Part shown: piece by piece, positions 1-30,913 of the stretch | Layout: every line of letters begins with the position of its first letter | How positions within the stretch are numbered: the stretch's first letter is position 1 | IMG/VR virus record: IMGVR_UViG_3300043775_000620 | Span: 1-30,913 of that record | Source of the DNA: a virus | Length of the DNA stretch: 30,913 bases | Reading direction: 5' to 3' (one strand) | The notes under the pieces: model-generated | Seen by the model: the letters and a program-made list of their open reading frames with translations, nothing else | Told to the model about the DNA's origin: nothing | Database searches by the model: none | Position numbers and translations under genes: made by a program

Positions 1-127
1 TTAATCATAATATGCGACAAAGGAAATAATGTCCTTTTAGCTAAATCTACTTCAAAAATGTCACCCTCTGTAACTGTATTTACAAAAGGTTCATCAAGTA
101 ACGCTTCTTTTATTTTATTTATTAAAC
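1..127. repeat. Terminal direct repeat copy 1, identical to 30787..30913 (circular-assembly overlap or terminal redundancy)
   Basis: Base-by-base comparison: TTAATCATAATATGCGACAAAGG...TTATTTATTAAAC occurs at both window ends; length is exactly 127 nt. Confidence 0.95.
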
Positions 128-137
128 TATACACCAT
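1..137 (-). CDS. N-terminal part of the junction-spanning structural gene, continued at 30786..30498; about 141 aa in total; tail-completion/neck-like
   Basis: ATG at 137..135 (ATGGTGTATAG overlaps the TAG of the -1 ORF 127..381). The frame stays open through position 1 and, via the duplicated end, runs in frame into ORF 30498..30806. Confidence 0.6.
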   Translation of the reverse strand, partial: MVYSLINKIKEALLDEPFVNTVTEGDIFEVDLAKRTLFPLSHIMI

Positions 138-381
138 TTCTTTTTAAATTTTTTATTTCTATTTCTGTTTTTTCTTTTTCAAAACTTAACCACATCATTA
201 ATTGAGTGATGGGAAGTTTTGTAACGGCATCAAATTTGAGTACATCTCCTTGAGCTGCTGCATAGAGTGATTGATACCAACCCCATTTTTTTCCAAAAGC
301 TTGCTCGCTTGTTCCGATTGTTCCACTTCGCTCTGTATAAAGTCCGTCAAACCGTTCACGCAGTCGTTGAGCAAAGTCCAA
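127..381 (-). CDS. Alternative (-1 frame) C-terminal coding segment of gene 198..872, or the true C-terminus if the homopolymer length is miscalled
   Basis: Its 84-aa frame begins right at the T9 run, overlaps 198..872 by 184 nt, is actually open from 432, and its stop overlaps the next gene's ATG. Confidence 0.4.
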   Translation of the reverse strand: MDFAQRLRERFDGLYTERSGTIGTSEQAFGKKWGWYQSLYAAAQGDVLKFDAVTKLPITQLMMWLSFEKEKTEIEIKNLKRNGV

Positions 382-872
382 AAAAAAAGCATAGAACCAA
401 GTGCAATATCTAAAGGCATATACTTTAAAACTTCAGCCATATCTTGCGAATCTTTACTATATTCTTCAATAGTATACAAAGACTTTGTTTTGTTTTTAAT
501 CGGTCTATAAAGCACTGCCATAGCTTTATGAAGTGTTTGCGTGTCGCTTAAATAACTTTCTAAATCGATATACTCCCCAGAAGTAATATCTTCTAACTTC
601 GGTATAAACCCAAACTCATAAACTCCTAATTTAAACGTATTAGTTAGTTTAGGCTTTTGTTGTAATAGGTTATTTATATGCGTTAATATTTCGCTTACTT
701 CTGCTATTCTAATTCTTGCAACATCTTTTAATTCTATGTTACAAAATATTTCAATTGTTTTTTGATTAACAAAATCGCTCGGCTCGTTATTTGAAATTAA
801 CTTCTCAAATCTTTGATATTGATAAAGAGTAATTTCGTTTAGTGTTTCAGGTATGGTAATATTTATTTTCAT
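198..872 (-). CDS. Hypothetical structural-module protein (224 aa in the zero frame); possible assembly-chaperone-like gene with frameshift
   Basis: Long ORF preceded by the conserved TTGTTTTTAAATAAA upstream motif; contains an internal T9 slippery run. I recognised no family signature. Confidence 0.7.
   Translation of the reverse strand: MKINITIPETLNEITLYQYQRFEKLISNNEPSDFVNQKTIEIFCNIELKDVARIRIAEVSEILTHINNLLQQKPKLTNTFKLGVYEFGFIPKLEDITSGEYIDLESYLSDTQTLHKAMAVLYRPIKNKTKSLYTIEEYSKDSQDMAEVLKYMPLDIALGSMLFFWTLLNDCVNGLTDFIQSEVEQSEQASKLLEKNGVGINHSMQQLKEMYSNLMPLQNFPSLN
380..388 (-). other. A9 (plus) / T9 (coding strand) homopolymer: candidate -1 ribosomal frameshift or transcriptional slippage site, or an indel-error hotspot
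   Basis: The coding strand reads CTT TTT TTT TGG; the U UUU UUU heptamer lies in the zero frame, and the -1 frame is open on both sides of it. Confidence 0.45.
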
Positions 873-877
873 ATTCT

Positions 878-912
878 TTTATTTAAAAACAAGGTTTTAG
901 GTTTTTTGTATA
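878..912 (-). promoter_or_regulatory. Conserved bipartite upstream motif, copy 1 (TATACAAAAAA-N9-TTGTTTTTAAATAAA); candidate phage late promoter
   Basis: The 15-mer TTGTTTTTAAATAAA (minus strand, 892..878) lies 5 nt before ATG 872. The same 15-mer occurs at three other gene starts. This copy sits just downstream of terminator 917..940. Confidence 0.5.
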
Positions 913-916
913 AAGT

Positions 917-940
917 AAAAAAGCAATCCGTTAAGATTGC
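917..940 (-). terminator. Rho-independent terminator after terL and a small ORF
   Basis: Minus strand GCAATC(T)-TAAC-(G)GATTGC followed by TTTTTT. Confidence 0.65.
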
Positions 941-1089
941 CCTGTTGCTGTTTGGTATGCTTGAACTAATTTTTTAATTTCGCCCACGTTTCTCGGTAAG
1001 TTTATTTTAATTTGTCTACCTGTTTTTTTGAGTATGTATATTTCAACTACTGCTATCATTTGTCCGTATGTAGGTTGATTAGTAGACAT
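931..1089 (-). CDS. Small hypothetical protein (52 aa), below the ORF-track cutoff
   Basis: Hand translation gives MSTNQPTYGQMIAVVEIYILKKTGRQIKINLPRNVGEIKKLVQAYQTATGQS. Its ATG overlaps the terL stop (TATGTCTACTAA), and its own stop lies in the terminator loop. Confidence 0.35.
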   Translation of the reverse strand: MSTNQPTYGQMIAVVEIYILKKTGRQIKINLPRNVGEIKKLVQAYQTATGQS

Positions 1090-2284
1090 AGTAATTACCT
1101 TTATTTGGATTGTCTAAATGATACGTTACATTATATCGTATTGCATCAATAGCATGGTTAAATGAATCGATATATAATTTACTTCCTTTGTTTAAGTATG
1201 CATAGTTATTAAATTCCTTTGCTATGTTGCTACTGCTTTCATCTACTATAATATCAAAGTCCAACATCATAGTAACACCGCTTTCAATAGTTCCTTTTTT
1301 AATTGGTTCAATATTTAAACCCTTGTGCCTTAAATCAACTATCAATCTATCTTCTGCGGAATCAGCTATAATAAGTTTGTTTGTTGCTACGTTTGAACAG
1401 ATAACTGCGAGTTGTTCCATTCGTAAACCATTCTGATATAAATGTTCTTTAACGTAAATCTTTTTATGGTCTTTGTCTATTGCTACTTCAATAAGTGTAT
1501 CAGGATCAATGCTAAAACCAAAGTCTAAACCAAATGAAGTTTGTAAATCATTTGGATTGAATTTTCCAAAACTCCAATTAGTGAATACAACTCCCTCTGC
1601 TTTTTCTAACCAACCGCCTAAAATTTGATGATTATATTTTTGCGGTCGCCTTACTTTCATATCTTCTATTTGAAGTATAAAAGATTCAGAAAGGTTTTCG
1701 TAGTTATCCAAGTAAGTAGTGTGAATGTAAGTAGTATCTTTTTTAATTATATTACTTCCATCTTTTACGCCTTTAGATTCAAAAAAACGTTTATAAATAA
1801 AATGCTCTTTTGTTGCAGGATTTAAAACTAAAATAACTCTATTTTGAATACCTTTTGCACGAATAGAAAAGTCTATTTTATCAAAAGTATCTTCATCAGT
1901 TAGCTCTTCGGCTTCATCTAATACCCAAGTAGTAACTCCAGCTAATGATTTTAAGTTTGCTGTTTGCGTTCCGCTACTTGTTTTAATACCTTTAAATAAG
2001 ATTTTAGAGCCTGTAATCTTATTTACAATTTCATCTTTAGTAATATAAAAATCGTGGCTTAAATCAGCCGTTTCAATCTTGTCAATAAATTCAGGAATAA
2101 TAGAAATGTGTGCGGAAGTTAGTGTATAACGTGTAAATAAAATAACGTGTCCTACTTCATAAGTAAGAAGTAATAAAAACGAATTAAGGGAGTAAGATTT
2201 CCCTGAACCCCTACCCCCTGTAATTACAAAGTATCTACTATCACTTCCTAATAAATTATATTTTTCATTAAGATTTATTTCCAA
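1079..2284 (-). CDS. terL: Terminase large subunit (PBSX/XtmB-like)
   Basis: Walker A in RYFVITGGRGSGKSYS, Walker B-like TTWVLDEAEE, and a C-terminal nuclease-like region. The 401-aa size and its position after a TerS-like ORF also fit. Confidence 0.9.
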   Translation of the reverse strand: MEINLNEKYNLLGSDSRYFVITGGRGSGKSYSLNSFLLLLTYEVGHVILFTRYTLTSAHISIIPEFIDKIETADLSHDFYITKDEIVNKITGSKILFKGIKTSSGTQTANLKSLAGVTTWVLDEAEELTDEDTFDKIDFSIRAKGIQNRVILVLNPATKEHFIYKRFFESKGVKDGSNIIKKDTTYIHTTYLDNYENLSESFILQIEDMKVRRPQKYNHQILGGWLEKAEGVVFTNWSFGKFNPNDLQTSFGLDFGFSIDPDTLIEVAIDKDHKKIYVKEHLYQNGLRMEQLAVICSNVATNKLIIADSAEDRLIVDLRHKGLNIEPIKKGTIESGVTMMLDFDIIVDESSSNIAKEFNNYAYLNKGSKLYIDSFNHAIDAIRYNVTYHLDNPNKGNYYVY

Positions 2285-2555
2285 TTTTAAATATATCTTT
2301 TATATTGAAATCGTTTAAATTGTGAGTTGTTTCAATTGTTTCTTTTGGTTTTCCACAACCGTATTCAATTAATAGTTTAGCTGCTGCAATTCTATCACGT
2401 GAATTTTCATCGCTATTAATCATAATAGAAGCTAATACTGCAAATGAATTTTCTACGTGTGGACTTGCTAAATCAACACCTTTCAATTCATTCTTTACTG
2501 ATGGTCTACCACCTTTATTACCAATAGTGCCTTTATTCTCTTTTCTCTTATCCAT
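2268..2555 (-). CDS. Putative terminase small subunit
   Basis: 95 aa with a basic N-terminus (GNKGGRPS) and an RIAAAKLLIEYGCGKP motif common in small terminase-like proteins. It overlaps the terL start by 17 nt. Confidence 0.5.
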   Translation of the reverse strand: MDKRKENKGTIGNKGGRPSVKNELKGVDLASPHVENSFAVLASIMINSDENSRDRIAAAKLLIEYGCGKPKETIETTHNLNDFNIKDIFKIGNKS

Positions 2556-2571
2556 AATCAGTATAAATTAG

Positions 2572-2943
2572 TTAACTGATTTGCACTTCGTAAACTCTTT
2601 CAATTTCTCTAATCATATCTCGCCAACAAGAACCGCAAGAAGTTGTCTTAAAATCAATGCTAAACACTTCCTTATAAATAATTTTTAAACGTTCCTGTAC
2701 TTTAATTGTAAGTTGTTCAGGTTTGTTTGGTAAAAATTCAGTTAACCAAGTAACGTTATCTTCTGAAATGCAATTTGGTTGTCTGTAACTCCAAAGTTTA
2801 TTAAGTGCGTCTTTACGTTCTTCGCAACCGCAGTCAATCCCTGTTACTTCAGAAATTTTATCTACAACTGCTTTTATACCTGTTGCAGTTGTGATTTGTT
2901 CTATTGTATCGCCTAATCCTTTTGGCTTTCTTCCTCTTGCCAT
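2572..2943 (-). CDS. Hypothetical Cys-containing protein (123 aa)
   Basis: Intact ORF with GRKPKGLGDTIEQITTATGIK at the N-terminus and CGC...CGSC cysteine pairs. Function not recognised. Confidence 0.65.
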   Translation of the reverse strand: MARGRKPKGLGDTIEQITTATGIKAVVDKISEVTGIDCGCEERKDALNKLWSYRQPNCISEDNVTWLTEFLPNKPEQLTIKVQERLKIIYKEVFSIDFKTTSCGSCWRDMIREIERVYEVQIS

Positions 2944-2948
2944 ATTTT

Positions 2949-3491
2949 TTATTTTAAATTATTATAATCTTCTTGGAATAACTCCCTTAATTTTTTCTTG
3001 TGTGCTTTTAGCGAGTGGAATATACTTACAAAACTTATTCCTGTTTCTTTTGCTAATTTACGCATTGATATATCGTTATCCCTATAAATTGTAAATAGCT
3101 TTTTATCGTACATGTCCCAACTGTTTACTTCCGCTTCGCATTTGGTTCTAAATTTATACCATTCAATTTCATAATCTTCATCAAAGTTATCTTCTATTGG
3201 TATATCAATTTGTTGTTCTGTTACAAACATATTAGTTTTATCAGTAACATATATTTTTTTATTTAAAGATTCCTCATTGTATTTATTATAAAATTGCGAC
3301 AAATATACTGAACGAATAACAATAAATAAATAACCTTTGTTTAGTTTACCATTTGTAAAGCATTTTTCTTCGCTTGAATATTGATGTAATTTTAAATATG
3401 TTTCTGAAACTATATCTTCATAGTAAGAGCCATCAAATATCTTTGCATATTCGAGAAGCTGATTATGATGTTGATATAATTTCTCTAACAT
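2949..3491 (-). CDS. Phage-encoded sigma-70 family (ECF-like) sigma factor
   Basis: Region-2-like YEDIVSETYLKLHQY and a region-4-like HTH (ISMRKLAKETGISFVSIFHSLKAHKKKLRELF). 180 aa. Confidence 0.6.
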   Translation of the reverse strand: MLEKLYQHHNQLLEYAKIFDGSYYEDIVSETYLKLHQYSSEEKCFTNGKLNKGYLFIVIRSVYLSQFYNKYNEESLNKKIYVTDKTNMFVTEQQIDIPIEDNFDEDYEIEWYKFRTKCEAEVNSWDMYDKKLFTIYRDNDISMRKLAKETGISFVSIFHSLKAHKKKLRELFQEDYNNLK

Positions 3492-3567
3492 TTTTTAAAA
3501 TAAATCAGGAATAGCCAAACCTGAATTAATATAATTTTATCGTAAATAAGAACGTTGCTATTTTTTA

Positions 3568-3575
3568 CAAATGTA
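3568..3575 (-). promoter_or_regulatory. Bacteroidota-type -7 box (TACATTTG) upstream of the sigma factor gene
   Basis: Matches TAnnTTTG on the minus strand in the 103-nt intergenic gap; TTTG elements lie 15 to 22 nt upstream. Confidence 0.4.
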
Positions 3576-3594
3576 TACAAAAAATAAATACAAA

Positions 3595-3852
3595 TTACAA
3601 ATTTATTTTTTCAAAACTAACAAAATTATCAAAATAATCAATTTCGATGTTAAAACCTTCTTGTAAATGTGATTTATCTGTGTATCTATATTCTAAAACC
3701 CAATGCCAATGCTCTGATTTATCAATCCGTTTTGATGGTTTTCGAGTTTCTTTTACTACTCCGATAAGTCTAAATGGTCTTTGACTTGGTGCGGTTTGAT
3801 TTCTTAAATCTGTGTATATCTTTGAACCCTTAACAATATAAAATAATTTCAT
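3595..3852 (-). CDS. Hypothetical protein (85 aa)
   Basis: Intact ORF whose start overlaps the upstream gene's stop by 4 nt (ATGA-type coupling). Confidence 0.6.
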   Translation of the reverse strand: MKLFYIVKGSKIYTDLRNQTAPSQRPFRLIGVVKETRKPSKRIDKSEHWHWVLEYRYTDKSHLQEGFNIEIDYFDNFVSFEKINL

Positions 3853-4382
3853 TTTAATTCTTTTATTTTTTGTTTATAGATTGCAATAAGTTCTTTTACT
3901 TCATCTACGCTTAATTTAAGAGGTTTGTGTCGTATTTCTAATAGTTCGCTATATTCTTTATCACTTATAACATTTTGAAGTCTTAAATCGTATTCTTTTA
4001 CGTTTCCGTGTTTATGTAGGTTACATTCTACGCATTGACCATGTACGTTATTTTCATTAAATCGTAAGTTAGGATATGCTCCAACAGAAAAGAAATGCCC
4101 AGCGTGAAAAGTTTTACCTAAATTTTTACCACAAGAAATACAAGGTTTAAGTTTGTCTCTTTGGCGTATGTAAGTGTTAAAAACTTTCTGCAAGATATTT
4201 AAGTAATCAGATTTACTCATTAATTTTATTTTGATTTCTTTTTTTTCTTGCTTCCAATTTTTAGCGTTTTGCTTTTTCATATACTCAACTGCACAAGATG
4301 GACTACAAACTATTTGAGTGCTGTTTTTAGGTGTAAACTTATCTTTACAAACTAAACATTTCCTTTCGTATATTTTAAGCAT
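3849..4382 (-). CDS. ninG: NinG/Rap-family recombination endonuclease
   Basis: N-terminal CxxC...C...C and a C-terminal CISCGK...HAGHFFSVGAYPNLRFNENNVHGQCVECNLHKHGN signature typical of lambda NinG-like proteins. Confidence 0.8.
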   Translation of the reverse strand: MLKIYERKCLVCKDKFTPKNSTQIVCSPSCAVEYMKKQNAKNWKQEKKEIKIKLMSKSDYLNILQKVFNTYIRQRDKLKPCISCGKNLGKTFHAGHFFSVGAYPNLRFNENNVHGQCVECNLHKHGNVKEYDLRLQNVISDKEYSELLEIRHKPLKLSVDEVKELIAIYKQKIKELK

Positions 4383-4719
4383 TTCTTTTTTCTGATTTTA
4401 AAAATGATATGTTTGTACGAATTGCATCGGAGCATCTATAACCTGAATCCATTATCCTACGCAATAAATATAACTCACTTACTTCTACTTCTGCAAAATT
4501 TACAGCCCTTGCTACTGTCATTTTCTTATCAGTTGTAAGTTCAAATATACGATTTTCGTATTGCTTTTTAAAACTTGCCCTTTCTTTTTCTAAATAAAAT
4601 AAAGTTACGTTTATTTTTTGCAATAGTTCGTTTAGACTTTCGCCATCGTTTAGGCTTGTATCTTCATACGCTTGTATATACATTGCAAGGTTTTCTAATT
4701 CTTTTTCAAAGTTTCTCAT
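4375..4719 (-). CDS. Hypothetical helical protein (114 aa)
   Basis: Intact ORF that overlaps both neighbours by a few nt. Confidence 0.6.
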   Translation of the reverse strand: MRNFEKELENLAMYIQAYEDTSLNDGESLNELLQKINVTLFYLEKERASFKKQYENRIFELTTDKKMTVARAVNFAEVEVSELYLLRRIMDSGYRCSDAIRTNISFLKSEKRNA

Positions 4720-5552
4720 ATAAAATCTATTATTTGTTTAGGTAACCAATCGTGATTATCAACTTGAAAAGTTATATTTTCAAAAGATTGATTTCTTGAA
4801 TATTCGCATTTCGCAATAGTTCTTTCTTCATCTTTTTCAATAAATACAACTGTTTCTGCTTTCTTTAAAACTGAACTACCTACGTGACCTACTGGCTTTG
4901 CAGTACCGAAGTTCTTATGTAGTATTCCTGTGCAGTGCATTTTACCTTTCGCAGTCCATTGTAATAGTTTTTCAGTAAGTCCTGTTGATTGTTCTAAACT
5001 ATTAAAATCAGTTACTAAATCAACATAACCATCTATTGACATTAAACCTATTTTATTTTTAAAATCGCTTTCAAATACAATCCAATCTATAAAATCAAAT
5101 CTTTCTTTTGGACTATAAGCACGCAAACTAAAAGTTTTATAAAGTTCATAATTAGCACCCACCAATTCTAAAACACGTCTTTGTACTCTTTGAGTATGAT
5201 ATTGTGATTGTTCAGTATCAAATGAAATTACAAACTTGTCTGTTGAGTCGTGTCCTTGAATACTTGGATTATAAATATTTGATTTTCCACCAATGTAACC
5301 AGCTTCAATCATTGATTTAAAGAAAGTCTTTTTTGATTTTGAAGCACCTACAATACAACTAAAGTCACCATAAGAACCAAAAGGAATAGGATATTCTACG
5401 CCTTTATAATTTGAACTACCTATACTAATTGCTATTGGTTGCGGTTTAAGTTCTTCGCTTGGGTCTATTAATGAGTTATTAAGCATTTCTTTAAAGTCAA
5501 TACTTAAAGGTTCATTAATGTTTTTTTCTAATTCGTCAAAGTTTAAATTCAT
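4716..5552 (-). CDS. RecA/DnaB-like P-loop ATPase (putative replicative helicase or helicase loader)
   Basis: Walker A GASKSKKT, catalytic-Glu motif FDTEQS, Walker B LMSIDGY, then HKN and GHVGSS motifs as in DnaB C-terminal/AAA_25-type ATPases. Confidence 0.6.
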   Translation of the reverse strand: MNLNFDELEKNINEPLSIDFKEMLNNSLIDPSEELKPQPIAISIGSSNYKGVEYPIPFGSYGDFSCIVGASKSKKTFFKSMIEAGYIGGKSNIYNPSIQGHDSTDKFVISFDTEQSQYHTQRVQRRVLELVGANYELYKTFSLRAYSPKERFDFIDWIVFESDFKNKIGLMSIDGYVDLVTDFNSLEQSTGLTEKLLQWTAKGKMHCTGILHKNFGTAKPVGHVGSSVLKKAETVVFIEKDEERTIAKCEYSRNQSFENITFQVDNHDWLPKQIIDFI

Positions 5553-5554
5553 AA

Positions 5555-5983
5555 TTAAGAATAGTTTTCAATTTCTTTTAGTAAATCATTTGCCGAGTTG
5601 TAAAATGATTTTTCTACTACTTCTTTACTCCAAGGCTTGTTTAATTTTTCTAAAACCTGTTCAGGTGTTTCTTGCTTTTGCAATTCAATTAAATTTAAGT
5701 CGTAGGTTAATAATTCAATTTGTCTATCTAACGAAATATTTAACTGAAACTTTAATTCTTTTATTGCAAATTTAATGTCTTTGTAATGGTGTACATTTTG
5801 GCGTAAAAATACACAAAGTAATTTAGCATATAACAAATTATCTTTAGTTAATTGTTTTGATGATTCATTTATAAACTCATCAAGATTTTTTAAAGCATCT
5901 ATATCTTCTTTGTAAATCCTTTCTTTATTACGTTTAAAAGCATTGAATATCTTTGTTACGTTTCTTTTTAATTCCCAACTCAT
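5555..5983 (-). CDS. Hypothetical protein (142 aa)
   Basis: Intact ORF within the replication operon, tightly packed against its neighbours. Confidence 0.6.
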   Translation of the reverse strand: MSWELKRNVTKIFNAFKRNKERIYKEDIDALKNLDEFINESSKQLTKDNLLYAKLLCVFLRQNVHHYKDIKFAIKELKFQLNISLDRQIELLTYDLNLIELQKQETPEQVLEKLNKPWSKEVVEKSFYNSANDLLKEIENYS

Positions 5984-6648
5984 AATCTGTCTTGTTTAAT
6001 TTCTTTTTTAACATCAAAATCCTTTTGTCTTTTACTCCAAGTTTTTAATCTTCTATCAACATCAAATGTTTTTTCCATTTCATAACGCATTTTAGTTTTT
6101 GAGTGATTAGGTTCAGTCCAATAATCATAAAATGATTTTAACATATCTATTGAATAATTTTGTTTAAAGGGAACTAATTCAGATTTAAAAGCGAGAGAGC
6201 GAGTTTCTAAACTCGGTTTACTTTCTATCTTATTATATTCTTTTATCTTATCTTCTCTTATGGCTTTTAATTCGCTTTGAATTTGGTTTTGATTGGGTTT
6301 AATTTCGCTTTCAATTGGGTTTTTTTTCGGTCTGCCACCTTTACTGCCATTAGAAGAATTAGTTTTACTTTTAATTTCAACTTCATTAAGTTGATTATCT
6401 AAAAATTTAATAATTAAATCTTCTCCATTATCTTTTAAATCAATAATTCCTTCATCTATTAATTCATCAAATTCATCAAAATGATTTAATCTTTTAAATA
6501 ATTGTGATTTAGTTAATTTACATTGTCTTTGCCAATAGTAAGAGCAAATATTAATAAATAGACCTTGTGCCGATAATGAACAAAAAGAAATATCTTTAGT
6601 TAAATATTCAGCTGGTTCAAATTTGAAGTATGGTAATTCCTTTGCCAT
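5980..6648 (-). CDS. Putative replication initiation protein (DUF1376/DUF4373-like N-domain)
   Basis: PYFKFEPAEYLTKDISFCSLSAQGLFINICSYYWQR resembles N-domains of phage DnaD-like/replication proteins, followed by a basic GGRPKKNP linker. I moved the start to ATG 6648 (MAKELPYF); the track's extra 9 codons begin at a TTG. Confidence 0.55.
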   Translation of the reverse strand: MAKELPYFKFEPAEYLTKDISFCSLSAQGLFINICSYYWQRQCKLTKSQLFKRLNHFDEFDELIDEGIIDLKDNGEDLIIKFLDNQLNEVEIKSKTNSSNGSKGGRPKKNPIESEIKPNQNQIQSELKAIREDKIKEYNKIESKPSLETRSLAFKSELVPFKQNYSIDMLKSFYDYWTEPNHSKTKMRYEMEKTFDVDRRLKTWSKRQKDFDVKKEIKQDRL

Positions 6649-6681
6649 ATAAATATAAATAAAAATCGCCCACAATTTCAG

Positions 6682-6747
6682 TCAGGCAGGACTTACTTTT
6701 GTGAGCGTTTTAAAAAAAATTCTTTAATTTCTATCGAGCCTGCCTGA
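6682..6747. repeat. 9-bp GC-rich inverted repeat (TCAGGCAGG / CCTGCCTGA) separated by 48 nt
   Basis: Arms at 6682..6690 and 6739..6747, located between the -7 box at 6760..6767 and the replication-gene ATG at 6648. Confidence 0.8.
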
Positions 6748-6759
6748 ACAATAGATATG

Positions 6760-6767
6760 CAAATATA
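6760..6767 (-). promoter_or_regulatory. Bacteroidota-type -7 box (TATATTTG) for the replication operon
   Basis: Matches TAnnTTTG on the minus strand, just downstream of terminator 6782..6818. Confidence 0.45.
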
Positions 6768-6781
6768 ATAAAAAAATTCAA

Positions 6782-6818
6782 TACAAAAAACAAAATCCCT
6801 AAATTTCTTCAGGGATTT
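6782..6818 (-). terminator. Rho-independent terminator after the SSB-like gene
   Basis: Minus strand AAATCCCT-N10-AGGGATTT followed by TGTTTTTTGTAT. Confidence 0.65.
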
Positions 6819-6862
6819 CTAAATCAAATGTTGATACTAAAAGTTTTAACATCGGGTGTTCT

Positions 6863-7150
6863 CTAAAATGGTAAATCTGAAACATCAGGAATATCATTTG
6901 CTTGCACTGGTTCTTCTATTGCAGTTGATTCTTTAAGATTACCAAAGTAAAATTTATCTTCCTTTTGAGCGCCTTTAAAATTAGATTGAAACGAGGCACA
7001 GTTTCCGTATTTGTCTAATTCATCATTTACCCAAACTCTCACGTTTAAATAAATTTTTCCATTTTCGTTTTTAGTAAATGCTTTGTTTCCAGCCTTTGCC
7101 TGTTCTAATAGTTTTGTGAAGTCAATGCTTCCGTAGTAGCTCGTAGCCAT
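6863..7150 (-). CDS. Small ssDNA-binding-like protein with an SSB-type acidic C-terminal tip
   Basis: The C-terminus ...DIPDVSDLPF mimics the bacterial SSB tip (DDDIPF). The gene is adjacent to ERF and encodes 95 aa. Confidence 0.5.
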   Translation of the reverse strand: MATSYYGSIDFTKLLEQAKAGNKAFTKNENGKIYLNVRVWVNDELDKYGNCASFQSNFKGAQKEDKFYFGNLKESTAIEEPVQANDIPDVSDLPF

Positions 7151-7161
7151 AGTAAATAAAA

Positions 7162-7656
7162 TTAAAGATTAATAAATTCTTGTTGTTGTTGTGTTGTAAT
7201 TGTGTATTTAGATTTGATTTGTTCCAATGAAAAGCCACCTTGTTTTGCTTTAAGTAAAATTTCAGTTGTTGCATTTGGTTTGTTTTGAACTGCTTTTTGT
7301 CCGTCGTCGTCATCTGCACCCACGCAAACAAAAGATTGCAATGCGTAACGTCTTGCGTAGCTTATTCCGCTACCTTGTGCCTGTGCATCGTTTTGTTTAT
7401 TGTAGATAATTTCAGTAAGCGAGTCCATTAACTCGCCTGATTCATGAAGTAAAATAGTTTTTACAAAGTTTTTTCCTTCAACGTGAACAATAGGTTGTAA
7501 TACACTAATTCCGTTTTCGTTTAACGTAGGTATAACTGCCTCACGTATTGCGTTTAAATCAGCGTATTTTGATTTAAAGAATGGATTTGTAGCACCTTTT
7601 TTAGGGTTGCTCATTTCAGATTGTGCCTTAAGTAAGGCAGTTGCAATTTGTTTCAT
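7162..7656 (-). CDS. erf: ERF-family single-strand annealing protein
   Basis: ALLKAQSEM...NPFFKSKYADL and SYARRYALQ motifs typical of the ERF/P22 Erf family, followed by an acidic DDDDG tract. Confidence 0.8.
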   Translation of the reverse strand: MKQIATALLKAQSEMSNPKKGATNPFFKSKYADLNAIREAVIPTLNENGISVLQPIVHVEGKNFVKTILLHESGELMDSLTEIIYNKQNDAQAQGSGISYARRYALQSFVCVGADDDDGQKAVQNKPNATTEILLKAKQGGFSLEQIKSKYTITTQQQQEFINL

Positions 7657-7699
7657 AAAGATAAGATATTTAATTAATTAAGATTTTCAAATATAAGAA

Positions 7700-8149
7700 T
7701 TAAAACGATATACTTAAACTTGATTTACGAATATTTTTTGAAACTTTTGTGACTTCTATACCATTTTCATCAAATATTAATTCTTTTGAATTGGTTGCTA
7801 CTTTTATTAATTCAGCACGTTGTTTTAATTTTTCTTGTAATTCAGCATATAACCAATCTTCAATATAATTTAAAGTTTCTCCACCATTGCGATACGTTCC
7901 TTTGATGCCGAATGCTTCGAAATTTTCCGCTGGTAAACTATTTTTAAGTTCATCAGTAACAATTGATAAAACCTCGTTTAATCTTACAGCCTGTGCGAAT
8001 AATTCAATTTTGTCAACTTCGCCAGCGTCTAAAATTTCGGTTGTAAATTTCTTTGCGGATAGTTGTAATTCCTTTTTAGTAGGTAAGAAGTTGTTAGTGT
8101 TTAACTCCTGTTGAGCCATTAGCTCGAATAATTGTTTTGATTTTCCCAT
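7700..8149 (-). CDS. Hypothetical protein (149 aa), recombination module
   Basis: Intact ORF directly upstream of erf. No signature recognised. Confidence 0.6.
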   Translation of the reverse strand: MGKSKQLFELMAQQELNTNNFLPTKKELQLSAKKFTTEILDAGEVDKIELFAQAVRLNEVLSIVTDELKNSLPAENFEAFGIKGTYRNGGETLNYIEDWLYAELQEKLKQRAELIKVATNSKELIFDENGIEVTKVSKNIRKSSLSISF

Positions 8150-8219
8150 GTTTTTTAAGTTTTAAATTTTGTCAAAGATACAAAATATATTATTATTTTA
8201 TACTTTTTTATGTAATATT

Positions 8220-8954
8220 TTAAAATAAATTTAACTGTTCTTTACCTTCATAAATATTTAATATGTGTTTATACAATTCAATAGGCACTTTTGAACGCTC
8301 GCAATAGTCTTTTTTATAAACTAAATCGTTTTTGTTTTTATCTATTGAACTATATGCTATTTTATTTTTATTATTTTTTATTTTATTTCTATTATTTTTT
8401 AATAATAACTTCCTATTGCTAAAAATATAAGTAGGTTTTAAAGAAAAATTTGAATCATAATTATCATAATATAAAAGATTTTTATAACCATTTAATTTGT
8501 TTATTTTATTAATATACTTAAATATTAAACTTGTAGCGCCATTTTCTACACACCATAAATTTGGGTTAAACTTTTTTATTATTTCCGCTGTATAAAAAGC
8601 TGTTTTTTGACCTAATAATCTATTTTTTCTGTGGTGTTTTGCAAAGTTATTTGGTTTAAAATTTTTTTGCCAATACAAATTATATTCATTGTAATTTCTT
8701 TTATAATATCTTACAATACAAATATTCATATTAACCCAAGTTTCGCAAGGTGGACTTGCAAAAATAATATCAGGTTTTGGTAATTTTTCTAATTTCTTTA
8801 AACAACTTCTTTTGCTTAAATCCATTTTAATAAAGTTATCAGTTACAGCTGATGAACTCGGTAAACCTATTGAATAAACAATATATTTATCTGAATTTAA
8901 TTGTTGAGTTATAGCTGTTTCAGAATCAAATAAACTCCATATTACTTTTTTCAT
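8220..8954 (-). CDS. Divergent, compact C5-cytosine DNA methyltransferase-like protein
   Basis: Motif IV-like PDIIFASPPCETW (Cys70), motif VI-like CVENG, and a motif I position reading SLFDSET (no GxG). At 244 aa there is no obvious target-recognition domain. The DNA is extremely AT-rich with a low-complexity N/K tract. Confidence 0.5.
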   Translation of the reverse strand: MKKVIWSLFDSETAITQQLNSDKYIVYSIGLPSSSAVTDNFIKMDLSKRSCLKKLEKLPKPDIIFASPPCETWVNMNICIVRYYKRNYNEYNLYWQKNFKPNNFAKHHRKNRLLGQKTAFYTAEIIKKFNPNLWCVENGATSLIFKYINKINKLNGYKNLLYYDNYDSNFSLKPTYIFSNRKLLLKNNRNKIKNNKNKIAYSSIDKNKNDLVYKKDYCERSKVPIELYKHILNIYEGKEQLNLF

Positions 8955-9064
8955 TTATTTTTTAATATTTTAAAATAAAGTTGATTTACTGATTCTTTAT
9001 TGCAACCTCTTTTATAGTAGAAGTTAATTACTCTTTTAATTCTTTGTAGTGGTGTTTGTTTCAT
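8951..9064 (-). CDS. Small basic hypothetical protein (37 aa)
   Basis: Hand translation gives MKQTPLQRIKRVINFYYKRGCNKESVNQLYFKILKNK. It fills the gap between the two methyltransferase genes, with an ATGA overlap at its 3' end. Confidence 0.3.
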   Translation of the reverse strand: MKQTPLQRIKRVINFYYKRGCNKESVNQLYFKILKNK

Positions 9065-9065
9065 T

Positions 9066-9875
9066 TTAAAATAAAGTTTCTTGTTTCTGATTAATTAATG
9101 TTTTTGCAAATCCATATTCTTCAATATCTTTTAGTTTCTGATATTCCTCATCAATCCAATGTGAAGATAATTTATGAAAATCTTTTTTAATTTCAAAACC
9201 AAAAGCACGCCTTTTCAATTCTTGTGCAGCTATTAAGGTGCTTCCACTTCCAGCGCAAGGGTCGATAACTACATCGCCTTCATCACTAAAAATTTTAATT
9301 AGATTTTTTAAAACTTCTTGCGGTTTTTGAGTAGGGTGTATTTTTTCGCTATTTGTATCACGAACCCAATCCATGCAATTAAAAATCATTTTACCTTTAT
9401 TATTAAATTTTGGTAATTTTTCACGATATAATATTAATGCATATTCGCAATTACCTACAACCTTCATATTAGCTTTTAAAACCTGTGCCGAGAAGTTTTT
9501 TCTAAATACTAAATTTATATAATGATTAAATCCGTATTTTTTAGCTTTTTCAATAAGTTCAAATTGTTGTTCAAATTCACAAAATACAATCATACAAGGA
9601 CTTTTGCCTTTTTCTTTTGGTTCTTTAATTAACATAGTTGAACAGAAATGTAAAAATTCTGTAATTCTAAAATCTTTATCAGTATCAAAAAATTCTTTCC
9701 CTGCAAGTTCACTTTCTCCATTTGAGTTATCTCCGTCTTTATACCATGCTGGATTACTTGCATAAGCGTTATTTCCTAAATTATAAGGTATATCTGCTAT
9801 TACAAGTTGCGCTTTTGGTATAGCGTATGTTTTAAAATTTTGGAAATGGTTGTTAAATATTTGTGCTTTTTTCAT
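9066..9875 (-). CDS. Beta-class N6-adenine/N4-cytosine DNA methyltransferase (N6_N4_Mtase-like)
   Basis: Motif IV variant ADIPYNLG near the N-terminus and the SAM motif VVIDPCAGSGST near the C-terminus (IV...I order). No adjacent restriction endonuclease. Confidence 0.85.
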   Translation of the reverse strand: MKKAQIFNNHFQNFKTYAIPKAQLVIADIPYNLGNNAYASNPAWYKDGDNSNGESELAGKEFFDTDKDFRITEFLHFCSTMLIKEPKEKGKSPCMIVFCEFEQQFELIEKAKKYGFNHYINLVFRKNFSAQVLKANMKVVGNCEYALILYREKLPKFNNKGKMIFNCMDWVRDTNSEKIHPTQKPQEVLKNLIKIFSDEGDVVIDPCAGSGSTLIAAQELKRRAFGFEIKKDFHKLSSHWIDEEYQKLKDIEEYGFAKTLINQKQETLF

Positions 9876-10030
9876 CTTTTTAAATCGTATTTAATTACTT
9901 CTTTTAGTTTTGGATCTGTATTATTTGCCACTTCAATAGCTTTCAATTTGCTGTCTTTTTGAATTTCGTAATAGGTCGGTATTCTTTTACCTACTGCTAC
10001 TATTGTTTTACGTTTGGATAATTTTCCCAT
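9872..10030 (-). CDS. Small hypothetical protein (52 aa)
   Basis: Hand translation gives MGKLSKRKTIVAVGKRIPTYYEIQKDSKLKAIEVANNTDPKLKEVIKYDLKR. Its stop overlaps the methyltransferase ATG (ATGA). Confidence 0.35.
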   Translation of the reverse strand: MGKLSKRKTIVAVGKRIPTYYEIQKDSKLKAIEVANNTDPKLKEVIKYDLKR

Positions 10031-10529
10031 ATTCTTTAAAATCTTCGTTAGTCCATTTTGTATAAAGCTTATCTTTAAGATATGTTTTTTTGTGTCTTAA
10101 ATTAGTAGCCACTTCTAAAATGTGAGGTCTTTTAATTTTTGGCTTTATTTCGTCTATTTTATTTTTTCTAATTGTTATAATGTTTGGTTTTGATAATCTT
10201 TTTACTTTAACTCTTGATGCATTGTAATCGTTAATTTCTTTTGTTTTTGCTTCTAAAAACTCATTTGATTTTTGAAGTAAAGACTTATCTTTATTTTGAT
10301 AGCATTCTAAAATCAATTTGAAATAAATATCATCTTTATAACTATTGTAAGTTCTTAAAATATAAAATATAGTGCTCCTATCTTTTTTAATTTTTTTAGC
10401 AATTTCTACAATACTCATATTTTCGATATTTTCTTTTGCATAAATAGCTCTTAAATAAATAAACAATTTGTCACGTTTATTTGTTGTTATGTCTATTCCG
10501 TAAAATTCTTTAATTTCAAATGGTGTCAT
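10008..10529 (-). CDS. DnaA domain-IV-like HTH DNA-binding protein
   Basis: KRDKLFIYLRAIYAKENIENMSIVEIAKKIKKDRSTIFYILRTY parallels the DnaA C-terminal pattern (R..aMYL....S..eIg....dHsTV). Confidence 0.45.
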   Translation of the reverse strand: MTPFEIKEFYGIDITTNKRDKLFIYLRAIYAKENIENMSIVEIAKKIKKDRSTIFYILRTYNSYKDDIYFKLILECYQNKDKSLLQKSNEFLEAKTKEINDYNASRVKVKRLSKPNIITIRKNKIDEIKPKIKRPHILEVATNLRHKKTYLKDKLYTKWTNEDFKEYGKIIQT

Positions 10530-10785
10530 CGTAATTCATTTTAGATTCGTAAATGTGGTAAGTTTCAATAATTGTTTTCTCAATAATAGTAGTATGCATT
10601 TTTCTTTGATATCCGTTACTATCCAAAATTAATTCCATTTGTTCTTTTGAGTAGTATGGGATTCGTGCCTTTCCTATATTTTGTTTATGTACTTCTTTTA
10701 TACCTAACTTATTAATTATTTTGTTTATTGAACTTCTATGCTTTTGAGCTTTATTAGCTATAAATTCAACTGTATAAAATTCCAT
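10516..10785 (-). CDS. Small HTH-like DNA-binding protein (89 aa)
   Basis: The N-terminal YTVEFIANKAQKHRSSINKIINKLGI resembles an excisionase/MerR-type HTH. Confidence 0.4.
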   Translation of the reverse strand: MEFYTVEFIANKAQKHRSSINKIINKLGIKEVHKQNIGKARIPYYSKEQMELILDSNGYQRKMHTTIIEKTIIETYHIYESKMNYDDTI

Positions 10786-11156
10786 TACTCTAATTCTAAA
10801 ATTTTCATTACTTCTTCAGGACGTTTAGCGTATTCTTTTATGATTAAATCCATTTGATGATAATCAGTTAAAACTCTTTTACTCATAGTTTCAAAAAGGT
10901 TTTCCATACTTTTAAAAATCTCATCTACTCTTTGAGTATCTACGTCGTCCATCTTTTCGAACTCTTTACGCTCTGCATTGATTAAAATGTTAATACAAGG
11001 CCTTAAAACTTCTTTTAAACGCCCTTTGTAATATTTACTATGTTTGAGTACTTCGTTACAATGTAAAGCGTACTGATTCGCTAAAACGCTTTTTGCTAAT
11101 GCTGTATTGAATATTACTTCTAAATATTCTTCTTGTGTCATTTCTTTAGTTTCCAT
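10785..11156 (-). CDS. Hypothetical helical protein (123 aa)
   Basis: Start moved to ATG 11156 (METKEMTQ), because the track's first 12 codons overlap the upstream small ORF. Confidence 0.6.
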   Translation of the reverse strand: METKEMTQEEYLEVIFNTALAKSVLANQYALHCNEVLKHSKYYKGRLKEVLRPCINILINAERKEFEKMDDVDTQRVDEIFKSMENLFETMSKRVLTDYHQMDLIIKEYAKRPEEVMKILELE

Positions 11157-11274
11157 TTTGTTTGTTTTTATAGTTCTCAAAAAACTGGTCAAGTAATATT
11201 ATTTCATTTGGTGTTAGCTCGTTAAATGATTTTCCGTTAACGAGCCATTTTCCGTTTATTAATTCAATTCGCAT
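11146..11274 (-). CDS. Small hypothetical protein (42 aa)
   Basis: Hand translation gives MRIELINGKWLVNGKSFNELTPNEIILLDQFFENYKNKQNGN. Both ends overlap neighbouring genes. Confidence 0.3.
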   Translation of the reverse strand: MRIELINGKWLVNGKSFNELTPNEIILLDQFFENYKNKQNGN

Positions 11275-11417
11275 ATCTCTCTTATTTTTACAAATGGGTT
11301 ATTATGTCTAAATCTTGCAAATGCTTCATCAAAAGATGCAGCTTCTATTATCTTCTCGCAATCTATACAATCGTCATTTTTATGGCGCCAGTAATATACT
11401 TTAAATTTTTTCATCAT
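11259..11417 (-). CDS. Small hypothetical protein (52 aa)
   Basis: Hand translation gives MMKKFKVYYWRHKNDDCIDCEKIIEAASFDEAFARFRHNNPFVKIREICELN. Its start overlaps the end of 11401..11619. Confidence 0.3.
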   Translation of the reverse strand: MMKKFKVYYWRHKNDDCIDCEKIIEAASFDEAFARFRHNNPFVKIREICELN

Positions 11418-11619
11418 TAAATAAATTATCTACGTTTTCAATTAGTGTTTTCTCTCCTGTTGTTTCTTGCATTAAAAATATAACGCTTTCAAATCTTAAG
11501 TTAGTCCAAGCGACTTCACTTTTCAATTCGCATATTACTTTTTTAGCTGTAAATCTGTAAGGGCAAGTTTTTAGTTTAGATCTATTTTCCTTGCTTAATT
11601 TTTTCCAAAGTGTTTTCAT
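11401..11619 (-). CDS. Hypothetical protein, tandem paralog B (72 aa)
   Basis: Shares MKTLW-x2-LSKEN and a central WTNL motif with the adjacent 73-aa ORF. Confidence 0.65.
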   Translation of the reverse strand: MKTLWKKLSKENRSKLKTCPYRFTAKKVICELKSEVAWTNLRFESVIFLMQETTGEKTLIENVDNLFNDEKI

Positions 11620-11620
11620 G

Positions 11621-11842
11621 TTATTTGTTGTAAAAAAGTCCGTATAAAAGTGTTATAAAATCTTTATCGTAAGCAGTTAAATCGTGAAGTATAGTGTTTG
11701 AAGTTGATACTGTTAAATTAGTCCAGCCATAATTGTTTTTTAATTCTTCAATAATATTTTCATATATTGAAGGATATTTTTTTTGGTTCTCTAATAAAAT
11801 TAATTGATTTTCTTTTGATAATCGTTCCCAAAGTGTTTTCAT
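11621..11842 (-). CDS. Hypothetical protein, tandem paralog A (73 aa)
   Basis: Shares MKTLW-x2-LSKEN and a central WTNL motif with the adjacent 72-aa ORF. Confidence 0.65.
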   Translation of the reverse strand: MKTLWERLSKENQLILLENQKKYPSIYENIIEELKNNYGWTNLTVSTSNTILHDLTAYDKDFITLLYGLFYNK

Positions 11843-11958
11843 TATTTTTTAGTTTTAAAGATTAATATTCCGCATATAATTAATGCGCCTGTCATTACAA
11901 TAAAATTATCGGTACTCATTCCGATAGTTGCAACTGATAAAAAGATAATTGTTTTCAT
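11842..11958 (-). CDS. Small hydrophobic peptide (38 aa), first gene of the leftward early operon
   Basis: Hand translation gives MKTIIFLSVATIGMSTDNFIVMTGALIICGILIFKTKK. Its ATG is 22 nt downstream of the -7 box at 11980..11987, and a TAATG overlap links it to the next gene. Confidence 0.35.
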   Translation of the reverse strand: MKTIIFLSVATIGMSTDNFIVMTGALIICGILIFKTKK

Positions 11959-11979
11959 GTTTTAAATATTTTGATATTG

Positions 11980-11987
11980 CAAATGTA
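11980..11987 (-). promoter_or_regulatory. Leftward early promoter -7 box (TACATTTG)
   Basis: TAnnTTTG match on the minus strand in the divergent intergenic region. Confidence 0.5.
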
Positions 11988-12034
11988 TAATGAAAAAACT
12001 TTATAAAAAATTTTTTTATTAAAAAAGTTATTTA

Positions 12035-12042
12035 TATATTTG
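12035..12042 (+). promoter_or_regulatory. Rightward promoter -7 box (TATATTTG) for the plus-strand island
   Basis: TAnnTTTG match on the plus strand, 22 nt before ATG 12064. Confidence 0.5.
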
Positions 12043-12063
12043 CAGAAATCAAAAATTAATTAT

Positions 12064-12267
12064 ATGAACTATTACAAATTTAAAAGAAGTAACAACGGAA
12101 CTTTGAAATTTATTATTAAAGTAAATCAAAAACACATTTCACCTAATGATGGTTGTGTTTACTATTCTGAAGAAGAAATAAATAATATAAAAGATTTTTT
12201 TGTAGTTGAAAAAATGCGAGTAGTAAAAAATGGTAAAACGTGGATTAATTCTAAAATAAAAAATTAA
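12064..12267 (+). CDS. Hypothetical protein (67 aa)
   Basis: ORF-track frame, with the start moved to ATG 12064 because the TTG at 12040 lies inside the putative -7 box. Confidence 0.55.
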   Translation: MNYYKFKRSNNGTLKFIIKVNQKHISPNDGCVYYSEEEINNIKDFFVVEKMRVVKNGKTWINSKIKN

Positions 12268-12270
12268 TAT

Positions 12271-12462
12271 ATGAAAATAACAACAGAAACAAAAGAGCAA
12301 TTGTACATCACCGAATTTAAAAATTCAGATGTATCTTTAGAACAATTATTTGATGCGTTTAAATCACACCTTGTGGCGTTAACTTGGCATCCTATTACGA
12401 TTCAACAATATATAATAGAATGGTCAAATGAATTAAAAGAAAATAACAATGAAAATAATTGA
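12271..12462 (+). CDS. Small acidic hypothetical protein (63 aa)
   Basis: Intact ORF starting 3 nt after the previous stop. Confidence 0.55.
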   Translation: MKITTETKEQLYITEFKNSDVSLEQLFDAFKSHLVALTWHPITIQQYIIEWSNELKENNNENN

Positions 12463-12562
12463 ATTTTTAAAACAACTATTTTGTAACCACAGATGGACTT
12501 ACAATTACAAAAAGAATTATTACAGATGTAAAGATTGTAAATTTAAAATTAATAAGATATGA
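12449..12562 (+). CDS. Small Cys/His-containing hypothetical protein (37 aa)
   Basis: Hand translation gives MKIIEFLKQLFCNHRWTYNYKKNYYRCKDCKFKINKI (CxH...CxxC). Both ends overlap neighbouring genes. Confidence 0.3.
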   Translation: MKIIEFLKQLFCNHRWTYNYKKNYYRCKDCKFKINKI

Positions 12563-12813
12563 AATATAAAATAATTTTTTTTAGTGCTTTTATAATTGAA
12601 ATATGCTCAACTTTTTACATTAAATATACGGCAGATAATAATATTATCGGTATGGTTGTGTTTGCTTTTATCGGGCCTTTTTTATCTTTGCCATTTATGG
12701 GTTATATGGTAGAAAGTAAAATTTGGAAAGAGAGAATTAAAATTACTTTTTGTATGGCATTGGGATATTCATTTGGGGCATTAATTGTAAACTATATAAT
12801 TAAAATTTTATAA
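12559..12813 (+). CDS. Small integral membrane protein (84 aa, about 3 TM segments)
   Basis: Hydrophobic stretches IIFFSAFIIEICSTFYI, IIGMVVFAFIGPFLSLPFMGYMV and ITFCMALGYSFGALIVNYII. Confidence 0.6.
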   Translation: MKYKIIFFSAFIIEICSTFYIKYTADNNIIGMVVFAFIGPFLSLPFMGYMVESKIWKERIKITFCMALGYSFGALIVNYIIKIL

Positions 12814-12814
12814 G

Positions 12815-13021
12815 ATGAACATATTAGAAAAACTAATTTCAGAAAATGCGAAAAATAAAAATCAATTCGCTAAACTTGTAGGTGAAACACCTCAAACAAT
12901 TAACGCACAGGTAAAGTCAAAGAATCCATTATTACCAGCGTACAATTACGCAAAAATTTTAGGTAAAAAAGAATTGAAAGGAAATGCAAACGGAGTAGAA
13001 ATACATTTGATATTTGGTTAA
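12815..13021 (+). CDS. Small XRE/Cro-like HTH protein (68 aa)
   Basis: KNQFAKLVGETPQTINAQVKS resembles a helix-turn-helix core. Confidence 0.45.
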   Translation: MNILEKLISENAKNKNQFAKLVGETPQTINAQVKSKNPLLPAYNYAKILGKKELKGNANGVEIHLIFG

Positions 13022-13157
13022 CGTTCCCACGCTTGGCGAAGGTGGCGATTTTAACCACGAATGCCAATGCGGAGAACGTAACTTGAATATAGCAGTAAAT
13101 GTCAAGCGGAGTACTGCACCGCCACTTTTGCCAAACGTGTGTTAACCGCTGTTTTTT
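13021..13157 (+). ncRNA. Candidate structured RNA element or leader of unknown class upstream of the RNA ligase
   Basis: Locally GC-rich non-coding stretch. A long irregular hairpin pairs 13021..13037 with 13063..13079. GCAGTA (13092..13097) pairs with TACTGC (13112..13117), interleaved with GCGG (13106..13109) pairing to CCGC (13119..13122). Several mutually exclusive pairings exist, and the element ends in a T6 run. Confidence 0.35.
13140..13155. repeat. Left arm of the 16-nt inverted repeat bracketing the ligase ORF (TGTTAACCGCTGTTTT)
   Basis: Reverse complement of 14102..14117 at 15 of 16 positions. Confidence 0.9.
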
Positions 13158-13182
13158 ATTAATCAAATTAAAATTTATAAAT

Positions 13183-14103
13183 ATGTTTAAAAAGTATCAA
13201 CATTTAGAAAGATTTGGAACTACAGAAGTTCAAAACATTGAATTAGGAGAATGTTATATATTCCCAAAAATTGACGGAACAAATGCAAGTGTATGGCTTC
13301 ATAACGGAGAAATACAAGCTGGAAGCCGAACACGTCATTTATCACTTGAAAAAGACAATGCTGGATTTTTAGATTGGGTTTTAAAACAAGAAAACTTATT
13401 AAATTATCTAAAAGAAAATCCAACACATAGACTTTTCGGAGAATGGCTTGTCCCACACTCTTTGAAAACTTACAGAAACGATGCTTGGAGAAAGTTTTAT
13501 GTTTTTGAAGTTGTAGAAGATAGATTAGAAAATGAATTGCAACACGAGAGCGATGAAAAATTTAACTATTTGCATTATAACGATTATAAGCCATTATTAG
13601 AGAAATACGAAATTGATTTTATACCGCCTATTGCTGTAATTAGAAATAGTAATTACGAACAAATAGTAAATCAATTAATGAAAAATGATTTTCTTATTGA
13701 AGATGGCAAAGGTTACGGAGAAGGAATTGTCTTAAAAAATTACGATTTTAAAAATAAATATGGTCGTAAAACTTGGGCTAAAATTGTAACAAGTGAGTTT
13801 AAAGAAAAACACGCTAAAGTTATGGGTAGAACAACTATTGAAGGTAAAAAAATGGTTGAAGAACTAATTGCTGAAAAATATGTTACAACTGCTTTTTGCG
13901 AAAAAGAGTTTGCAAAAATTGAAAGCGTTGATGGTTGGAGCAGTAAAATGATACCAAGATTATTGAATGTTATTTACTATGAAATTGTAAAAGAGGAATG
14001 CTGGAATTTTGTTAAAGAAAATCGTAACCCGACTATTAATTTTAAAACGCTTCAACATTTCGTTTTCGCTAAAGTTCGTGAAATATTACCGAACGTCTTT
14101 TAA
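13183..14103 (+). CDS. ATP-dependent RNA ligase, Rnl2-like (covalent nucleotidyltransferase superfamily)
   Basis: Motif I KIDGTN (Lys29), motif III-like LFGEWL, motif IV EGIVLK, motif V-like TWAKIV, and a helical C-terminal domain with no OB-fold-sized extension. Start set at ATG 13183; the track's upstream 28 codons lie in the structured non-coding region. Confidence 0.75.
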   Translation: MFKKYQHLERFGTTEVQNIELGECYIFPKIDGTNASVWLHNGEIQAGSRTRHLSLEKDNAGFLDWVLKQENLLNYLKENPTHRLFGEWLVPHSLKTYRNDAWRKFYVFEVVEDRLENELQHESDEKFNYLHYNDYKPLLEKYEIDFIPPIAVIRNSNYEQIVNQLMKNDFLIEDGKGYGEGIVLKNYDFKNKYGRKTWAKIVTSEFKEKHAKVMGRTTIEGKKMVEELIAEKYVTTAFCEKEFAKIESVDGWSSKMIPRLLNVIYYEIVKEECWNFVKENRNPTINFKTLQHFVFAKVREILPNVF

Positions 14104-14117
14104 AATAGCGGTTAACA
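14102..14117. repeat. Right arm of the 16-nt inverted repeat (AAAATAGCGGTTAACA)
   Basis: Reverse complement of 13140..13155; overlaps the ligase stop codon. Confidence 0.9.
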
Positions 14118-14121
14118 GTCT

Positions 14122-14157
14122 GATTGGCGATGGTTTTAATCTCGCCAATCATTTGTT
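14122..14157 (+). terminator. Hairpin with a T-rich tail downstream of the ligase (candidate terminator or processing hairpin)
   Basis: GATTGGCGA-N11-TCGCCAATC (9 bp) followed by ATTTGTT. The arms are related to the upstream hairpin (TTGGCGA...GCCAAT). Confidence 0.5.
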
Positions 14158-14181
14158 ATAAATTAAATAAATAAATAAATT

Positions 14182-14391
14182 ATGGATAAAACAATTATTA
14201 TAAAATCCTTGCAATGTTATATAACAAGGAAAACGCAAAAGATAAATCGAATTAATAGAATTATTTTAAATGACCCTGGTTGTGAAAATTTACAGAATTT
14301 AAAAAGAGGATTAAGGCATAACAAGGCATTGATAAAAAGAGCTGAACAGCAAATTTTATTCTTTGAGAATTTTGTTTTTAATAAACTATAA
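14182..14391 (+). CDS. Hypothetical basic protein (69 aa)
   Basis: Intact ORF; its 3' end converges on and overlaps 14386..14955 by 6 nt. No family recognised. Confidence 0.45.
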   Translation: MDKTIIIKSLQCYITRKTQKINRINRIILNDPGCENLQNLKRGLRHNKALIKRAEQQILFFENFVFNKL

Positions 14392-14955
14392 AGAACTACC
14401 AACTACAACACCCAACACAACACCAATCGGCAAAGCGTACTTATAGAAATTATTTGTGCGCTTTTGCTTTTTAATAAACTTCTCTTGCTTTTTTGCAAGT
14501 TCAATTAAATTTTTCTCTTTTACTTCAAATTGACCTATAATACTATCTTTAAAAATACCTGCAGTTTTTTCATTTCCTAACATTTCAGTAGTAACAACAT
14601 ACATACTATCTACATAATCGCAATCAACTAAACGCAAAGCAATTTCTAAACTATCTTTGTCTTTTAAAACTACTTTAGGATTTATGCGTTTTAAGGCACT
14701 TTTTTTATTTTTGTATAGTCTTTGTAGTTCAGATTGTTTCTTTTGATTCTGACTATCTAAAAACGCTATTGTGTCACGATATTTAGATATTACTTCTTTA
14801 TTTATGGAATCATTTTTTACTTTTACTTCTTTATAGACTAATTTAGGTGCAGGACTTTCGCAACCTCTAAAAAGCATAAATACTAAAAGCACCACAAAAG
14901 CAATAAACCAAATGTTTAATCGCTTAATAAAATTGTATAGATTAATTTGTATCAT
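14386..14955 (-). CDS. Membrane protein with an N-terminal signal/lipobox-like Cys and a C-terminal TM anchor (u-spanin-like architecture)
   Basis: N-terminus KRLNIWFIAFVVLLVFMLFRGC(32)ESPAP; extreme C-terminus YALPIGVVLGVVVGSSL; the middle is charged and helical. Confidence 0.6.
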   Translation of the reverse strand: MIQINLYNFIKRLNIWFIAFVVLLVFMLFRGCESPAPKLVYKEVKVKNDSINKEVISKYRDTIAFLDSQNQKKQSELQRLYKNKKSALKRINPKVVLKDKDSLEIALRLVDCDYVDSMYVVTTEMLGNEKTAGIFKDSIIGQFEVKEKNLIELAKKQEKFIKKQKRTNNFYKYALPIGVVLGVVVGSSL

Positions 14956-15139
14956 TAGTAATATCTTTTAATTGTTTAAAAATTTGCTCTTGATTTTCTC
15001 CCCAGAACATTTCACATTTCCCATCTTTATAAGGCGGTTCTGTGAAGTAACTTTGCCACATTCCATCTATTGCTTTATACCTTTTGCAATTATCTTTTAA
15101 TGGGCAATTAAAACCGCTACATTTTGTTATATCACTCAT
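14942..15139 (-). CDS. Small Cys-rich hypothetical protein (65 aa)
   Basis: TKCSGFNCPLKDNCKRY...GKCEMFW cysteine pattern; overlaps both neighbours. Confidence 0.6.
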   Translation of the reverse strand: MSDITKCSGFNCPLKDNCKRYKAIDGMWQSYFTEPPYKDGKCEMFWGENQEQIFKQLKDITNDTN

Positions 15140-15285
15140 TGTAATTCATCTTTAATATTTTGATAATCATAACCTGCACTAATCAATAAGTTAGTTATAA
15201 TTTCAATTATTTCTTCTGTTGTTAAGTCATCATAATCACATTCGAAAGTATGCTTTTTTTTGTGTGCCTCGATTTGTATTTTCAT
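15136..15285 (-). CDS. Small acidic hypothetical protein (49 aa)
   Basis: Hand translation gives MKIQIEAHKKKHTFECDYDDLTTEEIIEIITNLLISAGYDYQNIKDELQ. ATGA-type overlaps at both ends fill an otherwise empty gap. Confidence 0.35.
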   Translation of the reverse strand: MKIQIEAHKKKHTFECDYDDLTTEEIIEIITNLLISAGYDYQNIKDELQ

Positions 15286-16187
15286 AAAAAGTTATTTGTT
15301 TTAAATTTTAAATAATTCATATAAGCCGAATTACCTATTTCGTTAGTACTATCACAGTCATCACATTGCATAAGCCTTTTAATAGTTCCTAAAGCAGTAA
15401 CATTATTTTTAAGCAAAGTTACATTTTCTGAACCGCAACAACTACAACTATATTTTAGGTTTCCGCCTAAAACTCCAGCGTGAGTATTTGGTTTTATATA
15501 ATTTTGCATTGTTAAGAAAACATCTTCTAAAACTATAATATCGCCTTCGCAATAAACTACCATTTCTTGCATTGCTTCTTTAGAGCCTTTTAAAACGTCT
15601 TTCCACATATCAAAACCTCTATGTTGAACCTTTGCCCCTACTCCTAAAAATTGTGCTATGTAATCGAGTTTATTAGAATTAAAATTAAATCCGTTTTTAG
15701 CTTTCTTTAAAGTATCTAAAGTTTTATATTGTGGGAACATTGGCACTCGGTGGAAAATACATCTTGTTCTAATCCATTTAATATCGAATCTATCACCATT
15801 ATGAGCAATAAGTTCATCAGCAGTATTAGCAACATTTACAAAATCGATTAACATTTGCTTGTCGCATTTGTTTTTATCCCACGTTAACGAATGTATTTTA
15901 TCTTCGCTTTCCCATTTGTACGAAATACAAATTATTTTCCTTTCTTCGATTATATCATGAGGTTGTAGACTTAAATTGTAACCTATACGCCACGCATAAC
16001 ATATATTTGGGCTTGTTTCGATATCAAAAAATAATCTTCTTATTTGATTTTGTGGCTCTCGAAGTTTTAATAGTTCAACTTCTTGCTCTTTTGAAAGCCT
16101 GTAACGATTTCTTAAATTAAATTCAAGTCCTAACTTTCTTACTTCTGCATTATTTAACCTATAACGTCTGTTTTTGTTTGGTTTCAT
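15282..16187 (-). CDS. DnaQ/RNase H-fold 3'-5' exonuclease with a C-terminal zinc ribbon
   Basis: Exo I FFDIETS, Exo II HNGDRFDIKW, Exo III YCEGDIIVLEDVF, and C-terminal CSCCGS...CDDCDS. Confidence 0.7.
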   Translation of the reverse strand: MKPNKNRRYRLNNAEVRKLGLEFNLRNRYRLSKEQEVELLKLREPQNQIRRLFFDIETSPNICYAWRIGYNLSLQPHDIIEERKIICISYKWESEDKIHSLTWDKNKCDKQMLIDFVNVANTADELIAHNGDRFDIKWIRTRCIFHRVPMFPQYKTLDTLKKAKNGFNFNSNKLDYIAQFLGVGAKVQHRGFDMWKDVLKGSKEAMQEMVVYCEGDIIVLEDVFLTMQNYIKPNTHAGVLGGNLKYSCSCCGSENVTLLKNNVTALGTIKRLMQCDDCDSTNEIGNSAYMNYLKFKTNNFL

Positions 16188-16244
16188 AATTATTTATGTT
16201 TGTTATTACGGACAATAAAGGCTTTTTTGTTTATAATAACGGAT

Positions 16245-16622
16245 TTACCAACGTGCTTTTCTTCCTCTATGGTCGTAATGCGTGAAAGTAGGGTAAACTC
16301 CTACACCGCCTTCTTTCATTTTACCTTGTTCAATAAGTCCTTCAATTACTAAAGCCACTTCTTTAGGTGTCATTCCTGCAACTTTAATATCCGCAGCAGT
16401 ACCTCTTAAATGTTGGCTATCTTTTACAGCTCCAGGTAATTTAGCATTATATTTCGGACTTCTGTAACCGCTTGTAATTGTAATAGGTTTATTTATTGCA
16501 GTTCGTAATACTTCAAGATTTCGTGCAAGTTCAACAATATTTGAAAGTGCGCTGTTTGGAATATCTCCGCCATCTTTACACTTAAATTCTTCTAAACTAA
16601 AATTAGTCGTTATTTTTGCCAT
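16245..16622 (-). CDS. Endolysin, peptidase M15 (L-alanyl-D-glutamate / D-Ala-D-Ala peptidase-like)
   Basis: SGYRSPKYN...SQHLRGTAADI...THYDHRG matches the Zn-binding H..D...H signature of Peptidase_M15_3-like phage lysins. Confidence 0.85.
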   Translation of the reverse strand: MAKITTNFSLEEFKCKDGGDIPNSALSNIVELARNLEVLRTAINKPITITSGYRSPKYNAKLPGAVKDSQHLRGTAADIKVAGMTPKEVALVIEGLIEQGKMKEGGVGVYPTFTHYDHRGRKARW

Positions 16623-16776
16623 CTTTTTTATTTTTAATTAATTCAATAGTTTTCATAATCGTGTAAACAATAGAAACGCATAATAATAATATTTTTAAAG
16701 TAGCCTCTACATTTGAAAAGCTAATAGCCATTGTTAGTGTATTCAATGCGTATAATCTTAAATCGTTAATTTGCAT
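16603..16776 (-). CDS. Small membrane protein (57 aa), second holin/antiholin-like gene; below the ORF-track cutoff
   Basis: Hand translation gives MQINDLRLYALNTLTMAISFSNVEATLKILLLCVSIVYTIMKTIELIKNKKDGKNND. It overlaps the holin stop and the endolysin start. Confidence 0.4.
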   Translation of the reverse strand: MQINDLRLYALNTLTMAISFSNVEATLKILLLCVSIVYTIMKTIELIKNKKDGKNND

Positions 16777-16966
16777 TTTTAGCTTTCATTAAACGTTCTA
16801 CAATATTTGTTGCTCCTTCTATTGCTATGTAAGATGTTGCAATAATTACCCAATCAGTTGACGTAATAACACCACTAAATAAACCTGCTGATGCTACAAC
16901 AAAAACAGTTAATTTTCTACTTACCCATTTTGAAAGGAATAAGTCTATTTGTTCTTTTCTACTCAT
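16766..16966 (-). CDS. Putative holin (66 aa, two TM segments)
   Basis: LTVFVVASAGLFSGVI and WVIIATSYIAIEGA hydrophobic segments with a charged C-terminus; located upstream of the endolysin. Confidence 0.5.
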   Translation of the reverse strand: MSRKEQIDLFLSKWVSRKLTVFVVASAGLFSGVITSTDWVIIATSYIAIEGATNIVERLMKAKNAN

Positions 16967-17156
16967 TCGGTATAAATTCTATTCGTTCTAAATCAATTAG
17001 TCTATGATATATTTCTTTAAACTCTTTGCAGTCTAAAACTTCAAGTCCTACTATCCATCTATTTAAACCATCTTTAGCAAACTCCAAACGATAACAATTA
17101 TTTGTATATCCGTTAAGTTCGTTATATTGTTCTTCTGTTGCGTGTAGTACTATCAT
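16959..17156 (-). CDS. Hypothetical protein (65 aa)
   Basis: Intact ORF with overlapping, coupled ends. Confidence 0.55.
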   Translation of the reverse strand: MIVLHATEEQYNELNGYTNNCYRLEFAKDGLNRWIVGLEVLDCKEFKEIYHRLIDLERIEFIPNE

Positions 17157-18016
17157 AATCCTGTCATATATGTATTAATTGCATTTACAAAATCCGTGTT
17201 TTCAGAAACTAAAGAAGCACCCATTGCATACATAGAAATTTCACTTGCCCCATAAGTACTTGCATTTCTTAAAATATATTGATTTGCATTTGGTAACCCT
17301 GTTGATGTTTGCGTTCTTGCCCCTGAAACAATACCATTAAATAAAGTTACATTTGTTAAACTTGTTCTGTGTATTGATTTTGTAGGTGTACCTGTTGCAA
17401 ATGAAAAAGCACTTGTAGGAACTCCAACTAAAGGATTTGAAGAGTTAATTCTTTGAGCTGTACTACTTGAGAATTGAGAGTTATTTATAGTTGTAGTTGT
17501 ACCATCTAAAGTGGTATTCATTGCACTACCTGAAAACACATAAAAATAACGACTCGCATTATTTAAAGTGTAATTACTTCCATTTGCAGTAGGATTGAAT
17601 TTTGTATCAATATATGCACTTGAACCATTTCCTGTAAAACCTTCTTTAGTTGTAAAAGTTGGACTTGAAACCGCTTCGTATTGCAATAATCTTTTCCAAT
17701 CTATTAAAGCAAATTGACTATTTCCATCAGTTGCAAATAAAGCAAATGTATCTAATTTATTCCAAATACCCGCAGCTTTTAAATCAATCAATAACTGATT
17801 CTGTTTTAATTTTACAGCATCACTTGGTAAAGTATAACCATTTGTTGTTGCATAGTCTAAAATAGATTGATAATCTACATCATAAGCAAAACCTACAATA
17901 TTAGTATCGCCTGCCCAACTATTAGCGTGAACAGAACCCCAACTAATATTATTATTAACTGCACCTTGCCCCCAACCTATATTATTATTTTTCGCTCCTT
18001 GTCCCCAATCGCTCAT
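17153..18016 (-). CDS. Putative tail fibre / receptor-binding protein
   Basis: N-terminal tandem WGQGAxNNNI(G/S) repeats and an S/T/N/G-rich beta-type remainder. It has its own TATATTTG box and lies just before the lysis cassette. Confidence 0.5.
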   Translation of the reverse strand: MSDWGQGAKNNNIGWGQGAVNNNISWGSVHANSWAGDTNIVGFAYDVDYQSILDYATTNGYTLPSDAVKLKQNQLLIDLKAAGIWNKLDTFALFATDGNSQFALIDWKRLLQYEAVSSPTFTTKEGFTGNGSSAYIDTKFNPTANGSNYTLNNASRYFYVFSGSAMNTTLDGTTTTINNSQFSSSTAQRINSSNPLVGVPTSAFSFATGTPTKSIHRTSLTNVTLFNGIVSGARTQTSTGLPNANQYILRNASTYGASEISMYAMGASLVSENTDFVNAINTYMTGL

Positions 18017-18047
18017 TTTGTACTTTTTTTAATTGTTCAACTTTAGC

Positions 18048-18055
18048 CAAATATA
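18048..18055 (-). promoter_or_regulatory. Bacteroidota-type -7 box (TATATTTG) upstream of the fibre gene
   Basis: TAnnTTTG match 32 nt upstream of ATG 18016. Confidence 0.4.
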
Positions 18056-18090
18056 AATTTAGCTTTTTAAAATTCTCTATTTTCGGTTTT

Positions 18091-18603
18091 TTATAATTGC
18101 CACCCACCATAAAAATTATTTGTATCAGGATTTACATCCTCATTTGAATTACTATTGTATTCAGGATAAGTAGATTGATTAAAACACATAAAATCAATAA
18201 ATCTTTGCGTGTAACTTTCTGCAATATCCCTTTCCTTTTCTACCAAGTAATCAACTTCTGCTTTATCTACGTTTGTAGCGTTTTCAGAAGTATGTTTAAA
18301 TAAACCTTTGTTGCTTAATGTATAAGCAGCGAAAGGTAAATAATAAACCATTGCCCAATGAATAAGCATAGGTTTAACATAAGTAGTTAAAAGTGTTTTA
18401 TATTCGGAAAATTCAGGCTCATTTATATCATCGTTTAAAATTAAATCTTGTAACTTTTTATATAATTGTGAACCTAAATAATTTTGAATTGTAATGTCCT
18501 GACTAATCTTAATATATTCGATAAAATCGTCAGCATCTAAATTGCCATTTGTTATCGTAAATTTCTTTACGTCTTCGGTTGATATAAGTAATGCGTAAGC
18601 CAT
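18091..18603 (-). CDS. Putative head-tail connector (gp6-like) protein
   Basis: The N-terminus ISTEDVKKFTITNGNLDADDFIEYIKISQDITIQNYLG follows the typical connector/adaptor pattern; located directly after the portal gene. Confidence 0.4.
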   Translation of the reverse strand: MAYALLISTEDVKKFTITNGNLDADDFIEYIKISQDITIQNYLGSQLYKKLQDLILNDDINEPEFSEYKTLLTTYVKPMLIHWAMVYYLPFAAYTLSNKGLFKHTSENATNVDKAEVDYLVEKERDIAESYTQRFIDFMCFNQSTYPEYNSNSNEDVNPDTNNFYGGWQL

Positions 18604-18610
18604 AGTTTAA

Positions 18611-20410
18611 TTATTTAGGTAAAAAGCCTTTATTAGGCATATCAATAGGTCTTTGAGAAACTATTTCAGGATTTTTTATAACGTATCCGTATTGCTCGGC
18701 TTTACGCCCTGCTATTTGTTTTGCTTTTGGTGAATTAACATCTATGTTTACATTTTCAAAACTTGCATAAACTTGTTTATTCCATCTATGATGGCAAGCT
18801 CCCCCGCCTTTATAAAACCATACATTTACTAAAGGACTTCCGTTAGGTCCAAAACCTTTTTTCTCTCCTTTAGAGTTAGTTCTAACCTCGTTTACTTCTT
18901 TATTTGACATTGCTATAATATCTTCTTTACGATATATTTTACCAGCGTCAATCATTTTTTGGCAAAACTTTCTACTTTTTAAAGTTGTTTCACCTGCGTA
19001 AACATATCGAGTTATAAAACGGACTCCGTCAATAGTTTCATCTTGTTCACTTTTTGAGTTTCCTCTTGCAGTACCGGTACTTACTAAATTGATTATTTTA
19101 GATAATAAACTTTGATTTGATTCTTTAGATAACAATTCATTTTCTGCATCGTCATTATCGTAATCAACTTCGCTTTCATCAATTAAAAGCCATTTATCAT
19201 TAGGTGTTTCACCTAAAGAAATTAAAGCATCAGCAACTGAATCATCTGAACTATTTTCACTTAAACAACAAGTATGAGCTGATAATTGCGTTCCTGTTTC
19301 TTCTGCTACTTGTTCAGAAGTTTGTGCATTCTCTAAATCAGTAAACTCTAAAGGTTGAATAGTTTTAAAGTATAATTTCAATTTAATATTGTTAACAACT
19401 AAAATAGTATCCAACGCTTCAATAATTTCTAATTGATAAGGTTTGATAACTAAATTATCATAAAGTAAAGTCGCTGTTTTTATTTCGTCTGCATTGTTAG
19501 AAAATCCACCGCCTGAATCCCTAACTCCTAAAAGCATAGGACTTGTAACTCTATGCCCTACAACTAATTTTTCAAAACATTCTTTTGCTAAATACTCATA
19601 GTGTTGTGGTGCATCGTTTAATGGTATATCAGTTACTTCCGTTGCATTTTCTTTGCTGCTATTAAACGATACAATTACTTTTTGACCTTTTGCACCTGTT
19701 AATTTACGTTTTACATCAGCTGAAATTTCTTCTCTTTTTTCTTCTGGCGGTATATTGTTATTAAAGTTTACAACTTTAGTACCACTAAAACCATTCATTA
19801 CATCGTTAATCAAATAGTCTGAAATTTCTTCTTCTAACTTTGCATAAGGTAACGCACCAGAATAATCAATCGGAGTGTAATAATGGTAACCACTTACATA
19901 TGGTCTTACAACATAAAGTTCAACTTCTTTTTTATTTCCAAAACCAAAAGCAGGTATTCTTTTTAATTCATCACTCGGTTTTTTATTTGCCCAATCTGGG
20001 TGATAATACCACGCTTCTATTTCGCCTTTATCGTTGCATTTTTCAGCACGTAAAGTATGCATTGGGAAGTGATCAACAAATTTAACCTCGCCCTTTTCAT
20101 AACCTACTTGCATAGCAGCCATTCCTAAAAGTTTACGTTCTAAAGCAACTTTTTTTAATGCGTTTGGCTTTATAATAGAAATCATTTTAGCGTACTCATC
20201 AGGTTTTTTATTAGCGTCTAAAGCACTAATGCCTTTTCCGTAAATCATATTACTACAACCTGTAATAATAGCGTTATTTGTGGTGCTATATAAATACCTA
20301 TCAATTAAAAACTGAAAGTAATTGTTATCTGCTCCATATTCCACAAAATCGCCTTTTTTACTTTCGTTAATTTGTGGAGAAGTATAAGCACTTAAATTTA
20401 ATACATACAT
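18611..20410 (-). CDS. Portal protein with a C-terminal MuF/SPP1 gp7-like head-morphogenesis domain
   Basis: 599 aa. The N-terminal ~380 aa are portal-like in size and composition, an acidic linker follows, and the C-terminus carries RKFCQKMIDAGKIYRKEDI...GGGACHHRWNK resembling the MuF-type Cx2(C/M)...H..C motif. Confidence 0.6.
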   Translation of the reverse strand: MYVLNLSAYTSPQINESKKGDFVEYGADNNYFQFLIDRYLYSTTNNAIITGCSNMIYGKGISALDANKKPDEYAKMISIIKPNALKKVALERKLLGMAAMQVGYEKGEVKFVDHFPMHTLRAEKCNDKGEIEAWYYHPDWANKKPSDELKRIPAFGFGNKKEVELYVVRPYVSGYHYYTPIDYSGALPYAKLEEEISDYLINDVMNGFSGTKVVNFNNNIPPEEKREEISADVKRKLTGAKGQKVIVSFNSSKENATEVTDIPLNDAPQHYEYLAKECFEKLVVGHRVTSPMLLGVRDSGGGFSNNADEIKTATLLYDNLVIKPYQLEIIEALDTILVVNNIKLKLYFKTIQPLEFTDLENAQTSEQVAEETGTQLSAHTCCLSENSSDDSVADALISLGETPNDKWLLIDESEVDYDNDDAENELLSKESNQSLLSKIINLVSTGTARGNSKSEQDETIDGVRFITRYVYAGETTLKSRKFCQKMIDAGKIYRKEDIIAMSNKEVNEVRTNSKGEKKGFGPNGSPLVNVWFYKGGGACHHRWNKQVYASFENVNIDVNSPKAKQIAGRKAEQYGYVIKNPEIVSQRPIDMPNKGFLPK

Positions 20411-20412
20411 AA

Positions 20413-20742
20413 TTATTCAAATATTTTATATTCGTTTGTTGTAACATGTTCAACGTAAGCATCTTTATTTATACTATACGTTTCTAAATTTTGATTAGTA
20501 CAAAATATCTTATCTCTATAAACGATATTTGTACCATCTTTAATAGTCAAAGTGTAATATTTATTTTCTTTAATTGGAAAAATTACAGAAGTAGTAACAA
20601 AATATTTACTAATTGAAAATGTAGCATCAATTTCAGTCTCAATATTTGTTTCTTCATCTCTTAAAACAATAGTGTCCGCATCACTACCATAGATAATAGC
20701 GTTTAGTGTTTGTGCGGTTGATTGCTCTTTTAAAATAATCAT
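20413..20742 (-). CDS. Hypothetical beta-rich protein (109 aa)
   Basis: Intact ORF preceded by the conserved upstream motif, 2 nt upstream of the portal gene. Confidence 0.6.
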   Translation of the reverse strand: MIILKEQSTAQTLNAIIYGSDADTIVLRDEETNIETEIDATFSISKYFVTTSVIFPIKENKYYTLTIKDGTNIVYRDKIFCTNQNLETYSINKDAYVEHVTTNEYKIFE

Positions 20743-20750
20743 ATTACTTA

Positions 20751-20785
20751 TTTATTTAAAAACAACAATTTAACATTTTTGTTAA
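20751..20785 (-). promoter_or_regulatory. Conserved bipartite upstream motif, copy 2 (TTAACAAAAA-N10-TTGTTTTTAAATAAA)
   Basis: 15-mer at 20765..20751 (minus strand), 8 nt before ATG 20742. Confidence 0.5.
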
Positions 20786-20817
20786 TTGAATTTTATAAAT
20801 TTGTAAAAACTTAAATT

Positions 20818-21036
20818 ATGGAACCAAAACTTAAAGCAGTACAAATCATAATGAAAATGCAATTTCAAAAAGAACCTTTATCTTTTGCACAAGGTAAAAA
20901 ATGTGCATTAATAGCAGTAGATGATATAATAAAATACACAAGAAGCGTAAATACTATGCCACCAAATTGTCAGAAAATAGATAAAAATACAAAAGAGTAT
21001 TGGTTGAAAGTCAAACAAGAAATAGAAAAGTTATAA
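20818..21036 (+). CDS. Hypothetical protein (72 aa), lone plus-strand gene in the structural region
   Basis: Intact ORF ending at a bidirectional terminator, convergent with the tail-tube-like gene. Confidence 0.5.
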   Translation: MEPKLKAVQIIMKMQFQKEPLSFAQGKKCALIAVDDIIKYTRSVNTMPPNCQKIDKNTKEYWLKVKQEIEKL

Positions 21037-21069
21037 AAAAAAGCCTACTAAATTAATAGTAGGCTTTTT
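21035..21069. terminator. Bidirectional rho-independent terminator
   Basis: A8-AGCCTACTA-AATTAA-TAGTAGGCT-T5, between convergent genes. Confidence 0.8.
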
Positions 21070-21089
21070 AAATTCAAAACTATGAAAAA

Positions 21090-21617
21090 TTAAGAACCTG
21101 AAACCACTGTAAATCCTGCAGCCGTTAAAGTGTCGCCAATAAAGTTAGCAGGCGCTTGCTCTTGACCTGTAAGCGTTAAAGTATAACCGCTTAAATCTCC
21201 CATTGCGCCACCTGTAACGATTGTACCACCTGTAACCTCGCATCCGTGTTTTAAACCTGCATAAAAGAAATTTCCGTTATTATCTTCTACGATAACTTGC
21301 GGACGACCATAAGCCATAAGTTTCAATTCTTTATGGTCTTTAACAGTCAACTTTTTAAAAGTTAATTCTAAAACTTGTTCGTAAAATGTAGTTCCGTTTT
21401 CTCTTGAACTATTAATATTTTGAGTAAAGGTACTTGCACCTTTTAACTCGTATTTGTAAGCAGTTGGAGTACCTGCAACCGCATCGATAACATCCGTATT
21501 AGTTACATCGTAAGTGTATCCTGTTGCATCGCCATAATTAACGAAGTAAACATTTTTTAAACCACCTACGCTATCCTTACAAACTTCTAATCTTCCTAAT
21601 GATAAATCACAAGCCAT
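21090..21617 (-). CDS. Putative major tail (tube) protein
   Basis: 175 aa and beta-rich, with VGGLKNVYFVNY, TFYEQVLELTF, GRPQVIVEDNNGNFFYAGL and GYTLTLTGQEQAPA patterns reminiscent of siphovirus tail tube proteins. It lies immediately after the capsid gene. Confidence 0.45.
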   Translation of the reverse strand: MACDLSLGRLEVCKDSVGGLKNVYFVNYGDATGYTYDVTNTDVIDAVAGTPTAYKYELKGASTFTQNINSSRENGTTFYEQVLELTFKKLTVKDHKELKLMAYGRPQVIVEDNNGNFFYAGLKHGCEVTGGTIVTGGAMGDLSGYTLTLTGQEQAPANFIGDTLTAAGFTVVSGS

Positions 21618-21633
21618 ATTGTTTATTTTTTAT

Positions 21634-21661
21634 AAAAAAAGGGAAGGCATTTTACCTCCCC
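21634..21661 (-). terminator. Rho-independent terminator after the major capsid gene
   Basis: Minus strand GGGGAGG-TAAAATG-CCTTCCC followed by T7. Confidence 0.75.
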
Positions 21662-21685
21662 TTCTTAAAGTTAATATTTAATTAA

Positions 21686-22618
21686 TTACGCTGGAGTATA
21701 TAATACGATTTCAGAACCGATACCATATTGAACACCTGCAGTAAATCTCATAATTACATTTACAGTTTGTGCTCCTGTCACTTCTGCTTGGTCAATTAAT
21801 CTTACCTCATTCATATCATTTAGTAAACCTGTACCAAAGTATAAATTTGATTTTTGAGCAGCCATCATATAGTTGTTAGCTAATCCGTTTGCAACAAAGA
21901 TTTTAACTCCGTCAAAAGATAATGAACCATTATTAAACCATTGTGTTCCTTGTGCGTTAGTTCCGTTTGCTCCTAATCCTGAAGCTCCAAATCCACCTAA
22001 AGCACGAACGTATGCTCTTGCAACATTTTGAGAAACGTAGATATATAAATCCTCTTTTCCGTAAAGTGCAGCAGGAATAGCATCAACCACCTTACCTAAT
22101 TCAGCAATAACGTTTGAAGCAGTAACAGTTGTACCTACTACATCAACTACAGTTGCATCAGCAGTAGCTAAAGGCACAAATCCATCAAATTGCCCTGTAG
22201 TAGCGTTAGCACCTCTCCAAATTGAAACCTCCATTGATTCAGCAACTTTAGCTGAAACGTGTCCAATTAAATAATCAGCAAATGATTTTGGTAAATCTCC
22301 AAAAGCAGACATTCCCATTTCAATAGATTGCCAAGTACTTGCAAGGTCTTTTTTACATAATTCTAAATTTACTTGAAATTCTTCAGGGGTAATTACTCTT
22401 TCAGTTAAAGTAATTGTAGAAGTTGGGTCAAAAGCACAAGTCGCATTTTTTACGATAGCATCCGTTGCTAAACGTTGGATAACTGATTTGTACTTTACGT
22501 TTGGCATTACTTCAATCCCACCATTGTCGATAGTAGGTGCTGATAATAATGCAGCAGATATGTATTTCTTTGAAAACTCACCTGCATAAGTTGTTGTGAT
22601 ACTTGTTGTAGTAGCCAT
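21686..22618 (-). CDS. Major capsid protein
   Basis: 310 aa with a typical MCP composition (A/G/T/V-rich, few Cys). It is preceded by a scaffold-like gene and followed by a strong terminator, which implies high expression. Confidence 0.7.
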   Translation of the reverse strand: MATTTSITTTYAGEFSKKYISAALLSAPTIDNGGIEVMPNVKYKSVIQRLATDAIVKNATCAFDPTSTITLTERVITPEEFQVNLELCKKDLASTWQSIEMGMSAFGDLPKSFADYLIGHVSAKVAESMEVSIWRGANATTGQFDGFVPLATADATVVDVVGTTVTASNVIAELGKVVDAIPAALYGKEDLYIYVSQNVARAYVRALGGFGASGLGANGTNAQGTQWFNNGSLSFDGVKIFVANGLANNYMMAAQKSNLYFGTGLLNDMNEVRLIDQAEVTGAQTVNVIMRFTAGVQYGIGSEIVLYTPA

Positions 22619-22636
22619 TTTTTTTTATTAATTTAT

Positions 22637-23185
22637 TTAGTTAGCAATTTTACTCATTACTTTGTCGAAAGTTGTCAATACTCTATTTTGTGAGTATAAG
22701 ATTTTTTCAACGTTTGGTCTTGCATCAGGGTTATGCGTTAAAGGTTGAGCAGATAATTCTACTTCTTTAACTTCTTTCATAGACGCTAATTCTGTTTTCA
22801 ATGCTTCGATTTCAGACTTTAAAGCATCTACATCTTCTTTTGAAAAATGCGACTCTTTAACTGTTGATTCGATTACTTTTTTAGGTGCAGTAGGTTCAGC
22901 AGCTTGTTCAACTTCTACTTCTACTTCAGGAGTTTCCTCTTGTGTAGGTGTAGCTTCTTTGATTTCAGCAATTTCACCCTCAACTGCAACAACTAAAATC
23001 ATTCCGTTATCAAGAATATACTCACCTATTGGTAATGCAACTCTATCTTCACCATTAACAATAAACACGGCTTGACCTGCTTCGAACATTTCTGCTTCGA
23101 TAACAGTACCATTGTCTAAAGTCATTTGCTCTAATTGGATTTGCATCCCTAAAAGCTTTTTGATTTCTGTTAGTACGTTTGACAT
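22637..23185 (-). CDS. Putative scaffolding protein
   Basis: An acidic PE-rich linker (EETPEVEVEVEQAAEP) plus a coiled-coil C-terminus; immediately upstream of the capsid gene and preceded by the conserved motif. Confidence 0.45.
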   Translation of the reverse strand: MSNVLTEIKKLLGMQIQLEQMTLDNGTVIEAEMFEAGQAVFIVNGEDRVALPIGEYILDNGMILVVAVEGEIAEIKEATPTQEETPEVEVEVEQAAEPTAPKKVIESTVKESHFSKEDVDALKSEIEALKTELASMKEVKEVELSAQPLTHNPDARPNVEKILYSQNRVLTTFDKVMSKIAN

Positions 23186-23195
23186 ATTAATAATA

Positions 23196-23242
23196 TTTAT
23201 TTAAAAACAAGGTTTGTTTAATGTTGTTGTATTTTTTGTTAT
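23196..23242 (-). promoter_or_regulatory. Conserved upstream motif, copy 3 (ATAACAAAAAAT-N20-TTGTTTTTAAATAAA; longer spacer)
   Basis: 15-mer at 23210..23196 (minus strand), 10 nt before ATG 23185. The upstream half, 23242..23231, is identical to that of copy 4. Confidence 0.45.
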
Positions 23243-23626
23243 TTATTGTAAATCTTCAGCTATTGCTTTTTTAGCATTATTACTTAAATTAGCAACTCTT
23301 TCTATTGCATCATCATAATTTTTAGGCTGTGGTAATTTTGAAACATCAATACCTATATCTTTTGCTTTTGCTATAAAATTTGTTTTATCACTTAAAAGTT
23401 CTCTTTGAATTCTATCTAACATTTCAATAGCTTTTGGAGTTACTTTTTTAGCTTCTTGTTTCATAGCAAATATTTTATTTGCAAAATCTAAAACAACTTT
23501 ATGATTATCCTCGGCTTTTTGAAGTTGTGTTTTAATATCTGCAAAATCTGCTAATTCAATATTATGCGTTCCTAATTCTGTTTTAGTAGATAATTTACCA
23601 AATACGTTTTTTTCTTGTGGTGTCAT
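23243..23626 (-). CDS. Hypothetical helical protein (127 aa), head module
   Basis: Intact ORF between the Cys-rich small ORF and the scaffold candidate. Confidence 0.6.
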   Translation of the reverse strand: MTPQEKNVFGKLSTKTELGTHNIELADFADIKTQLQKAEDNHKVVLDFANKIFAMKQEAKKVTPKAIEMLDRIQRELLSDKTNFIAKAKDIGIDVSKLPQPKNYDDAIERVANLSNNAKKAIAEDLQ

Positions 23627-23629
23627 TTT

Positions 23630-23818
23630 TTATCCGTTTACTCTTGTTATTACTCTTACTCCATTATTTTCTGTAATGGTTACATTATCTACTCCTGTAG
23701 TTTTGCCAATTCCTTGATTTTGTAAATCGCCATTACAACATTCTTTACTATAAGTATCGTCATCACATAGACAACCACGCTTACCACCTTTTGGACTTGT
23801 TTTACTTTTTGTTTTCAT
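23630..23818 (-). CDS. Small Cys-rich basic protein (62 aa)
   Basis: KRGCLCDDDTYSKECCNG motif; overlaps the end of the protease gene by 17 nt. Confidence 0.5.
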   Translation of the reverse strand: MKTKSKTSPKGGKRGCLCDDDTYSKECCNGDLQNQGIGKTTGVDNVTITENNGVRVITRVNG

Positions 23819-24395
23819 ATTTATTTATTATTTGTTTTATTTGTTCGATAACACTCGGTTGTTTAGATAGTTGTTTCTTTTCTTCTAATTTATCAGCAAA
23901 GTAACCTTCTAAAGAAAATCCTTTTACTTTTCCCGTTTTCACGTAGTCATTCCAAATAGTATCATCTTCAACTTTTACTGAAGCCATCCACGAACCTACC
24001 GGAACTGATAAATTGTAAATTGCACTTTTATCTTTTTGCGTATCTTCTACAATCCAACTTTCAACAACAGTTAAACCTTTAATTTCTTTGTTGTGTTCTA
24101 AAGTCCAATTATTTTGATTACCATTTTTAAAGAATAATTGACTCGCTTTGTTTACTGTGTCTTTTGAAAAGTATATGTAGTACTCATCCTCTCCGTTACG
24201 TCTGTAAATAGGTTTTTCAGGAATTAAAACCGCACCCATTAAAATGCGTTTTTCCTTACTTACTTCTGCAAGTTTAATTTCTTCTGACTTTAACGCTACG
24301 AAATTAGATTCGATTGCAGGAGTTGAAACCACTGAAATAGCATCAACACCACTTAACTCATCTTTATCGTCGATAATTAATTCGATTAAATTCAT
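23802..24395 (-). CDS. XkdF-like putative prohead serine protease (Peptidase_S78_2-like)
   Basis: LMGAVLIPEKP...TLEHNK...VVESWIVE...GSWMASVKVEDDTIWNDYVKTGKVKGFSLEG follows the XkdF-family pattern. Confidence 0.65.
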   Translation of the reverse strand: MNLIELIIDDKDELSGVDAISVVSTPAIESNFVALKSEEIKLAEVSKEKRILMGAVLIPEKPIYRRNGEDEYYIYFSKDTVNKASQLFFKNGNQNNWTLEHNKEIKGLTVVESWIVEDTQKDKSAIYNLSVPVGSWMASVKVEDDTIWNDYVKTGKVKGFSLEGYFADKLEEKKQLSKQPSVIEQIKQIINKYENKK

Positions 24396-24403
24396 TTTTT
24401 TTC

Positions 24404-24438
24404 TTTATTTAAAAACAACAATTAATATTTTTTGTTAT
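24404..24438 (-). promoter_or_regulatory. Conserved bipartite upstream motif, copy 4 (ATAACAAAAAAT-N8-TTGTTTTTAAATAAA)
   Basis: 15-mer at 24418..24404 (minus strand), 8 nt before ATG 24395, downstream of hairpin 24482..24507. Confidence 0.5.
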
Positions 24439-24481
24439 ATTTGTGCTTTCCATTTTAGATTTTTTGAGTTATTAATTATTA

Positions 24482-24514
24482 AAGCCACTTACCTGAGAGA
24501 GTGGCTTTTTTTTT
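24482..24514. terminator. Stem-loop terminator between the tape measure gene and the head operon
   Basis: AAGCCACT-N10-AGTGGCTT (8 bp). A T9 run follows on the plus strand; on the minus strand an A9 run precedes it and TTTAATAATT follows. Confidence 0.55.
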
Positions 24515-24515
24515 G

Positions 24516-24530
24516 TACCCTATAAGGTAT
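24516..24530. repeat. Near-palindromic 15-mer TACCCTATAAGGTAT, copy 1
   Basis: Exact repeat of 24556..24570, spaced 40 bp away. Confidence 0.9.
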
Positions 24531-24555
24531 ATTTTAATTTAATTTGTTTACATTA

Positions 24556-24570
24556 TACCCTATAAGGTAT
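24556..24570. repeat. Near-palindromic 15-mer TACCCTATAAGGTAT, copy 2
   Basis: Exact repeat of 24516..24530; abuts the tape measure stop codon. Confidence 0.9.
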
Positions 24571-26600
24571 TATCCTAAACTTGCGTTACTTACTATATTC
24601 CTATCTAAACTTTGTTGCGTAGTTACATTATTTGCAACTACGTAAGCCTGAACAGGTTGCTGATTTCCTAACGTTTGTGCAATTTGATTTACTCCGCTAT
24701 TACCTACAACATTGAAACTTGGTGCAGGAGCGCCACCACTCGGAGTATTTGCACCACCTGCACCACCTGCTGAACCACCGCCAACTGCTGATAAGGCTTT
24801 TGCAGTTGCGGCTAAATTGGCAGCTATTCCAATACCTGTTGATATATTGTTAAAAGCTATTACAGGTGCTGCACTTGCTCCACTTGACGCAATCGCTTGC
24901 GGTGTTGCTAATGCTCCAATATTAGCTTGATTATTTGCTATAATCATTTTACCTATACCGATAGCACTTTCAGCAATAATAGCGGCCTTTTGAACACCCT
25001 TACTTTTTTCAAATAAACCTTTAAGAAGTCCTACGCCTTGTAATGCAACATCTAATCCTTGTTGTTGTATAGCGGCTTTTTGTTCCTCTTTTGCTCTTTC
25101 AATTTCAACTTCTTTATCTGCTTTTGCTTTTAAATCTTCTTGTCTTGCAATTGCTTTTTCGGCTTCTGCATTCCAATAGGCATCCTCTTTTTCTTGGTCT
25201 TCTTTTTTAAATTTATCTTGTAACTCTTTTTCTTTTGTGCGTTGTGCTTCTTTTAATGCAGTTGTATCTTTTCCGTATTTTTCCGCTTCTGCAATTAAAT
25301 CAGTATATTGCTTTTGAATTTGCAATAATTCTTCTGCTCTACGTTCCGCTTCTGTATCAATTTCACCTTGTCTAATTCTTTCAAGTGCTTCTGCTTTTTG
25401 TTTTGCTAATTCAATAGCCTTTTCATTCGCTTCTTTTTGTTTAGCTTGTGCGTCTTTAGCTGCTTGTGCGTCAATATTATTTAATGATAGTTGTAAACCT
25501 GCTTTATCATTCTTTAATTTTTCTAATCCTTTTTTAGCTTCTTTCTGAACTTCATCTGCTTTTTTTCTTTCCGCTTCGGGGTCGAAAATTAAACTTGCAC
25601 CCTTATTAATTAAATCATCAAAACCTTTAGCGAGTCCAAAATTTTGCCCTAAAGCATCCCCAACAGCATCTATACTACTTAAAAGAATAGATAAAGGCAT
25701 TTGAATAAATTTTATAATACCCGTAAGAATATCTTTGTTTCTTTGCGAAGCTGCTATTTGTGCCTTTGCAGTTATTTCGTTTTGTGCAATTTGGTTTTCA
25801 GTAGCTTTTATTACTTGGTCTGTTTGAGCAATCTTTAATTTTAAAATATCCTTTTCGCTCTTACCTTGTAACTTTAATATATTTTCTTGCCCACCTATTG
25901 CGTCAAGTTTTCCTTGTTCAGCGGTTAAATTTGTAGCCGCTAATTCATTAAGTTTTTCTTGTTCACTACTTACGCCACTTACAGCACTTTTAATGTCATC
26001 CCAATAAGCAACAACAGCACCCAAAGCTAAAACTAAAAGACCGATACCTGTTGCAGCTATTCCTGTTCTAATCCCAGCAAGTGCTACTTTAGCAGAAACA
26101 CCCAACGCCCTGAACGCTACCATTCCCTCACGTACACCACGTACACCCTCTGCAAGTGCCATAGCTCCGTTAACTTGTATTAATGCTTTTTCAAGTTGCT
26201 CACTTTGTCCGCCTGCTAAAGCCATTGCTCCCTGCACACCTGCAAAAGCAGAAGTAGCACCTTGCAAAGCACCACCTAACTTTGTGTCAAATGTAGTAGC
26301 CGCTGCATCAACAACCATATCGGTTTGCATTTGCACACGTCTATAATTACCAACCGAAGCAAGCAAATCTTTATACTCTTGACTTGCTGACTGACCTGCT
26401 AAAGCTAATTCATATAGTCTGTCCTCTGCTTCGCCCATTCGAGCAGTCAAAGGTTTTAAATCACCGTAAACTTCCTCAAAAGATGCGTTTACATCGGTTG
26501 CAGACTTATCAACTTTTTTTAGTGCCTTATCTAAATTATCTAAACCGCCTACGGCTTGGAGCGTGTTAACATCTATTTCTATTGTCTTTGTAATTGCCAT
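24570..26600 (-). CDS. Tail tape measure protein
   Basis: 676 aa. Contains Gly/Ala-rich hydrophobic segments (GIAATGIGLLVLALGAVVAYW), long K/E/A/Q coiled-coil tracts, and a G/A/S-rich C-terminus. Confidence 0.8.
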   Translation of the reverse strand: MAITKTIEIDVNTLQAVGGLDNLDKALKKVDKSATDVNASFEEVYGDLKPLTARMGEAEDRLYELALAGQSASQEYKDLLASVGNYRRVQMQTDMVVDAAATTFDTKLGGALQGATSAFAGVQGAMALAGGQSEQLEKALIQVNGAMALAEGVRGVREGMVAFRALGVSAKVALAGIRTGIAATGIGLLVLALGAVVAYWDDIKSAVSGVSSEQEKLNELAATNLTAEQGKLDAIGGQENILKLQGKSEKDILKLKIAQTDQVIKATENQIAQNEITAKAQIAASQRNKDILTGIIKFIQMPLSILLSSIDAVGDALGQNFGLAKGFDDLINKGASLIFDPEAERKKADEVQKEAKKGLEKLKNDKAGLQLSLNNIDAQAAKDAQAKQKEANEKAIELAKQKAEALERIRQGEIDTEAERRAEELLQIQKQYTDLIAEAEKYGKDTTALKEAQRTKEKELQDKFKKEDQEKEDAYWNAEAEKAIARQEDLKAKADKEVEIERAKEEQKAAIQQQGLDVALQGVGLLKGLFEKSKGVQKAAIIAESAIGIGKMIIANNQANIGALATPQAIASSGASAAPVIAFNNISTGIGIAANLAATAKALSAVGGGSAGGAGGANTPSGGAPAPSFNVVGNSGVNQIAQTLGNQQPVQAYVVANNVTTQQSLDRNIVSNASLG

Positions 26601-26722
26601 TTTACTTGGTTTTTAAATTCTTTTAAGTTATTTGGTATTTTATATTTTCCTTTTGCGATGTCGACCGCTTCACTTGTTCCCAACTTTTGGAACTCAAGCA
26701 TTTCGATAATTAGTTTAAGCAT
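26579..26722 (-). CDS. Small hypothetical protein (47 aa) between the 751-aa tail protein and the tape measure gene
   Basis: The ATG at 26722 overlaps the upstream stop (AATGCTTAA), and the 3' end overlaps the tape measure ATG. I trimmed the track's 61-aa version. Confidence 0.4.
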   Translation of the reverse strand: MLKLIIEMLEFQKLGTSEAVDIAKGKYKIPNNLKEFKNQVKWQLQRQ

Positions 26723-28970
26723 TTTGTATAATTGGTATTTGTATCGTTTCACTTGTGCCATCATTTAACGCCCATTTGCCTTTGATATATCCTATCCTTT
26801 CAGAGCCTGTTGCGTTTGCACTTATTGAAACATTAATTGTTTCGTTATCAAATTTAGTACCTAAAGTGTAACTTATCCACGCTTCATCAGGAGTTTCTAA
26901 AATTATCTTTTCCCAATCCGAAAGTAAAAGCATAGCTTCAATAGTTTGTGCTGTATTATCAACTTGGTAAAAAGATTCTAAAGAGTATCTATTGCCTATC
27001 GGAACTTCTCCAACTCGATAATCAGTAAGCAATTCCATTGTAGTCTCTCCACTTGTTAAATCGGTTGTCATTTTATTTATAGTGTACCTTTTATCACGAA
27101 TTATAATTCTATCGTTTAATTTAATATCAATCAACTCTACTGGATTGAAGTAACACTTTACAATTACTAATCTACTTTTGATATTGAAGATATTACCTAA
27201 ATAGTTTTCATAATGTCTTTTGTAAAGTCCGTTTGAAACGTTTGATAAAAACCACGTGCTTATCTCTTCACCCCAATTTAAAGTAAGAATAGTTCCGTTA
27301 TTGTAATCGTTTGAAAATCTTCTATACTGAACAATATGTTGATGACCGCCCGTTAATAAATCAATTCTAATATTTGGAGTTACGCCTTGCACTCCATTAT
27401 CGTACATTAATAATGGCTTTGGTAAGTAGTTTGCTAAATCAATCTTTTTAAAAGTAATAGTTTGAAAGTTACTATTTGACTTTCTTTCGTACATAGCATT
27501 CTCAAAAGGTAACTCTACGCTGAAAGTTGAACTTTCTAAACTATCAATTTGCTCATAGGCTAAATCCCCATAAGAGAAATTACGAGTTGACAAAAACAAT
27601 TCATCGAATTTAGTATTTAATATGTTTTCAGATTTTTGATATTTAAAATTAATGTTTTTATACATCGAAGTTTTTTTCAATTCAATGTCATCTGAAATCA
27701 CATTAGCACTTATGTCGTTATAACGCCCATTGTTGTAATATAACTCTAACGGAATTAACTCGTAGGTTGTTTCATCTTGCGGAATAATAACAAGGTTAAA
27801 CATTTTTATTAACCCTGTAATTAAATCAATTATTTTTAAGTCAGGAGCATATCCACCTATATCGATTGTACTTGCAATAGTTTGGCTTGGACTTGTTGCA
27901 GTGTATGTTATACTTGTTGCAATTCCTATATTGTAAACAAGTGTAGTTGTAAAAGAAAAACCACTTTGCGAACTTATATAAACTGAATATTTATCGTTTC
28001 TGTTTTGAGTTGTTATAGGTCCTGAAAAAAATCCACGTGTGCCACTACTTCCAACTACGTTAGTAAACGAGTTATCTAAAACTCCATTCTTATAAATTAG
28101 TATGTCGTATGGTTGCGTGCTTGCAGTTGTTACTGCTATACCTATGTATCTATTATTATTATATCCAGACCTTGTTAATAAACCTACTTCATCAGTAGCT
28201 AAATCTAATTCAGTAAAACCTGCACTACTCTTTGCAGTAAAATTCACTTTCAAAGGTGTTAACTTTTGGCTAAAACTTTCAGAGTTTTTAAACAACATCC
28301 ATAACTTTGTAAATTGTGGATAGTCTAAAAATGCACCCGTAAAATTTAAGTCATAAGTGTCCGATATCTTTTGCATAATAAAAGATAAAGGTATTGCAGG
28401 AAACAAACTATTCCATTTTATAGAACCTGTATTAATCGTTATATCGTTAGTTCCGCCTGTATTATAATCGTAAATCCTATCGTGTGCAAATAATGGATAA
28501 GATACATTGTAAGCATTGCTTGTAATTCGATTGATTACTTCAGTACTTGTAAACGTATGGTTTAAACTAGTAAAATCTAAATTAGCAAGTTTATCCTCTT
28601 TTAAAATATCTTTTATATTCTTTGCCTTGCCATAAAATACAATAGAATAGGAATCAACCATATTATCTTTATACTTCACATCGTTTAAAGCAAATGCACC
28701 ATCTCTGAAAGTACGTGTGTCAATTTCAATATATCCGTTATATTTTACCCTATGGTCAAAACCTCCATCAATACTACTTTCGTACCAATGCTTAAATATT
28801 TCATTGTTAGTAGTACTTGCTGGAATAGTGAAACTTTGTGTAAAATCAGTCTTTGCTTTTGACACATCGGCAATATCTTGAACAGATGAAGTAACGCTTA
28901 TTTTTTCGTCTTCAAATAACTCAATACGTTTAGCTATTCCATCAACATAAATGTAAAGTGCTACTATCAT
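26715..28970 (-). CDS. Large tail/baseplate structural protein (751 aa)
   Basis: The N-terminus IELFEDEKISVTSSVQDIADVSKAKTDFTQSFTIPASTTNNEIF resembles N-domains of phage tail-tip/hub proteins; the remainder is beta-rich and N/S/T/Y-rich. Confidence 0.55.
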   Translation of the reverse strand: MIVALYIYVDGIAKRIELFEDEKISVTSSVQDIADVSKAKTDFTQSFTIPASTTNNEIFKHWYESSIDGGFDHRVKYNGYIEIDTRTFRDGAFALNDVKYKDNMVDSYSIVFYGKAKNIKDILKEDKLANLDFTSLNHTFTSTEVINRITSNAYNVSYPLFAHDRIYDYNTGGTNDITINTGSIKWNSLFPAIPLSFIMQKISDTYDLNFTGAFLDYPQFTKLWMLFKNSESFSQKLTPLKVNFTAKSSAGFTELDLATDEVGLLTRSGYNNNRYIGIAVTTASTQPYDILIYKNGVLDNSFTNVVGSSGTRGFFSGPITTQNRNDKYSVYISSQSGFSFTTTLVYNIGIATSITYTATSPSQTIASTIDIGGYAPDLKIIDLITGLIKMFNLVIIPQDETTYELIPLELYYNNGRYNDISANVISDDIELKKTSMYKNINFKYQKSENILNTKFDELFLSTRNFSYGDLAYEQIDSLESSTFSVELPFENAMYERKSNSNFQTITFKKIDLANYLPKPLLMYDNGVQGVTPNIRIDLLTGGHQHIVQYRRFSNDYNNGTILTLNWGEEISTWFLSNVSNGLYKRHYENYLGNIFNIKSRLVIVKCYFNPVELIDIKLNDRIIIRDKRYTINKMTTDLTSGETTMELLTDYRVGEVPIGNRYSLESFYQVDNTAQTIEAMLLLSDWEKIILETPDEAWISYTLGTKFDNETINVSISANATGSERIGYIKGKWALNDGTSETIQIPIIQNA

Positions 28971-29995
28971 ATAACATCATTTATTAGTCCGTAGTTGTAC
29001 TCAAATTCAATTTCGTAGTTAATATTCTTATCTTTCAAATGCGTTTTAATATCAAAACTTTGACTTTTAACTATTGCAGGTTTATTATCTAATAAAACAA
29101 CCTCGCTCAACATTAAATCCTGAATTAACTCCGAATAGTTTTCATCAATCCACCCGGTATTACATTTTATCTTTTGCGTACCTTGAAAATTAAATCTTTG
29201 TTTAATGCCTTGTAATGGATTGAAATCTATTGATGAAGGTAATAGATTAAAGTCTTTAGATTTTACGTCTATGCCTTGACTATTAGCTTTAAAAAAAGTA
29301 AGATACTGCCACCCTCCAAAACGATTAATAAATGTGCAAATAATTGGAGTATATTTTGGCTCACAAAGTTGCTCTAAATAAACAGTCTTTATTGTATCTT
29401 CTTGAATTATTAGTAATTTAGTTGTATTAGTTTTTATAGGAACTTTATACATATTTGCATCATCTCCAGCTTCTACTATTGTTGAAGTATCTATTAAAGT
29501 ATTTCCATTATACCATTCAACTATAGTATCAAATTCTTCTGCAGTATCAATCCATACGTTTAAATAATATCCGCTTATTGTATTGTAATATATTTTTTGA
29601 TTTCCACTTAACCCTATAACACCATCTTCATTTATTTGATTGTAGCCACCCGAATATTGAGTATATCCGTTTAAGCAAACATAAACCTCATCTAATACTT
29701 CAACATTATCTGAATAACTTATAACACGCATATAACACCACGTATTTACATTTTCTTCAGTAGGTACAGATACGCTAACTGGTGCAATAGGTTTAATGAA
29801 AGACTTTGCTAAATTAGAAACATTCCAAGATAACTTTGTTTGTGTTGGACTTGGTATTTGTTTTGTAAAAGTATAGTTTGGAGTTGTAGGTTCTGTCGTA
29901 TCCTTATTCCACAAAAACACTTCTATCTTTGCCGAAGTTTGCCCTACCTCATCAACTTCAATAAAATACGGACTTCTAATAAATATCTTTTTCAT
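28967..29995 (-). CDS. Tail structural protein (342 aa)
   Basis: Beta-rich ORF coupled to the neighbouring tail genes by 4-nt overlaps. No family recognised. Confidence 0.5.
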   Translation of the reverse strand: MKKIFIRSPYFIEVDEVGQTSAKIEVFLWNKDTTEPTTPNYTFTKQIPSPTQTKLSWNVSNLAKSFIKPIAPVSVSVPTEENVNTWCYMRVISYSDNVEVLDEVYVCLNGYTQYSGGYNQINEDGVIGLSGNQKIYYNTISGYYLNVWIDTAEEFDTIVEWYNGNTLIDTSTIVEAGDDANMYKVPIKTNTTKLLIIQEDTIKTVYLEQLCEPKYTPIICTFINRFGGWQYLTFFKANSQGIDVKSKDFNLLPSSIDFNPLQGIKQRFNFQGTQKIKCNTGWIDENYSELIQDLMLSEVVLLDNKPAIVKSQSFDIKTHLKDKNINYEIEFEYNYGLINDVI

Positions 29996-30507
29996 TTCTT
30001 ATTAATTGTATATTGTAAAAATTGTTCAACATCCAAACCATACGCTTCAATTAATTCATCAGGCAAACGTTCAAATGCTTTCTCAAATGGTTTAGTAAAA
30101 AATAAACTCGGTTTAATACCATTCTTAAAAATACCTTTCGTAATTAAAAAAGCAGTTGATTTGTAACTCATAAATTTACCATTTTCTTTGTTACGAAATT
30201 GAAATCTTCTTTTTGTTACCCAATCTTGTATCGGTTTCAAAGGCGGTCTTTTGCTTTTATAACTAAATGGTGTGTCGTATTTCTTTTGCGTTCCTGAAAC
30301 CCCTTTGTCTTGGTAAGCTCCGTAATCTTCCATTAAAAAAGCCATTCTAAAACTATTAGCACCTACTTCAATTTCTTTATCTAAAGAGTTGTAAAGTTTC
30401 TTATCTACGTTTTTACCTTGCTTTGTTAAATTGCTCCTACTTTGTTGGATCACATATTTAGCAAATGCGTTTAAATACTCTTTTGTATTTTTATTATCTA
30501 ATTGCAT
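29992..30507 (-). CDS. Putative tail-completion / HK97 gp10-like protein (171 aa)
   Basis: Size, position and an N-terminal FAKYVIQQSRSNLTKQGKNVDKKLYNSL pattern loosely fit gp10-like proteins. Confidence 0.35.
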   Translation of the reverse strand: MQLDNKNTKEYLNAFAKYVIQQSRSNLTKQGKNVDKKLYNSLDKEIEVGANSFRMAFLMEDYGAYQDKGVSGTQKKYDTPFSYKSKRPPLKPIQDWVTKRRFQFRNKENGKFMSYKSTAFLITKGIFKNGIKPSLFFTKPFEKAFERLPDELIEAYGLDVEQFLQYTINKK

Positions 30508-30913
30508 ATAGTCATATCATTACGAACCAATACATCAAACGTCAACGCCCACCCTGCTAAATCATTTTCAAATCTTTCTGTAAATGGTTCAAAACTTGGT
30601 GAACCTGTCAACTCCCAAAAGTCATTACGTAAATCGCCACGATTTAACCTATCCATTACTCGAACCCCTAAACTCATTTGCGTATTCCAAACGTCAACCT
30701 TATTACTTTCGTCTTTTTGATTAAGTAAATCCATTAAAAGAATAGTAACATTAAATTGTATTACATTGCCTTGATGCGTTGCTGAATTAATCATAATATG
30801 CGACAAAGGAAATAATGTCCTTTTAGCTAAATCTACTTCAAAAATGTCACCCTCTGTAACTGTATTTACAAAAGGTTCATCAAGTAACGCTTCTTTTATT
30901 TTATTTATTAAAC
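30498..30913 (-). CDS. Junction-spanning neck/tail-completion-like gene, 3' part; the frame stays open to the window end and the true ATG is at the position equivalent to 137
   Basis: The track's start at 30806 is a TTG. The frame remains open upstream through 30913, and the duplicated copy at 1..137 supplies MVYSLINKIKEALLDEPFVNTVTEGDIFEVDLAKRTLFPL... Confidence 0.65.
   Translation of the reverse strand, partial: LINKIKEALLDEPFVNTVTEGDIFEVDLAKRTLFPLSHIMINSATHQGNVIQFNVTILLMDLLNQKDESNKVDVWNTQMSLGVRVMDRLNRGDLRNDFWELTGSPSFEPFTERFENDLAGWALTFDVLVRNDMTICN
30787..30913. repeat. Terminal direct repeat copy 2, identical to 1..127
   Basis: Base-by-base identity with the window start. Confidence 0.95.

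Follow-up and report, generated by a model that had tools for sequence, protein, structure and literature searches.

The locus and its hairpin

The window analysed here, 30,913 nucleotides in length, is a phage genome of about 30.8 kb that was assembled as circular, with positions 1–127 identical to positions 30787–30913. Its kin are Cellulophaga and Flavobacterium phages, and it encodes ERF, NinG and a methyltransferase. At the locus of interest, a backbone ORF of 68 codons (12815–13021, + strand) ends at a TAA that is also the beginning of the pentamer TAACG, and a cargo gene for an RNA-ligase-family protein (PF09414) occupies positions 13183–14103 of the same strand. The cargo ligase shares 76% nucleotide identity with gp003 of Cellulophaga phage phi19:3, which starts at the position equivalent to 13183. 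The interval between the two genes had been described in an earlier note on this DNA as a GC-rich non-coding stretch, and these gene boundaries agree with that description. Positions 13019–13182 have a G+C content of 50%, compared with 30% genome-wide, and rank third among 130-nt windows, both richer windows falling in one long ORF. An ATG at position 13099, within this interval, shares its reading frame with the ligase.

Folding calculations were performed with both RNA and DNA energy parameters. As RNA, the + strand of the element reaches −50.5 kcal/mol (z = −3.76) and none of 200 shuffled sequences folds as well, which is better than chance; the − strand has z = −2.64. The corresponding values with DNA parameters are −25.0 kcal/mol (z = −2.75) for the + strand and −22.7 kcal/mol (z = −2.13) for the − strand, and with these parameters the conserved hairpin is formed by the + strand and not by the − strand. 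In the minimum-free-energy fold, the element forms one long hairpin whose closing pairs are long-range ones that the earlier note had listed as competing alternatives.

This hairpin, which we term H, spans positions 13019–13144 of the + strand. It begins with the 5′ core TAACG (P1, 13019–13023), in which TAAC, the left border of the cassette described below, pairs with GTTA at 13141–13144 and G13023 forms an invariant G·T(U) pair with T13140. Next comes an asymmetric internal loop, whose unpaired 5′ side, J5 (13024–13027), has 4 nt here and 4–6 nt across the family, against 0–2 nt on its 3′ side. The 4-bp helix P2 is formed by CACG (13028–13031) and CGTG (13136–13139), and a mismatch between C13032 and A13135 separates it from the 15-bp helix P3, in which TTGGCGAAGGTGGCG (13033–13047) pairs with 13120–13134. 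P3 contains the second invariant wobble pair of the family, G13041·T13126. An apex of 72 nt (13048–13119) caps P3, and the 3′ strands of P3 and P2, with A13135 between them, occupy 13120–13139 and lead into the closing 3′ core TGTTA (13140–13144). Downstream of H lie a heptamer that we call X (ACCGCTG, or N6 + G; 13145–13151) and the T-run and A/T-rich leader of the ligase gene (13152–13182). Beyond the ligase, a second heptamer, X′ (TAGCGGT, or T + N6′; 14106–14112), is complementary to X through six Watson–Crick pairs plus T14106·G13151. It is followed by a TAAC core and a resident hairpin, H2 (14113–14158, + strand), in which GATTGGCGA (14122–14130) pairs with TCGCCAATC (14142–14150) and TGTTA occupies 14154–14158. 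H2 is short and degenerate, and it is the sole other family-like hairpin found in the window.

All of the complementary segments listed in the earlier note are present in the sequence. The conserved pairs are the long-range ones, however, and the weighting given there was wrong. Its main hairpin (13021–13037 with 13063–13079), the GTGG/CCAC cap and the GCAGTA/TACTGC hairpin lie in, or make use of, the apex, which is replaced in the closest homologues and has no relatives among all the loci fetched. The proposed GCGG/CCGC pseudoknot also draws on the non-conserved apex and would compete with the conserved helix. By contrast, two pairings offered as alternatives, TTGGC (13033–13037) with GCCAA (13130–13134) and GTGGCG (13042–13047) with CGCCAC (13120–13125), are correct as pairings and belong to both the conserved and the minimum-free-energy structure; only their standing as mere alternatives is lost. 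A further one, ACGTT (13021–13025) with AACGT (13133–13137), gives way to a different register, in which TAACG (13019–13023) pairs with TGTTA (13140–13144) and CACG (13028–13031) with CGTG (13136–13139).

A hairpin family in Flavobacteriia phages

Other phages, as similarity and pattern searches showed, have the same ends, 5′ TAACGTTCCCACGCTTGGCGAAG and 3′ TTTTGCCAAACGTGTGTTAACCGCTG, enclosing interiors that are unrelated or much shorter. A covariance model built from 25 copies returned 108 matches in phages of Flavobacteriia from marine and fresh waters at a cut-off of E < 1e-9, of which 89 are distinct, so that the candidate structured element of the earlier note proves to be a conserved one with covariation. 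In the alignment, 93.7% of cells are paired, against 35–48% when the partners are slid by 1–3 columns, and 18 of the 19 main-helix pairs vary on both sides; these counts rest on an alignment fitted to the model and on sequences that are related. The TAAC...GTTA core is invariant (87–89 of the 89 distinct copies), as are the two G·U(T) pairs (87 and 88 of 89), and the C·A mismatch between P2 and P3 occurs in 81 of 89. About 80% of copies also have a one-base bulge six pairs above this mismatch, on the 5′ arm of the coding strand. The apex, whose sequence is unconserved across the family, falls into two size classes, 7–18 nt and about 70 nt (mostly 64–77 nt), with two copies at 34 nt and one at 53 nt. 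Total length is mostly 64–131 nt, the exception being a single bacterial copy of about 160 nt. The longer apex class is constant in length and carries an A-rich motif that resembles a translation start.

Copies number up to about 15 per genome, one in each intergenic gap of early accessory-gene operons, and all 108 have a single orientation, with the hairpin on the coding strand. Flavobacterium phage lillamy9-1 has about 15, all within its leftward early operon (2.2–9.0 kb) and on the same strand as the genes there, and the covariance model found no further copies elsewhere in its 38 kb; one metagenomic contig contains nine within 4 kb. A BLAST search with one hairpin matched, among isolates, 41 Flavobacterium phage records and one oyster-associated phage, in none of which is the element annotated. 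Several Flavobacterium phage records have spurious or over-extended ORFs called across the hairpin. A scan of a genome collection with the 3′ tail pattern returned mostly an unrelated IS-like repeat of Betaproteobacteria and chance matches, the only clear member being in Flavobacterium sasangense (locus L104).

The hairpins are packed closely between genes. A long upstream ORF stops no more than 39 nt from TAACG in 85 of 90 contexts, and in 63 of these its stop codon starts at one of three offsets: 0, that is, the TAA of TAACG (23 cases), −7 (19 cases) or −12 (21 cases). On the other side, the next ATG lies 13–42 nt past GTTA in 45 of 80 units. Because the upstream ORF ends and the ATG lie so close to the hairpin, the units appear to be co-transcribed, and the T-run belongs to a leader and not to a terminator tail. 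The T6 run to which the earlier note drew attention is real, but it begins 7 nt past the base of the stem. An intrinsic terminator can be rejected, as the variable heptamer separates stem from T-run in the aligned copies and a terminator scan was negative. Units with X = ACCGCTG, the heptamer contained in the pattern by which many of the loci were retrieved, are often followed by a conserved promoter-like stretch; from its sequence, this stretch seems to carry motifs of the Bacteroidetes −33/−7 type. Of 63 hairpins with a long apex, 22 have an ORF of 40 or more codons that begins inside the hairpin and reads through the 3′ arm.

DNA methyltransferases lead the cargo near the arrays (16 of 97 large ORFs), which also includes small ORFs, and NinG and RecT are encoded nearby. 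A ligase lies downstream of the hairpin in three other loci (L005, L012 and L059). No Rfam family matched in the window or in five array loci at the gathering threshold, with only chance-level matches at E values up to 10, and ARAGORN called no tRNA or tmRNA in the same sequences; the earlier note, too, had assigned the element to no known RNA family. We found no published description of the hairpin family in the literature, and it is apparently undescribed.

Complementary heptamers bracket the genes between hairpins

The 7 nt that follow TGTTA (N6 + G) are complementary to the 7 nt that precede the TAACG of the next hairpin (T + N6′), usually through six Watson–Crick pairs and a constant G·T at position 7. 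Full pairing between hairpin n and hairpin n + 1 is found in 76% of 68 adjacent pairs, compared with 3% for a hairpin's own flanks, 2% for hairpin n + 2 and 8% for random pairs. A gene between two hairpins is therefore enclosed by its own inverted repeat of 11–12 nt, GTTA-N6-G ... T-N6′-TAAC. In the window, the bracket around the ligase consists of GTTAACCGCTG (13141–13151) and TAGCGGTTAAC (14106–14116). The fit to the ORF is tight, with a median of about 32 nt from the end of X to the ATG and X′ overlapping or directly abutting the stop codon. Only mobile units are bracketed; backbone genes that adjoin a hairpin are not. Fold-back priming was considered as the origin of the brackets and rejected, as the fixed mismatches would then be reversed in polarity, which they are not.

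Relatives differ by whole cassettes

To the ligase-carrying loci L005 and L059, the window is homologous at 13019–13041 and 13126–14116, and nothing outside these segments is shared. The upstream backbone ORF is found in 16 relatives, 13 of them at 94–100% amino-acid identity, and what follows its TAA ranges from no cassette or a gene without a hairpin to one, two, three or at least five cassettes. Each hairpin array in these relatives begins at TAA|CG, with a different hairpin; five wholly different hairpins abut one backbone base, and the only sequence common to them is TAACGTT. In one relative (L127), the same H2 is preceded by a different cassette, whose small ORF is zinc-ribbon-like and has matching heptamers of its own.

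The same behaviour is seen among four closely related Flavobacterium phages, in which differences take the form of insertion or replacement of whole units, and a hairpin keeps its downstream heptamer and gene while its upstream neighbour varies. Among near-identical hairpin pairs, 45 share X and have a different X′ and none shows the reverse, a contrast that is inflated by the ACCGCTG-based retrieval. Some hairpins look chimeric. The right-hand junction of the window cassette can be placed only approximately from the alignments, probably near 14116; no empty/filled pair that defines this side at nucleotide resolution was seen, nor was a circular cassette.

Comparison with integron attC sites

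The attC sites of integrons are palindromes of 57–141 bp lying between RYYYAAC and GTTRRRY, and they are recognised as folded bottom strands by means of extrahelical bases (PMC3053210). A 2023 survey reported clusters of attC sites without an integrase (CALINs) in 17 phages, one of which is a virulent Polaribacter (Flavobacteriia) phage with methyltransferase cassettes (PMC9892861). Five of the six phage attC sites tested underwent IntI1-dependent recombination, P12002L_attC1 being the only one that IntI1 failed to recombine, and the bottom strands of the tested sites, including that of the aadA7 control, have the form 5′-..TAACG...TGTTA..-3′ (PMC9892861). The survey lists no Flavobacterium or Cellulophaga phage (PMC9892861), though such genomes were public. 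Our covariance model gave no match in Polaribacter phage P12002L. By eye, attC1 of this phage has a general layout like that of H, with an imperfect bracket, and is the published phage site most like it.

The resemblance extends to several features. Like an attC site, H is imperfectly palindromic, varies in sequence and length and lies between ..AAC and GTT.. triplets, and apart from the single copy of about 160 nt its usual lengths lie within the attC range; of the RYYYAAC/GTTRRRY consensus, it matches the TAAC/GTTA part only. Both kinds of site have fixed unpaired or mismatched positions on one strand together with a variable terminal structure, and both occur in arrays of compact, co-oriented and mostly promoterless cassettes. 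As in CALINs, the cargo includes DNA methyltransferases and no integrase lies nearby. An attC cassette begins with bases that can pair with the inverse core at its other end, and the heptamers show the same relationship (76% against 2–8% in the controls).

There are also clear differences. An attC site follows its own ORF and has its crossover, G|TT, at the 3′ end, whereas H precedes its gene and has its borders at the 5′ TAAC. The best-folding strand of H is the coding strand. Canonical attC sites have two extrahelical bases (typically T-N6-G) and a central spacer mainly on the other arm; in H, G·T and C·A mismatches take the place of these two bases, and the C·A mismatch and the bulge are on the 5′ arm, together with a long one-sided spacer. 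H has an extra short helix, P2, its complementary flanks lengthen the core to 11–12 bp with a hypervariable N6, and its apex measures 7–18 nt or about 70 nt. By analogy, then, the family would seem to work like an attC or CALIN array, yet it is not a canonical member.

A candidate single-stranded DNA recombination site

The explanation that we put first, while allowing an equal measure of doubt, is that H is an attC-like recombination site, active as single-stranded DNA, that borders mobile gene cassettes and has no linked integrase. A cassette would consist of the hairpin from TAACG to TGTTA, X (N6 + G), an A/T-rich leader with its ORF and X′ (T + N6′), extending up to the next TAAC. In the window, it would correspond to positions 13019–14116, with the RNA ligase as cargo, inserted at a hot spot immediately after the stop codon of the backbone gene. 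Whenever the coding strand became single-stranded, during replication or recombination, it would fold into the long imperfect hairpin. A structure-specific enzyme could then read the fixed non-Watson–Crick positions of H, namely the G·T that adjoins the TAAC/GTTA core on its inner side, the C·A mismatch, the bulge six bp up and the G·T in the long helix. Strand exchange within the TAAC core between two hairpins would excise or insert whole cassettes. Once a cassette had been excised as a circle, H would lie between X′ and X, whose pairing would add 7 bp to its stem; this might be why each cassette has its own complementary heptamers. The bracket pattern could be the product of recombination inside the stem of a folded site, as in integrons.

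The enzyme can only be guessed at: phage NinG/Rap acting with ERF/RecT, or a recombinase of the host. According to Pfam, a tyrosine recombinase is encoded by one of the 97 large ORFs near the arrays, in the bacterial locus L104, and none of these ORFs is a phage-borne integrase; none is annotated in lillamy9-1 and none is found among the 28 window proteins scanned with Pfam. In a bolder version, which we offer tentatively, Flavobacteriia phages may run their own integrase-independent exchange of cassettes, in which the hairpin would be a universal docking site and the heptamer pair would 'barcode' the cassette, with structure-specific enzymes of the phage, for example NinG/Rap and an ERF/RecT annealase, or an unrecognised recombinase, cutting and joining the TAAC/GTTA core.

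The sense orientation, the stop codon in the 5′ core and the A/T-rich leader are equally compatible with an RNA role. Transcribed within an operon, the hairpin probably also affects the mRNA.

Alternative explanations

The strongest rival, credible although distinctly less probable, treats H as punctuation of a polycistronic early mRNA. The hairpins would fold between cistrons, and the heptamers would pair the 5′ leader of a cistron with its 3′ end, serving in processing by an RNase III-like or other nuclease, in protection of ends or in insulation of the translation start; the shuffling of genes would be a by-product of conserved repeats. Intercistronic RNase III sites of the T7 early mRNA, the processing stems of rRNA operons and the 5′–3′ fold-back of hok mRNA are RNA parallels, alike in that they are internal-loop hairpins between co-transcribed early genes or long-range pairings that flank a functional unit. 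The orientation of H is sense inside operons without exception, and the bracket tightly encloses the ORF. Many units are too tight to leave room for promoters, and the hairpins must therefore be transcribed. P2 and P3 together give a helix of about 20–22 bp, the size of an RNase III substrate. Moreover, two or three positions are invariant G·U pairs, which are natural in RNA, and the sense strand is the one that folds better.

The variable positions point the other way. RNA helices normally tolerate G·U well, but in the variable pairs of H, 1397 cells are Watson–Crick, 25 are G·U or U·G and 19 are A·C or C·A, of about 1,600; wobble is thus tolerated no more than a true mismatch, which favours a DNA site over an RNA. 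Unlike the RNA parallels, the brackets are found on mobile units only, the hairpin-adjacent backbone genes being without them. About a third of the long-apex copies have an ORF of at least 40 codons running from inside the hairpin through its 3′ arm, Rfam gives no match, and an RNA function leaves unexplained why different cassettes meet one backbone position at TAA|CG. On balance we lean towards the DNA reading over the RNA reading, and both may hold together.

Phage biology offers another parallel in the promoter-early stem-loops (PeSLs) of T4-type phages, repeated stem-loop motifs associated with shuffling that includes mini-circles (PMC2839356, PMC4122927). In both systems, intergenic stem-loops are repeated through hyperplastic regions of small accessory genes, and close relatives differ by indels or replacements bounded by the motif. 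H might accordingly be a conserved intergenic stem-loop of this type, perhaps a weak terminator and sometimes next to a promoter, that supplies homology for general recombination by ERF/RecT and NinG, with no site-specific step. The precedent itself, the ERF and NinG genes of the window phage, the NinG and RecT genes near arrays, the promoter-like stretch after many X = ACCGCTG units and the chimeric-looking hairpins would all fit. We nevertheless consider it unlikely. A PeSL is a short composite of a strong early promoter and a terminator that is exchanged by homologous recombination, whereas H is 64–131 nt long and covarying, with fixed mismatches; most of its units appear to have no promoter, the GTTA-to-ATG distance in many being too short for one, and each gene has its own complementary heptamers. 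Homologous exchange accounts neither for heptamers that are cassette-specific, complementary and joined by a fixed G·T nor for the strong covariation and the fixed mismatches. The TAACGTT that alone is common to five hairpins at one backbone base offers too little sequence for ordinary homologous recombination. In addition, 7 nt or more separate the end of the stem from the T-run, unlike in a canonical intrinsic terminator, and the element was not called in the terminator scan. PeSLs are the closest phage analogue for motif-bounded shuffling, and they leave the brackets and the fixed mismatches unexplained.

The earlier note had suggested a riboswitch, an attenuator or a stable small RNA that serves the ligase through mutually exclusive pairings and a pseudoknot. 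The folding is significant and the element stands upstream of a ligase in the window and in L005, L012 and L059, but this suggestion is now very improbable. The duplicated partner segments on which a switch was proposed to depend sit in the apex, in place of which the closest homologues have other sequence; alternative pairings are not conserved, which disposes of an attenuator, and a conserved core resembling a ligand pocket is absent, as is an Rfam match. A ligase-specific leader, substrate or guide fares no better, with dozens of copies beside unrelated genes, most copies flanking genes other than a ligase and the phi19:3 ligase having no such element. We think that the hairpin does not regulate the ligase specifically. 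Insertion of a miniature inverted-repeat transposable element (MITE) upstream of the ligase, to which the long terminal stem (readable as terminal inverted repeats) and the multi-copy distribution might point, is hardly tenable, given 108 copies in one orientation only, arms that covary freely and keep no transposase-specific sequence, no direct target duplications, and flanks that pair with the next or previous element and not with each other.

Significance

If the hairpins are recombination sites, as our preferred DNA reading proposes, virulent phages that lack an integrase would be able to take up, shed and rearrange accessory genes in the manner of integrons, and the hyperplastic regions of many phage genomes would have a concrete mechanism. 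This proposal is testable, by way of the positions where G·T or C·A is fixed and of the barcoded stems, in existing phage–host pairs, the vB_FspS phages and Flavobacterium sp. LMO6 and LMO9. The combination of TAACG, a covarying hairpin, TGTTA and paired heptamers provides a signature of mobile phage cargo by which metagenomes can be searched. The DNA methyltransferases in this cargo probably protect against restriction, and if the docking and barcode reading is true, virulent phages would be able to exchange genes that counter host defence, methyltransferases and ligases among them, like plug-in modules.

The cassette slot and the ends of the genome

The window phage genome is complete, at about 30.8 kb, and was assembled as a circle; its two ends carry an exact direct repeat of 127 nt (positions 1–127 and 30787–30913). 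Comparison across loci L127–L139 identified the region at 13022–14957, between the backbone ORF (12815–13021) and the leftward genes, as a hyperplastic hot spot. In the relatives, this slot is closed by TTAATTAAAAAACCACCTATAACAAGGTGGTTTTATTTTTT, a bidirectional terminator that is conserved there and absent from the window itself. Elsewhere in the genome, four copies of TTTATTTAAAAACAA..TTTTTGT (878–909, 20751–20782, 23196–23227 and 24404–24435) lie upstream of leftward genes and are probably promoter or leader motifs for late genes.

Long apexes and the reading frames that start in them

Hairpins of the long-apex class, exemplified by L005:1524–1680, L076:1359–1515 and L012:768–926, have apexes of almost fixed length, mostly 70–73 nt, yet in the apex columns of alignment A4, which compares the hairpin-family copies, their sequences cannot be aligned. 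These apexes are A-rich and appear to be built of three to four degenerate units of ~18 nt, each of which ends in CAC. Their 3′ end is often AAACATTAAATTAAT(C)AC-like, resembling the stretch that precedes start codons in these phages.

An ATG at 13099, within the apex of the window's hairpin, opens a frame that extends over 13099–13182, past the 3′ arm, heptamer and leader, and joins the ligase ORF, so that the mechanically called ORF spans 13099–14103. This extension is probably incidental, because an equivalent on the N-terminal side of the ligase ORF is missing in Cellulophaga phage phi19:3 and the one in the ligase-carrying contig L005 appears, by eye, to be interrupted by stop codons. By contrast, ORFs of the same kind, starting in the apex and comprising at least 40 codons, are found in 22 of 63 long-apex hairpins, and some deposited annotations place gene starts inside the apex (for example, lillamy gp09 and gp24).

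Small 'hypothetical protein' ORFs are annotated within hairpins in L002/L123 (NC_048835; 7615–7716) and other records, as with gp22 of Flavobacterium phage lillamy9-1, and methyltransferase genes in deposited records are drawn out into hairpins. These hairpin-internal ORFs and methyltransferase extensions are probably annotation artefacts.

Possible relatives and look-alikes

In Polaribacter phage P12002L (L143, about 29175–30058 of the record), the published attC1 separates a pair of methyltransferase genes and lies on the coding strand; it is laid out as TAACG, a 5-nt loop, stem, AT and TGTTA. The heptamer that follows it, GGCACTT, pairs imperfectly (5/6) with the bases preceding the next TAAC; that TAAC forms the core of attC2, likewise a published site. 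The Polaribacter attC1 may be distantly related to the phage hairpin family described here. In phi19:3, AATTAATGTTAAC is repeated on either side of the ligase gene (about 2970–2985 and 3970–3985), where no hairpin accompanies it; this motif could be either what is left of a TGTTA core or a signal of another kind. The 21-mer AAACCACTGTTAACCGCTGTT also lies within a highly repeated, near-identical element of >150 nt in Betaproteobacteria and others (L095–L122), including Sulfuritalea, Comamonadaceae, a Serpentinimonas plasmid and other genomes. That repeat probably represents an insertion-sequence end and has no relation to the hairpins of the phages.

A promoter-like stretch within cassettes

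In units whose heptamer is ACCGCTG, the ATG is preceded by a conserved stretch of ~100 nt (AAATATTTTAAAAATAATTG...TTTG...TATATTTG; for example, L002 1534–1640 and L004 5990–6090). Because this stretch contains Bacteroidetes-type −33/−7 promoter motifs, certain cassettes seem to import an internal promoter into the array.

Follow-up and report, generated by a model that had tools for sequence, protein, structure and literature searches.

A 30.9-kb stretch of viral DNA (the 30,913 nucleotides of IMG/VR record IMGVR_UViG_3300043775_000620, hereafter the window) carries a gene for an RNA ligase family protein that is enclosed almost exactly by a short inverted repeat. This raises the question as to whether the two arms form an RNA stem, mark the ends of a transposon or invertible segment, or have another origin. 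The ligase is 76% identical at the nucleotide level to gp003 of Cellulophaga phage phi19:3, 30 related ligase loci were found, and we take the enzyme to be of a family that other phages use for repairing cleaved tRNA. Our preferred answer, to which we assign a probability of about 0.72, is that the repeat represents the outer helix, split in two, of an attC-like hairpin site, and that the ligase together with the hairpin element preceding it (E1) constitutes an integron-type gene cassette (about 13022-14115; Table 1). Neither RNA stem nor transposon nor invertible segment describes what the structure primarily is.

The inverted repeat and its significance

The arms, TGTTAACCGCTGTTTT (13140-13155) and AAAATAGCGGTTAACA (14102-14117), are reverse complementary at 15 of 16 positions, with G13151 opposite T14106 as the sole mismatch, exactly as a first-pass annotation of the sequence had reported. 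Its further description also agrees with our data: 27 nt separate the left arm from the ligase ATG (ORF 13183-14103), the right arm begins within the stop codon (at the second base of the TAA, 14101-14103), a GCCAA-N5 / N6-TTGGC symmetry continues outward, and the flanks are GC-rich (0.41-0.46 vs. 0.2-0.3 around them). Hairpins do exist in both flanks, as proposed there, but the upstream one is larger than the 13033..13067 originally given, with TTGGCGAAGGTGGCG (13033-13047) pairing to 13120-13134 and not to 13063-13067. Overlooked, too, was a conserved element of 126 nt whose 3' edge is formed by the left arm.

Taken by itself and in the window alone, the repeat is no better than chance. Seven 16-nt inverted repeats with at most one mismatch within 3 kb are present in the window vs. 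12 ± 5.8 in dinucleotide shuffles, and such a repeat with at least 6 G/C arises in 20% of dinucleotide shuffles. GTTAAC stands at both repeat ends, and window-wide it shows no enrichment of the kind expected for a motif or restriction-type signal (12 observed vs. 11 expected). The significance of the repeat stems from its conservation, its covariation and a family-wide arm rule, all described below. A chance repeat in an AT-rich genome, which the window alone would lead one to expect, is refuted by that conservation, by compensatory change and by the family-wide rule, and we give it a negligible probability.

Table 1 Features of the ligase locus, with positions in the window
Feature	Position	Strand	Remarks
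Backbone gene, 68 aa, ...HLIFG*	12815..13021	+	Stop TAA (13019-13021) lies inside the E1 5' core TAAC
E1, 126-nt attC-like hairpin element	13019..13144	+	Fold z = -3.96; R1 94.2 bits
Putative mobile unit (cassette)	13022..14115	+	E1 interior + left arm + leader + ligase + right arm
Left arm	13140..13155	+	T + GTTA core + 11-nt cassette-specific arm ACCGCTGTTTT (13145-13155)
AT-rich leader, 27 nt, arm to ATG	13156..13182	+	Conserved alongside the ligase wherever relatives have the arms; no promoter recognised
RNA ligase family gene, 306 aa, cassette cargo	13183..14103	+	PF09414, E 2.3e-17
Right arm	14102..14117	+	11-nt arm AAAATAGCGGT (14102-14112) + TAAC core (14113-14116) + A
E2, short 46-nt member of the E1 family	14113..14158	+	TAACAG..GATTGGCGA-loop-TCGCCAATC..TTGTTA; fold z = -3.53
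Small downstream gene, 69 aa, closing the + strand island	14182..14391	+	Homolog directly after the backbone gene in L113/L114

A hairpin element family and its arm rule

E1 starts with the 5' core TAAC (13019-13022) and ends with the 3' core GTTA (13141-13144), between which lie a long imperfect stem and an apical part that varies; it belongs to a conserved family of ~126-nt elements that is widespread in Bacteroidota and their phages. Against R1, a model of this family made from bacterial copies only, E1 scores 94.2 bits on the + strand (E 1.8e-23) and 21.7 bits on the - strand, and related phage contigs contain over 40 further copies, with few exceptions on the gene-sense strand. All 35 aligned bacterial copies have the pattern (T/C)AAC...GTT(A/G), as do E1 and E2. 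Variation across the family changes the apical part and retains the lower stem; RNAalifold returned no structure on the bacterial alignment, and the fold of one member was instead mapped onto it and the pairs counted. The lower stem of E1 is common to L002 and L003. Its apical part differs among contigs whose ligases are 94% identical, so the hairpin is not passed on as a rigid block.

E2, which scores 17.3 bits against R1 (E 9e-4, filters off), has short analogues in L009, L014 and Polaribacter phage P12002L. E1 and E2 are the only two family elements within the window, 969 nt apart and without a recombinase nearby; E1 probably serves the ligase cassette as its recombination site, and by the cassette rule E2 would belong to the next gene downstream. 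Rfam, at gathering and E-value thresholds, matched no family in the window or in one bacterial copy, and a tRNA/tmRNA scan found none. Scanning 11900-14500 for sigma-70 promoters and intrinsic terminators gave no site above chance level, nor any at the arms or E1, and on direct reading a Bacteroidetes-type TTG..TAnnTTTG motif is absent between the left arm and the ATG.

The arms follow from a rule that holds across the family: the 11 nt located 3' of one element pair with the 11 nt located 5' of the next. For consecutive elements n and n+1, the flank following n is complementary to the one preceding n+1 at 8.8 of 12 positions in bacteria (n=61) and at 9.5 of 12 in phage (n=34), vs. 5.8-6.0 of 12 for controls consisting of random pairs and of the two flanks of one element, an excess with p = 1e-21 in bacteria and 4e-15 in phage. 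Pairing is limited to positions 1-11. At position 7, 31 of 35 cassettes from bacteria and 23 of 24 from phages have a G·T, and G·T outnumbers A·C by 63 to 10. G13151 in the left arm, paired with T14106, occupies this invariant wobble position. The arms themselves differ from cassette to cassette within one genome. This pattern, in which the flanks of successive elements pair and those of a single element do not, is the signature of integron-type cassettes.

Orientation sets the phage copies apart. Phage ORFs are sense to the element in 30 of 34 cases (30 sense vs. 1 antisense), which places the hairpin 5' of its gene, unlike in canonical cassettes; the 50 orientable bacterial ORFs comprise 13 sense and 37 antisense relative to the TAACG-to-TGTTA orientation. 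The attC-3'-of-ORF arrangement is accordingly a feature of the bacterial arrays that is reversed in phage, as in the window, where E1 precedes the ligase.

The bacterial element arrays, including arrays of antibiotic-resistance genes, lie directly downstream of an XerA-like tyrosine recombinase, and in the reciprocal test starting from recombinase P0105, arrays occur only on its downstream side. This linked recombinase aligns colinearly with XerA (5hxy); IntI4 and TIGR02249 match it only in two pieces with the extra domain skipped, the IntI-specific domain being absent. The phage side is different: no transposase, invertase or tyrosine recombinase was found in the 30.9-kb window, no tyrosine recombinase in any phage locus, and a tblastn search with the bacterial recombinase as query had no match in the window or in any of the phage loci. 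The ligase, for its part, has no match in the bacterial element loci.

Related viral contigs and a model for cassette exchange

In nine related viral contigs the ligase is flanked by the same arms, which are conserved and covary (GTTAGCCGC/GCGGCTAAC in L005; GTTACCTGC/GCAGGTAAC in L009 and L014); alignment of related genomes, suggested in the first-pass annotation as a check on the two arms, thus bears out their covariation. The asymmetry of G in the left and A in the right arm (as reverse complement) is constant across contigs, and no inverted copy of the ligase cassette was seen in about 10 contigs. Homology to the arm-bearing contigs is limited to 13126/13140-14116, stopping at 14116 in all of them, and the flanking genes are unrelated. 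In L057, L107 and L011 the same arms bracket other genes; an exact 15-mer scan of IMG/VR yielded mostly chance matches and was informative only for L057, L107 and known relatives. The early view that the repeat delimits a single-gene unit stands, this unit being present or absent among relatives and occurring in varied genomic contexts.

Homologs of the backbone gene (94-100% amino acid identity) occur in 13 viral contigs, and directly after its GG(G/T)TAA there are various cassettes, a terminator or an empty site. Other hairpin-led cassettes follow the same gene in L112, L115, L116 and L119, and the site is empty in the sister contigs L113 and L114. Judged by this comparison, the end of the backbone gene (12815..13021) is an insertion hot spot. 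The empty site lacks E1, the ligase and also E2, so a single cassette insertion is insufficient to account for it.

L009 and L014 are 98-99% identical and have a permuted cassette order. The breakpoints fall inside the shared AACG of the 5' core, and each hairpin travels with the gene downstream of it; ownership of the hairpin by the upstream gene (the canonical orientation) is ruled out by this comparison. The positions fit a G|TT / AA|C crossover, at a resolution short of the exact phosphodiester bond. Together with the homology limits and the empty site, these breakpoints define the likely mobile unit as 13022..14115, limits that assume a crossover in the TAA|C of each 5' core.

In the mechanism that we propose, the ligase cassette would have been inserted after the backbone gene, in a small variable region of the phage. 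Within a circular cassette, which we infer as an intermediate, a single long hairpin would begin with AAAATAGCGGT-TAAC at its 5' end, enclose the E1 interior and finish with GTTA-ACCGCTGTTTT at its 3' end. The circle would be opened by recombination at the 5' core, whose TAA|CG on this strand is complementary to the integron G|TT, so that the arms end up flanking the gene on both sides; the junction expected in the circle would read ...AAAATAGCGGTTAA|CGTTCC..., i.e. ...AAAATAGCGGTTAA|CGTTCCCACGC.... The XerA-like recombinase, or a host relative of it, would presumably act in trans on phage DNA folded as a single strand. Counting against this scheme, the phage has no recombinase, and mobility at this locus is deduced from sequence comparison, with no circle or recombination event observed. 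Further points on that side are the missing IntI-specific domain of the bacterial recombinase, the variable apex of E1, the absence of E2 as well from the empty site, the presence of only two elements in the window, the reversed orientation of phage ORFs and the response of P12002L_attC1 to IntI1 (see below).

Alternatives and relation to known systems

Which other processes could produce such an arrangement? The promoter-early stem-loops (PeSLs) of T4-type phages are intergenic, flank non-essential genes in hyperplastic regions, and mediate the shuffling of modules, with mini-circles observed (PMC2839356, PMC4122927). By analogy, the hairpins here could primarily be intergenic transcription or RNA-stability signals, their shuffling a by-product of homologous or single-strand-annealing recombination, e.g. 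via ERF and NinG. Several points favour this reading: these too are conserved intergenic stem-loops flanking genes in a variable region, the elements sit among small genes of a hypervariable region, T-runs follow many left arms, the phage has ERF (7165-7656) and NinG (3852-4382) genes, and PeSLs flank ORFans and form mini-circles (PMC2839356). PeSLs, however, combine a sigma-70 promoter with homologous recombination, whereas here there is no promoter at or beside E1 or the left arm, the arms are cassette-specific, and the breakpoints are exact, confined to the 4-nt AACG rather than scattered over conserved stems of 20-30 nt. Recombination between repeated motifs also does not predict that cassette flanks are complementary while the flanks of one element pair only at random, and bacteria carry the same elements in recombinase-linked arrays. 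We therefore consider a PeSL-like origin unlikely.

A long-range RNA stem, in which the arms pair in the polycistronic mRNA and loop out the ligase ORF for RNase III-type processing or translational gating, is less probable still. Complementary sequences on either side of a unit in a polycistronic transcript recall the processing stems flanking rRNAs and the RNase III sites of T7, and the ~950-nt stem suggested initially is thermodynamically possible: folding of 13000-14180, also proposed at that stage, retains the arm-arm helix in both the MFE and centroid structures, the only non-Watson-Crick position is a G·U on the transcribed strand, and the arms covary. Unlike in rRNA stems or T7 sites, however, the family-wide constraint follows one DNA strand and not the mRNA, since bacterial arrays, whose ORFs are mostly on the other strand (37 antisense vs. 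13 sense) and would give mRNAs with C·A, obey the identical arm rule with its G·T. Moreover, the right arm begins in the stop codon and the neighbourhood of both arms would thus be under ribosomes, ligase homologs with 80-89% nucleotide identity do without the arms in L006-L010, and a history of cassette exchange accounts for the pairing without any RNA role. Highly improbable, finally, are the terminal inverted repeats of a non-autonomous transposon or the sites of an invertible segment, likewise raised in the first-pass annotation. They would fit one gene exactly enclosed by a 16-nt inverted repeat with GTTAAC at both ends. Yet neither a transposase nor an invertase was found, the G/A asymmetry is constant with the inverted orientation in no contig, and a single transposase could not recognise all arms because these differ between cassettes of one genome. 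There is also no target-site duplication: GTTAAC or TTAA as a duplicated target is ruled out by the variants in L005 (GTTAGC...GCTAAC) and L009 (GTTACC...GGTAAC), whose ends are inverted and not direct.

An integron-type cassette thus remains our preferred reading, and the comparison with integrons reveals both shared and divergent features. Integron attC sites are IntI-dependent, have the boxes R''=RYYYAAC and R'=G|TTRRRY, and are about 57-141 nt long. Like attC, the family forms imperfect hairpins, about 50-190 nt in size, in which the AAC...GTT cores are invariant and the apex varies, and the site lengths (126 nt for E1, 46 nt for E2, about 46-190 nt for the family) agree broadly with those of attC. 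The bacterial arrays resemble integrons in having same-orientation elements with short ORFs between them, beside a tyrosine recombinase, and in carrying resistance genes; as in integron cassettes, the first bases of each cassette are complementary to its far end. On the other hand, where integrons have a 7-bp R box, the outer helix here comprises 15 bp (4 + 11), one pair being a fixed G·T; the outer four bases do not retain the purine/pyrimidine alternation of the R''/R' consensus (e.g. GGTTAAC / GTTAACC), and the 126-nt element is, unlike attC, very highly conserved in sequence over many Bacteroidota families. The linked recombinase is XerA-like and without the IntI-specific domain, the phage itself has no recombinase, and, in contrast to integron cassettes, the phage ORF is sense to the 'bottom-strand-like' orientation, putting the hairpin before the gene.

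The claim that no arrangement of this kind had been described was overstated, as integron cassettes inherently have complementary ends and virulent phages are reported to carry attC clusters (PMC9892861). That study (Qi et al. 2023) found attC clusters without integrase (CALINs) in virulent phages including P12002L, for which two sites were predicted; P12002L_attC1 was the only phage site without verified IntI1 recombinants, the other phage attCs having recombined (PMC9892861). P12002L parallels the present locus in that attC-like sites of a flavobacterial phage lie between small or methyltransferase genes. By sequence inspection and hairpin scan, P12002L_attC1 (TGCTAACGG...CATTGTTAGGC) has end motifs and a length as in the short elements of our family, and the scan identifies at least four such elements in this phage, one pair of which brackets the methyltransferase gene gp54 with its own arms. 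R1 finds none of these short variants (about 50-60 nt), so that their placement in the family is by pattern and fold only. The cassette-arm rule, the 126-nt family and the link to Bacteroidota arrays are not part of the P12002L study (PMC9892861).

A second parallel is found in Riemerella anatipestifer, in which cassettes with aph(3')-IVb, lnu(H) and blaRATA integrate without flanking homology (PMC13148043). Each consists of a gene, a short 5' leader and an attC-like 3' hairpin of roughly 140 bp, and integration is site-specific, beside a cdf gene; the work concerns the bacterium only, makes no link to phages, names no recombinase and states that the mechanism is unresolved (PMC13148043). The recombinase-anchored locus L262, with the order recombinase, cdf, element, APH and so on, shares this organisation, a likeness of layout.

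To our knowledge, the phylum Bacteroidota is described as essentially without integrons, and literature searches with the element sequence as text, with integron-in-Bacteroidota phrases and for an integron-like system in Flavobacteriaceae gave no match. It is conceivable, with odds that we place somewhat short of even, that Bacteroidota and virulent phages share a largely unrecognised integron-like system with an XerA-like recombinase, ~126-nt hairpins with a 15-bp helix containing an invariant G·T, and cassettes for clinically relevant resistance (tet(X)-like, ErmF-like, OXA-type and others), in which regions of the 13019-14158 type use the same chemistry with the genes reversed and phages are both clients and vectors. 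If true, small Bacteroidota phages would swap accessory genes (here an RNA ligase, elsewhere methyltransferases) at exact, predictable boundaries, and would be tied to a host cassette system by which, in Flavobacteriales, multidrug-resistance arrays are also assembled on mobilisable elements. It would also provide a candidate enzyme and a site rule (TAAC/GTTA core, 11-nt arm, position-7 G·T) for the homology-independent integration in Riemerella, and, for a phylum in which the usual integron software detects next to nothing, a concrete rule by which cassettes can be searched for.

The E1 and E2 hairpins are transcribed in sense within the phage operon, and may secondarily affect mRNA stability or read-through.

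The inverted repeat and its counterparts around related ligase genes

The first-pass annotation had described a 16-nt inverted repeat enclosing an RNA-ligase ORF, and this description stands: 15 of the 16 positions read directly as complementary, the sole exception being G13151 opposite T14106, the ligase ATG lies 27 nt beyond the end of the left arm, and the TAA stop codon contains the start of the right arm. Both flanks are, as had also been remarked, GC-rich compared with the 30% GC genome; their folding z-scores are -3.96 (upstream) and -3.53 (downstream). By itself, the repeat is statistically unremarkable, since the window has 7 inverted repeats of equal quality within 3 kb vs. 12 ± 5.8 in dinucleotide shuffles, and at least one equally G+C-rich repeat is present in 20% of such shuffles. 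The same chance analysis met a 17-nt near-perfect inverted repeat with arms 2 kb apart within minus-strand genes. Around the ligase, 2.4 kb of plus-strand genes form an island in an otherwise minus-strand genome, with a Bacteroidetes-type -7 box just 5' of the first plus-strand ORF.

Coordinates of the repeat, hairpin elements and associated features in the window and in compared loci (L-numbers)
Feature	Sequence	Coordinates	Remarks
Left arm	Window	13140-13155	TGTTAACCGCTGTTTT
Right arm	Window	14102-14117	AAAATAGCGGTTAACA
RNA-ligase family ORF	Window	13183-14103	PF09414, E 2e-17
E1, hairpin element	Window	13019-13144	
E2, short hairpin element	Window	14113-14158	
Putative cassette (E1 and ligase)	Window	~13022-14115	
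NinG	Window	3852-4382	
ERF-type single-strand annealing protein	Window	7165-7656	
N6/N4 DNA methyltransferase	Window	9069-9875	
Plus-strand gene island	Window	11958-14391	
-7 box	Window	12035-12042	TATATTTG
17-nt inverted repeat	Window	15437-15453, 17485-17501	AACAACTACAACTATAT / TTATAGTTGTAGTTGTA
Arm cores	L002, L003, L011		left and right as in window
Arm cores	L005		left GTTAGCCGC, right GCGGCTAAC
Arm cores	L009, L014		left GTTACCTGC, right GCAGGTAAC
Arm cores	L004		left GTTACCACTCG, right GAGCGGTAAC
Direct motif beside ligase	L001	2971-2980, 3973-3982	TAATGTTAAC
Armless ligase genes	L006, L007, L008, L010	~3001-3918	
Empty site	L113	~2704-2750	
Permuted cassette region	L009	3920-5713	junctions at (T/C)AACG
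Permuted cassette region	L014	3920-5158	junctions at (T/C)AACG
Five elements	L159	977-3124	
Short elements	P12002L (L135)	38879-38936, 38035-38090, 32223-32281, 30008-30056	all minus strand; pattern and fold
Resistance-type arrays	L262	715-8231	
Resistance-type arrays	L257	10001-19320	

Among the 30 viral loci retrieved with the ligase protein, nine have the arms, and both arms change together. L012 has a left arm of the L004 type; its ligase match ends at residue 258, and no right arm was seen there. The variant cores have lost the GTTAAC palindrome and kept the inverted relation, which rules out a direct target duplication at the arms. Judged from these relatives, the repeat is not due to chance and likely forms the boundary of a movable unit. 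Arms are absent altogether from the more distant ligase genes (L006-L010, 80-89% nucleotide identity); L006, L007, L008 and L010 are without arms or hairpins and may bear on the origin or decay of cassettes. Upstream of the L007 ligase are an ordinary terminator hairpin and a promoter-like site (TTTG..TATATTTG). The ligase gene of Cellulophaga phage phi19:3 (L001) has no inverted arms around it and carries a direct motif on both sides.

With window positions 10001-17000 as blastn query against the ligase-bearing loci, homology is confined to 13126/13140-14116, and the genes on either side show no relationship. Near-identical homologs of gene 12815-13021, which precedes the hairpin, occur in 13 contigs, and what comes immediately 3' of the stop codon differs in each. 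In L113 and L114 the site is empty: after the backbone gene come a 45-nt AT-rich spacer and then a homolog of window gene 14182-14391, with no E1-type or E2-type hairpin and no ligase present. L121 has the same spacer, then a different gene. L107 shares synteny with the window over 11199-11958 on one side and 15012-16635 on the other; its intervening 5.9 kb is occupied by other small genes. In L009 and L014 (98-99% identical) the cassette order is permuted, lig-Z-Y vs. lig-Y-Z', with breakpoints within the common AACG of the 5' core, and the downstream gene and its hairpin move as one. The arm pair of the window brackets other genes in L057, L107 and L011, and the hairpin 5' of the L011 ligase begins with AAAATAGCGGTTAACG, identical to the right arm.

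A family of hairpin elements and the pairing of their flanks

Many intergenic hairpins in related contigs have the common form (stop)N-TAACG-stem...stem-TGTTA-N; the window contains exactly two members of this family, the 126-nt attC-like E1 upstream of the ligase and the 46-nt E2 downstream. With a 17-base pattern derived from the 3'-terminal part of E1 as query, a genome collection gave more than 120 stretches among the matches listed, almost all from Bacteroidota. Some of these "genome" matches are MAG contigs that are possibly phage themselves (e.g. L159, L190 and L200). The stretches represent copies of a ~126-nt element whose conservation is strong, and the family is Bacteroidota-wide; no Rfam family matches it. 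Elements of L190 and L200 resemble those of phage L115. L159, labelled a Nitrosotalea MAG (an archaeon bin), has five elements in 2.2 kb and probably represents a wrongly binned contig of a phage or of Bacteroidota.

When the structure is mapped onto 35 aligned bacterial copies, 85% of it is paired, vs. 37-49% with the partners slid; in 14 pairs both partners vary, a number that none of 500 shuffles attained. R1, a covariance model built only from bacterial copies, gives E1 a score of 94.2 bits (E 1.8e-23) for the plus strand vs. 21.7 bits for the minus strand and, with filters off, gives E2 17.3 bits (E 9e-4); a shortened calibration makes these E-values rough and leaves the bit scores unaffected. 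R1 also detects over 40 additional copies on related phage contigs, almost always on the strand that is sense for the genes. In phages, 30 of the 34 intervals (L133, L115, L107, L057, L132) have ORFs running sense to the element, whereas bacterial ORFs (L221, L169, L210 and others) are antisense in 37 cases and sense in 13, so that in phages the hairpin precedes its gene.

We compared 12-nt flanks between consecutive elements. Pairing between the flank after one element and that before the next averages 8.8/12 in bacteria (n = 61) and 9.5/12 in phages (n = 34), against 5.8 and 6.0 for random flank pairs (Mann-Whitney p = 1e-21 and 4e-15) and 5.9 and 5.8 for the two flanks of one element. It spans positions 1-11 outside the GTTA/TAAC core and ends before position 12. 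Position 7 is G on the left opposite T on the right in 31/35 bacterial and 23/24 phage cassettes, and G·T is seen 63 times vs. 10 for A·C, so the constraint is on one particular strand. The window's pair at this position is G13151·T14106, the single difference seen at first pass. Given the flank pairing and the fixed G·T across the family, the window repeat, "mismatch" included, exemplifies a general feature: each cassette has complementary ends of its own. Integron cassettes likewise have complementary ends, which in the circular form become the two sides of one hairpin site.

Recombinase-linked resistance arrays in bacteria

In bacterial loci the element arrays immediately follow a tyrosine recombinase gene and share its orientation (L145, L213, L223, L188). 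The recombinase is similar to archaeal XerA, with which it aligns colinearly (5hxy, E 1e-42). Its matches to IntI4 and TIGR02249 are split into two pieces that leave out the IntI-specific domain; many members carry the NCBI name "site-specific tyrosine recombinase/integron integrase". In a reciprocal test starting from one such recombinase, P0105, without consulting the elements, its loci were on a mobilisable element with relaxase, MobC and ParA, and element arrays always came after the recombinase gene, never before it. The elements lie between resistance-type genes (tet(X)-like monooxygenase, ErmF-like, metallo- and OXA-type beta-lactamases, sul, aadS, catB, dfr, aph), whose order is strain-dependent, a given cassette keeping its own arms. 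L256-L263, from a Flavobacteriales mobilisable element, have an identical P0105 recombinase followed by variable resistance-type arrays, with one 126-nt copy between each gene and the next and Lactamase_B among the cargo.

According to the integron literature, Bacteroidota are nearly devoid of integrons (PMC9024848; bioRxiv 2024.07.02.601686). In Riemerella, aph(3')-IVb is reported to integrate beside a cdf gene without flanking homology, together with its short leader and an attC-like 3' hairpin of 140 bp, by a mechanism described as unresolved (PMC13148043, 2026). The bacterial cassette system may have been described outside the open-access literature.

A probable integron-like cassette and its alternatives

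We read the ligase and E1 as an integron-like cassette in a phage, the known kind being the integron cassette, and put the probability of this reading at roughly 0.72. The arms would be the outer helix of an attC-like site, split to the two sides of the gene. The comparisons establish the anatomy of arms and hairpins, the joint change of the arms, the breakpoints, the place of E1 in the family, the arm rule and, in bacteria, the association of arrays with a recombinase. We infer the acting enzyme, the folding strand and a circular cassette intermediate: a host XerA-like recombinase would presumably act on the phage DNA in trans, on a folded single strand. No such recombinase is encoded in the window or any phage locus. 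The window does encode NinG, ERF and the N6/N4 DNA methyltransferase, recombination functions that could have a part in cassette exchange. Through its connection with a cassette system that is Bacteroidota-wide and carries resistance genes, the repeat gains more interest than it suggested in isolation.

Several observations speak against a simple cassette model: E2 as a whole and the apical portion of E1 show variation that does not follow the ligase, the empty site is without E2 too, and phage genes have the reverse orientation. Recombination of the PeSL type, between regulatory stem-loops, is an unlikely alternative. A long-range mRNA stem, one of the original proposals, is indeed predicted by folding, but as the cause of the repeat it is contradicted by the strand asymmetry in bacteria, making an RNA device improbable. 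The proposal of a mobile cassette fares better, in that the homology limits and the empty site describe a mobile unit bounded by the inverted repeat; a transposon or invertible segment is very improbable. Chance, for all the repeat's ordinary statistics, is close to negligible given the relatives.

Clusters of attC sites have been reported in virulent phages, including Polaribacter phage P12002L (Qi et al. 2023, PMC9892861), whose P12002L_attC1 has the end motifs and length of this family's short elements. We find at least four short hairpins with family end motifs in P12002L, compared with two attC sites in the published list. These short variants escape detection by R1, so their family assignment is by pattern and fold. 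The pair at 38.0/38.9 kb brackets the methyltransferase gp54 with its own complementary arms. Among phage sites, IntI1 failed to recombine P12002L_attC1 only (Qi et al. 2023, PMC9892861), which fits a different cognate enzyme. The P12002L left arm at 32223 resembles the left arm of cassette Y in L009 and L014.

Follow-up and report, generated by a model that had tools for sequence, protein, structure and literature searches.

A stand-alone Rnl2-like RNA ligase gene, very probably a mobile accessory cassette, in a 31-kb flavobacterial-type phage

Described Rnl2-type ligases and the gene in this phage

Bacteriophage T4 uses Pnkp together with Rnl1 to repair tRNAs cut by host anticodon nucleases. 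Ligases of the Rnl2 type, which seal 3'-OH/5'-PO4 nicks in duplex RNA and require ribonucleotides at the 3'-OH side, prefer nicks in duplexes, breaks in loops being the substrate of Rnl1. To our knowledge, no biological role has been assigned to T4 Rnl2 or, since it was first described, to Rnl2-type ligases in phages.

The stretch of DNA analysed here (the window) is the complete 30,913-bp genome of a flavobacterial-type phage of 31 kb, with 127-bp direct terminal repeats. The plus-strand reading frame 13183..14103 codes for 306 aa and ends in a stop codon; its product is very probably an Rnl2-like ATP-dependent RNA ligase, as indicated by matches to PF09414 and phrog_548 and by T4 Rnl2 as the best structural and profile match. 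Genes of this kind are ordinary in phages and have been annotated before. An ATG further upstream, at 13099, lies in the same open frame and would give 334 aa; since homologues all begin MFKKYQ or MEFKKYQ and position 13099 falls within a hairpin upstream of the ligase, 13183 is the correct start.

The T4 enzyme (rnlB; PDB 2HVQ/2HVR/1S68) and the window ligase have a common two-domain plan, in which a nucleotidyltransferase (NTase) domain is followed by a four-helix C-terminal domain. Their N termini are nearly identical (MFKKYSSLE in T4 Rnl2, MFKKYQHLE in the window), and they have in common motif I (K-x-x-G-T-N), motif Ia (Arg49, equivalent to Arg55 in T4), motifs III, IIIa and IV and the first lysine of motif V. 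Overall identity is about 16-23%, over 334 aa in T4 and 306 aa in the window. His37 and Lys227 of T4 Rnl2 are replaced, throughout the family of the window ligase, by Asp31 and Val202, and the C-domain residue aligned with Arg266 is Phe/Leu.

Among the closest known proteins is gp003 of Cellulophaga phage phi19:3 ('RNA ligase family protein', YP_008240788), which is 72% identical over its full length, of equal length and likewise stand-alone; both proteins belong to PHROG family phrog_548, annotated 'RNA ligase'. Phage phi19:3 differs in having a 76-kb genome, in belonging to another family (Pachyviridae) and in the neighbours around its ligase, which lacks the GC-rich hairpin of the window and is bracketed instead by AATTAATGTTAAC direct repeats.

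Motifs, domains and family assignment

The preliminary description placed the nucleotidyltransferase motifs KIDGTN, LFGEWL, EGIVLK and TWAKIV in a 306-aa reading frame, and translation returns all four exactly there, on the plus strand. Motif I (KIDGTN, 13267..13284) contains Lys29, the predicted AMP-accepting lysine, and aligns with K35-IHGTN of T4 Rnl2. Motif III (LFGEWL, L84-L89 with Glu87, 13432..13449) aligns with VFGEF and Glu99, motif IIIa (FYVFE, Phe108 and Glu109, 13495..13509) with FYVFD and Phe119/Asp120, and motif IV (EGIVLK, Glu180 and Lys185, 13720..13737) with EGYVLK and Glu204/Lys209. Motif V (TWAKIV, from T197, 13771..13788) was assigned by hhalign and conservation, its Lys200 corresponding to Lys225 of T4 Rnl2.

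The five motifs I, III, IIIa, IV and V occur in canonical order and are invariant or nearly so. Across 61 homologues Lys29, Glu87, Glu180 and Lys200 do not vary, nor do G86, E87, W88 and L89 of motif III or E180, G181, V183 and K185 of motif IV; residue 109 is Glu in the window protein and Asp in most homologues. Several homologues are interrupted by inteins, directly after KIDG in motif I (n=1), after GEWL in motif III (n=3) and, in the motif IV region, after GEG and after IKNY, positions that mark constrained active sites. Fusion proteins also occur among the homologues, one with a YqeY-like domain and one with a P-loop kinase-like domain.

The second lysine of motif V, Lys227 in T4 Rnl2, is Val202 family-wide, giving K-x-V in place of K-x-K. 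The same K-x-V is found in the 'deviant' RNA ligase 2 of Diplonema papillatum (DpRNL), a likeness that we take from its published description, in which the valine replaces the second basic residue contacting the ATP phosphates in T4 Rnl2 and TbREL1 (PMC4599027). DpRNL is eukaryotic and is much shorter in its C-terminal region (203 aa). As the K227Q change in T4 Rnl2 alters the adenylyl-transfer step (PMC4599027), the missing second lysine means that the kinetics or substrate of the window ligase may differ.

Profile searches place the protein, well beyond chance level, in PF09414 (RNA_ligase; 64.1 bits, E 2.3e-17, residues 25-202; 65.4 bits in the six-frame search, against a gathering cut-off of 27 bits) and, over its full length, in phrog_548 ('RNA ligase'; E 4e-49). 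The Pfam scan of the protein returned only PF09414 and a chance-level RNR_N match. The single sequence found no meaningful match in the PDB; a profile of 61 homologues found T4 Rnl2 as its sole match (E 4.5e-4), and hhalign aligned residues 1-301 with residues 1-321 of T4 Rnl2 (E 4e-6, 274 columns).

The AlphaFold2 model consists of an alpha/beta NTase domain, a disordered linker (residues 206-221) and a four-helix C-terminal domain. It contains no OB domain, in agreement with the preliminary description. The NTase (adenylyltransferase) domain, residues 1-205 (13183..13797, plus strand), is modelled mostly at pLDDT >85 and matches the T4 Rnl2 N-domain 1S68 in Foldseek (E 8e-10). The all-helical Rnl2-type C-terminal domain, residues 222-306 (13846..14100, plus strand), was recognized by hhalign, which covers T4 Rnl2 residues 255-321, and by modelling the domain alone, which gave four helices at pLDDT 94. 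Searched by itself against the PDB, this domain best matches the T4 Rnl2 C-domain (TM 0.60-0.61, rmsd 3.2 A over 79 columns), at E values of 2.5-5.8 that are not significant.

A Foldseek search had been suggested as one means of separating the ligase clades, and in it T4 Rnl2 takes the top rank (E 7e-13, 343 columns, both domains), ahead of Rnl3 (5e-9), Rnl5 (~3e-8 to 4e-8), Rnl1 (2e-7), REL1 (5e-7) and DNA ligases (E >=1.8e-6), with no capping enzyme in the top 50. Rnl5 ligases (Deinococcus DraRnl, Naegleria NgrRnl) have the same PF09414 NTase fold and an Asp third in motif I. The Foldseek alignment to Rnl5 covers the NTase part alone (228 columns, rmsd ~4.2 A); in Rnl5 an OB-like module precedes the NTase domain and a C-terminal helical domain is lacking, whereas the extra domain of the window ligase is C-terminal and helical, and the motif I lysine at residue 29 leaves no space for an Rnl5-type N-terminal domain.

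The Rnl2 equivalog TIGR02307 did not match the ligase at E<=10, although the T4 Rnl2 control scored 467 bits against a cut-off of 197, and the ligase is thus filed as Rnl2-like and not as an Rnl2 orthologue. NCBIfam offers no named family for it, TIGR02306 (Rnl5) and TIGR01209/TIGR02308 (Rnl3/Rnl1) being without a match, and in the tree the branch of T4 Rnl2 is very long, which makes it a very remote outgroup. The original assignment to an Rnl2/PF09414 type, as opposed to a DNA ligase or capping enzyme, thus stands on Foldseek and hhalign, with the qualification that the TIGR02307 miss and the long T4 branch make this a distant subfamily.

Some database records would make the protein functionally a DNA ligase: the UniRef name of the phi19:3 homologue is 'DNA ligase', one metagenomic phage record reads 'ATP-dependent DNA ligase', and the Asp of motif I (KIDG) is as in DNA ligases. 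We consider this reading highly improbable, given that an OB domain is missing, that the DNA ligase family PF01068 has no match anywhere in the window genome in a six-frame search, that DNA ligases rank structurally well below RNA ligases in Foldseek, and that the GTN signature and the MFKKY N terminus are Rnl2-like.

Cassette boundaries and flanking hairpins

Comparison with related phages indicates with high confidence that the ligase is an accessory mobile cassette. Sister phages whose flanks are 85-96% identical to the window at the nucleotide level lack the ligase in all five records, two of which are complete genomes. Conversely, the segment 13126-14116 is 85-94% identical at the nucleotide level in otherwise dissimilar, unrelated phage backbones. 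The left edge of this common cassette lies at 13126-13140 and the right edge at 14102..14116; in one sister phage without the ligase (L043) the backbone homology picks up again at 14105, and the 297 nt downstream show no conservation among phages having the same ligase cassette. One sister phage has an orphan N6/N4 DNA methylase in this slot. The suspicion that the ligase is an accessory is thus upheld by sister phages without the gene, and we envisage a single-gene cassette, presumably dispensable and horizontally moving, that occupies a hypervariable slot within a small island on the plus strand.

Upstream of the ligase lies a GC-rich long hairpin followed by a T6 run (13016..13157, plus strand; fold energy -50.6 kcal/mol, z -3.65), which belongs to the context and not to the enzyme. 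It consists of a basal stem GGTTAAC/GTTAACC, about 20 more pairs and a variable top of ~70 nt, and copies with covarying stems occur in L007, L008, L009, L016 and L036. The ligase ORF is also bracketed by an inverted repeat read from the sequence, with its left arm GTTAACCGCTGTTTT at 13141..13155 and its right arm AAAATAGCGGTTAAC at 14102..14116, overlapping the stop codon (both given on the plus strand). Within one genome this repeat is not significant (10-mer, one mismatch allowed, 3 matches against 1.2 expected), and its meaning comes from comparison across relatives only, in which the 15-nt pairing of the 5' and 3' flanks keeps a constant G-U position through four co-varying variants.

The preliminary description raised the idea of an action on the neighbouring structured RNA; in a variant of it the substrate would be the ligase's own transcript, and an RNA delimited by the flanking hairpins or the repeat might, for example, be circularized or joined again. 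The flank pairing preserved through co-variation, together with long hairpins on both sides of the ligase in L008 and L009, would fit such a role. However, in L036 (G001) the hairpin and the same flanks enclose unrelated genes, no ligase being seen in this 50.5-kb, ~46%-complete record, and the element is missing from most ligase homologues, including those of phi19:3, L003, L011-L013, L015 and all distant clades. Furthermore, the repeat arms resemble the ends of the repeated boundary hairpin, so the co-variation is explicable by that element alone. The hairpin is therefore not specific to the ligase, a role on hairpin RNA is unsupported, and we regard the idea as very improbable.

An integron-like reading of the hairpins, considered for their GTTA...TAAC ends and their conserved structure with variable sequence, was set aside: the genome has no tyrosine recombinase and the cargo in L036 is different. 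Downstream, a small GC hairpin (GATTGGCGA...TCGCCAATC) with a T-rich tail after it was read from the sequence at 14122..14159 on the plus strand and is likely a backbone terminator; it is kept in L043, which is without the ligase, and was not called by a simple terminator scan. At gathering thresholds no Rfam family matches the window, and the Rfam matches in the ligase region are at chance level (E>1). A scan for sigma-70 promoters and terminators around the ligase gave results at or below shuffle expectation, and the count of the Bacteroidetes -7 box TAnnTTTG (73, with 60 expected) shows no enrichment, so we make no promoter claim.

Healing partners, substrates and possible role

As first described from the sequence, the window encodes no visible kinase/phosphatase, RtcB or 2H partner, and database searches agree: in the complete 30.9-kb genome, PHROG scans of 40 ORFs and a Pfam scan of 38 ORFs (E<=0.01) found neither a kinase or phosphatase nor an RtcB or 2H enzyme, and six-frame searches with AAA_33 and with a relative's kinase-HD protein found no end-healing enzyme. 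Nor were tRNA or tmRNA genes found in the window. The ligase is stand-alone in this phage, as had been proposed, but this is no peculiarity, being the rule for the family: 10 of 11 complete relatives likewise carry the ligase without a healing enzyme.

Cassettes combining the ligase with a kinase-HD protein and an RlaP-like protein (PF10127) were found at 7 of ~79 loci (L030, L062, L063, L070, L071, L073 and L075), and no kinase-HD or PF10127 gene adjoins the window ligase or occurs elsewhere in the window. The cassette-linked ligases form a sister clade with 53-57% identity and all motifs, and belong to the same family as the window ligase. In the tree, the kinase-HD cassettes are confined to separate, mostly Firmicutes-associated clades and are never present in the 32-row Bacteroidota clade to which the window ligase belongs, so that a suggestion of RNA repair crosses clades. 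The relatives' cassettes resemble the ligase/HD-Pnk cluster of Runella slithyformis in that the ligase ORF abuts or overlaps that of the healing enzyme (PMC6097658). Their domain order, kinase then HD, is the reverse of that in Runella HD-Pnk. The ligase-like protein of the Runella repair cluster self-adenylylates and seals no standard 3'-OH/5'-P substrate tried (PMC6097658).

These cassettes and the classical role of phage RNA ligases alongside Pnkp (cited in PMC12445682) could argue for T4-like healing and sealing in which host kinase and phosphatase enzymes prepare the ends, as members of other clades carry their own kinase-HD enzyme. Such borrowing is improbable in our judgement: the healing components of the T4-type pathway (ligase plus Pnkp) were not found in the window genome, nor is a healing enzyme present in 10 of the 11 complete relatives, and Rnl2-type enzymes favour duplex nicks over the loop breaks sealed by Rnl1.

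The neighbours of the ligase in relatives are often genes of DNA metabolism (DnaB, DnaC-like, ThyX, NinG and methylases), and a PF01068 DNA ligase is absent from all 21 phage records with the ligase. Both observations would suit an enzyme that seals nicks with 3'-OH-side ribonucleotides in hybrids during phage DNA replication or recombination and not in RNA repair, and there is a precedent in the Rnl5 ligase DraRnl, which is reported to seal nicks with at least two 3' ribonucleotides and to aid radiation resistance (PMC5397189). Yet the two complete sister phages have the same replication module without the ligase, the architecture is that of Rnl2 and not Rnl5 (no N-terminal domain, Lys29 near the N terminus), and sister clades tie the family to kinase-HD/RlaP RNA-repair genes. 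A replication or recombination role thus appears unlikely, if less so than borrowed healing.

On the reading that we favour, the ligase would seal breaks in RNA, which would make its gene an accessory for RNA repair or counter-defence. By analogy with the family, Lys29 would be adenylylated by ATP, the AMP would next be transferred to the 5'-phosphate at a break, and attack by the 3'-OH would then close the break, with the duplex clamped by the helical domain. Because no end-healing enzyme is encoded, the substrates are most likely nicks already bearing 3'-OH and 5'-phosphate; the likeliest would be such nicks in structured RNA, for example tRNA stems. The substrate is probably RNA with ligatable ends, and the joint statement of an Rnl2-like ligase, in an accessory mobile cassette, acting on such RNA seems to us somewhat better than an even bet.

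Ends with 3'-OH and 5'-phosphate are left by metal-dependent nucleases of hosts, namely those of the Toprim, PIN and HNH types. The ends made by P2-OLD are 5'-P/3'-OH, and T4 Rnl1 and Rnl2 alone resealed a tRNA with a single nick in its anticodon stem; according to these data, Toprim tRNA nickases leave ends directly ligatable by Rnl2 (PMC12445682). A counter-defence role is compatible with these data, and by analogy the purpose of the window ligase may be to counter host RNA-nicking defences, a suggestion we make tentatively. It is possible, if rather doubtful, that the stand-alone Rnl2-like ligases of this family act as a general, healing-independent counter-defence that directly reseals nicked tRNA or structured RNA; OLD/PARIS-type Toprim, PIN/VapC-type and HNH/PtuAB-type nucleases are equally speculative candidates for its targets.

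If true, this general role would explain why single-gene ligase cassettes move through hypervariable accessory slots and would be the first biological role for the Rnl2 architecture, at a time when the list of metal-dependent tRNA-nicking defences is growing. For the window itself, the outcome is mainly a firm annotation of an ordinary accessory RNA ligase gene, and no new system. Being large, mostly stand-alone and traded between phages, the family is a good test bed for sealing alone against metal-dependent tRNA-nicking defences; its close proteins number more than 4,600, and clustering at 50% identity gives at least 1,400 clusters.

Family assignment and architecture of the ligase

The plus-strand ORF at window 13183-14103 encodes a protein of 306 residues, ends in a stop codon, and carries the motifs KIDGTN (containing Lys29), LFGEWL, EGIVLK and TWAKIV at the places where the preliminary description had put them. 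We place its start at 13183 because the homologues all begin with MFKKYQ or MEFKKYQ and the extra codons of a longer frame, opening at 13099 and rejected here, lie within an upstream hairpin. The protein matches PF09414 (RNA_ligase) in Pfam with 64 bits, the cut-off being 27, and PHROG 548 ('RNA ligase') from end to end (E = 4e-49). T4 RNA ligase 2 (Rnl2) is the only solved structure found by a profile of 61 homologues (E = 4.5e-4). Compared with the Rnl2 sequence from the T4 record, the profile gives E = 4e-6 over 274 columns; the aligned stretches, query residues 1-301 and T4 Rnl2 residues 1-321, take in both domains.

In the AlphaFold2 model (mean pLDDT 83) an alpha/beta nucleotidyltransferase domain is joined through a disordered linker (206-221) to four C-terminal helices, in agreement with the earlier statement that an OB-fold-sized domain is lacking. 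When the predicted structure was used to separate the ligase clades, as the preliminary description had suggested, Foldseek ranked full-length T4 Rnl2 first in the PDB (E = 7e-13, 343 columns), ahead of Rnl3 enzymes (~5e-9), Naegleria Rnl5 (~3e-8, nucleotidyltransferase domain only, 228 columns), T4 Rnl1 (2e-7), TbREL1 (5e-7) and DNA ligases (1.8e-6 and worse), with no capping enzyme among the top 50 PDB matches. This ranking and the PF09414 score bear out the proposed Rnl2/PF09414 type over a DNA ligase or capping enzyme. The best matches among viral models are 'RNA ligase 2' proteins of phages and giant viruses. The C-terminal 88 residues, folded separately with 21 aligned phage homologues as input, gave a model of pLDDT 94, for which the best PDB match is the C-domain of T4 Rnl2 (TM 0.60-0.61, rmsd 3.2 A, 79 columns; E = 2.5-5.8, not significant for this small helical domain), the remaining matches having TM <=0.41.

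The protein is a member of PF09414 and phrog_548 whose architecture is that of Rnl2; it falls outside the Rnl2 equivalogs and is not an Rnl1, Rnl3, Rnl5 or DNA ligase. The TIGR02307 equivalog model does not match it, the T4 control scoring 467 bits, and the T4 Rnl2 branch in a maximum-likelihood tree exceeds 9 changes per site. In the profile alignment, T4 Rnl2 residues Tyr5, Lys35, Arg55, Glu99, Glu204, Lys209 and Lys225 are kept as Tyr5, Lys29, Arg49, Glu87, Glu180, Lys185 and Lys200, and Phe119/Asp120 corresponds to Phe108/Glu109, the second position being Asp in most homologues. In contrast, His37 is replaced by Asp31 and Lys227, the second lysine of motif V, by Val202, both family-wide. 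The 'deviant' Diplonema Rnl2 is also reported to have K-x-V as its motif V, and K227Q in T4 Rnl2 alters the adenylyl-transfer step (PMC4599027), so the chemistry of the phage enzyme may differ in detail from that of T4 Rnl2. On account of the TIGR02307 result, the long branch, the two replacements and this possible difference in chemistry, we class the protein as Rnl2-like, in a subfamily of its own, rather than as an orthologue of Rnl2.

The family is large: among 90% clusters, over 4,600 proteins are matched at E<=1e-5, and among 50% clusters there are 1,408 matches at E<=0.001, with 420 reaching E<=1e-30. The nearest cultured relative, Cellulophaga phage phi19:3 gp003 (72% identity), is annotated 'RNA ligase family protein'; close homologues in isolated phages already bear the name RNA ligase, and the present result is a sound annotation of the gene.

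The ligase cassette, its slot and the bordering hairpins

The virus record is complete (30,913 bp, 127-bp direct terminal repeats). PHROG and Pfam scans identified terminase, portal, capsid protease, Erf, NinG, two DNA methylases, endolysin and a PolB-type exonuclease-like protein. Nearly all genes lie on the minus strand, and the ORF layout places the ligase in a small plus-strand island (12040-14391). The host is probably a flavobacterium, as suggested by the nearest assembly matches of the ligase (Flavobacterium MAG 90%, Flavobacteriia MAG 87%, Cytophagales MAG 82%) and by parts of the backbone that resemble Flavobacterium phages.

Backbone-sharing phages, retrieved with the neighbouring spanin-like gene, are 85-96% identical in nucleotide sequence on both flanks, and none of the five records, two of them complete genomes, carries the ligase. 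The hypervariable cargo slot (13021-14181) lies between a small HTH-like gene (12815-13021) and a 69-aa gene (14182-14391). Its contents are two small CxxC ORFs in sister phage L043 (4840-5410), where homology resumes at window position 14105, five small ORFs in L044 (4772-6660), and an orphan N6/N4 DNA methylase with other small genes in L048 (305-2360). Conversely, window 13126-14116 is 85-94% identical in eight other phage contigs that share almost nothing else with it. Since sister backbones lack the gene and dissimilar contigs keep it, the ligase is a cassette of one gene that passes between phages and that the lineage can do without.

A GC-rich element (13016-13147) that forms a long hairpin (-50.6 kcal/mol, z -3.65), with T6 behind it, precedes the gene, and a 15-nt inverted repeat (arms 13141-13155 and 14102-14116), kept through four co-varying variants, brackets it. 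The preliminary description had offered the adjacent structured RNA as a possible substrate. In the related record L036, however, the ORFs between the same hairpin and right-hand repeat are three small, unrelated ones, the ligase not being found in that record (50.5 kb, about 46% complete), and most ligase homologues are without the element. The hairpin is therefore not tied to the ligase, and action of the enzyme on it is unlikely. In our reading, the hairpins belong to the variable region as repeated elements of a boundary or terminator-like kind.

Copies of this ~135-nt family border accessory cassettes in several flavobacterial-type phages (window 13016-13157; L007:750-880; L008:5837-5965, 6920-7050; L009:5850-5960, 6925-7020; L016:5828-5965; L036:5853-5985), L008 and L009 having a second hairpin downstream of the ligase. 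Basal stems are conserved or co-varying, with GTTA...TAAC ends; copies in relatives share the outer arms, show compensating inner-stem changes and differ in a top of ~85 nt. The right arm at 14102-14116 resembles the start of a further copy. The bracketing-repeat variants are GTTAACCGCT, GTTAGCCGCT, GTTACCTGCT and GTTACC(A/G)CTC, all four with a constant G opposite T that would form a G-U pair in plus-strand RNA. In the distant phage phi19:3, direct copies of AATTAATGTTAAC(yy)TTAATAAA (~3975-3995 and ~4975-5000) flank the ligase gene, another GTTAAC-containing boundary or regulatory motif. A TACATTTG box, not conserved in relatives, lies 7 nt before the hairpin base (13002-13009), and divergent TACATTTG(-)/TATATTTG(+) boxes occur at 11980-12042, at the intergenic region 11850-12040. 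These boxes are similar to the Bacteroidetes -7 promoter element, a motif not enriched in this genome (73 versus 60 expected).

Partner genes and possible role

The enzyme stands alone, as had been noted from the sequence: PHROG and Pfam scans of the window ORFs found no kinase, phosphatase, HD, RtcB or 2H family, and six-frame searches of the window with AAA_33 and with a relative's kinase-HD protein gave no match. This state is not peculiar to the phage, since only 1 of 21 ligase-bearing phage records (11 at least 90% complete) encodes AAA_33 with HD; PF01068 DNA ligase occurs in 0/21. In that one record, L030, whose ligase is 53% identical, a kinase-HD protein of 307 aa is encoded directly against the ligase ORF, and a protein of 273 aa comes next. 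This trio recurs in 7 of ~79 loci, its third gene weakly matching RlaP (PF10127), and belongs to a known class of ligase/healing/RlaP repair clusters (bioRxiv 10.64898/2025.12.29.696909), for which the Runella cluster (PMC6097658) is a comparison case. Such cassette-linked ligases fall in mostly Firmicutes-associated clades of the tree. The window ligase belongs to a clade of 32 Bacteroidota-type sequences that is strongly supported and has no member with repair partners, so its connection with RNA repair runs through homologues in other clades and is indirect.

From its family, the enzyme would carry out three-step ATP-dependent ligation via Lys29-AMP, and because healing enzymes are absent from the genome, its substrates would already carry 3'-OH and 5'-phosphate ends. 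Ends of precisely this kind are left by the Toprim nuclease P2-OLD, and T4 Rnl1 or Rnl2 reseals a tRNA that has a single nick in its anticodon stem without a healing step (PMC12445682), which makes counter-defence against metal-dependent RNA nickases mechanistically reasonable; this role would also fit a ligase in a hypervariable accessory slot. The main rival is that the ligase seals ribonucleotide-terminated DNA nicks in replication or repair, as does the Rnl5 enzyme DraRnl (PMC5397189). This reading would fit the DNA-metabolism genes that adjoin the ligase in relatives, and agrees less well with its dispensability in sister phages. Apart from the repair trio, neighbour families recur no more often than a phage early region would lead one to expect: HNH (7 loci), DnaB (5), C5 methylase (5), ThyX (3) and NinG (3).

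Inteins, fusions and divergent copies

Six homologues (P0137, P0131, P0203, P0205, P0264 and P0129) contain inteins with LAGLIDADG or HNH homing endonucleases, every one with canonical Cys...His-Asn/Cys-or-Ser junctions. The four sites, after KIDG (motif I), GEWL (motif III), GEG and IKNY (motif IV), lie in or beside catalytic motifs. These insertions are worth recording, as are the deviations in motifs I and V and the mobility of the cassette. Two single fusions (P0209 and P0140), one with an N-terminal YqeY-like domain (PDB 8xjg, E = 1e-3; weak) and the other with a C-terminal P-loop NMP-kinase-like domain resembling guanylate kinase (E about 0.01; weak), hint weakly at RNA or nucleotide partners. 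Three ligases are possibly decaying copies: L031:2191-3090, in provirus record G020, is apparently frameshifted, with the conserved C-terminus ...KVKQHLPQVF in another frame; in L015:5304-6224 the lysine of motif V is replaced by Glu (WAEIV); and L017:295-1161 diverges past residue 258.

Follow-up and report, generated by a model that had tools for sequence, protein, structure and literature searches.

Phage-encoded sigma factors that act on late promoters of their own are a classic theme, with SPO1, T4, phiEco32 and 7-11 among its examples. The late promoters of T4, TATAAATA, are read by gp55 together with gp33 and the sliding clamp; they have no -35 element and need the gp45 clamp. Two-part promoters are familiar from the bacterial ECF (group 4) sigma factors, as in GGAACTT-N16-TCAAA for sigmaE and TGAAAC-N16-CGTA for sigmaW. 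In Salmonella phage 7-11, the sigma factor gp47 reads bipartite late promoters of the form GTAAtg-N16-aCTA, and in phiEco32 the middle and late promoters of gp36 consist of a single element, tAATGTAtA, with transcription starting 6-8 bp downstream (PMC8948821). Bacteroidota are a phylum with unusual promoters and with ribosomes that ignore Shine-Dalgarno sequences. Their primary sigma factor recognizes a -33 TTTG and a -7 TAnnTTTG box, and host leaders average 33 nt (PMC6847099). We found no description of a phage sigma/late-promoter pair in phages of Bacteroidota in the searchable literature; the strategy itself is familiar among phages and, for this phage group, apparently not yet described.

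Here we analyze four sites in a 30,913-nt stretch of DNA (the window) from an uncultured, freshwater phage of Flavobacteria. We think it probable that these sites form one late promoter class, read by a phage sigma factor on the host core RNA polymerase and giving mRNAs with very short leaders. The reader of these two-part late-gene promoters is most likely the phage's own small ECF-type sigma factor.

An earlier note on this DNA had pointed to a repeated 15-mer, TTGTTTTTAAATAAA, lying 5-10 nt ahead of start codons on the minus strand, and our counts bear this out. The window holds four exact copies, all on the minus (gene) strand, at 878-892, 20751-20765, 23196-23210 and 24404-24418, and 100 dinucleotide-preserving shuffles held none. 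One-mismatch copies are absent from the window, and matches with two or three mismatches occur at chance level (32 observed versus 32.7 expected). All four copies are intergenic (gaps 873-930, 20743-20817, 23186-23242 and 24396-24569) and end 5, 8, 10 and 8 nt, respectively, before the ATGs at 872, 20742, 23185 and 24395. The note had also described a half-site upstream of three copies, with the copy at 23196 as an exception that used a more distant ATAACAAAAAAT. The half-site is real, and the exception falls away: the 23196 copy has AACAAC at 23228-23223 in the normal register, and the distant ATAACAAAAAAT is not conserved in relatives. Because all four copies, 23196 included, carry (A/T)ACAA exactly 13 nt upstream of the 15-mer, across spacers that differ in sequence, the element is bipartite: AACAA-N13-TT(G/A)TTTTTAAATAAA. 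Between AAC and the G of TGT lies a rigid 17-nt spacer, which puts the G at C+18. A palindrome or hairpin formed by AACAA and TTGTT was rejected, as relatives keep AACAA while TTGTT changes to TTATT or TAATT. We also rejected a reading based on RNA structure, in that the four copies fold differently and, terminator hairpins apart, no better than shuffles.

The element is strand-specific and sits only ahead of structural-gene units; the four sites and the genes that directly follow them all lie on the minus strand. Putative late promoter 1 (24404..24436; AACAA at 24436-24432, N13, 15-mer at 24418-24404) ends 8 nt before the ATG of a prohead-protease-like gene (23802..24395), which matches phrog_24921 (4e-54) and phrog_3017, head maturation protease. 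Promoter 2, an internal one (23196..23228; AACAA at 23228-23224, N13, 15-mer at 23210-23196), stands 10 nt before the ATG of a scaffold-like gene (22637..23185), with the probable major capsid gene next (21686-22618). Eight nucleotides separate promoter 3 (20751..20783; AACAA at 20783-20779, N13, 15-mer at 20765-20751) from the ATG of a 109-aa gene (20413..20742), after which comes the portal gene (18611-20410). Promoter 4 (878..910; TACAA at 910-906, N13, 15-mer at 892-878) lies behind the terminase operon, 5 nt before the ATG of a 224-aa gene (198..872; phrog_32199), and probably also drives tail genes on the far side of the contig end.

A promoter is required at three of the four sites, two of which are directly behind terminators and one (20783) behind a divergent gene at 20818. 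The earlier note had placed intrinsic terminators before the 878 and 24404 copies, and we confirm both hairpins. The first, at 943-920 on the minus strand (920..943), ends the sigma/terminase operon immediately upstream of promoter 4. The second, at 24481-24508, is a strong hairpin (region z = -3.4) that is terminator-like on both strands, with the cleaner T-tract on the plus strand; it ends the tail/tape-measure unit upstream of promoter 1.

The motif had also been said to differ from TAnnTTTG boxes, and such boxes do precede early and sigma genes and not the four sites. A host-type (Bacteroidota sigmaA) -7 box, TACATTTG, lies at 3568..3575 on the minus strand, in the gap of 103 nt that precedes the sigma gene, and the close relatives L081, L082, L084, L086, L093 and L094 have a TAHHTTTG box 87-94 nt ahead of their sigma ATG. 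Further intergenic boxes before early genes are at 6760-6767, 7688-7695, 11980-11987, 12035-12042 and 18048-18055. As TAnnTTTG is not enriched genome-wide (73 found versus 60 expected), only its intergenic placement carries meaning. On the gene strand upstream of the four ATGs, no sigmaA -7 box (TAnnTTTG) is visible. The four sites thus do not match the pattern of Bacteroidota sigmaA promoters, the host system that the phage would use for its early genes and its sigma gene, and they leave at most 5-10 nt between motif and ATG, compared with the mean host leader of 33 nt. A scan for E. coli-type sigma-70 promoters gave fewer matches than in shuffles, this model being uninformative for a Bacteroidota host.

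Searching for the motif across the genome and related phages, as the earlier note had suggested, we found that the element recurs. Judged by sequence, the putative promoter is found again at the same junctions between genes in dozens of contigs from related, uncultured phages. Among 80 portal-related loci, there were 133 in-register matches on the gene strand versus 9 on the other strand, and the in-register matches fall at the same gene junctions. A logo anchored on AACAA alone displays two conserved blocks around an unconserved spacer, which has a length of 13 nt in the four copies and in about 100 distinct sites from relatives and an information content near zero. In the orthologous sites AAC is near-invariant, position 3 is in many relatives A in place of G (TAT versus TGT in the window), and the distance from motif to ATG is 4-10 nt, most often 6-7. 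Sites orthologous to promoters 1 and 2 lie ahead of MNLIEL genes and of MSNVLT/MSNVIT genes, respectively. For promoter 3, the sequences upstream of the orthologous gene came in 61 distinct forms, of which 53 match the motif and the other eight are degenerate versions of it. Promoter 4 recurs with its TACAA in L081-L092, G001, G003 and G005. In the near-complete G001 and G005, every core match with 0-2 mismatches is on the gene strand and followed by an ORF at 5-19 nt; in G003 this holds for three sites, and two further matches with 2 mismatches have no ORF. Nearly all remaining matches in these three genomes have three mismatches, and most lack an ORF. The window had no DNA match in the phage collection. 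Relatives were confirmed in IMG/VR (at least 591 by portal and at least 438 by sigma), which makes this phage family abundant in lake and marine viromes. No window-type motif was found within 6 kb either side of sigma loci at 35-43% identity (L121-L160), and variants in lineages of that type were found only by scanning whole genomes.

The proposed reader of the four promoters is encoded at 2949..3491 on the minus strand, as a 180-aa ECF-like sigma factor with predicted sigma2 and sigma4 domains. The ORF matches TIGR02985 over its full length with E=1.2e-5, at 25.6 bits and below the curated cut-off of 126, and its PDB profile matches to SigR region 2 have an E-value of 0.015. Its AlphaFold2 model has a pLDDT of 79. 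When this model was compared with the PDB by Foldseek, all 50 matches listed involved sigma factors, ECF sigmas first; the best is 6dv9_F (E=7.5e-4), and the fold match, though full-length, has a low global TM (0.3-0.4). With sequence matches that are sub-threshold and fold matches confined to sigma factors, we predict that the protein is a two-domain ECF-like sigma. The gene is present once in each of five near-complete relatives (CheckV 96-100%), on the same contigs as the motif sites; sigma and motif co-occur in every relative examined, without a contrast tying one to the other. We recognized no anti-sigma gene in the phage. Another small phage protein, encoded at 10008-10529, has possible DNA-binding features, with a weak HTH_38 match.

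Nonlabens phage P12024S is a distant cultured relative with a sigma gene, gp33 (annotated PF04542), in the same place in its genome. The window sigma and gp33 align with an hhalign probability of 95% (E=2.5e-8) at 23% identity, and tblastn with either protein found no matches in cultured phages beyond Nonlabens phages. AAAC-N16/17-CGTTA occurs nine times in P12024S versus 0.94 expected, and seven of the nine are directly before gene starts. These seven read AAAC-N16/17-CGTTAATA-N4-ATG, with sites at the same gene junctions as in the window, among them the one ahead of the small gene before the portal gene, and their full CGT at C+17 is the textbook ECF AAC/CGT layout. The G010 lineage has AACAA-N15-TTGTATATAT-ATG, and in G006 and G009 the downstream block is TTGTTTT(A/T)(T)AAAAAA. 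More distant lineages keep AACA(A/G/T), with the downstream block changed. Across the lineages compared, the presumed -35 half is constant, the presumed -10 half is lineage-specific, and the putative promoter always adjoins the start codon. The AAC...CGT sites of P12024S, together with the fixed-spacing boxes and the sigma gene, lend support to the earlier proposal of late promoters that are specific to the phage and laid out like those of ECF sigmas.

The variation of the downstream block also bears on who reads it. The motif may be a promoter read by a host factor, either a host ECF or alternative sigma or sigmaA with a phage activator at AACAA; we regard this as unlikely. The link between sigma and motif is one of co-occurrence, and Bacteroidota genomes are rich in TIGR02985-type ECF sigmas, the family that the phage protein most resembles; the phage also encodes further small proteins with features that may indicate DNA binding, such as that at 10008-10529. 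However, the downstream block differs from one phage lineage, with its sigma, to the next (CGTTAATA, TTGTATATAT, TTGTTTTTAAATAAA), as is expected if the reader is phage-encoded, the window phage and P12024S, whose sigmas share 23% identity, carry the sigma gene in the same genomic place, and the sites lack a sigmaA -7 box. Within the window's clade, the -10 block and sigma identity do not clearly co-vary; differences lie only between distant lineages.

Collectively, our data are best accommodated by a phage sigma that takes over the host polymerase. Host RNA polymerase with its primary sigma would transcribe the early genes from TAnnTTTG-type promoters, among them the sigma gene (2949-3491, with its box at 3568-3575) and the terminase genes that follow. 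The 180-aa ECF-like sigma would then bind the host core polymerase, its sigma4 domain (the C-terminal helix-turn-helix domain) reading the AAC-containing -35 box and its sigma2 domain opening the T/A-only block from T(G/A)TTT onward. ECF geometry would put the start site some 28-30 nt past the C of AAC, and the 15-mer would span roughly -13 to +2, comprising the -10 element, discriminator and start site. The first nucleotide of the transcript would be among the final A residues of the 15-mer, and the leader would be A-rich. The units so driven, which we infer to be late, would be the protease unit, scaffold and capsid, the small gene and portal, and the 224-aa gene and tail genes.

Near-leaderless mRNAs, another suggestion of the earlier note, fit ECF geometry, from which leaders of about 6-13 nt are predicted here, compared with about 0-3 nt in two other lineages. 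Host mRNAs differ in this respect, 87% carrying a leader of more than 10 nt. We tentatively extend the prediction to this Flavobacteriia siphophage family as a whole, which may share late promoter cassettes fused to the start codon, the mRNA being leaderless in the P12024S and G010 lineages and carrying the 6-13 nt leader in the window's clade. If so, late phage mRNAs would enter Bacteroidota translation in a 5'-end-dependent manner that sets them apart from host mRNAs, and sigma and promoter would be a compact pair independent of host promoters, a potential genetic tool in Flavobacteria.

The tight linkage of motif and ATG (4-10 nt, mostly 6-7) could also mean that the 15-mer acts mainly in RNA, serving as an operator or enhancer of translation or marking a processing site where highly expressed late genes begin. 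Translation in Bacteroidota lacks Shine-Dalgarno pairing and draws on adenines upstream of the start codon, at -3, -6, -12 and -13 (PMC6847099); the phage's other 48 genes are equally A-rich at -14 to -10, and AAATAAA falls within that zone. Nevertheless, we consider a main role in RNA decidedly improbable. Neither the T-run nor the purine at position 3 is a feature of translation starts, and a promoter is required behind the terminators anyway. As the main function, the translational or antitermination element that the earlier note had offered as an alternative is not supported: no RNA fold is common to the four copies, and the AACAA (-35) box, fixed 13 nt upstream across a free spacer, would have no role. 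The conservation of AAATAAA and the tight link to ATG could reflect a translational role as well, and a minor one for the 3' half of the 15-mer is compatible with a promoter. We give very little credence to an antitermination site or a recombination/module-boundary site in place of a transcription start, for although two copies are directly behind terminators and identical short junction sequences could favour module exchange, PHROGs and Pfam scans found no Q-like or N-like antiterminator gene, the site at 20783 is behind a divergent gene and not a terminator, and strict strand specificity and a fixed ATG distance are unexpected for recombination.

For a late promoter class served by a phage sigma, the outcome is a precise promoter consensus and a candidate sigma. 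Lineage-specific -10 blocks under a constant -35 box would provide a natural series for the evolution of sigma specificity, and the fusion of promoter and ATG raises the question of leaderless or short-leader translation in Bacteroidota. The motif also supplies a simple annotation rule for late operons in such uncultured phages.

How, then, does this locus compare with the systems described elsewhere? Positions 6-13 of the 15-mer, TTTAAATA, match the T4 late promoter at seven of eight bases, and the function, as in T4, would be to switch on late structural genes. Unlike in T4, the -35 box is obligatory here, and PHROGs scans of the phage revealed no genes for gp55, gp33 or a clamp. As with phiEco32 gp36, a phage sigma is proposed to redirect the host core polymerase to A/T-rich phage-specific elements, and the G010 variant TTGTATATAT resembles the TGTAT core of phiEco32 promoters. 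However, gp36 is without region 4 and its promoters are without a -35 box, whereas the AACAA -35 box is the most conserved part here. With 7-11, the window phage has in common a small sigma-70-family protein whose C-terminus resembles region 4, two-part late promoters of fixed spacing (about 16 nt in 7-11) ahead of structural-gene units, and, as we propose, early genes and a sigma gene read by the host primary sigma. For 7-11, an unrelated podovirus of Enterobacteria, mapping has located the start sites and in vitro work has demonstrated dependence on the sigma; the putative promoters described here have different boxes and adjoin the start codon. Like bacterial ECF (group 4) promoters, they combine an AAC-containing -35 box and a rigid, unconserved spacer with a two-domain sigma. 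Unlike those promoters, the -10 block of the window is TT(G/A)TTTTT and not CGT or GTC, it runs into an invariant AAATAAA, and the sigma is borne by the phage.

The 15-mer TTGTTTTTAAATAAA occurs four times in the window, always on the minus strand (878-892, 20751-20765, 23196-23210 and 24404-24418) and always in intergenic DNA, with an ATG 5-10 nt downstream. As no copy arose in shuffled sequences, the repeat that the earlier note had described in front of start codons is real; near-copies above chance were not found in the window. When the four copies are aligned on the 15-mer, (A/T)ACAA precedes each by exactly 13 nt, across spacer sequences that are not alike. The upstream half-site of the 23196-23210 copy, which had been thought to be displaced, is not: AACAAC stands there in the normal register.

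The window is a whole virus record of 30,913 bp with a G+C content of 30% and nearly all of its genes on the minus strand. Using PHROGs and Pfam scans, we identified the large terminase (1079-2284), an endolysin (16245-16622), the portal (18611-20410), a probable capsid gene (21686-22618), scaffold-like (22637-23185), prohead-protease-like (23802-24395) and tape-measure-like (24570-26600) genes, as well as an Erf-like annealing protein, two methyltransferases, NinG and an RNA ligase. The nearest cultured phages are Nonlabens (Persicivirga) P12024S and P12024L (portal identity 35%), and thus the host is most likely a member of Flavobacteriia. IMG/VR holds at least 591 confirmed portal relatives and at least 438 confirmed sigma relatives.

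In 80 loci surrounding portal homologues with 60-98% identity, the gene strand carries 133 core matches that have ACAA in register, and the opposite strand 9. They fall at the same junctions, upstream of the pre-portal small gene, the protease gene and the scaffold gene and downstream of the terminase operon, and in some lineages at further junctions. Upstream of the small pre-portal gene, where sequences were picked by protein start alone, 53 of 61 distinct sequences match the motif and the remaining 8 are degenerate versions. In a logo anchored on AACAA alone, two blocks are conserved, the spacer between them carries no information, and 15-mer position 3 is a purine in all cases. In two near-complete genomes, G001 and G005, every match with 0-2 mismatches is on the gene strand and is followed by an ORF after 5-19 nt; a third relative, G003, has three gene-strand sites with an ORF at that distance and two 2-mismatch matches without one. 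Nearly all other matches in these genomes have 3 mismatches, and the majority lack an ORF. Conservation at the same gene junctions supports the late-promoter reading put forward in the earlier note, with a phage sigma factor as the predicted reader of the four sites. An additional site, in which the -35 box is the variant AACGT, is present in many relatives (for example, at 8947, 3223 and 12307 of loci L033, L073 and L043); it lies inside the final codons of the portal gene (...LFLNK), right in front of the gene that follows. The window has no such site, as its portal gene overlaps the one after it.

The likely candidate for this reader is encoded by ORF 2949-3491 (180 aa), between ninG and the terminase genes. 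The protein contains EDIVSETYLKL, which resembles region 2, and a helix-turn-helix at its C-terminus. Over its full length it matches TIGR02985, an ECF sigma model for Bacteroidota (E=1.2e-5, under the curated cut-off), its homologue profile matches SigR region 2 in the PDB, and several homologues are named 'sigma24 family' by JGI. The AlphaFold2 model has a mean pLDDT of 79; among the Foldseek matches listed against the PDB, 50/50 involve sigma factors, led by the ECF sigmas L, H, E, AlgU, W and K. Predicted fold and sub-threshold sequence matches together suggest that the protein is likely a sigma factor. Exactly one copy is present in each of the 5/5 near-complete relatives tested. Compared with most homologues (162-170 aa), the window protein has an insertion of ~18 aa in the interdomain linker (residues ~78-95), the sole low-confidence segment of the model (pLDDT <50, residues 75-98).

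The 103-nt gap upstream of the sigma gene contains a host-type box, TACATTTG, and similar boxes precede early genes. The leader from this box to the sigma ATG (3492-3594, minus strand) contains ACGTTCTTA, conserved in relatives, and then a hairpin ending in a T-rich stretch (TCAGG...CCTGA-TTTATTTT in the window, CCGCTT...AAGCGG in others). Motif and hairpin could act as an attenuator or operator controlling the timing of sigma expression. Elsewhere, a terminator-like hairpin (GAAGGGGAGG...CCTTCCC-TTTTTTT, within 21618-21685) directly follows the probable capsid gene, and for the gene starting 22 nt beyond it (21090-21617) a promoter of either class could not be recognised. Between a bidirectional terminator (21037-21089) and the site at 20751-20765 sits a lone plus-strand gene of 72 aa (20818-21036) with its own TAAATTTG box (20796-20803). 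In close relatives such as locus L001, a T-rich terminator-like stretch lies directly upstream of the promoter at this position, and therefore the small gene looks inserted.

P12024S gp33 occupies the same genomic position as the window sigma, is annotated with Sigma-70 region 2, and gives an hhalign probability of 95% against the window's sigma family. ECF promoters classically have AAC at -35 and CGT at -10. The P12024S pattern AAAC-N16/17-CGTTA (9 observed, 0.94 expected) has this layout: AAAACAAA-N-(T)CGTTAATA-N4-ATG precedes seven genes, including the small gene before the portal gene. Only 4 nt separate these sites (146-171, 2998-3023, 5379-5404, 21248-21273, 23929-23953, 25168-25193 and 26769-26794) from the start codons of gp01, gp05, gp08, gp35, gp41, gp44 and gp45, a geometry from which late mRNAs without leaders would be expected in this cultured phage of Flavobacteriia. 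The complete relative G010 has a third variant, AACAA-N15-TTGTATATAT-ATG (1825, 11919, 12724, 15045 and 17794 of loci L170/L171), in which the ATG immediately follows a -10 block, TTGTAT(A/T)(A/T)AT, whose TGTAT core is like the phiEco32 gp36 element. Two further complete relatives, G006 and G009, carry AACA(G/T)-N13-TTGTTTT(A/T)(T)AAAAAA-N5-7-ATG. Counted from the start of AACAA, the ATG comes after 30 nt in G010 and 32 nt in P12024S; in the window's clade the figure is 39-40 nt. As these downstream blocks differ, sequence comparison indicates a -10-side block that is lineage-specific under a -35 box constant across the family, with the promoter always abutting the start codon. The motif could instead be read by a host sigma factor or activator, but lineage-specific -10 blocks and a sigma gene kept at the same genomic position favor a phage-encoded reader.

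At ECF promoters, transcription starts ~28-30 nt past the C of AAC and ~11 nt past the G of CGT, as in sigmaE and sigmaW promoters and in ECF holoenzyme structures. By both anchors, the start would fall on A13-A15 of the 15-mer, which would then span roughly -13 to +2, the melted and contacted stretch; melting and contact could explain its full-length conservation. Predicted leaders would be ~6-13 nt in the window phage and ~0-3 nt in P12024S and G010. These are short in contrast to the leaders of Flavobacterium johnsoniae, of which 87% exceed 10 nt (mean 33 nt; PMC6847099). In the phage's other genes, positions -14 to -10 and -3 are rich in A, a pattern of the Bacteroidota type, and therefore the motif's A-rich 3' half may also aid translation. 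A purely translational element, an alternative raised in the earlier note, or another purely RNA-level role leaves the fixed -35 box unexplained, and the four copies share no common fold. An antitermination site, also suggested in that note, or a recombination site lacks support.

Collectively, our data support a reading as late promoters, most likely recognised by a phage sigma factor. Phage sigma factors with their own late promoters are a known theme, to which the window phage adds another case; we found no description of sigma-dependent late promoters in Bacteroidota phages in the literature searched. The feature of interest is a promoter fused to the start codon. In phiEco32, gp36 reads a single element, tAATGTAtA, and in phage 7-11, the sigma factor gp47 reads bipartite late promoters, GTAAtg-N16-aCTA (PMC8948821); the latter system is the nearest characterised analogue of the one described here.
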